Positions 1 to 64,000 of a stretch of DNA of 64,000 nucleotides are shown piece by piece (positions within the stretch are counted from its first letter, which is position 1; the number at the start of each line of letters is the position of its first letter). The position numbers and the translations under genes were made by a program. This DNA comes from Nemertoderma westbladi. Its lineage: Eukaryota; Animalia; Xenacoelomorpha. Below the pieces are notes generated by a model. It ran no database searches, had not been told where the DNA came from, and worked only from the letters and a program-made list of their open reading frames with translations. Location: contig JAUCBJ010006988.1 in the NCBI GenBank assembly GCA_032718475.1, positions 124,001 through 188,000 on the forward strand, in the 5' to 3' direction.

Positions 1-2498
1 CTGTATACAAATGTCCTTGAAAATGGCGAATCCAGCGCTGTCTAACTTCTCAGCAGCTGAGTTTCTTAGGCTGAGCTTAGTCAAAGCGCGGTCCTTGAAC
101 TGACTATCAACGTTACGGAACAGAGTCAGAAAGCGCCTAAAACATTCAAATCGGATGAATTTATTGTGTTCATCTAGCTTGGCGAGTTTGGTTCCAAGTA
201 ACAAGGGATGAGCGCGTATGGTGCGACTGCACACATCGGCTAGCCAACCGGCAAGTGCGGCGTTCTCGAAGATAGTGTATATAGCTAATGAGGAACGAAG
301 TGGAACACTCATGAAGCTATAAACGACGCCAGGTGCAGTTAATGGTCCGTCGAAGTATAATCGAGAATAATGATCTCCATATACTTGTTGATAGTTGATA
401 GGGTTTCCGACTTTGAAATTCCATCCATATTCTTGAAAGGCAAGATGTCCGATGGAGGTTCGTTGGACTTTATTGATGCCGCTGGATGTATTGGCATACA
501 TAGTTCGGAAGAAACCTCGGCCTTCTGCCCAGGGAGCAATCAGCTGGGTGTCTACGAAAGGATATGGGATATTCTCCATGTTCCTAAAGTCATTCTGGAG
601 ATCTCCATAAACAGCTGAGCCGATTTTAAGGATTCTTTCGTTGAACAACATCTCGAGCACTGGCTGGGGTAACATCGATCCATCCATACCCATGGCCAGT
701 TTGCGCTCGGTATCGGTGACGTAACGCTATGCGAGTTCGAATTGTCCATGTCGGAGTTTCTTTTGGATCTCGGTGAGAGTCTCAAAAGAATAATCGATCA
801 CGTCGGAACACGCTCGGGTAAACACATGGGTAGAACCAGCTAGTCCACGTATGTGTATCATCCGCGTAGTTCCCAGCTCTCCAACCGGAACGCCGGTTTC
901 ACCATATAATATTGAGTTAGATTGACGTAATAAGGATGGTCTTTGATCCCATAAAATGAGTTCGGTAAAGGTGTAGCGCGTAGGTTGACCTCGTGTACCA
1001 TACGACGGACAAGATCCGCTCGATTGTCCGGAGGTTCAACGAGTATACCGTCGACACGAGCGGCCTCAATTGGCGGACGTTGTAACATAGGAGCGTCAGT
1101 GATAAGATCTCGAGATCTTAGGTTGATATCAACCAGTTGGGGTTGTACCGTGGCGAAGAGTTTGTCTCCGAAATGGGGAACTATCGAGGGATGAATGATG
1201 GTTTTGGAATAGAGATCAGTCATAAGGATTTGAGCTTCTGGTTGGGCTAAAGCTGCTTCTTCTCTCTCGTCCATTTCGATGTGCTTCTCCTCGAGCTGAT
1301 TTTCCTCCGCTTTTCGTTGGAAGCGTTCATCTAAAAACTCTTGTAGAGAGTTTTGCCGAATAGCATCTAACGCGTTTCGTACAACGCTCTCCTCCACCTC
1401 GGTGACGGGTTGTATCGGGGTTAAACCGGGACGATTATACGGGTTGAACGGCGATATTAAATGTCAGCGTCCCAATCCGGCTAGATTGGATGGGCGAATA
1501 TCTAGAGAGCCCACTACCGGAGTGCCACCGATTAATTGTTCGGGTAACACTAGATCTTTGAACAGTGAGTACAGTTCAGGGGGATCCGTTATACTATTAG
1601 GATCAAGAGTCTGAGGTCTCACTAGGGAATGAGGAGGTCTGAGCGAGTATTCCGGAACTCTGATCATCGGTTTATTTAAGGATCGTTTGAGTCGAGCGAG
1701 CGTAGGTGACACGTCGAACAAGTTTTGCTCCAAACTCCCGTAAGTATAGCGAGTAAAGCTGTGTTTAGCGCAACGTCTCCGCGGATGTTTATGTCTTTCC
1801 GTTTGTTGGTTGGGTCTAGGGCATTCATCGCAATAATACCAAAGACGGACGTCTTGTAGGGGAAACGATGGTGATCTTTCTCCAGTTTCACAATATTCCT
1901 CCATCTGTTCGAAGCTATCTGGTACAACAGGTAGCGGTCGATCGGCGGTAAGATACATCATAGTGAAATAGAGTCATTTGAGTTCTATCATAGGGTCATG
2001 ATGTATACCTTGAGGATATCGAGTTTCTAGATTTTGTTGACTGGCTACATTGAGATATGTTTCTCTCAAGAATTCCAGATATTCGTTGAAGTCACTGCGT
2101 TTATCCGGCTCTTCAACGTCTTCTCTTTCGAGTCGGTTTCGAATAGAATTTTCGTGTTTGATTCTCAGTTTATCGTTCCGACTCCGCTGGGTATGATATT
2201 TAAATAGGATCATTTCCCTTTCGGTGTCTACATCGTCCGTATCGTGTAAATCGATAGGATTACCAGTAGTTAAGAAGTCCATATACGTACCATTACGATG
2301 CGTATAGCGAGCGGTGAATTTTCTATAGTCCAATTCACGCGTGAGCTGTTCCTTTGACATTGGCGGTTCGATATAACGGCCATCGTCCTCCGTAGTGGGT
2401 TGACTAGCGTCACCGCTTATTAAACTATCAACAAACGCTTGCAATGGTAGGGTATATCGCTCCCTGATACCAATATCATATTCTATCAACTCAGTCAT
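1..2498 (-). pseudogene. Disrupted long extra ORF (>830 codons) downstream of BEL pol, with putative DEDDy/RNase D-like 3'-5' exonuclease domain in its distal part
   Basis: ORFs 1974-2498, 1464-1961 and 858-1397 share one frame and are separated only by single TGA codons. After a frameshift near 915 the reading continues (one TAG at 727-729) and is open to position 1: ...GTTRMIHIRGLAGSTHVF...MLPQPVLEMLFNERILKIGSAVYGDLQNDF...FVDTQLIA...SIGHLAFQEYGWNFK...YFDGPLTAPGVVYSF. This resembles WRN/EXD2/RNase D exonuclease segments in the right order. Confidence 0.6.
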
Positions 2499-4225
2499 AG
2501 CTGCTATATGAGTTTATCGATATTATAATTAATTATATTTAGGCTAGCGGTCGTCGCTGCCTCCCCCTCAATGCCCCCGGACAGCGCAAGATCCTCAGCG
2601 CTGATGTACTGTCATCGCTGTGCCTCTCGCCAATGTAGTAGCTACACAATGACAACAATAACCGGCGAGAGTCACTCCACTGTCCGTCCCAAGGGCTTAG
2701 AATTACTTCAGGTTCTTGCTACAGAGGTAGGGCAACTTTCACAACTGCGACTCGCTACTGTAAACACACTTTAGTAGTAACATTCACCTATAAATGCACA
2801 AATTCCACACAACTGTCACACATTGTACACATTCGGGCCATTTGTCCGTTAGTCAAGTGCCTGCCATGTTATTATTATGTATCCCTGGATACTAGCAGTG
2901 TGCCATTTATTCCGTATGCTATTCAATGGGGCAATCTTTCTATTGTTCTTTTAACTCGCTTCTAATTCTAGCGTGGTTGTTGCTATGGTGACATTATGGA
3001 AAGCTAGCAGTAGAATTAGGGTAATTCTCATGCATACAGATCTGGGATGCTATTTAATAGTAATTCTTTAATTGTCAATATTCCCCTTTATACAAGATTT
3101 TATGAATTTTATCGGCTATTGACTATATATTGAAAATTCTCGCACACTAATATACTTAATAGGGTGAATCTCTGCTCCCATGATCTATCAATTAATGGAA
3201 TTTTGGGAATGTTATAAATTGTATAAAATAACAATTTATCAATTTCATGAGAGGATATGAATTTAAATTTATTCCCGTAAATTTTATTATTTAATATTAA
3301 AATAGACACAATTTTCTTCCAGAACATGTCTGGGGACTAGGATCCTTAATTCTAGGAAATTGGTCTTTTTAAGAGTATCGGTAAGTACTACGATATCTTA
3401 ATCGACTAGAATTTTAAAGGATCTGAATTTTAACAGATTTTGGATTTCTAGATTTTCTTGGTTTACAAACTCCTTAGAGTAGATTTGTCTGTTTTTTACT
3501 CTATTATAACATTTGTTTTAATAGATTTTATAAATATTTATTAAATATTTAATATTTAAGATGGGCACCGATTTATTCCAGAACATGTCTGGGGACGTTA
3601 ACCACTGATTCTAGAATTTTGTCTTTCAAGTATATCGGTGGGTGCCGCGATATCTTAATCTACTAGAATTGCAGATGGTCAAAGGGTTTAACAGATTTAT
3701 TTTGCATTTTACGCTACTGTTAAATGGACATCATTCTACTATATGTATTATTTAATATACGGTATGAGAGCAATATTGCAAGAAGCAATGTCAGTGAGAA
3801 GAGGCAAGTCGTTTCCAAGGTCTACCCAGAGTTTGGTTTAGCTGAGACACGAGGATCTGAACTTTGCATTCCTAATACTCTACTTACCAATAATACTTGA
3901 GTATAGTAGGGGCAGTATTTTGTACTTTAATAAGTACAGACATTTAATCTTACTGTAGTCCATGTATTTATAATATGATACGGACAGTAAGGAAAGAGAA
4001 AATAATTATTTCTCGCCGTTACACTAAATATAATGCTAAGTATTTAAGTAATAAACACGAATATATATATTGCACTAATCTACTAAATAATCGTTAAAAT
4101 AATATTCTACTAAATAAAATTAAAGAAAACGATTATAATAAAATTACATAATAATACATACATAAATATAAAAATAATAAAAAAAAAAATAAAATAAGGT
4201 AGTCACACACCCACTCCAGATGCTG

Positions 4226-7200
4226 TTACGTTGGGGAGTCCCTTGATGTTTGTTGGATTAGGGAGGTGGTCGTGGGAAGAGTATTTTGCCTTCCATAGTT
4301 TCCGGATAGTTCTCTGTCTCTTTCCAGTAAACATAAACGACCAACTGGGCGATTGAGTTGTTGTGTTTCGAATACAATTCCAGGTTTCTTAAAGTTAAGT
4401 CGAATGACGACGAGTTCTACCGATCGCACTAAACCATCATCGGATATATGAGTCTCGATGATACGACCTATCTGCCACCGCTTACGTGGAAGATCTGATT
4501 CCACAATAAGGACTATGTCTCCGGCGCTGACGTTTTCTTGCTGCGCAAACCACTTGGTTCGAAGTTGTAGCGTAGGCAGATAATGTTTTTCGAAATGGTC
4601 AGCAAAACGACGGGATAATAACTGAATAAGTTGCCAAGTTTGTCGGCAGTATTTGTCTCCGTCCGTGATTTCCGATTGTGGGAGCATGGCTACAGGTTTC
4701 TTCAGTAGGAAATGCGTGGGTGTTAGAGCTTCTAGGGAGTCGGGACTCAATGAGACTGGCATAAGCGGTCTCTCGTTAAGATAGGTGGCGATTTCTTCCA
4801 TTAACGTCCGCAATAGTTCGTCGGTGAGATACGCGCGGCAAGGCACTATAAAGTAAAATGCGGTCTTCACGCTCCTTATTAATCTCTCCCAACTTCCTCC
4901 CCACCAAGGGGCGTCGGCGGCGTTGAAGGTCCAGCTAGATGCTGTTACCCTTAGCTGATCGGCCACCTGTCTTTGGTTCCAATCTTTAATGTAAGCTTTG
5001 ATCTCGTTATTGGCACCAATAAAGTTCATTCCCTTATCAGATCTCATTGTGTTGCTAGTTCCAAAGCGAGCGATCTGTCGGCGTAAACTCAGTATGAAGC
5101 TGTTGGTAGATAGATCGTTCACCATATCTAGATGGATCGCTCTACAAGTCATACAGAAAAGATGACACACCATCGCTTGACTATAGTCCTAGCACGATAT
5201 ACTTCAATAGGGCCAAATAAATCCACACCAGTATTAGTAAAGGGTGGTTCATAAAAGCTTACTCGTTCCCTAGGTAATTCTGCCTCTCGCTGTGTTAAAG
5301 GCCTACTGAATGCTTTCCTACAGGGTATACAGTTCCTAAGAACTTGGTTCAGAGCTCTACGGGGCTTATGGAAATAATAGCGAGTTCGAATTTCGCTAAG
5401 AACTCGTTCTCTACCAGCATAGTAAAGCCTACTGTGAACATCTACAATCATCTTGATTTGTATTTCAAGATTTCTAATGAGTATGGGAAACTTAGTGTCA
5501 AAGGATAATGGAGCATTAGTTAGTCTCCCTCCAACACGTATTAACCCATCTATCATTGTGCTAGAGAAACGATCCCTTAAGCGCATCTGTGGATTTCTCA
5601 ACAACAGGAAATACTTATCGGAATCTTCATAGCATTGCAGGAGTCTCAGTATCTGCTTATTGGTTTCTTCATGCTCTTGATAACTGATCTTCTCCGTCAG
5701 AAACCTATCCGACACTTTGTAAGTGGGAAGATCTTTAATAGCATGGACCTGTTCGGATATCATCTGAGCAGTAACATTAGCGATCTTCGTCCTGGAATAG
5801 TGATGGTGGAAGCATCTTTTCAGATACACGACAGCCTTACAAAGCCGATTCCAGGAGTTATAATGATTTATCGCTCTCTGCAGGAGAGGTGAGAGTCCCT
5901 GCGAGATGTCTGGTGTTCCAGATCTCCAGTCTCTCTCTCTGATCTCCACAACAGATCGGTTCGAGGTGGGGGAGTTTAGATCCACAGCGTCGTCCCTGGC
6001 AATCTGTAGTACAGACAGATCTATCACGGGTTTAAATAACCTTGATTTACTCGTCCGGGTTTTAGGTTTGACTTTCTCCACTCCCTTGGCTTGTCTAATC
6101 TCAGCCGTGGTGAGATGAGTAGGCCATTCATCCTCTTCTTTACTTAGGAAGTCGGGTCCACCTAACCAGTCAGGAGTATCTATCAGTTCTTGAGGAGTTG
6201 CTCCTCTGGAGGCGATGTCGGCTGGATTAATCGTCCCAGGGCAATGTCTCCATTGATCTACATTAGAGCGACTAAGTATAATGGCTACTCTGTTGGTAAC
6301 GAAGACGCTGAACTGACAGACTTCATTGTTTATATACTCCAAAACGAGTAAAGCATCAGTCCAATAGACAGTTTTCTCCAGTGGATAGTCGATCTGTTCT
6401 GTTACATTCCGGCCGATGGCTGTAGTGTATAGAGCCGCCTTTAACTCCGCTCGAGGAGCTCGTAGTTTATTGTTTATCAAGGCCTTAGAGGTGACCAAGG
6501 CAACTTTGATTCCATCTGGAGTTTCAACCCTCAGGTAGGCTACTATACCTATTCCCATATCGCTGGCGTCTCCAAACACATGGAGTTGATAGGAATACGT
6601 GGGGAGAACATGACCAAAATATGAACGGGAAATCGTAAAGTTCTCGATGGACGGTAGAGAATCTTCCCATTCCATCCACTTCTTTAGTAGTTCTCCCTTA
6701 AGTGGATCATCCCACGAGTGGTTTTCAAGCCACATTTGTTGCACTAAGCTCTGAGCAACCAATATAACTGGACTAATAAATCCCAATGGATCGAAATAAG
6801 TGCTCAGGATACTTAGACAAATCCGTTTAGTTCTAACTGGATTATCTCGCTGTTTTAACTGGAAAAACTAGATATCTCTCTCCGTGTCCCATTTTAAACC
6901 AAGTGTTTTGGTTTCCGGAAGATCGTCCTTGATGAGGTCCAGATCTTTAACACCTCGGTCTTCTACCGGGATCGATTCCAGAAACTCACGGGAGTTACTG
7001 GTGAATTTGGTTAGTCGAAATCCACCGCGTTGCAAGCACTCTACCATTCCCTTGGCAACATCAATGGCTTCTTCCACTGATGCGAGGGACTTTAAATTGT
7101 CGTCCATGTATATATCCCGTTTGATGTTGTCAATAACCGCTTTAGAGAAGGCGTCTCGGTTGTCATCAGCAGTGGTACGCACTACTGAACAAGCGTTCGA

Positions 7201-10200
7201 GGGGCTCGAGATAATCCCGAAAGCCTAGATGGTCATCCAGTACTCCACCGGTTTTAGGTTGAGATCTCCTTCAGGCCACCACAGAAATCGTAGGCTGTGT
7301 CGATCCCTATCCAGCGCCTTGACTTGTAAGAACATGCCTTCTATATCCGAAGCGAAAGTGATAGAATATTGCCGTAATCTTAATAGTATTCCCAACAGTG
7401 ATTGAAGTAAGTTGGGTCCCGGCAACAATTCGGAGTTCAGGGATTGACCCATGTAAAGGGCGGAGCCGTCGAACACTACCCGGACTTCGTTGGGTTTACC
7501 TGGTTTGGGAACGTAATGATGTGTTAGATAATACGTTCTCTCTGTTATGGGTGTTTCTTCCGGTACTCGCTCCGCGTATCCCTTATCGATAAATTTCTTC
7601 AGCTGGGTTTTATACATTTCCCTGGCTGAAACATTGGCCGTAAGACGCCGATGTAGTTGCGCGATTCTCTTTTCCACTAAAGGTCGGTTATTTATAAAGT
7701 TGGGTTCTCGCCGTCGGAACGGAAGACCAATCTCATAGCAACCTTTATCTTTTAGAAAACGGGTAGTCGTTTCCTGAATCTGCTTGGCTCTCTCTTCCTC
7801 GACGGACAAGGCCTTGTCATAGGAAATAGGCTCTACGGCTCGATAGGAGGTCGATTGTATTTTCCTCGTCATATAATTGGGTGATATCGTCATTGTCTGA
7901 GGAGTATGGTGTTCCCTCAGTTGTGGTTTCTCCATCACTGATTTCATCTTCCCATTCACTCACCTGATGTAACCTGTCATTAGGGAGTCTTTCCATTAGG
8001 GTTCTACGGGAAGGTCAAGTGAAGTACCAACCTACTCTCGTTCTTCCCGCGTAAGTTTGTAATGGTTGCGGTCGAGCAGGCCGTTTTTCTAAGGTCTCAA
8101 GCGTTTCGTGCGCGTTTTGGCCAATTAATATCTGAACCCCTGGGTAATCGGTGTTGAATCTAGGGATATCATGTTGCTGGGTAAAATGGTCTTCATCCCA
8201 GTTGTAAGGTTCCACTTGGCTGGTAGCAAAGTTCTTTATCGACACCATTTTTACTGACCTTATGCTACGTTCTCCTAGTTCATCCTGGGGAGTGGGCAAC
8301 GCACCCACGTAGTAATCTGTAGCTACTGTGGATTTCCAAACCTGCATAATTCCTGAAAGGTTCAACTTAGTTCGGAACTTAGGTTGTCCAGCAAAGATGT
8401 CTTCGGCTAGTTCTTTGTCGATGAATGTACCTGTGCTGCCGGAGTCAAGGAGGGCGTTTACTATGAGACTCTTCCCTAGCCCATGGACTCTCAGCTGCAC
8501 AACAGTTGTCGGTCTGGAATAGTCAGTCGAGGCTCTTCATTTTCGGTTTCAGTCTCATACGTAAGTGCTCGATACACTGCGGTGTTTATCATATAACAGG
8601 ATTCGTTTTCGTCGGAGAATTCGTCCGTGTAGAATCCTTCCATCTCAGAGCTGTGGTCAGTGTCATTCACATCACTGAATTGGACATGTAGTTCGGGCTC
8701 ACTCACCTGACTCGTGTGGGTTCTGTCAAATTCTATGTGCACCAAGATATGATGTTTCGCGCCGCACTTAGCACACCTCGCATCTGAGTAACAGGTCCGC
8801 CGTTGGTGTCCTTGTCTGAGACAATTATAACACAACCGCTTATCCCACATGACATCACGTCTATCCTTTAGGGATTTCTTCAAGAATTCATCACACCCAC
8901 TCAAGCGATGGGGCCCGTCGCACAATGCACATTTGGGTTTGATGTTACTTACTTTAACCTGTGTGGTATTGTGCACAGTTGTTCTTTCCTCGGGTTTTCT
9001 TCCATGAATTCTCTTAGGAGACGTTGGAGGAGTTGTTACCTGTTCTCTCCCATCACTGGTTCGAGACTTAAATTTACTTACGTCTTTTCTCGTTTTATTG
9101 ACATAATAAGATCTTTCCGTGTCTTTCCCGCTGTTCTCCTCGTAGGAGGTTTGGCTTTCGCCGTCGTCTGTATAACACACTGGTGTTACCTTTCTCCTAG
9201 AAACGGGTTTTTCACTCACCTTATTTTCCGGTGTCTTCTCTCGGGACTGCTTTAGGAGCTGTAATCTTACCTCTCCATTTAAGAATGACATGAGATCAGC
9301 CATGGTAGGGTCCCTTTGTTGCTGGTCCATCATAGAGAACGCTTTTGTCCCAACGAGTACCTACTCCACCCTTTGGCAAAGTAGATGCTACAGCTCCAAC
9401 AACCATGGAACTCTGATATTCATGAGACTTACCTAACCAATCTAGTTGTCTACAGATCTCCTGAATCTCATCGGAAAACTCTATAATCCCGCTGTTAAGG
9501 AACTTTCTGGGTGCTACTAATTTCGCATACAAATACGTAGCTATGTTAGTCCTATTGCCATACATACCTGATGTTTAGTGTATCCCAAACTTGTCTTAAT
9601 CCATCTGGATGTCCAATAAACTTTAACGCCATTAACTTGGGAGGTCCTTCCAAGCACTCGATGAGGAATCTAAGTTTCTCTCCGTTGGATAGTACAGAGT
9701 TCTGTATGTTATCTTTATAATATTCATTAAAAGGTAACCATTTCATCTCATCTCCATTGAACTTGACGACCTCTCCCACCTTTACCGCTTGACGGGCTTC
9801 AGTTCTAGCCATTTGACGCGTAAAACTTTCTTGGGCCATCGTATTATATAATATCCAGTTATCGGTATATAAATTTCTCGGATTATGATCAGGTCTATAT
9901 GGAATATCATTATCAACAGGTTTATAATTACCCTTAATAGGGTTTACTATAGGAGTTTCTACTTCACTAGCAGTATAGATGCGTGTAGGCTCCACACCTT
10001 GCGCATGAAATACTTCAGACCTAACAGGTTGACACATTGTTACAGGGGGTGGTGGTATACCCATTTGTATATTTACTATTGTACTTTGTATTTTATATTT
10101 ATCGCGCTCTAAAGCGATACTGTGCTGATACTTCTTTCAACTCTAACCTATTCTCTCTCACTGTTCCCTTTAACTGCTGAACAGTCCCTTCTAACTCTCA

Positions 10201-10497
10201 GACCTGATGGGAAGAAAGTCTTTTGTATTTTTCCAGCTGCCCAAGCAGGCAACTCATCCCCTGCCTTCCCTCATCCACCCACTCGACCGCTGCTGCGGGA
10301 GCCGCCAATGTGGGTGACGCGTGGGGACGACGGGAGACAAGTCATTTATGTCTTGCTCGGCGTCCAGGACTGGATGTGGTTCCGGGGCTTGTCTACTGGG
10401 CACAGGTAATTTAGTACTGTGCAAAGGGAATTTAGAGTTAGGTTCTGGAAGTACAGGTGTCTCTATCACAGAGGTAGTGGCTTCGAGGACAGGCCTA

Positions 10498-10498
<1 letters not shown>
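4226..10498 (-). pseudogene. BEL/Pao gag-pol of copy A, 3' part (gag core, zinc knuckles, aspartic protease, RT, RNase H, integrase), frameshifted
   Basis: CALCDGPH/CYNCLRQGH/CAKCGAKHH knuckles; ALLDSGSTG protease; RVVFDGS, SDIEGMFLQV and YMDD RT; LHVFGDASD Pao RNase H; GVDLFGP, SDKG.NF and APWWGGSWERLI integrase. Split over many ORF fragments. Confidence 0.95.
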
Positions 10499-10530
<32 letters not shown>

Positions 10531-11097
10531 ATATTAATCCAAATAAATGGAGCAATTGGGCAACAACCTCTAAAGCTTATAAAAGCCCTCTTGCCGATTA
10601 ATTACATATTTATGTTTATTGCACCACGGACAGAGATAGATGTTAAATGAAACAAAAGCACACTTTGTTATCCACTGTACGTGATACACATCACACACAC
10701 CAAACGCACCACACGCACAAAAGTACCACAGTCACAAACGCACCCAAACCAAAAAAATGAGATTAGGGCATCAAAAGTAAACCAGCCCTGACCATTGCTA
10801 GTACCATTAATCAGATCGAAATTTATTGTTAAATTCAGAAGTTATGAACGAGTAGTGTGTAAAATAAGTAAAAATTAAGATTAAAAGATAGGTGTTGCAA
10901 TCCGCAAGATATAAAAGTTTAAAGGGGCAAATATTTGGAAGAATAAGTAAACCACTAACAAAAATTAAAAAGACTAAATTCTAGAATTGTTTTGCACTTT
11001 ATTATACATATGTTGTTCTGTTCCACTATGTTATTACTGTAATTTAAAACCTGAAAGAGAAAACCAGTGGTATGTTGAAACGGATGTACAGACTACC

Positions 11098-14000
11098 CTA
11101 ATAGCCGAGACTGTTAAATCGACCTGTATTGAATACGAATATTGTAATTACATCGATAAGGGCGACCGCCTTGTCGCGCAGCGCTGTTGTGGAGACTGGG
11201 TGACTGTCAGGTCCGTGTGGTGGGCCAAATAAGATAGTGGTAAGTGTTGGTCTTAGTCCTAAAGCCGAACTAGCTGCATGCAATATAATATGGTGAGAAT
11301 GAAATAGTGGGCATTCCATAAAGTAGTGGAAAACGTCCTCCCGTTGATGGCCACAGGAACATGATTTGACGGTTTGGACATGATTGGAGTAAAGGTCAGA
11401 GTTCAGAGATGAGCAATTACATCTCAGTCTGGCAAGTAAGCCGTTTATAGTTGGAGACCCAAGGGAGTAATAGGGAGGGATTGGATACAGAGAACAAAAT
11501 ATAGGCAATACACTTTGCTTAAAAGTTGTGATAGAGTCTGCGGACTGCTTATCTGTAGGAAGACTGTTCCAGAGACGAACGACGGAAGGCAAGAATGAGT
11601 CTCTGTAAAAGTTTCTGCGTGCCATTGGCGGACGAATGTTGCCAGAGTTACGGGTGTCATAGACGCTGGTAGACCTTACAACAGGGGGAAGCATGTCTAG
11701 TAAGTGCTGTGGGGCGTGGCCAGACATCATTTTATAGAAAATACACAATTTCTGATAGTCCCGTCTTTGTTGAAGTGGACATAGACCAGACTCCTTGTAC
11801 AACTTGTTTGTGGGGCAAGATATTGTTAATCGACACACGATTCGAATTGCTTCCTTATTTAGGAGCTCCAACTCAGTTTTGAGTTCCTGAGAACAGTTGT
11901 CCCAAACGGCACCGCGTATTCCAGGTTTGAATGAACAAAAGATTTGTAAATGTTAATTAATGCGTCTCTACCAACTTTGTACTTAACAATTCTTAACATG
12001 TTTAACTTCTTGTTGGCAGCGACGAGCATTTTTGCAACCTGTGAATGCCATTTTAAGGAGGATGAGAAGATGAGGCCGAGATGCCTATGCTCTGAGACTT
12101 CTGGGATAGGAATACCGTTGAGAAATAAGGGGAGGTGATTTGGGTCGCGCGATTTGCGGTGAGAAAAAAGCATACACTCAGATTTAGCAGGGTTAAATTT
12201 GACCAACCATCTTGCTCCCCAATTGGAAATTGAGTTGAGATCCGCATTAAGTGCGGATGCGGCAAGGATACAATTCGACCTAGAGTTGACTTCTATGTAA
12301 AGAGCTGTGTCGTCAGCATAGAGACTAATATTACCAGTGACTACGTCTACTATGTCATTGATAAAAATCAAAAACAGTAACGGGCCCAACACAGAACCTT
12401 GTGGAACTCCAGCCAAGACCTTAACTCATGATGACTGTTGACCATTCACTACGACGCATTGAGAATTATCTTTTAAATAGTTATGAAGCCATTCAAGAAG
12501 CTTTCCTCCAATACCCATGTTTTCGATTTTATATAGAAGACTTTAGTGGTGGACTTTATCAAATGCTTTGCTAATATCCAGGAAAACTATGCGTACCTCT
12601 TTTCCTTTGTCTAAGGCATTAACAAGGGCGTTGTATAGAGAAATCAATTGGTAGATGGTCCCATCACCACTTTTAAAGCCAGACTGAAATTTTGAAATGT
12701 AATTTTTGACATGAGCAAAGATTGTTCTGTGGATGTAATGTTCAAACAGCTTGCCGAGGTTACTAGTAAGGGCCACAGGATGGAAGTTGTTGCAAATATC
12801 GTTTGGAATATTTTTTAGGAGTGGCAAAACATAACGCAATTTCCAGTTCTTCGGGTGAACCGCACTATCAAATATGAACTGGAACAGTTTAGAAAGGTGA
12901 TTTATGATTACAGGCATCCCGGCTTTAATCATTTTATTGGAAATCCCCTCAGCCGCACAGGTAGCACTGTCAGGGTCTAAAGTTTTTATGTCACACAGAA
13001 TTTCGGGCGTATGAAAGACAATCTCAGTTAACAAAGGTTCTGGAAAAGCAGTATGAGGCATAATGAAGTTTGATTCATCCAATGAATACTGGTCGATGAA
13101 AAAGTAGTTGAAGAGGTCTGCTTTCTCTTTTGGAGTGACAGCAACAACATTATTATAAGATATTGAGGGAATCTCCTGTTCTGGTACTTTCCCCAGCAGT
13201 TGTTTACAGATCGACCACCATTGTTTACTGGAAAATCTGGTTGAAATGAGTTTGCCCGACAGGTTTGAGAAATACTCCTTTTTTGCTTTACGGCATTCAA
13301 GAATGTACTTGTTTCTGGCTAGGCGGAAACTGGTCCAGGAGTTGTCATTGTTAGTAGATTTTGCTGTCCTGTGAACTCTGTCCTTTATACGAGAGAGGCG
13401 CCTTAACTTAGTGGTGTACCATGGCTTGTCGTTTGGGCATACAGTAATAATTTTGTTAGGAATGGAAGAACTCGCACAGAGCATAAATTTGTCAGTCCAT
13501 GCAGAGACAACTTTGTTAACTTCTGTATGCTCTAAGTAGACACTATCCCAGTCTGTTTCACTCAACAGATGCCTGAATTTTGAAAAATCCGCCTCCTTGT
13601 ACAGCCAAATGCGCCTGGTGTACGATGGGATGTTTCGAATGGGAAATTTATATGAGAAAGAGATAACACAATGATCACTTGTGCCATAAGGGCTAGATAC
13701 AACTATATTGGAAATTGAATCGGGAAGATTTGAAATAACAGATGACGGCGAAGTGCTGGTCAATTGTGTTATACGTGTTGGCTCCCTAATATGTTGGAAT
13801 AAACATTGGCGTGAAATAAAGGAAGTTATTTCACGACATTTTGATCGGTTTAAAAGGTCCTGGTTGAAGTCGCCCAAAATAAGTATTTCATTGAAACCTA
13901 AACTTTTTATTTCTGAAACCATCGAATTTGCTGCTTCCCAAAAAGAACTAGTACTGGTGTTGGGGCGATAGAATAGACCTATGGCGAGTTTTCTAGAACT

Positions 14001-14498
14001 AAGGGTACAGGAGCACCACAATGATTCGAATAGGGGATCTATATCCTCTATGTTAGAGAGTCTCTTAACAGTAAACATATTGGAAATGTATAAAGCTAGG
14101 CCACCACCGTGCGAAGGGCGGTCACTGCACTGAGGTTCATGAAACTTTGAAATAAGGAATTTCTTGGAAATATGTGCTGGTGAAAACCATGTCTCGACAA
14201 ATGCAAGAACTTCAAATTTTGAGGATAAATTTTCTGGCAAAAAATCCCAATTGCAGGATAATGACCGAATGTTCGTCAGCATAACTCGGAGAGATGGGAG
14301 ATTTGGGCCGGGGTTAGGGTGAATGTCCCCAGATATGTACAAAATAAAGATTAAACAAGCAATAAACCATACGAGAGCTAAGCCTGTAAACATCCATGAG
14401 GTAAGAGTGTCTAAAAAGTGCTCACTTTTTAAGTATCCGGAGATAGCCCCATGAAAAGTCCCCATGCTTGCTCGCCACTGCTCAACAGAGATATTCAT
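11098..14498 (-). pseudogene. LINE ORF2: APE endonuclease + reverse transcriptase + C-terminal Cys/His knuckle (two stops, one frameshift)
   Basis: ETW, GGGLALY, YRP, LGDFN, PTR and SDH APE motifs; FLDISKAFD, GVPQGSVLGP and YADD RT motifs; C-terminal CSCG..EDVFHYFMECP. Confidence 0.93.
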
Positions 14499-15169
14499 TT
14501 AAATAGGAGGAAACGAAATTGAATGAGGTAGCGAGCGCGCGAGAGGGGGTGTCTTGTAGGATTGCAACACGCAATTCACACTGATTGTCCCAGAGAGAAA
14601 ATTATGTTTGTCAATAAGAAAGATGACACAGCGACAGGTAGGTGCTGATTGGTTTGGGAATGTTCCAACACACGAGTGACATTCATACAAATACCCCAGT
14701 ACACGTACAGCACACACACACAGCACACACGACAGACACACAAAATAAGAGAATGGGATGGAATGAGATATGAGTGGAATGGGGTAAACCCAAGAAGCGG
14801 AAACAATGAGATGACATTGTGTTTTATTGTAATTTGTATTCCCATCACCATAAAATGTATTAATAATATAACATATAGCAATATGGGGTAATGAAGGCCT
14901 AACAACTGACAAAGCGGCACGTAATAAAACAATACAGTTTTGCTGGCTATCAATCACCGTAAAAAAATGTTTAAGTTGATTACCAACAGGAACCCAGTAA
15001 TATAAGGTGTTTATTGAATTACTAAACCTATACTGTATACTTAAAAGTAAACAGCAAAAATGGTAATACCGAAGTAAATGCCGGTACTAAAAAAAAATAT
15101 GTTCACTGAGTTCGCACATCCAAAGGAACTACTTGCTTTTAAAAGTAAAAAAAAAAAAAGAAAAAAAAT

Positions 15170-15600
15170 TTGTTTAAACCAAACGGCTTTACTGCTCACT
15201 TACTTGAAATTATAAAAAAACATGCTAATAAACAAAAGTAACTATTACTGTTCTTGAAATGCTTGTGAAAAAAAAAATTTAATTTAAATCAAACGGCTTT
15301 GTTGCTCATTTACTTGATATGAAAAAAAAATGCTAATAAACAAATGTAACTATTACTGTTCTTGAAATGCTAGAAAAAAACAACCGGAATATATTTAAAT
15401 CAAACCGCTTTACTCCTCACTTACTTGAAATTATAGAAAAATATGCTAATAAACAAAAGTAACTATTACTGTTCATGAAATGCTTGGTAAAAAAAAATAT
15501 TTAATTTAAATCAAACGGCTTTGTTGCTCATTTACTTGATATGAAAAAAGAAAAAAATGCTAATAAACAAAAGTAACTATTATTGTTCGTGAAATGCCAT
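15170..15600. repeat. About 110-bp tandem repeat x4 in the LINE inter-ORF region
   Basis: ttaaatcaaacggcttt..gctca.ttacttga..tgctaataaacaaaagtaactatta.tgttc.tgaaatgc recurs near 15174, 15284, 15394 and 15505. Confidence 0.85.
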
Positions 15601-15715
15601 TGCCATGCATTTTACATGCACTAGTCAGAACCTGTCGTCGAGATTAATAAATTGGTTTGGGCTGTAAAAAGCGCAACCGCAATTTGATGCGTTAGCTTGG
15701 TAGAAGATCTTACAA

Positions 15716-16757
15716 CTAATTGCCAGTGAGAAGGGAAGTTAAACCTGGAGCCAACCGCTTCAGGGAGAGCAGGATATCAGCGAGACAGACCTTAGGATCT
15801 GTAGGGTTATGGAAATCGGTGATTAGCGACTCCACAATATCAAGAATAGATTTGAGATGGGTGATCTGTGTTGTTTCACCAGATAAACTTTTAGCAAAGA
15901 TTGAGCCATCCCTTGTCCAGCAGTCCGAGATTAACTTAGCCTTAACAAGTTTGTGACACTCGTAGAATAAAGAAGCACGGAAAGGGGTAAGGCATTCGTT
16001 GATGTATATGCGATCGGCAGCTATGTTTGTCTTTAGCTGAAATCGCGACCTGAAAAAACGATCTCGCGCTCTGTAAGTAGAGAACTTTACAACTAGTTGT
16101 TTTTTATTACGGGATGGGTGAAACCGCGACGTATCTTTCTCTAATTCGAATGACTCAAGGCCGCAACGCTGAGCAATTGTGCAAAGGAGGTTCTCAATTC
16201 TATTGTCGAGGGAGGGACTGGTTGCCAGGTTTGTTGGGGGGGTCACCTTGTTGTTAATTGTCGAGTCGACTAACGGACCGGATATTAGGAGGGTTTCGCG
16301 TCTTAAGTACTGGCTGTCCGAATCAGACTTCAATGCCAAACTGAATAAACTGTCTGATAGCTTCGAGCATTCTGAACATGGTTGTTGGAGTTTGGCGTCG
16401 ATTTGAAGCGACTAATTTGTGGGCGAGGTCATCGAATTTGATGGCAATCTGGTCGGCGATATCGGAACCCAGGGACTTGAGGAGGGAACGGATGGAAGGG
16501 TCTGTTTCGTTCCCGCTTCCGGACAGCGTCACAGAGGGAAAAACGATATCCAACTCGGCAGGGACAGACTCGGGCACTGCGCTCCAAGCGGGAGCAGGTT
16601 GGCCTGCCGGTAAGCGTTTTGCATCAGGAGAGGAAACCAAGGAAGAGTGCGAAAGATCGCTGTAGTTGCGCTTACCAGTACTGCTCGTATCGGTAGAATG
16701 CGCAGGGTCAATGTTATAGGGTGAGATCGAGTTTGGCTTTGAACCAATGTCAGACAT
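15716..16757 (-). pseudogene. LINE ORF1 (frameshifted near 16330-16400); RRM/CTD-type ORF1p
   Basis: LLISG, VVKFSTYRARDRF, IYINECLTPFRASLF and DCWTRDGSIF are typical of the C-terminal half of CR1/L2-group ORF1 proteins. It lies upstream of ORF2. Confidence 0.8.
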
Positions 16758-16937
16758 ACCGCTATTATTGTGAAAAGTAAGAATCAGAACCCAACCAGAT
16801 GAGGAAGTTAAGCAATATTAATATACAAAGTGCAATAATGCCGGATCGGTTGTAAACTACATCTCAGTGTGTACCGGTAGGTAGGCTAAATTGAAAGTCT
16901 GAAATAGGTGATGCTCTACAAAACTACTGACCGTGAC

Positions 16938-18517
16938 CTTTCTACTCTAATAATTTGGTCTGTGGGTTGAGGATTACTCAAGTCTACTCTCGCCTTCTCA
17001 CCGCAGGTGGTAAATTAGGTAACTTCTGACGGTGTGGCATTCTTCTACGTCCACTTGAACGAGATTTATTACCTCTTCCTTCAGGATGTGTTGTATCACC
17101 CTCATCGGAGGAGGTAAATCCCTGTCTTCTGGGAGTAGATCGACTCAGTAGTTGCATCTGAGTAGCTATTCTTTGTTTATTTAAGTAATCTTGTTTCACC
17201 TGAAGGTTCTCCAGCTCTAGTTGTGTAGTCGCTTCAGACGCCTTCCGTTCTGCTTCTGCCACTGCCGCCTTTCTTTCAGCTTCCGCCGCTGCCGCTGACC
17301 TTTCAGCTTCCGCCGCCTTTCTTTCAGCTTCTGCCGCCTTTCTTTCAGCTTCTGCCGCTGCTGCTAACTTTCGGTCTTCTATTTGCCGTTTCTTTAATTG
17401 TTCTTCTTGATCCATTGCCATGTGGATGCTTTCATCAAATTTAGCCTGCTCCGCGGCTAATATTTCCGCATCTAACGAGTCCAACACAAATTTGGCTCCC
17501 TCACTATTAGGGTGAAGTCCGGCTAGCCGTCTCCTTAGCTCTTTGTCACCTATAAATCGTTGATAGTCCGAAAGATAGATGTCAATAGCATCCTTCTTCT
17601 GAGGTTTCTTGGATATAACTTCGCCTTCCACCTGAGAAAAGGTAGCGTCTGTTGATTCTCCGTGGGTCGCGCGCTCAGTTAGCTGAACTTTCCATTGTGT
17701 CGTTCCCTGGACTTTAAGGCTCACTCGTTGGAACCAAGTCTTTACGGCCACTTGCAACGACGTGTCTTGGCTTCTCTTCGAAGCTTCTTCAAAGGCCGAA
17801 AGGATTAGTCTGATCCGTAAAATTCGTTCTCGCACTTGATAAAGCAGCTCTCCCTGCTCTTGAGGTTCTTGACGTTGTTGAAACAGTTGTTCCTCTAAGC
17901 GCTCCAAAGAGCTGAAGAATCCCTGGACATCGATCTCGAGTGTCCCTTACTATTCCCATCCTGTATAAGTCCTCCCAGGCAGCTACCAATAAGTTAAACG
18001 GGAGTCCGGGTTCAGGGAAGTTCCATTGCGTCTCGACAATAGACCTCAGTTCCTCCATCGTGTATCCCGCATAACTGTCCCTGGTCGATCGCTTACTTCT
18101 CGCCCAATCGATTTGATGTTCTTCCACCGCGATCAATACTCTAGTGAGTACGGCTCCAGGGAGAATTAGAAGTGGATCTGGATAAACCGCTTCTGTCATC
18201 CTTGCTCCGATCTCGGGTGTCAACTCTACAGTGTCTGAACTACTGGAGTTATCGGGCCGCTGAGAAATAAGTTCTCGGTTCGGGTGCTGCTGCTGTTTAA
18301 CAGCTGTCTCTTGGTCCCGCTTGACTTGAGCCCTAGTGCCTATGATAGACCTATGGTGCTTTACTAGCCTAGGGTCTGATACTACTACTATAGGGATGAC
18401 CTTTCTTACAGTAGGAGGGGACTTGGACTTCGGTCTCAGATGTTCTATACTCTTATCTGAGTCACAGACTGTTCTTTCTAGGAGACTATCTGACAGTGTT
18501 TGCTTTGTGTCAGCCAT
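16938..18517 (-). pseudogene. BEL/Pao gag N-terminal part of copy A
   Basis: MADTKQTLSDS... is homologous to the starts at B 27992 and C 57667. Contains an Ala-rich AAEAERK repeat and a small frameshifting deletion near 17930. Confidence 0.9.
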
Positions 18518-18654
18518 GATTTATTTTACAGTTGAATGCCTACTACTATAACGACAGTTAAAGCAAGTCTAGTAATTCAGTATCAACTGTAAGCCTAGTA
18601 ATTAATTACCGATACCGTTACTCAGTGTAACGTGATATATGTGTAATATATTAA

Positions 18655-19020
18655 AATACCGGTATATACTTATAATATATATATAAGTATTATTATAGAC
18701 TAGGATTAGTCACAGAATACCGGTATATAATTTCAGCCTAAATTTATATAAATAAATATAATAAGCCTACCGTAAATACCGGTATACACCTATAGTATAT
18801 ACAAGTATTATTATAGACTAGGATTAGTCACAGAATACCGGTATATAATTTCAGCCTAACTTCATATAAATAAATATAATAAGCCTACCGTAAATACCGG
18901 TATACACCTATAGTATATACAAGTATTATTATAGACTAGGATTAGTCACAGAATACCGGTATATAATTTCAGCCTAAATTTATATAAATATATAATAAGC
19001 CTACCGTAAATACCGGTAAT
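18655..19020. repeat. About 120-bp AT-rich tandem repeat x3 just upstream of gag ATG (copy A; equivalents at about 27480-27855 and 57290-57530)
   Basis: aagtattattatagactaggattagtcacagaataccggtatataatttcagcctaa recurs at about 120-bp spacing. Confidence 0.85.
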
Positions 19021-21599
19021 GTCAATTATTTTATAATAACTGAATTTCTGAATTTTTAGGGTTACTTCCCTTTTACTTATTACTGTTATTAAGCAGTAGT
19101 CCAACTGATATTAAGACCTAATTGATGTATAACAGGCCTACTATTTTATAAATCTGTTTGAGTTGATTTATAATATATATATATATACCCGTACAATGGG
19201 TTTTGACAATGTTTGAAATAAATGTTATTATTTCTGGGTAAGGGGGTCACTACATAGATAATTCTACTTTACTAAGTTACTTATCACTACAAATTACTTA
19301 CAATTACAGTTTGAGATTACAATCTCTAAATAAACACTAAAAAGTTAGACATACAATTTTTTAGGGTAATTTTACAAGAAATCTACAAACCAGTCTAACA
19401 AGGAGTTAGAATTTCTGGTTCTTACAAACTGACAGGGAGCTATGGTATTTGAAAACAATAAAGCAGTAGTAAGTAAGTTGCGTTGTCCAGATAAGAAAAT
19501 ACCACCATCTGACGACTTATAGTCTTAGCTCTATAAGTACTACGTTATGTACCCGGAGTGTCCTTACCTAGAGGTTAATTACCAAAGCCAACAAGAGCTA
19601 ACGTGCCTATTAACCACGTTACAACACGAATATACTGCCAACACACTAAATTACTTTCGGAAAGCACTGTACTCTAAACCCTAAATTAGGTACAAGTACT
19701 TATACAACAAATAACTAGCAGTTAAATATACTTGTATAGCCAAAAGAACCACGGTATCTGCGGGAGTGACCGGAGCACAAAATCACCAGTCTTTACCTAC
19801 GCCAATCAGCCCTGATGTAGTACCGGGGTTAATTTAACTATAACGGTATGTATAACAAGCACAATTACTGTAGGAATTAACTTGGGGAGTTGGTGGTTGC
19901 GAATACTCGCATAGATTCTGAATAATAAATATTACGCTACCCGTGCAGACTATACAAACAAAATACAGACCAAATGCTGGCAGACTACTGTCAAGCCTAA
20001 ATAAACTACAGTATATGCAGACTCCGAAATGGTTAGTTAGTAGGCATTCTAACCGAGTAGTACGACTTATTCTTTCGGGGGGATTTACCTTACAACACTG
20101 GATGCCCCCACCTTCCTAACTAGCACTTTATCGGACAGCAACTCTACATGCACTGCAATCGCTTCAGACCTAACAACAGCCAGACAACAATCCGGCCTAC
20201 AAATTATTTATACAATCTGAGCAGGCTTACACGCCTTCTGCTCAATATTACACTTACAGATAAATAAAACTGACAGAAATAAATAAGCTCTAAAAGAAAT
20301 AAGGGGTGTACAGTCCCTAATCTCTTAATCAGCCTACCAATATACAATATATTGGTATATAATTACAATATACTATATATTCGAAATAATACTGGTACCG
20401 GTAAGTACCGGTTCGGGTGGTTAGGTAGTTAGGCCTACAGTTTACCGTCCGACCGGTACATTAGACTTTATTTCCCACTGTGCAATAAAGAAATTATGAA
20501 ATCTATTATTGTTCGCGCTTTTAGACCTTTAGCAGTTTAACCTGCCAATTTTAGTTGTCCTCTTATTTATAAATCGACTTTAGCCTATATCAATTATTTA
20601 ATGTACTGAAGTTACATCAGCCGAAGTCAGTCTGTACGCGATCATTCACCCACAGTTAAGGGAGACTGGATTCGGGTGCCTTGAAAGTTATTGCGGTGTA
20701 GACCTACTGTATTATTCGATTGATCGTTACTATATAATCTCTGACAAATATATTTACTTTCGGGGAAATATTAACAGTTCCTTTAGGACGTGGCGTTTTA
20801 AGTATAAAAACAGAGTTATGACTTATACTAATCACAACTAGATGGCCATAGAGTTTCGTAAATAGCGCATTCTTTAGGAGATGCTTTATTATCTTTCACA
20901 CTACTTCACACGACTTCACACTAATTCACACTACTGCACACTAATCTGTCGACCGTCACTGAATTTGTTCATATATAAGGAAGATCGCAACTGACACTTG
21001 TAGGGATTATGAAATAGCATTTAATTCACACAAAACCACTATAATTTAAGTCGCAGTTGCTACCGGTAACCTGTTCCTCTCACCTTCAGTAATCAAGAAG
21101 ATTGGGGGTTTTATGATTATTCATCGGTATTCTCCAAATAAATCAGCGATATACATCAATATAACAACAATTAATAACAGACTTCCAAAATAGAAGTAAA
21201 ATAATGCGGTGAACAGTCAGTATGTGTTACAATAGTAATTAAGCAATGTTACGAGTAATGGGCCAAGATAATAGATTTACGTTCTTGTAATCAAAGCCAT
21301 CAGATGTTTAGGCCAAAGTCTGAAACTTCCAAAACAGAAGTACAGAAGAATTCCAAGCCGGTTCTGCGCGCGAGCTGGGGAAAGATCTTCTCTGTGCTGG
21401 GGGTAAGAGCGCGTAAGAAAAGGGGGAAGAGGGGGAAAGAAAAGGGGTATGGATCTATAAATAGCATCCAATGAGACGCCTCTATTTTACGACCGTTCTA
21501 TACTGTAAACATACAGCTGTCTACCTTATTGAGAAGTGGTAATACTACTTAATAGTTGGTAAACTTACCCCCCCCCCCCCCCCCCCCTCCACCTATCAT

Positions 21600-23240
21600 T
21601 ACACACCTACTGTACTTAACCATACATACCCATTCCTACATACCTACTTACACGTATCCTCCCACCCACCTAAGCACGTCGACTTAACTGCACCCACCCA
21701 CCCACCTAAGCACAACTACTTAACTGCACCCACCCACCCTCCTAAGCACGTCTACTTAACCGCACCCACCCACCAACCTAAGCACGTCTAGTTAACCACA
21801 CCCACCCACCTACCCACCTAAGCACATCGACTTAACCGCACCCACCCACCCACCTAAGCACACTTACTTAACCACACCCACCCACACACCTAAGCACGTC
21901 TACTTACCCGCACCCACCCACCCACCTAAACACGTCTACTTAACCGCACCCACCCACCCACCTAAGCACGTGTACTTAACCGCACCCACCCACCCACCCA
22001 CCTAAGCACGTATACTTACCCACACCCACCCACCTACCTAAGCACACCTAGTTAACCGCACCCACCTAAGCACATCGACTTAACCGCACCCACCCACCTA
22101 AGCACGTCTACTTACCCGCACCCACCCACACACCTAAGCAAACCGACTTAACCGCACCCACCCACCCACCTAAGCACGTATTCTTACCCGCACCCACTCA
22201 CCTACCTAAGCACACCTAGTTAACCGCAACCACCTAAGCACATCGACCTAACCGCACCCACCCACCCACCTAAGCACGTATACTTAACCACACCCATCCA
22301 CCCACCTATGCACGTATACTTACCCACACCCACTCACCTACCTAAGCACACATAGTTAACCGCACCCACCTAAGCACATCGACTTAACCGCACCCACCCA
22401 CCCACCTAAGCACGTCTACTTACCCGCACCCACCCATACACCTAAGCACATCGACTTAACCACACCCACCCACCCACCTAAGCACGTATACTTACCCGCA
22501 CCCACTCACCTACCTAAGCACACCTAGTTAACCGCACCCACCTAAGCACATCGACTTAACCGCACCCACCCACCCACCCACCCACCTAAGCACGTATACT
22601 TAACCACACCCACCCACCCACCTATGCACGTATACTTACCCACACCCACCCACCTACCTAAGCACACCTAGTTAACAACACCCACCCACACACCTAAGCA
22701 CGTCTACTTACCCGCACCCACCCACCCACCTAAACACGTCTACTTAACCGCACCCACCCAGCCACCTAAGCACGTCTACTTACCCGCACCCACCCACCCA
22801 CCTAAACACATCTACTTACCCGCAACCACCCACCCACCTAAACACATCTACTCAACCGCACCCACCCACCCACCTAAGCACGTGTACTTAACCACACCCA
22901 CCCACCCACCTAAGCACGTATACATACCCACACCCACCCACCTACCTAAGCACACCTAGTTAACCGCACCCACCTAAGCACATCGACTTAACTGCATCCA
23001 CCCACCCACCTTAGCACGTCTACTTACCCGCACCCACCCACCCACCTAAGCACGTCTACTTAACCGCACCCACACACCAAACTAAGCAAGCACGTCTACT
23101 TAACCGCACCCAACCTCCCCTACCCCTACACACCTAACTACCCGCACTCACCTACCCCTACCCACCCTCCCTCCCTCCCACACCCTATTTACCCGCACCG
23201 ACCGCCCGAACCTAACAAACACACCCACCCCTACTTTTTC
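21600..23240. repeat. C-rich minisatellite, unit about 28-48 bp: (ccca)n-cctaagcacgtctacttaaccgca
   Basis: Roughly 40 units visible, with a variable number of CCCA per unit. Preceded by a poly-C run at about 21568-21587. Confidence 0.95.
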
Positions 23241-23768
23241 TACCTTATTCAGACTCCACGGCAAACATTCTCGGAGCAATCATGCCGTACCAGAAATTTA
23301 CAAAAACGGAAAGCAGGGACAGTTTTCGCAAAACGTTTTTTACAAGAACCGTTTTTTTGATAATCGTTTCCTATCAAATAAATATAATTTACATCCTAGA
23401 ACATTCGATAACTATTGTAAATTATTGTAATTAATAGGTAGGTTGCTTTTTTTTACCATATATTATTAAATAAATGTGAGATATTTAGTGCAGTTACTTT
23501 AATTATAATATCGTAATAAACATCACTGCACAAAAACGCGTTTTACACACCAGATCTTTAAAACATTACCTTTATTCGCATGCGAAAATAAGGGTTATGC
23601 CAGAGCCAGCCTAGAGGCCAAGCAAGGTACCGGTAGCCGTAGCAATGCAAGAAGAAGGATGGATCAAATAGGATGCTAGAAGCTTCCTATTGGGTGCTAT
23701 TTTTAGATCCTTCCCCTTTTCTTACCCCCTCATCCGTGCCACCACTGGTTCAGCCAAACAACCCAGGC

Positions 23769-24050
23769 AGCTCCGTAGCCCATCATTGTTCCAATTCTTC
23801 CGGTAGGCTATAATTACGGCTCTCCTAATTTGTTTCAAATTTGTTTCACTGGCATACTTAACATTGTTCCAATTTTTTGAGCTCCGTAGCCCATCATTGT
23901 TCCAATTTTCCGGTAGACTATCATTACGGCCCTCCTAATTTGTTTCAAATTTGTTTCACTGGCATACATAGCATTGCAGGTAGGACACCATTACGTGGCT
24001 CCAGGCTCCTAATATGTTTCAATTATGTTCCAATTTTGTTTCAACTAACA
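23769..24050. repeat. About 110-bp local tandem duplication (2 copies + partial)
   Basis: agctccgtagcccatcattgttccaatt...ctcctaatttgtttcaaatttgtttcactggcatac at about 23769 and 23880. Confidence 0.75.
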
Positions 24051-25660
24051 GAGACATACTAGTGGCAGTACGTGGGCGAGCTGGGGAAAGATCTTCTCTG
24101 TGCTGGGGGTAAGAGCGCTGTAAAAGCTTTTGCGGAATTAGCTGGTTATTTTCCCCGCAAAGTACTCTGTAGTTGGTTTAATGGACATAAAAAGCCGTTT
24201 CCTTACTGTACCGGTGTTTTAGTGAACATAAAAAGCCATTTCTTCTGTATGTGTACTTTAGCGGACATAACTAGCAATTTTATGTCGCAATACGCTAAAA
24301 TCCCCTTGACACAGTGTAGTTACTATGACGACGGCTAACAGCTGATATGTACACGTGTAGCTTTTTCTTTGTTTCTTTGTTCGGACAACCAATCAGAGCG
24401 ATTTTCCTGTTATTTGTACAGAAACCTCCGGGAAATCGCGCAATGCATTACAGTTTATGTTTACCTTTTTTCCTGATGCCAGAAGACCGGCTTTGGAATC
24501 TCTGTGTTTTCAGGCTTTAGCAAAACATTAGTAGGCTTGATCATAGGAACGTATAACTGTTATCTAACTAACCAATCGCCACACAAACTAATCACAAGTC
24601 AGTGTGTCAAATCATATTGTCAACTACAAACACCACATTTTTACTGCTATTTACTGTCGGTTATTAATTATATCAGTTGATGGAATATTATTATATTTGG
24701 ATAATATCGGTGAATAATCATAAAACCCCCAATCTTCTTGATATACTGAAGGTGAGAGACTGGTTACATATAACAATTGCGACTTACATGATATTGGTTT
24801 TGGAGTGAATCTAATGCTATTTCATAGGCACTACATGAGTCGGTTGCTGTTCTCTTTTTATGTGACTAAAATTAGTGAAGGTTGGCAGATCAGTGTGCAG
24901 TATTGTGCGGTAGTGTGCATGATTGTGACTGATAACAAAGCATCTCCTAAAGAATGCGCTTTATACGTGAATCCATAGCCATCCCGTTGTGTCTAGTGTA
25001 AGTCATAACTCTGTTTACATATTTAGAGCGCCACGTCCTAAAGGAACTGTTAATATTTCCCGAAAGTGAATAATATTTGTCAGAAATTATATATTAACGA
25101 TCAGTCGAATAATACAGTAGGCCTACACCGCAATAAGGTCAAAGCTTCCGAATCCAGACTCCCGGGTATATCCAGCGGGTGAATGGTCGCGCATAGACTG
25201 GCTTCGGCTAATGTAGTGTATCAAATACTCGTCATAGGCTAAAGTCGATTTATAATCTAGAAGACATCTAAATTTGGCAGGTTAAACTGCTAAAGGTCTG
25301 AAAGCGCGAACAATAACAGTTATGATCGTCTGATTGCAGTGTAGGCAATAAATACAGTTTAATATTGTTCTGGTAAAAACAATAACAGTTATTGCTTCTG
25401 TATTGCAGTAGGCAATAAAGCTGAAGTACCGGTCGACTGGTACCTGGTAGGCCTGACTTCCTAACCACCCGGACCGGTACTTATAGCAGTACAGGTACAG
25501 CAGTATTATTCGATTTTGATAATTATATACCGGTAGGCCTTAATATTTAATCAGGGACTGCAGCCCTGGTTTTTTATTGAGATTTTACTTATTTCTGTCA
25601 GTTTTATTTATTTGTAGGCCAATATTGAGCAGAAGACGTGTAAGCCTGCTCAGATTGTAC

Positions 25661-26530
25661 AGATAATTTGTAGGCTGGATTGTTGTCTGGCTGTTGTTAG
25701 GTCTGAAGAGATTGCGGTGTGTGTAGAGTGTATGTCCGATAAAGTACTAGTTAGGAACGTAGGGGCTTCCAGTGCTGTGAGGTAAATCCCCTCGAAAGAA
25801 TAAGTCGTACTACTCGGTTAGAACGCATACTAACTAACCATTTCGGAGTCTGCATATACTGTAGTTTGTTTAGGCTTGATAGTAGTCTGCCAGCGTTTGG
25901 TCTGTATTTTGTTTGTGTAGTCTGTACGGGTAGCGTAATATTTCTTATTCAGATAATTTGTAGGCTGGATTGTTGTCTGGCTATTGTTAGGTCTGAAGAG
26001 ATTGCGGTGTGTGTAGAGTGTATGTCCGATAAAGTACTAGTTAGGAACGTAGGGGCTTCCAGTGCTGTGAGGTAAATCCCCTCGAAAGAATAAGTCGTAC
26101 TACTCGGTTAGAACGCATACTAACTAACCATTTCGGAGTATGCATATACTGTAGTTTGTTTAGGCTTGATAGTAGTCTGCCAGCGTTTGGTCTGTATTTT
26201 GTTTGTGTAGTCTGTACGGGTAGCGTAATATTTCTTATTCAGATAATTTGTAGGCTGGATTGTTGTCTGGCTGTTGTTAGGTCTGAAGAGATTGCGGTGT
26301 GTGAAGAGTGTATGTCCGATAAAGTACTAGTTAGGAACGTAGGGGCTTCCAGTGCTGTGAGGTAAATCCCCTCGAAAGAATAAGTCGTACTACTCGGTTA
26401 GAACGCATACTAACTAACCATTTCGGAGTCTGCATATACTGTAGTTTGTTTAGGCTTGATAGTAGTCTGCCAGCGTTTGGTCTGTATTTTGTTTGAGTAG
26501 TCTGTATGCGTAGCGTAATATTTATTATTC
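25661..26530 (+). repeat. 290-bp near-perfect tandem triplication in the copy B leader
   Basis: Units start at about 25661, 25951 and 26241. The segment is single-copy in A and C. Confidence 0.92.
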
Positions 26531-27991
26531 AGAGTTTATGCGATTATTCGCAACATTCATATCCCCAAGTTTATTCCTACAGTAATTGTGCTTGTTGTAC
26601 ATACCGTTATAGTTAAATTAACCCCGGTACTACATCAGGGCTGCTTGGCGTAGGTAAAGACTGGTGATTTTGTGCCCCGGTCACTCCAGCAGATACCGTG
26701 GTTCTTTTAGCTGTACAAGTATTTCTAACTGCTGATTATTTGTTGTATAAGTACTTGTACCTAATTTAGGGTTTAGTGTACAGTGCTTTCCGAAAGTAAT
26801 TAGTGTGTAGGCAATATATTTGTGTTGTAAAGTGGTTAATAGGCACGTTGGTTCTGGTAGACCGCGGTAATTAACTTCTAGGTAGGAACACTCCGTGATA
26901 CATAACGTAGTACTTATAGCGATACGGCTATAAGTCGTCAGACGGTAGTATTTTTCCTATCTGGACAATGCAGTATATTTACTACTGCTTTGTTATTTTC
27001 AAATACCATAGTACCCTGTCCGTTGTAATAACCAGATATTCTAACCCTTTGTTAGGCTGGTTTGTAGACTTCTTGTAAAATTACCCTAAAAATTCGTACG
27101 TGTAATTTTTGTGTTTATTTAGAGATTGTAATCTTACCCCGAATTGTACATAATTTGTAGTATTAAGTAACTTAGGTAAATTAGAATTATTTGTTTTAGT
27201 GTCCAACAAGTAGCACTTCACTGAGAGCGTACAGCTTCTGTGCAGTGACTCCTTCCCAGAAATAATAACATTTATTTCAAATATTGACAAAAACCCATTA
27301 AACGGGTATATATATATTATAAATCAACTCAAACCGATTTATAAAATAGTAGGCCTGTTATACATCAATTAGGTCTTAATATCAGTTGGACCACTGCTTA
27401 AATAACGGTAATCAAGTAAAGTAAAGTAACAAAGTAACCCCAAATATTCAGAAATTCAATTATTCTAAAATAATTGACATACCGGTATTTACAATAAGCT
27501 TATTATATTTATTTCTATAAATTTAGGCTGAAATTATACCGGTATTCTGTAATTAATTCTAGTCTGTAATAACACTTATATATATACTATAAGTGTAAGC
27601 TGTATACCGGTATTCACGATAGGCCTATTATATTTCTATATATATTTGTGCTGAAATTATATACCGGTATTCTGTGACAAACCTAGTTTGTAATAATACT
27701 TATATATATACAATAAGTGTAAGCTGTATACCGGTATTCACGATAGGCCTATTATATATTTATATATATTTGTGCTGAAATTACATACCGGTATTCTGTG
27801 ACAAACCTAGTCTGTAATAATACTTATATATACACTATAAGTGTATACCGGTATTCTAATATATTGTATATATATCACGTTACATAGAGTAACAGTATCG
27901 GTAATTAATTACTAGGCTAACAGTTGATACTGAATTACTAGACTTGCTTTAACTGTAATATAGCAGTAGGCAAGCAACTGTGCAAACAAAC

Positions 27992-30900
27992 ATGTCTGAC
28001 ACAAAGCAAAACCTGTCAGACAGTCTCCTAGATACAACCATCTGTGACCCAGACAGGAGTGTGGAACGTGTGAGACCGAAGTTCAACTCACCTCCTACTG
28101 TAAGAAAGATCATCCCTCCAGTAGTAGTCAGACCCTAGGCTAGTCCAACACCGTAGGTCTATCATAGGCACTCGAGCTCAGGTCAAGCGGGACCAAGAAG
28201 CAGCGGAACAGCAGCAACACTCGAGCCGAGAACTTATTTCTCAGCGGCCCGACCGCTCCAGTAGTGCGGATACTGTAGAGCTGACACCCGAGTGCGGAGC
28301 AAAGATGGCAGATGCGGTTTATTCGGATCCCCTTCTCATCCTTCCTGCAGCCGTACTCACTAGGGTATTGATTGCGGTGGAGGAACACCAGATTGATTGG
28401 GCGAGAAGTAAGTGATCGACCAAGGATAGTTATGCGGGATACACAAGGGAAGAACTGAAGTCTATTGTCGAGTCGCAATGGAACTTCCCCGGACCCGGAC
28501 TCCCGTTTGACTTATCGGAGGCTGCCTGGGAAGACATACACAGGATGGGAGTGACAAAGGAAACCAGCGATCCAGCTGTGTGGAAGAGGTCTGCAGCAGG
28601 ATACGTACAGGGATTCTTCAGCTCTATGGAGCGATTAGAGGAACAACTGTTTAGACAACCCCAAGGACCTCAAGAGCAGGGAGAGCTGCTTTATCAAGTT
28701 AGAGAAAGAATTCTAAGAATCAGACTAATCTTATCGGCCTTTGAGGAAGCTTCAAAAAGAAGACAAGACACGTCGTTGCAAGTTGCCGTAAAGACTTGGT
28801 TTCAACGGGTGAGTCTCCAGGTTCAAGGAACTGCCCAGTGGAAATCTCAGCTGGCTGAGCGCTCAACCCATGGAGAATCAACAGACGCTACATTTTCCCA
28901 AGTGGAAAGTGAAGCGACGGCAGAGAAACCGCATAATAGGGATGCTATTGACATCTATCTGTCAGACTATCAACGCTTTGTAGGTGATGAAGAGTTGAGG
29001 AGGAGGCTAGATGGACTTAGCCCTAATAGTGAAGGAGCCAAGCTTGTGTTGGACGCAATAGATGCGGATATGATAGCTGCGAACCAAGCTAAATTTGATG
29101 AACGCCTCCGCATCGCTAGAGTCCAAGAAGAACAAGTAAAGAAAAACGTATAGAAGACAGAAAGACAACAGCAGCGGCAATGGCAGCGGGAGAAGCGGAA
29201 AGAAAGGCGGCAGAGGCAACGGCAGAGGCAAAAGCGGCAGCTGCAGCAATAAAAGCGGCAGCGGCAGAAGCAAAAGTGGCAGCGGCAGAGGCAAAAGCGG
29301 CAGCGGCAGAAGCGGAAAGAAAGCGAGCAGTAGCAGAAGCAGAACGAAGAGCATCTGAAGAGACCACCCAACTCGAGTTGGAAAATATTCAAGAGAATCA
29401 AGACTGCATAAATAAACAGTTAACAGCTAGTCAAATGCAGATGATGAGTCGATCTACTCCTAAAAGACAAGGATATACATCATCTGATGAAGGCGATACT
29501 ACAGATCTTGAAGGCGGAGGAAATAGATCTCGTCTAAGTAGGCGTAGAAGAATGTCCCACCGTCAGAAATTGCCTGATTTGCCCCCAGCTGTTAGAAAGC
29601 AACTAACTAACCCAGACTTAGGTAGTACAGAACCCACAGACCAAATAATTAAAATAGAAAGACTCCCTACTATAGTAGATGAGCCTGAAATAATTAGGCC
29701 TGTTCTCGACGCCACCCCTTCGGTGATAGAGACACCTGTACTCCCAGAACCTACCTCTAAATTCCCTCTGCACAGCACTAAGCTACCTGTGCCCCACAGA
29801 ACCACCCCTGAAAATGTTCATGTCCTGGACTCCGAGCGAAATATTAATGATTTGTCGCCCGTTGTCCCTCGTCCGCCCGCTACAACGTTGGCGGCTCCCG
29901 CTTCGGCGGTCGAGTGGGTGGATGAGAGACGGCGGGGGATGGATCTCCTGCTCGGGCAGATGCAGGAGACTGTTCAGCAGTTCAAGGGCACAGTAAGGGA
30001 AAGTAGGTTAGAGTTGCAAGAAGTGCAGCAAAGTATCGCGTTAGAACGCGATAAATTAGTAAATACCCAAAGAGGTATACCACCACCCCCGGTAACAATG
30101 TGTCAACCTGTTAGGTCTGAAGTATCTCATGCGCAAGGTGTGGAGCCTACACGCATCTATACTGCTAGTGAAGTGGAAACTCCTATAGTAAACCCTATTA
30201 AGGGTAATTATAAACCTGTTGACAATTATATTCCATATAGACCTGATCATAATCCGAGAAATTTATATACAGATAACTCAATATTAAATAACACGATGGC
30301 CCAAGAAAGTTTTACGCGTCAAATGGCTAGAACCGAAGCCCGTCAAGCGGTAAAGGTGGGAGAGATCGTCAAGTTCAATGGAGATGAGATGAAATGGTTA
30401 CCTTTTAATGAATATTACAAAGATAACATACAGAACTCTGTGCTATCTAACGGAGAGAAACTTAGATTCCTCATCGAGTGCTTGGAAGGATCTCCCAAGT
30501 TAATGGCGTTAAAGTTTATTGGACATCCAGATGGATTAAGACAAGTTTGGGATACACTAAACATCAGGTATGATAATAGGAATAACATAGCTAAATATTT
30601 GTATGCAAAATTGGTAGCGCCCCGAAAGTTCATTAGCAGCGGGATTATAGAGTTTTCCGATGAGATTCAAGAGATCTGTAGACAATTAGATTGGCTAGGT
30701 AAGTCTCATGAATATCAGAGTTCTATGGTTATTGGAGCCGTGGCCTCTACTTTACCGAAGGGTGGAGTAGGTACACGCTGGGATAAGAAAGTGTTATATA
30801 TGATGGAACAACAATGACGAGACCCTACCATGGCTGATCTCATGTCATTCTTAGATGGAGAAGTGAAATTACAGCTCCTAAAGCAGTCCAGAGAGAAGAC

Positions 30901-33900
30901 ACCGGAAAACAAGGTAAGTGAGAAACCCGTTTCTAGGAGAAAGGTAATACCAGTGTGTTATACCGACGACGGCGAAAGCCAGGCTTCTCAAGAAGAAGAC
31001 AGCGGGAAAGACACTGAAAGATCTTATTATGTCAATAAAACTCCTAAAGAGGTAAGTAAATTCAAGTCTCGAACCAATGACAGGAGAGAACAGGTAAGAA
31101 AAACTCCTCCTACGTCTCCTAAGAGAATTCAGGTAAGAAAGCCCGAAGAAAGAACGAGTGTGCACAACGTTACTCAAAATAAGGTAAGTAATATCAAACC
31201 GAAATGTGCGCTGTATGACGGGACCCACCGTTTGAATATGTGTGATGAATTCCTAAAGAAATCATTAAAGGATAGATGGGAAGTCATGTGGGATAAGCGG
31301 TTGTGTTATAATTGCCTCAGACAAGGACACCAACGGCGAACCTGTTACTCCGACGCAAGGTGTGCGAAGTGCGGCGCAAAACCATTACAAGTCTATGCGG
31401 GAAGAACTAGAGTAGGTTGGTACTTTACTGGCCCTTCACGTAGAACTCTAATGGAAAGATTACCAAAAGAACGGGTATATCAATTAAGTGAATGGGAAGT
31501 GGAGAGCAGTGAAGTTGACGACCCAACTGAGGGAACACCATACTCCTCAGATAATGACGATATCCACCAGCTCTTCGACGAGGAGAATACCATTGATATC
31601 CTTACGGAAAACGAGACTTGGCAAAACCAAGTGAATCTATGTCAAGTCATTAGTCAATCAGGACGAGTCGACTATAATGACGAACTGAATGACGTAATCG
31701 AGAGATATAACGCGAAAACTCGAGATGAACACGCCGTACGATTCTTTACTCAAGAGGCTGTAGAGCCCAATTCCTACGATAAGGCCCTATCGGTAGAAGA
31801 AGAAAGAGCCAAGCAGATCCAGGAGACAACGACACGTTTTCTTAAAGATCAAGGTAGATATGAAATCGGTCTCCCATTCCGAAAGCGAGAACCAAAATTC
31901 ATAAATAACCGACCCTTGGCGGAGAAAAGAATTGCTCAACTACATCGACGCCTTACGGCAAATGCTTCAGCTAAAGAAATGTATCAGACTCAGTTGAAGA
32001 AATTTATTAATAAGGGATATGCGGAGCGAGTACCAGAAGGAACACCCTTAACTGAAAGAACGTACTATTTAACACATCATTACATTCCCAAACCCAGTAA
32101 ACCTCATGAGGTACGAGTAGTATTCGACGGCTCCGCCCTCTACATGGGCCAATCCCTTAATTCCGAGTTGTTACCAGGACCCAACTTACTCCAATCCTTG
32201 TTGGGAATACTCTTAAGATTACGACAATATTCAATCGCTTTCGCCTCCGATATAGAAGGCATGTTCTTACAAGTCAAGGCGCTGGACAGGGATCGAGACA
32301 GCCTACGATTTCTGTGGTGGCCTGAAGGAGACCTCAGCCAGAAACCGGTGGAGTATTGGATGACCATCCAGGCTTTTGGGATCATCTCAAGCCCTTCAAA
32401 CGCCTGCTCAGTGGTGCGCACCACTGCTGATGACAACCGGGACGCCTTCTCAAAAGAGGTGATCGACAACATCAAACGGGATATATACATGGACGACAAT
32501 TTAAAGTCCCTTCCATCTGTGGAAGAAGCCATTGATGTCGCCAAAGGAACGGTAGAGTGCTTAAAAAGAGGTGGATTTCGATTAACTAAATTCACCAGCA
32601 ACTCCCGTGAATTTCTGGAATCGATCCCGGTAGAAGATCGAGGAGCGAAAGACCTAGACCTAATCAAAGATGATCTTCCAGAAACCAAGACACTTGGTTT
32701 GAAATGGGACACTGAGAGAGATATCCTGTTTTTCCAGCTAAAACAGCGAGATAATCCAGTTCGGACTAAACGGATTTGTTTAAGTATCCTGAGCACTTAT
32801 TTCGATCCATTGGGATTTATTAGCCCAGTTATATTGATTGCTCGGAGTTTAGTACAACAAATGTGGCTTGAAAACCACTCATGGGACGATCCATTTAAGG
32901 GGGAACTATTAAAGAAGTGGATGAAATGGGAAGATTCTCTACCAGCCATTTTGGTCATGTTCTCCCTACGTATTCCTATCAACTCCATGTGTTTGAAGAC
33001 GCCAGCGATATGGGAATAGGTATAGTAGCCTACCTAAGAGTGGAAACTCCGGATGGAATCAAAGTCGCCTTGGTTACCTCTAAGGCATTGATAAACAACA
33101 AGTTGAAAGTTCCTCGAGCGGAGTTAAAAGCGGCTCTATACGCTACAGCCATCGGCCGGAATGTAACAGAACAGATCGAATATCCACTGGAGAAAACTGT
33201 CTATTGGACCAATGCTTTACTCGTGTTGGAGTATATAACCAATGAAGTCTGTCAGTTCAGCGTCTTCGTTACCAACAGAGTAGCCATTATACTTAGTCGC
33301 ACGAAGATGGATCAATGGAGACATTGCCCCGGAATGATTAATCCAGCAGACATCGCCTCCAGGGGAGCAACTCCACAAGAACTGATAGATACTCCAGACT
33401 GGTTAGGTGGACCCAACTTCCTAAGCAAAGAAGAGGATGAATGGCCTCCTCATCTTACTACGGCAGAGATTAGACAGGCCAAGGGAGCGGAGAAAGTCAA
33501 ACCTAAAACTCAGGCGAGTAAATCGAAGTTATTTAAACCCGTGGTAGATCTGTCTGTACTACACACTTCCGGAGACGACGCTTTGGATCTGAAACCCACA
33601 GCCACAAATAAGTCTGTTGTGGAAATCAGAGAGAAGGATTGGAAATCTGGAATACCAGACGTCTCGCAAGGACTCTCACCTCTCCTGCAGAGAGCGATAT
33701 ATCACTACAGTTCCTGGAACCGGCTCTGTAAGGCCGTTACATATTTAAAACGATGTTTTCATCATCATTACTCCAGGGTGAAGACCAATAGTGATACCGC
33801 TCCACTGGCATCTGTGCAGGTCCATGTTGTTAAAGATCTTCCCAAATATAAGATATCCGACAGGTTTCTGAAGGAGAAGATCAGTTATAAGGAGCATGAA

Positions 33901-35343
33901 GAAACCAACAAGCAGATGCTGAGACTCCTGCAATGCTATGAGGATTCCGATAAGTATTTCCTGTTGTTGAGAAATCCACAGATGCGCTTAAGGGATCGTT
34001 TCTCTAGCACAATGATAGATGGGTTAATACGTGTTGCAGGAAGATTAACTAATGCTCAATTATCCTTTGACACCAAGTTTCCCATACTCATTAGAAATCT
34101 TGAAATACAAATCAAGATGATTGTAGATGTTCACAGCAAACTTTATCATGCTGGTAGAGAACGAGTTCTTAGCGAAATTCGAACTCGCTATTATTTTTAT
34201 AAACCCCGTAGAGCTCTGAACCAAGTTCTTAGGAACTGCATACCCTGTAGGAAAGCATTCAGTAGGCCTTTAACACAGCGAGAGGCAGAATTACCTAGGG
34301 AACGAGTAAGCTTCTATGAACCACCCTTTACTAATACCGGTGTAGATTTATTTGGCCCTATTGAAGTATATCGTGCTAGGACTATAGTCAAGAGATGGTG
34401 TGTCATCTTTGTTTGTATGACTTGTACAGCTATCCATCTCGATATGGTGAACGATTTATCTACTAACAGCTTCCTATTGAGCTTACGACGACAGATCGCT
34501 CGCTTTGGAACGAGTAACACGATGAGGTCTGATAAGGGAACGAACTTCATTGGTGCCAACAATGAAATCAAGGCTTACGTCAAAGATTGGAACCAAAGAC
34601 AGGTGGATGATCAGCTAAGGGTAACAGCGTCTAGCTGGACCTTCAACGCCGCCAACGCCCCTTGGTGGGGAGGAAGTTGGGAGAGATTAATCAGGAGCGT
34701 GAAGACCGCATTTCACTTTATAGTGCCGTGCCGCGCGTATCTCACCGACGAACTTTTGCGGACTTTAATGGAGGAAATCGCCGCCTATCTCAACGAGAGA
34801 CCGCTTATGCCAGTCTCGTCGAGTCCCGATTCCCTGGAAGCGCTAACACCCGTGCACTTCCTACTGAAGAAACCTGTAGCCATGCTCCCACGATCGGAAA
34901 TCACAGACGGAGACGAATACTGCCGACAAACTTGGCAACTTATGCAGTTGTTATCCCGTCGTTTCGCTGACCATTTCGAAAAACATTATCTGCCCACGCT
35001 ACAACTTCGAACTAAGTGGTTTGCGCAGCAAGAAAACGTCAGCGCTGGAGACATGGTCCTTATTGTGGATTCAGATCTTCCACGTAAGCGGTGGCAGACA
35101 GGTTGTATCATCGAGACTCACATCTCGGATGATGGTTTGGTGCGATCGGTAGAACTCGTCGTCATGCGACGTAACTTCAAGAAACCGGGCATTGTCTTCG
35201 AGACACAGCAACTCAATCGCCCAGTTGGTCGTTTATGTTTACTGGAAAGAGACAGAGAACTCTCCGGAAACTATGGAAGGCAAGATACTCTTCCCACGAC
35301 CACCTCCCTAGTCCAACAAACATCTAGGGACTCCCCAACTTAA
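27992..35343 (+). pseudogene. BEL/Pao gag-pol of copy B (stops/frameshifts; protease deleted)
   Basis: Same motifs as copy A: YMDD, DASD, GVDLFGP, SDKGTNF, APWWGGSWERLI. The junction CAKCGAK|PLQVYAG at about 31380 lacks the DSG protease. Confidence 0.95.
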
Positions 35344-37217
35344 CGACGGCTGGAGTGGGTGTGTGACTATATTATTTTATATTTTTATTATTTTATATTT
35401 ATGCATGTATTATTATGTAATTTTATTATAATCATTTTCTTTAATTTTATTTAGTAGAATGTTATTTTAGCGATTATTTAGTAGATTAGTGCAATATATA
35501 TTCGCGTTTATTACTTAATTACTTATATATTATATATTTAGTGCGACGGCGAGAAATAATTATTTTTCTCTTTCCTTACTGTCCGTATTACATTACAAAT
35601 ACGTGACTACAGTAAGATGAAATATCCGTACTTATTAAAGTACAATAAAGCTCCTACTATATTCAAGTATTATTGGTAAAGTAGAGTATTAGGAATGCAA
35701 AATTCAGATCCTCGTGTCTCGGCTAAACCAAGCTTTGGGTAGACCTTGGAAACGACTTGCCTCTTCTCACTGACATTGCTTCGTGCGATATTGCTCTCAT
35801 ACCGTATATTAAATAATACATATAGTAGCGTGATGTCCCTTTAACAGTAGCGTACAACGCAAATAAATCTGTTAAACCCTTTGACCATCTGTAATTCTAG
35901 TCGATTAAGATATCGCGGCACCCACCGATATACTTGAAAGACAAATTTCTAGAATCAGTGGTTAATGTCCCCAGACAAGTTCTGGAATAAACTGGTGCCC
36001 ATCTTAAATATTAATTATTAATATTTATAAACTCTGTCAAATTTCAGATCCTTTAAAATTCTAGTCAATTAAGATATCGTAGCACTTACCGATACTCTTA
36101 AAAGGACAAATTTCCTAGAATCAAGGATCCCAGTCCCCAGACATGCTCTGGAATAAAATTGTGTCTATTTAATATTAAATAATAAAATTTACGGGAATAA
36201 ATTTAAATTCATATCTTTTAATGAATTTGATAAATTGTCATTTTTATGCAATTTAAAACATTCCCAAAATTCCATTAATTAATAGATCATGGGAGCGGAG
36301 ATTCACTCTATTAAGTGTATTAGTGTGCGAGAATCTCCAATATATAGTCAATAGCCGATAAAATTCATAAATCATGTATAAAGGGGATATTGACAATTAA
36401 AGAATTACTATTAAATAGCATCCCAGATCTGTATGCATGAGAATTACCCTAATTCTACCGCTAGCTTTCCATAATGTCACCATAGCAACAACCATGCTAG
36501 AATTAGAAGTGAGTTAAAAGAACAATAGAAAGCTTGACCCATTGAATAGCATAGGGAATAAATAGCACACTGCTAGTATCCAAGGATACATAATAATAAC
36601 GTGGCATTCTGGAAGGCACTTGACTAACGGACAAATGGCCCGAATGTGTACAATTTGTGACAGTTATGTGGAATTTGTGCGTTTATAGATGAATGTTACT
36701 ACTAAAGTGTGTTTACAGTAGCGAGTCGCAATTGTGAAAGTAACCCTAACTCTGCAGCAAGAACCTGAAGTAAATCAAAGCCTTTGGGACGGACAGTGGA
36801 GTGACTTGTGCCGGTTATCGTTGTCGTTGTGTAGCTACTACGTTGGCGAAAGCACAGCGACGACGGTACATCGGCGCTGAGGATCTTGCACTTTCCGGGG
36901 GCAGAGAGGGGTAGGCAGCGATTTTTTCTAATTTTTCCCGCCAGAAAACACATTGGCAATTATTTTCGGAAAATTGTTATTTTCGTAGGTTTCGAAATAT
37001 GGGCTACAAGATAGGATATGTTTCAAACCACTAAAACAAACTCAATTTTCTAGTATTGTGGCTACCCCTGATTCCCGTTTACTGCTTTGGTTATGGCAAT
37101 GTAACTAGCTCCTTTTCCATAATTGGTTGATTCTAGACAGTTACTTGTGGATGTAATTCCTAACTGCGTAATCCTTCAAACCGCGTTCGATATGAAATCA
37201 GCCAACAATAATACTTA

Positions 37218-37450
37218 GGCGGGGTAGCTCAATTGGTTCTCATTGAGCGCTGGGCCTGCAATCTAATGGTTGTAGGTTCAGCCCCGCCGGGGTCCACTCA
37301 GCCTTTCATCAACTGGGGTCGATAAAATCAGTACCATTTAAATTACTGGGAGCAAATCATGGTCGATAGCAGTAGCGCCCACCCCTACCCTCGGGTAGCA
37401 GCTATCGAAAGAGGAGCCTTAGGGTAGCCTCCGGCCGACTGTTTGCTTTT
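37218..37450 (+). mobile_element. tRNA-derived SINE
   Basis: tRNA-like head with A-box (tagctcaattgg) and B-box-like ggttcagccc. It is followed by gtccactcagcctttcatc..ggggtcgataaaatcagtacc, a central motif typical of widespread metazoan SINEs. Confidence 0.7.
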
Positions 37451-37787
37451 AAAGATTTTGGTATCAAAATTAAATTTTGTGAAACTTTAATATTGTTATA
37501 GTGAGTCAAGAAATAGACGTGCCATTAAAATTTCATATTGTAGTAAAGGAATTTGACAAACATTTAATAAATTTAATGATTGTAAATAAATCTTAGAACA
37601 GAACAGTTAATTAAGCAATAACATAGTAACATCATTATTACTTTCATTGCACATTATCATAAAATAATTATTACGTATTGATAGGCCTAATACAGTATAC
37701 TAATACAATATTAAACTTTCCATGCGCGTCTATAAGAAAAAAATAAAATATATTTAGTTTAAGTACAGTTTCAGTTCTGTCAGTCAA

Positions 37788-38095
37788 TGTACCACCCCAG
37801 TCTGTGTACCACCCCGTCGGTGCACCACCCCAGATGGTCTACCACACAAGTTTTTGTATCACACCGAACACCAGTGTTTCGGTACACACCGGAATACTAG
37901 TACACTAGTAGTTGTACCAACCAGTCACACCATTGGTTGTACAGCATCAAGAAACCGGTAGCTGTGTTCCACACCAGTTTCTGTACCAAAGCCGCCATTG
38001 TACAACATCAGTAACTGTACGGGAATTGGTACCAGGCGTTGTACCACACCAATAGTTGAACCAAAACCAAACCAATATTAGTACCAAATATACCA
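37788..38095. repeat. Degenerate about 17-bp tandem repeat (tgtaccacaccagt-like)
   Basis: Repeated tgtacca/acaccag motifs, highly diverged. Confidence 0.5.
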
Positions 38096-38194
38096 GTATA
38101 AATGTCAAAAGGGCTGCAACTTGTAAATAGTAATTATAGGTGTCGACCTATCCTTATTTCGCCACGGGGTGTGGGAATTTTCAGGAACATTTTC

Positions 38195-38490
38195 TCTGAC
38201 ACTTGAACGGAACCGCCTCCGCTTTGCAGAACATTGCTTTTGCCGCGAGGATCAGCTCACGGACCAGACCAGATAATCTTGTGTTTTGGCGGCCTCATGG
38301 AATGAATAAGCAAAGCGGACGGCTCTCCTGGCCTTGAAGATGCGGATGATCTTGCAAATGTCATAGGAGTTGTGGCGGCGTAATTTTGTCGACAAGGCGG
38401 CATAGCATTCTTAATATATATATAAATATGCAATATATATAATGCAGCTGCAATGCAGCATGCCGATAGCCGTACTAGTCTTAGTAGTAG
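38195..38490 (+). mobile_element. 5'-truncated RTE LINE 3' end (same family as 52784-53897)
   Basis: ttgaagatgcgg.tgatct.gcaaatgtcat..ggagttgtggcggcg.aattttgtcgacaag...gcatgccgat...tagtagtag matches the reverse complement of about 52790-53075. Confidence 0.8.
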
Positions 38491-38654
38491 GCACATTTTA
38501 CAATATCAGATAGTGTCGTAGTTTTTGTTAATTTCAGTGTTTCATGATTTCCTAAAGTAACACTGAAACCTGTTCTAATTGTCTTTAGATTAGATTTAGA
38601 TATTAATATTAAGCAGGCGCAAAACTTGGGATATGAGTAGCTTGGTCACAGTCT

Positions 38655-41600
38655 AGTCACCTACGTTCATTCCACCTACGTCACAGCACAGTCCACATAC
38701 GTCACAGCCCAGTCTGCATAAGTCACAGCCCAGTCCACCTAGGTCACAGTCAAGTCTGCCTACGTCACAGCCCATTCCACCTACGTCACAGCCCAGTCCA
38801 TCTACGTCACAGCCTAGTCCACCTAGGTCACAGCCAAGTCTGCCTACGTCACTGCCCATTCCACCTACGTCTCAGCCCAGTCCACCTAGGTCACAGCCAA
38901 GTCTGCCAACGTCACAGCCCATTCCACCTACGTCACAGCCCATTCCACCTACATCACAGCCCAGTCCGCCTACGTCACAGCCCAGTCCACCTACGTCACA
39001 GCCCAGTCTGCATAAGTCACAGCCCAGTCCACCTAGGTCACAGTCAAGTCTGCCTACGTCACAGCCCATTCCACCTACGTCACAGCAGCCCAGTCCATCT
39101 ACGTCACAGCCTAGTCCACCTAGGTCACAGCCAAGTCTGCCTACGTAACAGCCCATTCCACCTACGTCTCGGCCCAGTCCACCTAGGTCACAGCCAAGTC
39201 TGCCAACGTCACAGCCCATTCCACCTACGTCACAGCCCATTCCACCTACATCACAGCCCAGTCTGCCTAAGTCACAGCCCAGTCCACCTAGGTCACAGCC
39301 AAGTCTGCCTACGTCACAGCCCATTCCACCTACGTCACAGCCCAGTCCACCTTGGTCACATCCAAGTCTGCCAACGTCACAGCCCATTCACCCACGTCAC
39401 AGCCCATTCCACCTACATCACAGCCCAGTCCGCCTACGTCACAGCCCAGTCCACCTACGTCACAGCCCAGTCTGCATAGTCCACCTAGGTCACAGTCAAG
39501 TCTGCCTACGTCACAACCCATTCCACCTACGTCACAGCCCAGTCCATCTACGTCACAGCCTAGTCCACCTAGGTCACAGCCAAGTCTGCCTACGTCACAG
39601 TCCATTCCACCTACGTCACAGCCCAGTCCACCTACGTCACAGCCCAGTCCACCTAGGTCACAGCCCATTCCACCTACGTCACAGCCCAGTCTACCTACGT
39701 CACAGCCCATTCCATCTACGTCACAGCCCAGTCTACCTAGGTCACAGCCAAGTCTGCCTACGTCACAGCCCATTCCACCTACGTCACAGCCCAGTCGACC
39801 TACGTCACAGCCCATTCCACCTACGTCACAGCCCAGTCTACCTAGGTCACAGCCAAGTCTGCCTACGTCACAGCCCATTCCACCTACGTCACAGCCCAGT
39901 CGACCTACGTCACAGCCCAGTCTGCCTAAGTCACAGCCCAGTCCACCTAGGTCACAGCCCATTCCACCTACATCACAGCCCAGTCTGCCTAAGTCACAGC
40001 CCAGTCCACCTAGGTCACAGCCAAGTCTGCCTACGTCACAGCCCATTCCACCTACATCACAGCCCATTCCACCTACGTCACAACCCAGTCCACCTACGTC
40101 ACAGCCCAGTCCACCTAGGTCACAGCCCATTCCACCTACGTCACAGCCCAGTCTGCCTACGTCACAGCCCAGTCTGCCTAAGTCACAGCCCAGTCCACCT
40201 AGGTCACAGCCAAGTCTGCCTACGTCACAGCCCATTCCACCTACGTCACAGCCCAGTCTACCTAGGTCACAGCCAAGTCTGCCTACGTCACAGCCCAGTC
40301 CACCTACGTCACAGCCCAGTCCACCTAGGTCACATCCAAGTCTGCCAACGCCACAGCCCAGTCCACCTACGTCACAGCACATTCCACGTACGTCACAGCC
40401 CAGTCCACCTAGGTCACAGCCAAGTCTGCCAACGTCACAGCCAAGTCTGCCAACGTCACAGCCCATTCCACCTACGTCACAGCCCAGTCTGCCTACGTCA
40501 CAGCCCAATCCACCTAGGTCACAGCCAAATCTGCCTATGTCACAGCCCATTCCACCTACGTCACAGCCCATTCCACCTACGTCACAGCCCAGTCCACCTA
40601 CGTCACAGCCCAGTCCACCTAGGTCACAGCCCATTCCACCTACGTCACAGCCCAGTCTGCCTACGTCACAGCCCAGTCTGCCTAAGTCACAGCCCAGTCC
40701 ACCTAGGTCACAGCCAAGTCTGCCTACGTCACAGCCCATTCCACCTACGTCACAGCCCAGTCTACCTAGGTCACAGCCAAGTCTGCCTACGTCACAGCCC
40801 ATTCCACCTACGTCACAGCCCAGTCCACCTAGGTCACATCCAAGTCTGCCAACGCCACAGCCCAGTCCACCTACGTCACAGCACATTCCACGTACGTCAC
40901 AGCCCAGTCCACCTAGGTCACAGCCAAGTCTGCCAACGTCACAGCCCATTCCACCTACGTCACAGCCCAGTCTGCCTACGTCACAGCCCAATCCACCTAG
41001 GTCACAGCCAAATCTGCCTATGTCACAGCCCATTCCACCTACGTCACAGCCCATTCCACCTACGTCACAGCCCAGTCCACCTACGTCACAGCCCAGTCCA
41101 CCTAGGTCACAGCCCATTCCACCTACGTCACAGCCCGTCTGCGTACGTCACAGCCCAGTCTGCCTAAGTCACAGCCCTGTCAACCTAGGTCACAGCCAAG
41201 TCTGCCTACGTCACAGCCCAATCCACCTACGTCACAGCCCAGTCTACCTAGGTCACAGCCAAGTCTGCCTACGTCACAGCCCATTCCACCTAGGTCACAG
41301 CCCAGTCGACCTACGTCACAGCCCAGTCTGCCTAAGTCACAGCCCAGTCCACCTAGGTCACAGCCAAGTCTGCCTACGTCACAGCCAATTCCACCTACGT
41401 CACAGTCCAGTCCACCTAGGTCACAGCCAAGTCTGCCTATGTCACAGCCCATTCCACCTACGTCACAGCCCAGTCTACCTACGTCACAGCCCATTCCACC
41501 TACGTCACAGCCCAGTCTACCTACGTCACAGCCCATTCCACCTACGTCACAACCCAGTCTGCCTACGTCACAGCCCAGTCTACCTACGTCACAGCCCATT

Positions 41601-43761
41601 CCATCTACGTCACAGCCCAGTCCACCTACATCACAGCCCATTCCATCTACGTCATAGCCCAGTCTACCTACGTCACAGCCCAGTCCGCCTACGTCACAGG
41701 AGCCCAGGCTTCCTACGTCACAGCCCAGTCTACCTACGTCACAGCCAGTCCGCCAACGCCACAGCCCAGTCCACCTACGTCACAGCACATTCCACGTACG
41801 TCACAGCCCAGTCCACCTAGGTCACAGCCAAGTCTGCCAACGTCACAGCCCATTCCACCTACGTCACAGCCCAGTCTGCCTACGTCACAGCCCAGTCCAC
41901 CTAGGTCACAGCCAAGTCTGCCTATGTCACAGCCCATTCCACCTACGTCACAGCCCATTCCACCTACGTCACAGCCCAGTCCACCTACGTCACAGCCCAG
42001 TCCACCTAGGTCACAGCCCATTCCACCTACGTCACAGCCCAGTCTGCCTACGTCACAGCCCAGTCTGCCTACGTCACAGCCCAGTCTGCCTAAGTCACAG
42101 CCCTGTCCACCTAGGTCACAGCCAAGTCTGCCTACGTCACAGCCCATTCCACCTACGTCACAGCCCTGTCTACCTAGGTCACAGCCAAGTCTGCCTACGT
42201 CACAGCCCATTCCACCTACGTCACAGCCCAGTCGACCTACGTCACAGCCCAGTCTGCCTAAGTCACAGCCCAGTCCACCTAGGTCACAGCCAATTCTGCC
42301 TACGTCAAAGCCCATTCCACCTACGTCACAGTCCAGTCCACCTAGGTCACAGCCAAGTCTGCCTATGTCAGAGCCCATTCCACCTACGTCACAGCCCAGT
42401 CTACCTACGTCACAGCCCATTCAACCTACGTCACAGCCCAGTCTGCTACGTCACATCCCAGCCCAGTCCACCTACGTCAAAGCCCATTCCACCTACGGCA
42501 CAGCCCATTCCACCTACGTCACAGCCCAGTCTACCTACGTCACAGCCCATTCCACCTACGTCACAACCCAGTCTGCCTACGTCACAGCCCAGTCTACCTA
42601 CGTCACAGCCCATTCCATCTACGTCATAGCCCAGTCTACCTACGTCACAGCCCAGTCCACCTACGTCACAGCCCAGTCTACCTACGTCACAGCCCAGTCC
42701 GCCAACGTCACAGCACATTCCACGTACGTCACAGCCCAGTCCACCTACGTCACAGCATATTCCACCTACGTCACAGCCCAGTCCACCTAGGTCACAGCCC
42801 AGTGTACCTACGTCACTGCCCAGGCCGCCTACGTCACAGGAGCCCAGTCTACCTACGTCACAGTCCAGTCCACCTATGTCACAGCACATTCCACCTACGT
42901 CACAACCCAGTCCGTCTACGTCACAGCCCAGTCCACCTACGTCACAGCCCATTCCACCTACCTCACAGCCCAGTCCGCCTACGTCACAGTCCATTACATC
43001 TACGTCACAGCCCAGTCCACCTACGTCACAGCCCATTCCATCTACGTCATAGCCCAGTCCACCTACGTCACAGCCCATTCCATCTACGTCATAGCCCAGT
43101 CTACCTACGTTACAGCCCAGTCCGCCTACGTCACAGGAGCCCAGTCTTCCTACGTCACAGCCCAGTCCACCTACGTCACAGCCCAGTCTACCTACGTCAC
43201 GGCCCAGTCTGCCTACGTCACAGCCCAGTCCGCCTACGTCACAGCCCAGTCCGCCTACGTCACAGCCCAGTCCGCCTACGTCACAGCCCAGTCCACCTAC
43301 GTCACAGCACATTCCACCTACGTCACAGCCCAGTCTACCTACGTCACAGCCCATTCCATCTACGTCACAGCTCTGTCTACCTACGTCACAGCCCAGTCTG
43401 TCTACGTCACAGCCCAGTCCGCCTACGTCACAGCCCAGTCCGCCTACGTCACAGCCCAGTCCACCTACATCACAGCACATTCCACCTACGTCACAGCCCA
43501 GATTACCTACGTCACAGCCCAGTCCACCTACGTCACAGCACATTCCACCTACGTCACAGCCCAGTCCACCTAGGTCATAGCCCAGTCTACCTACGTCACA
43601 GCCCAGTCCGCGTACGTCACAGGAGCCCAGTCTACCTACGTCACAGCCCAGTCCGCCTACGTCACAGCCCAGTCCACCTACGTCACATCACATTCCACCT
43701 ACGTTACAGCCCAGTCTACCTACGTTACAGACCACTCTACCTACGTTACAGACCTCTGTAC
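38655..43761. repeat. 21-bp minisatellite, about 240 units (ctacgtcacagcccagtccac consensus), with higher-order duplications
   Basis: Directly visible. Variant blocks recur, for example at about 40330 and 40834 (504 bp = 24 units apart). The right-most unit overlaps the cyclin C stop. Confidence 0.98.
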
Positions 43762-44004
43762 CATCCCCATAGCAACGACCTGCTGCATAGGATTAATGCC
43801 CTGGTGAAGATCGGGATGTCCTACACTCCGCACATCCTGGTGTTGGTCCCTAGGGGGCGCCACACAAGGCTTAGGTATCTTCTGCAGTATGGCAGGAAGC
43901 TCTTTGCGCTCGTCCATGGGTTTCCAGATATCGTATAGAGCGAGCAATTGTTTGGTAATTGCAGCTATTTTATCCATATCGACACTGAGTTCAACGAACC
44001 AGGA
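43741..44004 (-). CDS. CCNC: Cyclin C, exon 2
   Basis: SWFVELSVDMDKI...LYDIWKPMDERKELPAILQKIPKP matches the cyclin C C-terminus. Polypyrimidine tract and AG acceptor at 44005-44006, phase 0. TAG stop at 43741-43743. Confidence 0.92.
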   Translation of the reverse strand, partial: SWFVELSVDMDKIAAITKQLLALYDIWKPMDERKELPAILQKIPKPCVAPPRDQHQDVRSVGHPDLHQGINPMQQVVAMGMVQRSVT

Positions 44005-44567
44005 CTTAAAATAAAAATAAAACATTTATAAATTGTACCAAATAAAAAGTGGGTGAGACAAAAATATAATCAGAAATTCTGATTCAAGTTGAGTGTAATT
44101 TTTATATAAATATAAATTATTTGATAAAATCTATGGTGTAATAAATTTTAATAATGTAGTATAAAGTTATGTACAGGTATCTCTCTTTTACTTATTGCTT
44201 TAATTTTGTATTTCTAATTTAAACACCTGTATTCAGTATATATTATATTATTATTTTTTGGGATAAATATAGAAATATTAATCGTATATAAAACAATATT
44301 ATATAAATTCTTTGTAAATATAAACATCTTCGCCCAGTGGAAACAAAATAAATTTCGAAAACGCAAAGTATATCCAGGTATTTCTCAACGAAGATAAGAA
44401 GTTTTCACAGTTTGGGATCATCAATGATTATTAAGATTGGAAGAAAAATTTCTGGGCGTTTCATTTTTATAAATATAGTACTACATAATATTGGTATATT
44501 TATAAATAAATAATTTATCTTCCAAATTACGGTAAGTAAAGTAAGTGTAGGATTTACTGTTATATAC

Positions 44568-45245
44568 CTTTAAATCGAACCCGGTGATGGTTGCAGAAAA
44601 ATTTAGCGCAGCTAAAGCGATAAGAAACGGCGGATAAAGAAGAATGGCATCACACTTTAAGGAGTCGTTCACAATCCTCCATGCTATCTGCATCAGTTCC
44701 GCCGGCGGTTTCGGTGAATTAGGTTGCAAATCCTGAGAAGTTTGGTTCAAATCCGATATGTAATGAAGAAGCGACCGGTACGGCAGGTAGACTATTAAAC
44801 AGCAGTCCATCACTTCAAGCAAATAGAATTCGCACTCTAGTATATGGTTAATTCGGTAAGGGAATTCGTGACCGAATATGTGTAGATATTTAGATTTTAT
44901 TACGGCATTGCACGACCCTATAAGCCGAGTGTTACTAATAACTCCAAATTCTTCGACTTTAGATGCTAAAAATAAACAAGTTGGGCTGACTAATAAAGGG
45001 TCTACGTTCTTAAACAAGTTCCGTGCATAGAAACGTTTGAAGTACACTGTGCTCGTAGCTATAACCTGTTGTCGCATCTTGGAATGTTCCCCCAAGGCCT
45101 GGATAAAGTTCGCGAAGAAAATGTGGAGTTTCTGGTATTCGTCGTCGGTTACGTATTGCAGGTCGGTTTGGCGTTCTCGTAGTAAATCGTCGGAGTCCAA
45201 CAGCCATTGTTCGTAATGAGAACTCTTCCAAAAGTTCCCAGCCAT
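44568..45245 (-). CDS. CCNC: Cyclin C, exon 1 (Mediator CDK8 module cyclin)
   Basis: MAGNFWKSSH, RQQVIAT..VYFKRFY, FLASKVEEFGVISN, ILECEFYLLE and AWRIVND are diagnostic of cyclin C. GT donor at 44567 after ...FDLK. Spliced product is 313 aa. Confidence 0.97.
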
Positions 45246-45799
45246 TACTGCATTAGCCTACAGCATTAGATCCACAGCATTAGGCTACATAAGAGATAAC
45301 CTGATAACACGAACACGAACACCTAACTGCACACGAACACCTAATGTGCAATACTGTAATATCAGAATAACCACTGAACCAGATAAACTGACTGAACTGA
45401 GATCAGGAGATAACAGTGCAGTCTGACTGACACTGAATGAAGCCTATTGCTGTATGGTCTGATTGTTCAGCAGTTTGTTGATAGTAATACAGTAATAAAT
45501 TACTATCTTTGTTATCTACTTCTGTACTTCAGTCGTCAGTACGGTACTTACCGCAGTACCGGCAACCGGTGGTAGGCATAGGCCTAATACTGTACTATTG
45601 TATTAGTACTAGCCAGACGTAGGCAGGCAGTCGGTTGATGAGGTGAGTACTCTATTACAGAAAGCTGGAAAGCGTTTGTCTTTTAATGCAGTGACCGTCT
45701 GACTGTTATTATTTGTCAGCTGTTGAGCTGAAGGCAGTATCCAATGACACAGCAGCAGAAATAATAGTACTGTACTGGCTATTTAATCTATCCCTAATG

Positions 45800-46098
45800 G
45801 CTGGGCGCAGTGGCGAGCGCCTGTAATCCGAGCGACTTGGAGGCCGGGATTGGAGAACCGCTTGAGTTTGGGGCCCCTATCGGGTTCTGTGCTATGTCGA
45901 TCGAGCGTCCGTGCTAAGCTCGGCGTCAATATGGTTGGCCTGCCGGAGGGCGGGCAGACCAGGTTGTCTAAGGAGGAGTGAACCGGCCCAGGGCGGTGAC
46001 GCAGCAGGCAAAAGCCCCCACGTTGTGCAGTAGCGGGATAGCGCTTGTGAATAGGCAGGTTCGGTAGCCCAGGTAATAGAGTGGGACGCAATCCTTTT
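45800..46098 (+). ncRNA. RN7SL: Signal recognition particle RNA (7SL)
   Basis: Alu-domain 5' end gctgggcgcagtggcg..cgcctgtaatcc; helix 6 ctgcc-GGAG-ggcgg; taaggagg.gtgaaccggcccagg and helix 8 with a GNRA (GTGA) loop and agcagg. About 300 nt, ending in a T run. Confidence 0.93.
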
Positions 46099-46104
46099 TT
46101 TTTT
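46095..46104 (+). terminator. RNA polymerase III oligo(T) terminator of 7SL
   Basis: T10 immediately after the SRP RNA 3' end. Confidence 0.8.
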
Positions 46105-46287
46105 ATTTAAATCCTTTGCTTTTTGTTAACAAGCCGAACTTTGTGAATAAATAACTAATTTCTGCTATTTATTTTCTCGGGCTTTGTGAAAACTCAAACC
46201 CTTTAATAGCGATCTGATACTGTATTAGCTACATTATTTATTTTAGTTACTAAGAGATTTATATTTTATAGTAACCAATCAACATTT

Positions 46288-46840
46288 AGTGCTGCACGAG
46301 TGACGTCACTCGTGCAGTTTTCTGAAACGGCCTGATTTTTCGATGTTGCTAATTTTGCGTTTTAAAATCGCTATAACTCGGCCAATATTATTTTTTTTGA
46401 AGTAAAATTGCTCTCTGGGTTTTTTTCACATGCTCTTTCACATGAAACCAAGAAACTCAAAAAAAATTTCCGAGTCGTCTACCCCATTCCCCCTAGTGGC
46501 AGACTGGAACTGTATAAAAGTCTGTCTGTGTGTAGGTTTTCTAATTAAGAAATGCTCGTAGGCTACTACTACAAATTTTCAGATTAATCTGATGATTGGT
46601 TCTAAAATTACTGCTATTTTTATGTTTCTGTCAATTCGCCCCCCTAGCGGCAGACAGAGGAACTGTAGAAGTCTGTCTGTGTGTAGAATTTCTAAATTTT
46701 TTATAGACTACATGTGTACCAAGTTTGGTTCCATTTCATCCATGATTGACTAACTTATTAGCGTTCAAACATTCCTGCCACAAACATAGCCAGAGGCAGC
46801 CACAAACAAACAAAAGCTGCAGGAACTCAAGCGATAATTA
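46288..46840. mobile_element. Probable non-autonomous element (Helentron/HINE-like)
   Basis: Terminal palindrome, an internal about 55-bp duplication (near 46490 and 46640) and an (acaa)n microsatellite near the other end. Family assignment is by general architecture only. Confidence 0.35.
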
Positions 46841-48366
46841 ATTAATTAATTATTAAATACTGTTTCAATTAAATTATTTACGAAAATCTTCTTATCTCCT
46901 TTTAAATATGGACCCTGCATTCGTGGAAAATATAATATTTGATAATTCAAAATACATTTGGTTCCTGTATATATCGCACGTATAGTAGCGAGCATACATT
47001 TCCCACAGCCGAGAGACTTCAGTTCTAGAATTAAGCTTTCTTAAAATCAATAAAAACAACAAATAATTTTAATTTTTTATTGCACACGTAATCAATTAAT
47101 AGCCGTTGTTTGATCGACCAGATCTACAAACATATTCCTACTGTTTGTAGATTCCGAAATCACATCTCTACTATATGTGAATCCTGCAATATCCTACTGT
47201 AAAGTCTGTGAATCATAAAACATAAGTCCAACCTTCTCACCAAAACAGTAAACTGTAAACTGACTTGCTGACGGACTAAACGCGCTCGTATACTTTGCCG
47301 CGGTGTGATTTATATGGGGTGGGGGTTGCTAGCTAAATATCTAACTAGCAGACGAACTGCGGCGGCGTGGACAAATTATTTTATATATTTCGAGGTGTAA
47401 ATAATTCCTAAACGCGTGTGTGTTGAACTTTATAATCGAACTTTAGTTTTGTACCCCTTCATATTATATAATTTACTGGGTCCAGTGTGCATTTTACAAA
47501 TATTCTAATTTTTGTGGTCTGTAGGTCTAATACTCACAGATGATAAGGCTCCTTCCCCCTTTGTGTATTTCCAGGACTCAAATTCAGGCATAGGGTTAGT
47601 AACTACGCCCAGAATTCGGCAATTTAAATCTACCAGGTCCCTAATACTAAGAAGAAATGTGTTAGTTTACTACAGTAGGCGTACAGTTACAATAGCTAGC
47701 CTGGTCTCCTATCTATAATTTTGGTTGCCTAGGTGGGCGTGGCAACTTCTTATCAGGATGTCGGCGGGGACACGGTAGGTGTTAGTATCCCGAATAGCCC
47801 TAATTTGTAATGCGCCTAGCACAATAAACTGCCCGACCGTCTGAACGGTACAATCTTGATTCAGGCAAGACACGGTAACTTTCTCTTGGCCTACAGACTC
47901 CAATACAAGCAATGGACACCATTGTACTACAAAATAAGCCACAAGCGCACCTATACACGGCAAATAAGTTAGGCGTATAGTTGTGATGTACCCTACCAAT
48001 GTGCATGCCCCGTAATGGTGTGCCTGCATCCTATCTGTGTACCTGTATCTATTCTCTCTCTCTCTCTTTTACCCCCCGTAGGAATGTGAAGGAATACCGC
48101 GGGTTCTGCCAGAATCAAAACAGTACAGTTCCTAAAGTTAAATTTTTGGCGCACAGCGTATCACTATGTCTACCTTTGATCTTAGGTCTTACACTTAGGT
48201 AACAAGGCATCAAACGCTGTCTAACCTTTCAGGCGATGGGCGAAGAACTATGAATCGATATTGTGGGTGGTCTCCTTTCTACATTCCGCCGATGTTCTCG
48301 TTCATTGCCGCGGCCCGCTGCTTAGCCTGCCATCTGTCCCTCAGTTGGGTTCACCGTGGTGAATCA

Positions 48367-48799
48367 TGTTAAAACAGATGTAACAATAATTCTAACTTTA
48401 TTACAAATAGCAAACAAATTACGAAATAAAGCACAAAGATAATCTAGTGATCGATGAAGATGTCTAAGAAGTGAAATACATAATAACTAATAAGGTAGTA
48501 GTGAAGTAAATCGCACAAACGCACCTTTATATAGTGAATTAGTGCTGCCAATAATCTAGACAAATCTAGATAATTCTATAGGTTCCATTACGTTTTTAAA
48601 GATAACCATTGGTCCAACAAACGCATAACTTGCACGACATTGGTTACTGTCAAATAACTGCAATTACATTGGTTAATCTACCTTGAGACTATCAAACGAT
48701 TTTCTAACGCATAACCAACTGAGCTACTGAACCACTTGAGTAATGTTGTACAAATAGCTATACCAAATGCAAATGAGAACTTAATGTAATCTTATAACA
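48367..48799 (-). mobile_element. Possible LTR of an unrelated element
   Basis: TGTTA...TAACA termini. On the minus strand a TATA box (near 48525) precedes AATAAA (near 48397). No target-site duplication or clear PBS. Confidence 0.35.
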
Positions 48800-49829
48800 T
48801 ATGAACCTATCAAATAATGCAAATTAATTCCAACTAAATAAAATTTTGAAATTTCACGGCTTTTGTGGGGATATAATTCTATAGCCGTAGACATAAAATA
48901 TGCTCCAAGCAACCCCTACCTTTAAACGAACCAATCTGACATTTATTTATTTTAACCCATTTATTATTAACAGTGATGCTGTAATTTTACTCACAGCAGT
49001 ATCAAATGTAAGCCTCCAGTAAAAAGGCCATAACAAATATCCGATATCGTTTGCACATAATCCAAAATAAATTGGCGTGCAGGTTGTATTATAGTAACCC
49101 ACGAGAATTAAAATGCATTCATTCGTTTTGCACTGCAATTGTCAACTCAAACTCTTTCATAATTTAATTTAAAGATTAAGTATAATAAGAGCAATAAAAT
49201 AATTTATGTTCTTGTGAAATATTACTATGTACAGTTTCTATATCCACGGAATCACGTTAGGACTTCTTATTAGAAGTTTCGTTAATAAAAATAAAAAATT
49301 AAATGTGAGTATAATAAAAATATGGAGTCGAATTCTTTGGTAAATTTCTAATATTATTATTGGCAAACCGATGATTTGCTTGTTTATTGAGGTAGTAGAT
49401 TAAGTCATAGCATATTGATTGGTATAGTATACACCTTAACTGTAAAATATCCACCCCCCTCCCAAAAACAACTTGCCGTGCTCTACAAACTGCTCCTTTA
49501 CTAACATGCATAATCTTGTACACATTTTTGAACTTTCGTTTATTTTTTTGGTTATATTCACCCGCCAGCAATTCTCTGTAACTTTTTATATTCCTTTACT
49601 TTCCTGTATAATCTTGTATCTATAAAACTAACTTATGCCTACACTCTACAGTATAGGGTATACTTGACTTCCATGCACACTGTTGATGAAATTACAATAA
49701 GTACAGAACTCGGCCACTAGATTAGTCGCAGGTGTAAAGAAGGGAGTTCGCATACAACCAACTTTATATTCACTACATTGGTAACCTGTACACTGCCGAA
49801 TCAAATATAAAATCGCGGTAATAACATAC

Positions 49830-52209
49830 TGTATAAATGCATATATGGGACTGCACACCGGCATATCTCTCGAAACGCCTGAACCCGTACACACCGTCTA
49901 GAAATCTACGGTCTAGGGAGTGCAGACTGCTAGCGATCCCCCGATATCGGCTTAATCAGTACGGAAAACGAGCGTTCTCGGTGTCGGCCTTCACTACGGA
50001 AAGCGAGCGTTCTCGGTGTCGGCCGTCACTACGGAAAGCGAGCGTTCTCGGTGTCGGCCGTCACTACGGAAAGTGAGCGTTCTCGGTGTCGGCCGTCACT
50101 ACGGAAAGCGAGCGTTCTCGGTGTCGGCCGTCACTACGGAAAGTGAGCGTTCTCGGTGTCGGCCGTCACTATGGAAAGTGAGCGTTCTCGGTGTCGGCCG
50201 TCACTACGGAAAGAGAGCGTTCTCGGTGTTGGCCGTCACTACGGAAAGCGATCGTTCTCAGTGTCGGCCGTCACTACGGAAAGCGAGCGTTCTCGGTGTC
50301 GGCCTTCACTACGGAAAGTGATTGTTCTCGGTGTCGGCCGTCACTACGGAAAGCGAGCGTTCTCGGTGTCGGCCGTCACTACGGAAAGTGAGCGTTCTCG
50401 GTGTCGGCCGTCACTACGGAAAGCGAGCATTCTTGGTGTCGGCCGTCACTACGGAAAGCGAGCGTTCTCGGTGTCGGCCGTCACTACGGAAAGCGAGCGT
50501 TCTTGGTGTCGGCCGTCACTATGGAAAGCGAGCGTTCTCGGTGTCGGCCGTCACTACGGAAAGCGAGCGTTCTTGGTGTTGGCCGTCACTACGGAAAGCG
50601 AGCATTCTTGGTGTCGGCCGTCACTACGGAAAGCGAGCGTTCTCGGTGTCGGCCGTCACTACGGAAAGCGAGCATTCTTGGTGTCGGCCGTCACTACGGA
50701 AAGCGAGCGTTCTCGGTGTCGGCCGTCACTACGGAAAGCGAGCGTTCTCGGTGTCGGCCGTCACTACGGAAAGCGAGCATTCTTGGTGTCGGCCGTCACT
50801 ACGGAAAGCGAGCGTTCTCGGTGTCGGCCGTCACTACGGAAAGAGAGCGTTCTCGGTGTTGGCCGTCACTACGGAAAGCGATCGTTCTCAGTGTCGGCCG
50901 TCACTACGGAAAGCGAGCGTTCTCGGTGTCGGCCTTCACTACGGAAAGTGATTGTTCTCGGTGTCGGCCGTCACTACGGAAAGCGAGCGTTCTCGGTGTC
51001 GGCCGTCACTACAGAAAGTGAGCGTTCTCGGTGTCGGCCGTCACTACGGAAAGCGAGCATTCTTGGTGTCGGCCGTCACTACGGAAAGCGAGCGTTCTCG
51101 GTGTCGGCCGTCACTACGGAAAGCGAGCGTTCTTGGTGTCGGCCGTCACTATGGAAAGCGAGCGTTCTCGGTGTCGGCCGTCACTACGGAAAGCGAGCGT
51201 TCTTGGTGTCGGCCGTCACTACGGAAAGCGAGCATTCTTGGTGTCGGCCGTCACTACGGAAAGCGAGCGTTCTCGGTGTCGGCCGTCACTACGGAAAGCG
51301 AGCATTCTTGGTGTCGGCCGTCACTACGGAAAGCGAGCGTTCTCGGTGTCGGCCGTCACTACGGAAAGCGAGCGTTCTCGGTGTCGGCCGTCACTACGGA
51401 AAGCGAGCGTTCTCGGTGTCGGCCGTCACTACGGAACGTAAGCGTTCTCGGTGTCGGCCGCTACTATTTGGAATTCACTTCCACGAGAACTGCGCGATGC
51501 TCAATTTCTATCAATTTTAAAAAGTAAATTAAAAACACATATTTTTAACCTAAAATATAATAATTTATAATGTTATGTAGTGGTAAAGAAAGAATTCTTA
51601 ATCAATAATAATTCTAAATTTTTAAATTGCATTGAACACAAATAAATTTGGGTCCTCCTGTTTTTTCACTTAATTGTGATTTGCACACCGCTCATATATT
51701 TTTACTTTTGATTTTACTTTTATATTATTTCCATTATTCTTACACTTGATTTTATTTCATATCTTATTATTACTCTCTACACTTTCAATATTTCTTCAAC
51801 CTGTCAAGAATTTATTTATATATTTTTTTATTACACAACGTTTGTGTTTGCATTGTATTATTTTATTTGGAATAAGTTCTTATAAAAATTAAACAAACGC
51901 AATAATGAATTTATAATAATAAAAAAATAAAAAGTAACTTTTATTAAATTTCTTAAATTTAATTTAATTTCTTAATTATTTCTTATAAAAATTAACTTTT
52001 ATTCGTAATTAATAATCCGTTTTAAGTGATGAGCGATTTTAGATTTTATTTATAATTATAATGTATTTTATTTTATTACAATGTAGTTATTTTATAACTG
52101 TTCAGTTGTCCCTATATGTTAAGTTGTCGTGCTTTATGATGTCATATATTTTCTAAGCGCCTTCATTTTCTGTACCTTTGTAAAGGCGCTCTATAAATTA
52201 TTATTATTA
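49830..52209 (+). mobile_element. 5'-truncated L2-clade LINE carrying an internal minisatellite
   Basis: PAYLSKRLNPYTPSRNLRS..LLAIPRYRLNQYGKRAFSVSA [array] ATIWNSLPRELR...LKSKLKTHIF (stop 51568-51570) is a typical L2 ORF2 end. 3' stem agcgcctt...aaggcgct, then ctataaat and an (att)n tail at about 52156-52209. Confidence 0.85.
49957..51464. repeat. 35-bp minisatellite, about 43 units (cactacggaaagcgagcgttctcggtgtcggccgt) with a 630-bp higher-order repeat
   Basis: Directly visible. The variant pattern at about 50210-50330 recurs at about 50840-50960. Confidence 0.98.
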
Positions 52210-52783
52210 AGGTGTGGGTGTGGGGCGAGTAACGAAATAAACGACCCTAGCATACGGATACCCCTGCACCGTTGTCTGTCAGTCGGCCTGTTGGTCTGTC
52301 TGTCAAATGTTTGATGGTTAATAATTCATTCAATCTTTGATGAAATTGAGTCTGTCGAAAGTTAGAAATATAATTTGCGCGGGGGGACTCAGCAGTTCTA
52401 CTGTCTCACGCGTGAGGGCGACTATGTCTAGACGATGTTATATAAGTTTATAACTTACAAAAAATCACTTATTTAATTTATACCTCATGGGTTAATAATA
52501 ATAATATGAATAATAATAAGGCTATGGTCTTATTTGGGTAATGAAATATGCCTGTCAAATGTACCGTTTTCTATTGTTTATTATCATACCACGATTTAAC
52601 ACAAATTATACACAGCTGTGTATTCACTCCAACGTGGTGAGTCCAGGGGCGGTATTCATAGAGTTAGTATTAGTTACAGCTACTTAGTGACAGCTTTTAG
52701 TAAGAGCTGCAACTATGTTTAGTAAGAGCATTGACGTAACTTTGTTTCAACTAGCTCTTAATAAATATCGGTATTCAAAAACT

Positions 52784-53897
52784 CTACTACTACTACTACT
52801 ACTAGGATCGGCATGCCTCATTTTTAAGAATGCCCTGCCGGCTTGTCGACAAAATTGCGCCGCCACAACTCCCTATCACCCATGACATTTGCTAGATCAG
52901 CCGCATCTTCAATGCCAGTGTCCTTTAAGATGCGTCTCAAGAAAGTCATGGGCTGTCCACCATGCTTATTCACTCCATGAGGCTGCTAAAGTACAAGATT
53001 AGGCACTGGCTGGTCCTCACGGCGAAACCAAATGTCCTGCAAAGCGGAGGCGATTTTGTTCTAGTGTCAAGCTTGGGGGAACCAATGAGAAACCTCCAAT
53101 GTTATATAGTTTCTGGTTGGAGATGTGTGCATTGTACTTGACACAATGAACCCGGTGTAGCATTCTTGTGAATGTACCATCCAGAGATTTGGTGTCCTCA
53201 GCAGTTAGAGCCCAGCATGGACTTCCATAGAGGAGTACATGAACTACTGCTGCTCTAAATAATCGGACCTTAAGTTTCCGATTAATTATCGGTGACTTCC
53301 AAATCCTGGAAATCCTATTCAAGGCTGCCCATGCGTATTCGAAGGTATTCGAAGGTCCTCACCTAACTTCCGGATCCATGATCCCAGGTAACAGAAGTCG
53401 TCCACATGCTCAAGCATACCATCCTTTGAGCTTATGCTCATCCGATCAGAGACTTGCTGAGGACTTTCAAAGTTAACTGTCAAAATTTTGGTCCTTCTGG
53501 AGTTAATTTAAAGACCAACACCAGAAGCAGCATGTTCTAATGAGCTGAGGAGCCGTTGGGCTCCCTCTAGTGATTCTGAGAGTACTCCTAAGTCATCAGC
53601 AAAGTCTAGATCAGTTAGGTACTTGGCAGGATTTCCTCGACTTCTGGTGTCAGTAGGTGGAGTTAGTTATCATCACCCCATCTTCATTATGATGATCTAA
53701 GGACATGCGTAGAACATAGTCAACAACAATTATGAACAAGAATGGTGCAAGTGTGTATCCCTGGAGGACGCTCCATAACACTTCAAATGGTTCTGTGTCA
53801 CCGTCAACAGTAGACACAAATGTTGTGGAACCATCGTATACTGATCTGATTGCTGCAATAATTTCATCAGGAATCCCATATAATGAAAGTATGCTCT
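52784..53897 (-). mobile_element. 5'-truncated, decayed RTE-clade LINE
   Basis: YGIPDEII, VLQG.TLAPFLFIIVVDYVL, LDFADDL, FCYLGS and KVRLFRAAV..VLLYGS..W RT segments; (TAG)n tail. Confidence 0.85.
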
Positions 53898-54575
53898 AAC
53901 CGAAATTTAATATTCTGAATTGTCAAAATCATGCTATCACAGGCCTTGCTCTCCAATTGGACAGTTTAGTTTATTAGCAAATATTGACTTTTAGAAATAT
54001 GATTCACAATTGACGAATTAAAAAATATTGTATTGTTATTATTGGCAATTTTAACTTATTATTAATTAACTTATTAATTATTAATAAGAATTTATAATAA
54101 TAAATTAATATTAATTATTAATAACTTATACTTATTTCCATGGCAACGGGAATGTAAACAAATTCAAATGTAAAATATTTGGATAGACTTTTATTTCATT
54201 TAATCACCTACCAAATATGAAGGAAAATATCCATTGTCGCCTTGAAATACAGGCGAGCCAAGCATGAAATTTGCACATTGAAAGACACTGAAAGACATTT
54301 TATTACATTTCTATGAACAACCCTAGTCATCATATCCACCTAACAAAAGTAGCATAAAAGAAGTTTCTAAGGAAATATTATGAAAATAGTGCCATAAATA
54401 TGGAAAACATCGGCCTCCGCTAATTTCATCAATCCGCTCGCTGAATGACCTGTTATTTAGTACACCTTGAGTTCAATCTAACTGTATTGTGTAACACAAT
54501 GTCGCTATATCTTTTATTAAATACTGCAATGAGCCACAAAAAAGTACCAATTAAGAATAAATTACATACTAGGCC

Positions 54576-57500
54576 TGTAAAAGCTTTTGCGGACACAACA
54601 AGTCATTTTTCCCCGCAACGTACCGTGTAGGTGCTTTAGCGGACATAACAAGTCATTTTTGCCGCAATGCGCCTAATACTCTAAAAGACTGGAGCTCAGA
54701 TGACGAAATCTGTCAGCTGATTTTCTGTAAACGTGGAACCTCTTTGTTCTGCTCAGCCAATCAGAGCGATTTTCATTTTATGTTGGACAAGGGCCTACGG
54801 AAACCCGCGCAATGCATTACGGTCTTTGTTTACCTTTTCTGAGCCTCAGAACACCGGCTAAGAATTCTTCTGTGCTTCTGTAGAAGTTAGAGACTTTGGC
54901 CAAAACATTAGATGGCTTTGATTACAAGAACGTAAATCTATTATCTGAACAAACTACAATCCAAACTGCTGAACTGACTTGCATAAGTAACATATTGATG
55001 GTTCACCGCACTATTTTACTTTTGTTTACTGTCTGTTATTAATTGTTGTATATTGATGGATATGTTGTTATATTTGGAGAATACCGATAAATAATCATAA
55101 AACCCCAATCTTCTTGATTACTGAAGGTAAGAGGGACCGGTTACCTGTAGCAATTGCGACTTACATTATAGTTATTTTGTGTGAATTAAATGCTATTTCA
55201 TAATCCCTACATGTGTCAGTCGCTATCCTCCTTATATATGATCAAATTCAGTGACGGTCGGCAGATCAGTGTGAAGTAGTGTGAAGTCGTGTGAAGTAGT
55301 GTGACAGATAATAAAGCATCTCCTAAAGAATGCGCTATTTACGAAACTCAGTGGCCATCTCGTTGTGTTTAGTATAAGTCATAACTCTGTTTTATATACT
55401 TAAAGAGCCACGTCCTAAAGGAACTGTTAATATTTCCCCGAAAGTGAATAATATTGTCAGAAATTATATAGTAACGATCAATCGAATAATACAGTAGGTC
55501 TGCACCGCAATAACTTTCAAAGCACCCGAATCCAGTCTCCCTTAACAGTGGGTGAATAATCGCGCATAGACTGGCTTCGGCTAATGTAACTTCATGTGCA
55601 CCAAATAATTGTTATAGGCTAAAGTCGATTTATAAACAAGAGGACAACTAAAATTGGCAGGTTAAACTGCTAAAGGTCTGAAAGCGAGAACAATAATAGA
55701 TTTTGTTCTTTATTGCACAGTAGGCAATAAATATAGTTGTCTATTGTTCTGGTAAGAACAATAATAGATTTTAGTTTCGTTATTGCACCGTAGGCAATAA
55801 AGTCGAAGGTACCGGTCGAACGGTAAGCTGTAGGCCTAACTGCCCAACTACCCGAACTGGTACTTACAGGTACAACATTATTATTCGATTTTGATAATTA
55901 TATACCGGTAGGTCTTAATATTTAATCAGGGATGGCCGCCCTGGTTTTTTATTGGGATTTTACTTATTTCTTTCAGTTTTGTCTATCTGTAAGTGTAATA
56001 TTGAGCAGAAGGCGTGTAAGCCTGCTCAAATTGTATAAATAATTTGTAGGCTGGATTGTTGTCTAGCTGTTGTTAGGTCTGAAGAGATTGCAGTGTGTGT
56101 AGAGTGTATGTCCAATAAAGTACTAGTTAGGAAGGTGGGGGCATCCAGTGTTGTAAGGTAAATCCCCCACGAAAGAATAAGTCGTACTACTCGGTTAGAA
56201 CGCCTACTAACTACCCATTTTGGAGTCTGCGTATACTTTAGTTTATTTAGGCTTGACAGTAGTCTGCCAGCATTTGGTCTGTATTTTGTTTATATAGTCT
56301 GCACGGGTAGCGTAATATTTATTATTCAGAGTATATTCGAGTATTCGCAACCTACAACCCCCAAGTTTATTCCTACAGTAATTGTGCTTGTTATACATAC
56401 CGTTATAGTTGAATTAACCCCGGTACTACATCAGGGCTGCTTGGCGTAGGTAAAGACTGGTGATTGTGTGCTCCGGTCACTCCAGCAGATACCTTGGTTC
56501 TTTTGGCTGTTCAAGTACATTTAACTGCTGGTTATTTGTTGTATAAGTACTTGTACCTAATTTAGGGTTTAGTGTACAGTGCTTTCCGAAAGTAATTAGT
56601 GTGTAGGCAGTATATTTGTGTTGTAAAGTGGTTAATAGGCACGTTAGCTCTGGTTGGCTGCGGTAATTAACTTCTAGGTAAGGACACTCCGGGTACATAA
56701 CGTAGTACTTATAGTTTAAGACTATAAGTCGTCAGACGGTGGTATTTTCTTATCTGGACAACGCAATTTACTTACTACTGCTTTATTGTTTTCAAATACC
56801 TTAGTTCCTGTCAGTTTGTAATAACCAGAAATTCTAACTCCTTTTTAGACTGGTTTGTAGATTTCTTGTAAAATTACCCTAAAATTTGTACGTGTAACTT
56901 TTGGTGTTTATTTAGAGATTGTAATCTCACACTGTAATTGTAAGTAATTTGTAGTAATAAGTAACTTAGTAGAGTGGAGGTGTCTGTATTTGTGTCTCGC
57001 ATGCTACTTGTTGGACACTAATACAGATAGTTCTGCATTGCTGGGCGTGCAGCTTTGTGGAAGTGATCCCTTATCCAGAAATAATAACATTTATTTCAAA
57101 CATTGTCAAAACCCATTTTACGGGTATATATATATTATAAATCAACTCAAACAGATTTATAAAATAGTAGGCCTGTTATACATCAATTAGGTCTTAATAT
57201 CAGTTGAACTACTGCTTAAATAACAGTAATAAAGTAAAAAGGAAGTAACCCTAAAATTCAGAGATTCAGTTATTATAAAATAATTGACATTACCGCTATT
57301 TAAGGTAGGCTTATTATATTTATTATATAAATTTAGGCTGAAATTATATACCGGTATTCTGTGACTAATCCTAGTCTATAATAATACTTATACTATAGGT
57401 GTATACCGGTATTTACAGCAGGCTTATTATATATATTTATATAAATTTAGGCTGAAATTATATACCGGTATTCTGTGACTAATCCTAGTCTGTAATAATA

Positions 57501-60500
57501 CTTATATATATACTACAAGTATACCGGTATTTAATATATTAATATATATCGTGTTACACTGAGTAACGGCATCGGTAATTAATCACTAGGCTTGCAGCTG
57601 ATACTGAATTACTAGACTTACTTTAACTGTCGTTATAGTAGTAGGCATTCAACTATCAAATAAATCATGGCTGACATAAAACAAAACACTGTCAGATAGT
57701 CTCCTCGAAAGAACAGTCTGTGACTCAGATAGAAGTATAAAAAATTGGAGACCGAAGTCCAAGTCCCCTCCTACTGTAAGAAAGTTCATCCCTACAGTAG
57801 TAGTATCAGACCCTAGGCTAGTGAAGCACCATAGGTCTATCATAGGCACTAGGGCTCAAGTCAAGCGGGACCAAGAGGCCGCTGTTAAACAGCAGCAGCA
57901 CCCAAACCGGGAACTTATTTCTCAGCGGCCCGATAACTCCAGTAGTTCAGACACTGTAGAGTTGACACCCGAGATCGGAGCAAAGATGGCAGAAGAGGTT
58001 TATCCGGATCCACTTCTAATTCTTCCTGGAGCCGTACTCACTAGAGTGTTGATAGCTGTGGAAGAACATCAAATCGATTGGGCGAGAAGTAAGCGATCGA
58101 CCAAGGACAGTTATGCGGGATACACAATGGAGGAACTGAAGTCTATTGTCGAGACGCAATGGAACTTCCCCGGACCCGGACTCCCGTTTAACTTATCGGA
58201 AGCTGCCTTGGAGGACTTATACAGGTTGGGAGTAGTAAGAGACACTCGAGATCCAGCTGTCTGGAAGAGGTCGGCAGCGGGATATGTCCAGGGATTCTTC
58301 AGCTCTTTGGAGCGCTTAGAGGAACACCTGTTTCAACAACGTCAAGGACCTCAAGAGCAGGGAGAGCTGCTTTATCAAGTTCAAGAACGAATTTTACGGA
58401 TCAGACTAATCCTTTCGGCCTTTGAAGAAGCTTCGAAGAGAAGCCAAGACACGTCGTTGCAAGTGGCCATAAAAACTTGGTTCCAACGGGTGAGTCTTAA
58501 AGTCCAGGGAACGACACAATGGAAAGCTCAGCTAACCGAGCATATGACCCACGGAGAATCAACAGACGCTACCTTTTCTCAGGTGGAAAGCGAAGCTATA
58601 TCAGAGAAACCTCAGAAGAAGGACGCTATTGACATCTTATCTGTCGGACTATCAACGATTTATAGGTGACAAATAGCTAAGGAGACGGCTAGCTGGACTT
58701 CATCCTAATAGTGAGGGAGCCAAATTTGTGTTGGACTCGTTAGATGTGGAAATATTAGCCGCGGAACAGGCTAAATTTGATGAAAGCATCCTCATGGTAA
58801 TGGATCAAGAAGAACAATTAAAGAAACGGCAAATAGAAGACTGAAAGTCTGCAGCAGCGGTGGAATCTGAAAGAAAAGCAGCAGCAGCAGTGGCAGAGGC
58901 AGAGGCTGAAAGGAAAGCAGCAGCAGTAGCGGCAGAGGCAGAGGCTGAGAGAAAAGCGGCAGAGGCAGAGGCTGAGAGAAAGGCGTCAGCAGCAGCGGCA
59001 GCGGCAGAATCTGAAAGGAAAGCGGCAGTGACAGAAGCAGAACTGAAAGCTTCTGAAGTGACTACCCAACTAGAGCTGGAGAACCTTCAGGCGAAACACT
59101 ATTACTTGAGGAAACAAAGGACAGCTACTCAGATGCAGTTGCTAAGTAGATCTACTCCCAGGAGACAGGGATTTACATCTTCTGATGAAGGCGATACAAC
59201 CAATCCTGAAGGCGGAGGAAATATATCTCGTTCCAGCGGACGTAGAAGAATGCCACACCGTCAGAAATTGCCTAATTTGCCCCCAGCTGTGAGAAGACAA
59301 CTAGCTAGTGTAGACTTAGGAAATACAGAATCCACAGACCAAATTATTAGAGTAGAAAGACTCCCTACTATAGTAGATGGCCTGAAATAATTAGGCCTGT
59401 TCTCGAAGCTACCCCCTCTGTGATAGAGACCCCTGTACTTCCAGAACCTAATTCTAAATTCCCTTTGCACAGTACTAAACTACCTGTGCCCAGTAGAATA
59501 GCCCCTGAATCAATCCCAGTCCTGGACGCCGAGCAAGACATCAACGATTTGTCGCCAGTCGTCCCTCGTCTACCCGCTACTATGTTGGCGGCTCCCACTT
59601 CGGCGGTAGAGTGTGTGGATGAGGGACGGCGGGAGATGGGTCTCCTGCTCGGGCAGCTGAAGGAACATCGCATATGTTCATCCCAGCAGGTCCAGGAGTT
59701 GGAAGGGACTGTTCAGCAGTTAAAGGGAACAGTAAGAGAGGGTAAGTTAGAGTTTCAAGAAGTGCAGCAGAGTATCGCGTTAGAACGCGATAAATTAGTA
59801 AATATACAATTGGGTATACCACCACCCCCTGTAACAATGTGTCAACCTGTTAGGTCTGAAGTATTTCATGCGCAAGGTGTGGAGCCTACACGCATCTATA
59901 CTGCTAGTGAAGTAGAAACTCCTATAGTTAACCCTATTAAGGTTAATTATAAACCCGTTGATAATGATATTCCATATAGACCTGATCCTAATATAACTCG
60001 ATATTAAATAATACGATGGCCCAAGAAAGTTTTACGCGTCAAATGGCTAGAACCGAAGCCCGTCAAGCGGTAAAGGTGGGAGAGATCGTCAAGTTCAATG
60101 GAGATGAGATGAAATGGTTACCTTTTAATGAGTATTATAAAGTTAACATACAGAACTCTGTACTATCTAACGGAGAGAAACTTAGATTCCTCATCGAGTG
60201 CTTGGAAGGACCTCCCAAGTTAATGGCGTTAAAGTTTATTGGACATCCAGATGGATTAAGACAAGTTTGGGATACACTCAACATCAGGTATGGTAATAGG
60301 ACTAATATAGCTATGTATTTGTATGCGAAATTAGTAGCGCCCCGAAAGTTCCTTAGCACCGGGATTATAGAGTTTTCCGATGAGATTCAGGAGATCTGTA
60401 GACAACTAGATTGGTTAGGTAAGTCTCATGAATATCAGAGTTCCATGGTTGTTGGAGCCGTAGCATCTACTTTGCCAAAGGGTGGAGTAGGTACTCGTTG

Positions 60501-63500
60501 GGACAAAAGAGTTCTCTATATGATGGACCAGCAACAAAGAGACCCTACCATGGCTGATCTCATGTCATTCTTAAATGGAGAGGTAAGATTGCAGCTCCTA
60601 AAGCAGTCCCGAGAGAAGACCCCGGAGAATAAGGTGAGTGAAAAACCCGTTTCTAGGAGAAAGGTAACACCAGTGTGTTATACAGACGACGGCGAAAGCC
60701 AAACCTCCCACGAGGAGAACAGCGGGAAAGACACCGAAAGATTTTACTATGTCAACAAAACACAGAAAGACGTAAGTAAATCTAAGTCTCGAACCGGTAA
60801 GACAGAGAACAGGTAACAACAACTCCTCCTACGTCTCCTAAGAGAATTCATGGAAGAAAGCCCGAGGAAAGAACAAGTGTGCACAACACCACACAAGTTA
60901 AAGTAAGTAACATCAAACCCAAATGTGCATTGTGCGACGGGCCCCATCGTTTAAGTGGATGTGATGAATTCTTGAAGAAATCCCTAAAGGATAGACGTGA
61001 CGTCACGTGGGATAAGCGGTTGTGTTATAATTGTCTCAGACAAGGACACCAATGGCGGACCTGTTACTCAGACACGAGATGCGCTAAGTGCGGTGCGAAA
61101 CATCATATCTTGCTGCACACAGAATTTGAAAGAACCCGCACGAGTCAGGTAAGTGAGCCCGAACTACATGTCCAATTCAATGATGTGAACGACACTGACC
61201 ACAGCTCTGAGATTGAAGGATTTTACACAGATGAATTCTCCGACGAAAACGAATCCTGTTATATGATAAACACCGCAGTGTATCGAGCGCTTATGTATGA
61301 GACTGAAACCAATAACGAAACGCAACTGACTATTCCGGACCGACAACCATCTTGGAAAGCGCCAACTTCCAACATCGGAATCCGGGAATTCCCGGTGGAT
61401 CAGCTGAGAGTCCATGGGCTAGGTAAGAGTTTTATAGTAAACGCCCTCCTTGACTCCGGCAGCACAGGAACATTCATCGACAAAGAACTAGCCGAAGACA
61501 TCTTTGCTGGACAACCCAAGTTCCGAACTTAGTTGAACCTTTCAGGAATTATTCAGGTTTGGAAATCCACAGTAGCTACAGACTACTATGCAGGCGCGTT
61601 GTCCACTCCCCAGGATGAACTAGGAGAACATAGCATAAGGTCAGTAAAAATGGTGGCGATAAAGAACTTTGCTACCAGCCAAGTAGAACCTTACAACTGG
61701 GATGAAGACCATTTTACCCAGCAGCATGATATCCCTAGATTCAACACCGACTACACAGGGGTGCAGATATTGATCGGCCAAAATGCGCATGAGGCGCTTG
61801 AGAAACAGAAAAACGGCCTGCTCGACCGCAACCATTACAAACATATGCGGGAAGAACGAGAGTAGGTTGGTACTTCACTGGACCTTCCCATAGAACACTC
61901 ATGGAAAGACTACCTAACGAAAAGGTACATCAGGTGAGTGAATGGGAAGAAGAAATCAGTGAGGGAGAGACCACAACTGTGGGAACACCATACTCCTCAG
62001 ATAATGACGATATTAACCAATTATTTGACGAGGAAAATACAATCGACCTCCTCACCGAAAATGAAACTTGGCGAAACCAAGTAAACCTGTGCCATCTCAT
62101 CAATCATGGCGGACAATTCGACTACAATGACGAATTAAATGAGGTGATAGATCGATACAACAATAAGATTCGCGATGAACATACCGTACGATTCTTTACT
62201 CAAGAAGCCGTAGAGCCTAATTCCTACGACAAGGCCCTGTCCATCGAGGAGGAGAGAGACAAGCAGATTCTGGAAACGACTACCCGTTTTCTTAAAGATC
62301 AAGGTCGCTATGAGATTGGTCTTCCGTTCCGACGGCGAGAACCCAACTTTTTAAATAACAGACCTTTAGCGGAGAAGAGAATCGCGCAACTACATCGGCA
62401 TCTTACGGCAAATGCTTCAGCTAAGGAAATGTATAAGACCCAGCTGAAGAAATTTATCGACAAGGGATACGCGGAGCGAGTGCCGGAAGAAACACCCATC
62501 ACAGAGAGAACATATTATCTAACACATCATTACGTTCCCAAACCTGGTAAACACAACGAAGTCCGGGTAGTGTTCGACGGCTCCGCCCTTTACATGGGAC
62601 AATCCTTGAATTCCGAATTGTTGCCTGGACCCAACTTACTCCAATCCTTGTTGGGAATACTATTAAGATTACGGCAATATTCTATCGCCTTCGCCTCGGA
62701 TATAGAAGGCATGTTCTTACAAGTCAAGGCGCTGGATAGGGATCGAGACAGCCTACGATCTCTGTGGTGGCCTGAAGGAGACCTCAACCTAAAACCGGTG
62801 GAGTACTGGATGACCATCCAGGCATTTGGGATCATCTCGAGTCCCTCGAACACTTGTTCAGTAGTGCGTACCACTGCTGATGACAACCAAGACACCTTCT
62901 CTAAAGCGGTTATCGACAACATCAAACGGGATATATACATGGACGACAATTTAAAGTCCCTCCCATCGGTGGAAGAAGCCATTGATGTTGCCAAGGGAAT
63001 GGTAGAGTGCTTGAAACGCGGTGGAATTCGACTAACCAAATTCACTAGTAACTCCCGTGAGTTTCTGGAATCGATCCCGGTAGAAGACCGAGGTGTTAAA
63101 GATCTGGACCTCATCAAGGACGATCTTCCGGAAACCAAGACGCTTGGTTTGAAATGGGACACGGATAGAGATATCCTGTTTTTACAGCTAAAACAGCGAG
63201 ATAATCCAGTTCGAACTAAATGGATTTGTCTAAGCATCCTGAGCACTTATTTCGATCCATTGGGATTTATTAGCCCAGTTTTATTGGTTGCTCTGAGCTT
63301 AGTGCAACAAATGTGGCTTGAAAACCACTCGTGGGACGATCCACTTAAGGGAGAACTGCTAAAGAAGTGGATGAAATGGGAAGATTCTCTACCTTCCATC
63401 GAGAACTTTATTATTTCCCGTTCATATTTTGGTCACGTTCTCCCCACGTATTCCTATCAACTCCATGTGTTTGGAGACGCCAGCGATATGGGAATAGGTT

Positions 63501-64000
63501 GAAACTCCGGATGGAATTAAAGTTGCCTTGGTTACCTCTAAGGCCTTGATAAAAAACAAGCTACGAGTTCCTCGAGCGGAGTTAAAGGCGGCTCTATACG
63601 CTACAGCCATCGGCCGGAATGTAACAGAACAGATCAACTATCCACTGGAGAAAACTGTCTATTGGACTGATGCTTTACTCGTTTTGGAGTATATAACCAA
63701 TGAAGTCTGTCAGTTCAGCGTCATCGTTACCAACAGAGTAGCCATTATACTTAGTCGCACTAATGTAGATCAATGGAGACATTGCCCTGGGACGATTAAT
63801 CCAGCCGACATCGCCTCCAGAGGAGCAACTCCTCAAGAACTGATAGATACTCCAGACTGGTTAGGTGGACCCGACTTCCTAAGTAAAGAAGAGGATGAAT
63901 GGCCTCCTCATCTCACCACGGCTGAGATTAGACAAGCCAAGGGAGCGGAGAAAGTCAAACCCAAAACCCGGATGAGTAAATCAAAGTTATTTAAACCCGT
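54576..64000 (+). mobile_element. BEL/Pao LTR retrotransposon, copy C (runs off right edge)
   Basis: Starts TGTAAAAGCTTTTGCGGA. A 3.1-kb LTR/leader precedes the gag ATG at 57667. Closely similar to copy A. Confidence 0.93.
57667..64000 (+). pseudogene. BEL/Pao gag-pol of copy C (gag, knuckles, protease, RT, RNase H; multiple stops/frameshifts)
   Basis: ALLDSGSTG, YMDD and LHVFGDASD motifs across fragmented ORFs. Confidence 0.95.

What the first reader, a model, noticed from the sequence alone, without database searches (positions are those of the whole stretch)
1..2498. BEL/Pao element with a large extra ORF carrying a DEDDy-like 3'-5' exonuclease (possibly pseudo-nuclease) domain
Seen: three same-frame ORFs joined by single TGA codons, a frameshift near 915, and a reading frame open past position 1 that the ORF track omits. 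Together they form one ORF of more than 830 codons, co-oriented with pol and 1.7 kb downstream of it, in the position where env would sit. The part from about 930 to 280 reads YYVNL/..GTTRMIHIRGLAGSTHVF, LPQPVLEMLFNERILKIGSAVYGDL, FVDTQLIA, SIGHLAFQEYG, FDGPLTAPGVVY. Established: these segments parallel RNase D/WRN/EXD2/Mut-7 DEDDy domains, and DEDDy extra ORFs have to my recollection been reported in some invertebrate LTR elements, so novelty must be checked. Exo II Asp appears retained. Exo III reads YSFMS rather than YxxxD, and Exo I falls on the frameshift. A Cys/His cluster (CDEC...HKH...CAKH) lies upstream. Inference: this is a captured RNA-binding nuclease or pseudo-nuclease. Host relatives (Nibbler/Mut-7, EXD1) act in small-RNA pathways, so it could be a counter-silencing or RNA-processing factor.
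Basis: partly seen in the sequence, partly recalled or inferred. Interest (0 to 1): 0.85.

Follow-up and report, generated by a model that had tools for sequence, protein, structure and literature searches.

The report
BEL/Pao retrotransposon carrying exonuclease-like third gene
A large, decayed BEL/Pao jumping gene in a likely animal genome carries, where retroviruses keep their envelope gene, a long extra gene that recurs in many diverged copies and resembles RNase D-type enzymes, so it likely trims or binds RNA ends for the element, a kind of cargo described before in other retrotransposon groups.

Summary
The extra ORF is real. It lies 1.7 kb behind a BEL/Pao pol. Its C-terminal part resembles DEDDy 3'-5' exonucleases: RNase D model E=0.004, one homologue among 1.84 billion representatives with an intact Exo I and CCHC knuckles, joint profile match E=4.5e-7. 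Both folds failed. Thousands of diverged genomic contigs cover the ORF; two stops are private to this copy, and 17 of 28 listed differences fall on third codon positions. Exo II Asp is present. Exo III most likely reads YxxxE, not YSFMS. Exo I cannot be read. So the pseudo-nuclease reading is weakened but not excluded. A second copy in the window stops 56 bases before the ORF, and no 3' LTR is in view. DEDDy third genes are published for rotifer Juno/Vesta LTR elements and Terminons, and this scan noted similar cargo in Gypsy elements of other genomes. I found no BEL/Pao case. Verdict: new variant of a known kind; function untested.

The parts
1..2498 (-). ORF3 of copy A, more than 830 codons, open at position 1; broken by TGA at 1976-1974 and 1466-1464, a frameshift at about 850-935, and TAG at 729-727
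   Evidence: covered throughout by diverged contigs
262..935 (-). DEDDy-like (RNase D-like) 3'-5' exonuclease domain; best-supported core 666-532
601..603 (-). Asp aligned with Asp85 of E. coli RNase D (Exo II; catalytic role of that residue recalled)
265..279 (-). YTIFE, preferred Exo III register (Tyr, then Glu at the Asp position)
   Evidence: rival register 321-307 (YSFMS)
1761..1832 (-). Cys/His cluster (CDEC, HKH, CAKH) in an N-terminal region of about 520 codons with no family match
2575..2700 (-). Predicted long hairpin 77-202 bases upstream of the ORF3 ATG, kept in copy B (36775-36900)
   Evidence: z -1.9 (A) and -4.95 (B); 42 pairs, 0 broken, 1 compensatory, 4 one-sided
2499..4225 (-). 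Non-coding spacer between pol and ORF3, with two diverged direct repeats (3288-3440, 3546-3698); more conserved between copies than pol silent sites
   Evidence: 113 of 1569 versus 105 of 432 differences
4226..8536 (-). BEL/Pao pol, decayed: protease, RT (YMDD at 7110), RNase H (Pao peptidase A17 model), integrase, DUF5641
8491..18517 (-). gag region with three Cys/His knuckles (8931, 8832, 8775) and a long N-terminal extension; split by a LINE
10505..16937 (-). LINE (endonuclease plus RT, poly(A) tail) inserted in gag of copy A
18518..21362 (-). 5' non-coding part of copy A; its first ~280 bases are missing relative to copy C
24119..36921 (+). Copy B: shared 5' start, gag, pol, whole spacer; ends at the position matching 2554, 56 bases before the ORF3 ATG; no ORF3 and no LTR follow
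54576..64000 (+). Copy C: shared 5' start, gag, part of pol; runs off the window

Best explanation
Positions 2498 to 1 hold a decayed copy of a long third gene that lies behind the pol of a BEL/Pao retrotransposon and recurs in many diverged copies; its C-terminal part resembles RNase D-type DEDDy exonucleases, and in intact family members it likely encodes a soluble enzyme that would trim RNA 3' ends in the element's own ribonucleoprotein. Shown: position, frame, lesions, multi-copy occurrence, third-position bias, sequence similarity, Exo II Asp, no membrane segment. Inferred: that ORF3 is a regular part of the family; that it is expressed apart from gag-pol, from a shorter RNA whose leader includes the conserved hairpin; that the active site is of a D-E-D-E type as in the one homologue; that the substrate is the 3' end of element RNA or of a short RNA paired to it. 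The N-terminal 520 codons would supply RNA or partner binding (unsupported guess).
For: Stop depletion: 3 stops in 838 codons against about 43 expected. NCBIfam RNase D model TIGR01388 hits residues 86-130, E=0.0041, far below its cut-off. The single hit among 1.84 billion representatives, P0003 (E=2.4e-5; 45 of 150 identical), has IDVE, Asp, and Y-x3-E in DEDDy order plus CCHC knuckles; 25 of its 30 Atlas look-alikes are PF01612 clusters. A profile from 31 bacterial PF01612 domains ranks P0003, the window's 726-1 frame and P0001 above 1000 shuffles, 2 reversals and the other 234 window ORFs; profile-profile E=2e-4 for P0001, 1.1e-5 for P0003, 4.5e-7 (probability 92.6) for both. Genomic contigs: 22,307, 15,175 and 7,150 records laid in three runs (two samples), 30 of 30 bins covered; more than 99% of depth differs from this copy inside the stops at 729 and 1976; 17 of 28 listed ORF differences are third-position, p=0.003. 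One contig of another sample crosses the spacer-ORF junction (2498-2630, 8 differences, 2 gaps). Spacer divergence 7% versus 24% at four-fold pol sites. Highest 19-residue hydropathy 1.2. Precedent: PMC5408684.
Against: No Pfam or PDB sequence hit for the window protein. Both structure predictions failed, pLDDT 31.7 and 30.4, so the fold is unconfirmed. The direct match to known DEDDy proteins covers only about 45 residues around Exo II; the eight short stand-alone bacterial domains gave no match. Exo I is unresolved: no frame aligns with the homologue's Exo I region above shuffles, and one candidate (801-781) has only one acidic residue in DxE spacing. The bacterial Exo III motif scan does not list YTIFE in its top five. 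Glu in place of the last Asp may lower or abolish activity. Copy B ends 56 bases before the ATG, and depth dips at 2531-2645. Only 40 of 604 difference rows and 32 of about 44,800 contig pieces were shown, so the third-position count rests on the best-supported rows. No long record links ORF3 to pol outside this window. Substrate and expression are untested.
Confidence: 0.52

Rival explanations
1. ORF3 is a family gene with a DEDDy fold but no catalysis; it binds RNA ends like EXD1 or Maelstrom and shields element RNA or sequesters small RNAs.
For: Exo I cannot be found intact in this copy. The bacterial motif scan ranks the YSFMS register second. The last acid is Glu at best. PMC5408684 names Maelstrom and EXD1 as inactive DEDD derivatives in piRNA biogenesis (passage).
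Against: Exo II Asp is kept. The closest homologue keeps all four acidic positions and the Tyr, and its Exo III segment picks the YTIFE register first of 284 positions. The Exo I region lies at or beside a frameshift in a copy that is decayed throughout.
Confidence: 0.27
2. The ORF belongs to another high-copy mobile element that sits next to the BEL/Pao spacer only in some copies, so it is not BEL/Pao cargo.
For: Copy B shares pol and the whole spacer but breaks off 56 bases before the ATG. Depth dips 3-6 fold at 2531-2645. No 3' LTR is visible. DEDDy domains also occur in Dada DNA transposons and Terminons (passages).
Against: What follows copy B is neither an LTR nor part of the element's 5' region, which fits truncation. 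A diverged contig from another sample crosses the junction. Dips of similar size occur inside the ORF (806-920, 1381-1495). The ORF is co-oriented, and 56 bases leave little room for another element's end and promoter. The spacer is conserved up to the junction.
Confidence: 0.13
3. ORF3 is a real family gene but not DEDDy-related; the similarities are chance.
For: All direct matches are weak and local, folds failed, no Pfam hit.
Against: Independent routes point to one family and one segment: NCBIfam, the homologue and its Atlas neighbours, and a home-built profile with shuffled controls.
Confidence: 0.08

Closest known systems
DEDDy ORF3 of bdelloid rotifer Juno and Vesta LTR retrotransposons (Rodriguez, Kenefick, Arkhipova 2017; PMC5408684; passages and section 3.3 read)
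   Same: RNase D-like DEDDy ORF downstream of pol in place of env; no membrane segment; altered acidic motif (they report DEED); Cys/His motif noted in some; activity not demonstrated.
   Different: The paper's clades are Juno, Vesta, TelKA and Mag (Ty3/gypsy-type by my recollection); the whole word BEL does not occur in it. Here the element is BEL/Pao, ORF3 exceeds 830 codons with about 520 unassigned N-terminal codons, and the likely change is at the last acid. Kinship of the two domains was not tested (no rotifer sequences in hand).
Terminon (Athena, Penelope-like) DEDDy ORFs (PMC5408684, PMC6431247; passages)
   Same: DEDDy ORFs shared among unrelated retroelements, proposed as a retroelement-specific pool.
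   Different: Different class of element; hammerhead ribozymes; no Rfam match in 1-4400 here.
Belpaoviridae / Semotivirus (ICTV profile PMC8742986, whole text; de la Chaux and Wagner PMC3118150, passages)
   Same: gag with three knuckles; PR-RT-RH-IN order; Pao A17 and DUF5641 models.
   Different: Described members are 4.2-10 kb with gag, pol and at most env. This element is at least 15.2 kb without the LINE and without its 3' end, and its third ORF is not env-like.
Dada DNA transposons with a DEDDy domain (PMC3706591; passages)
   Same: Transposon-borne DEDDy 3'-5' exonuclease domain.
   Different: Domain inserted inside a DDE transposase; DNA transposon; all four acids conserved.
Cellular RNase D / Rrp6 / WRN / Mut-7 / EXD1 (PF01612 group)
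   Same: Exo II region and motif order; closest reference match is RNase D.
   Different: Far below family cut-offs; longer insertions; Exo III Glu; no HRDC or other host domains seen. Roles of Mut-7, Nibbler and EXD1 in small-RNA pathways are from passages and recall.

Membership tests
BEL/Pao (Belpaoviridae) | Pao-type RNase H region (PF05380) and DUF5641 after integrase | tested here: met
   E=8.8e-36 and 1.9e-20, both above cut-off
BEL/Pao (Belpaoviridae) | Pol order protease-RT-RNase H-integrase | tested here: met
   protease hit is weak (E=0.002)
BEL/Pao (Belpaoviridae) | Gag with three Cys/His knuckles (feature recalled) and DUF1759 | tested here: met
   knuckles at 8931, 8832, 8775; DUF1759 E=2.5e-4, below cut-off
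BEL/Pao (Belpaoviridae) | Paired LTRs and polypurine tract | not testable with these tools
   Copies B and C share a TG-starting 5' boundary; no second copy of the 5' region in 1-4226 or 35343-38600; all 3' ends are outside the window or lost, and no whole genome is held
BEL/Pao (Belpaoviridae) | tRNA primer-binding site | tested here: inconclusive
   a rough recalled pattern gave 4 matches against 2.7 expected; the LTR end is unknown
BEL/Pao (Belpaoviridae) | RT phylogeny within the family | not tested
   no reference RTs fetched
DEDDy 3'-5' exonucleases (active) | Profile similarity to PF01612 / RNase D | tested here: met
   weak but above controls; below curated cut-offs; no Pfam hit
DEDDy 3'-5' exonucleases (active) | Exo I DxE | tested here: inconclusive
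   lies at or near the frameshift; no candidate above shuffles; present in P0003
DEDDy 3'-5' exonucleases (active) | Exo II Asp | tested here: met
   603-601 aligns with RNase D Asp85
DEDDy 3'-5' exonucleases (active) | Exo III YxxxD | tested here: inconclusive
   YxxxE by the homologue's register, YxxxS by the rival register; canonical Asp absent either way
DEDDy 3'-5' exonucleases (active) | DnaQ / RNase H-like fold | tested here: inconclusive
   models at pLDDT about 30; no fold search run on them
env-like ORF3 | Membrane anchor, signal peptide, Cys-rich ectodomain | tested here: not met
   highest 19-residue hydropathy 1.07 and 1.22; 4 Cys in each half; C-terminus beyond the window not seen

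The most novel reading that the evidence does not exclude
A giant (over 15 kb), high-copy BEL/Pao lineage carries its own small-RNA-trimming nuclease, drawn from a DEDDy pool shared across Ty3/gypsy, BEL/Pao and Penelope-like elements, expresses it from a structured subgenomic leader, and uses it to destroy or mis-trim host piRNAs aimed at it: an animal retrotransposon's encoded suppressor of silencing.
Probability: 0.15. Interest if true: 0.82.

Novelty: new variant of a known kind. Interest (0 to 1): 0.5.

Why it matters
It extends DEDDy third genes to BEL/Pao, where the sources I read list only gag, pol and env. Repeated use of this enzyme class in the env slot of unrelated elements suggests a recurring need for RNA 3'-end handling or counter-silencing that nobody has tested. 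Here the family has many diverged copies under apparent constraint, so catalytic residues and selection could be read from one assembly. The limit: this copy is dead and cut by the window, and the concept is already published for other elements.

Tried and rejected
Pfam and PDB sequence searches of the ORF3 pieces: nothing; PHROGs only noise; DUF7009 hit below cut-off, ignored. Word-index homologue searches: 0 of 1885 candidates, only P0003 itself among 1309, 0 of 7997. Related loci: none confirmed among 84 metagenome and 16 viral stretches; plasmids only a knuckle match at E=6. AlphaFold2 on one and on two sequences failed; fold search not run on such models. Atlas on the Cys/His piece: no usable hit. 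Exo I placement by pairwise alignment and motif scan: unresolved. Profile of eight short stand-alone bacterial domains: no match. Rfam on 1-4400: none. tRNA genes: none. PBS pattern: chance level. Sequencing runs: no RNA holder listed; run X5 is only guessed to be RNA and is not used as evidence of expression. A purine-rich stretch at about 2560-2580 was considered as a PPT and rejected, because the shared 5' start does not follow it. No whole genome was available. Ten paper searches returned no BEL/Pao exonuclease ORF; scan notes had none either.

Full report
Observation. That is 2 stops in 546 codons and 1 in 292, against about 43 expected in 833. The pol frame ends at 4226 on the same strand.

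The element. Pfam gives PF05380 (E=8.8e-36), DUF5641 (1.9e-20), an integrase zinc domain (6e-6), and weak protease and DUF1759 hits. Gag has three Cys/His knuckles and RT has YMDD. This is a decayed BEL/Pao element (copy A), split in gag by a LINE at 10505-16937. Two more copies lie on the plus strand. B (24119-36921) and C (54576 to the window end) begin at the same 18-mer with unrelated flanks. Copy A spans 14,929 bases without the LINE, and C adds 277 at the 5' end, so the element is at least 15.2 kb before ORF3 ends. The ICTV profile gives 4.2-10 kb and gag, pol and env only (PMC8742986, whole text). No second copy of the 5' region occurs in 1-4226 or after B's pol, so no 3' LTR is in view. 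No whole genome is held.

Is ORF3 part of the family? Copy B matches A through pol and the whole spacer, then stops 56 bases before the ORF3 ATG and passes into unrelated DNA; tblastn finds no ORF3 relative elsewhere in the window. That is the main result against linkage. Public contigs were laid on 1-3450 only (four of seven listed runs, at most three samples, one of which may be the source of the window). In three genomic runs 22,307 of 8.9 million, 15,175 of 2.5 million and 7,150 of 1.6 million records were laid, most at 85-99% identity, covering 30 of 30 bins. A fourth run with another organism label gave 97 records and 29 of 30 bins. Depth is not copy number, but so many diverged contigs imply many copies. 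More than 99% of the depth differs from copy A within the stops at 729 and 1976, so these two lesions are private to this copy; the stop at 1466 and the frameshift do not appear in the rows shown. Of 40 difference rows shown (564 not shown), 28 fall in ORF3 and 17 of these are third-position (p=0.003; 16 of 25 without the stop codons, p=0.002), which points to coding constraint. One contig of another sample spans 2498-2630 with 8 differences and 2 gaps, crossing B's breakpoint with 56 and 76 bases on either side. Depth dips at 2531-2645, but also at 806-920 and 1381-1495 inside the ORF. No record links ORF3 to pol in one piece. I put linkage at about 0.87.

The spacer differs between A and B at 113 of 1569 aligned sites (7%), against 105 of 432 four-fold pol sites (24%), or 23 of 130 in the adjacent integrase. 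Recombination between subfamilies could also cause this. A long predicted hairpin sits 77-202 bases upstream of the ATG: z -1.9 in A, -4.95 in B, the lowest window of B's spacer; 42 pairs, none broken, one compensatory, four one-sided, from two sequences only. No Rfam family matches. I read the spacer as likely holding signals for separate expression of ORF3; this is inference.

The domain. Pfam and PDB give nothing. NCBIfam's RNase D model hits residues 86-130 of the 921-1 frame at E=0.0041. The 726-1 piece finds one protein among 1.84 billion representatives, P0003 (E=2.4e-5; 45 of 150 identical). P0003 is an unnamed 648-residue singleton with IDVE, an Exo II Asp, Y-x3-E and CCHC knuckles; its genomic context is unknown. 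It has a sub-threshold PF01612 hit, and 25 of 30 Atlas look-alikes are PF01612 clusters, score 0.94. I built a reference from 31 bacterial PF01612 domains. It ranks P0003, the window's 726-1 frame and P0001 first, above 1000 shuffles and 234 other window ORFs. hhalign gives E=2e-4, 1.1e-5 and, jointly, 4.5e-7 with probability 92.6. For the window protein the match is limited to about 45 residues around Exo II, and the subset of eight short stand-alone domains did not match. Both AlphaFold2 runs failed (pLDDT 31.7, 30.4). There is no membrane segment, so this is not env. The 520 N-terminal codons, with the Cys/His cluster, match nothing.

Active site. Exo II: the Asp at 603-601 aligns with RNase D Asp85 (its catalytic role is recalled). 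Exo III: the bacterial motif finds KPLCHDQLYYIYCE first in P0003, and that segment picks VPLRSSLAIYTIFE first of 284 positions in the window protein, with the same Leu-x6-Tyr-x3-acid spacing. I favour YxxxE at about 70%. Exo I: unresolved. It may lie at the frameshift, or be the stretch at 801-781 that MAFFT and hhalign align with IDVE and that lacks one acid; no frame scores above shuffles.

Mechanism. Most likely, intact family members make ORF3 separately from gag-pol as a soluble protein whose DEDDy domain trims RNA 3' ends in the element's ribonucleoprotein, either element RNA or short RNAs paired to it. Gene, position, spread and similarity are shown; expression, catalysis and substrate are inferred. 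The pseudo-nuclease reading (0.27), a neighbouring unrelated element (0.13) and chance similarity (0.08) remain.

Prior knowledge. Rodriguez et al. 2017 report RNase D-like DEDDy ORF3s in rotifer Juno and Vesta elements and in Terminons, with DEED motifs and no demonstrated activity, and suggest RNA 3'-end processing or a silencing-related role (PMC5408684; passages and section 3.3). Reviews repeat this (passages of PMC6431247, PMC6338049, PMC5718144). Dada DNA transposons carry the domain too (passages of PMC3706591). The BEL/Pao survey PMC3118150 has no occurrence of 'exonuclease' in its main text. Ten searches of the open library found no BEL/Pao case. Subscription papers, Repbase and supplements were not seen and could hold one. 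Unchecked notes of this scan describe Rrp6-like or dead DEDD third genes in Gypsy and other LTR elements of other genomes but none in BEL/Pao; they lowered my sense of rarity and are not support.

Verdict. A real, family-wide, exonuclease-like third gene in an unusually large BEL/Pao element: a new variant of a known kind. Interest 0.5.

Noticed in passing
window 2575-2700 (-) and 36775-36900 (+): Long predicted hairpin just upstream of ORF3, kept in two copies with one compensatory change; no Rfam match.
   Followed up: partly
window 16984-18517 (-), 28416-30817 (+), 57680-59390 (+): Gag has an N-terminal extension of several hundred codons with an Ala/Glu-rich repeat and no convincing Pfam match; the 5' non-coding part is about 3-4 kb with tandem repeats (290 and 118 bp units).
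   Followed up: no
window 10505-16937 (-): Apparently full-length LINE with ORF1, endonuclease-RT ORF2 and poly(A) tail inserted in gag of copy A.
   Followed up: partly
window 21370-21416 and 24076-24123: A direct repeat of about 47 bases abuts the 5' ends of the divergently oriented copies A and B, flanking a 36-bp tandem array; may mark a rearrangement.
   Followed up: no
window 44481-45257 (-): Uninterrupted cyclin C-like frame (PF00134, PF16899); looks like an intronless gene or retrocopy.
   Followed up: no
window 38671-43751 and 49956-51460: Minisatellites with 21-bp (241 copies) and 35-bp (43 copies) units that create long spurious ORFs.
   Followed up: no
P0003: Unnamed 648-residue protein joining a DEDDy-like domain with D-E-D-E acids to three CCHC-type knuckles; looks like another retroelement accessory ORF; context unknown.
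   Followed up: partly
window 1417-1540: Several contigs leave the reference here, so family members differ in the linker between the Cys/His region and the rest of ORF3.
   Followed up: no
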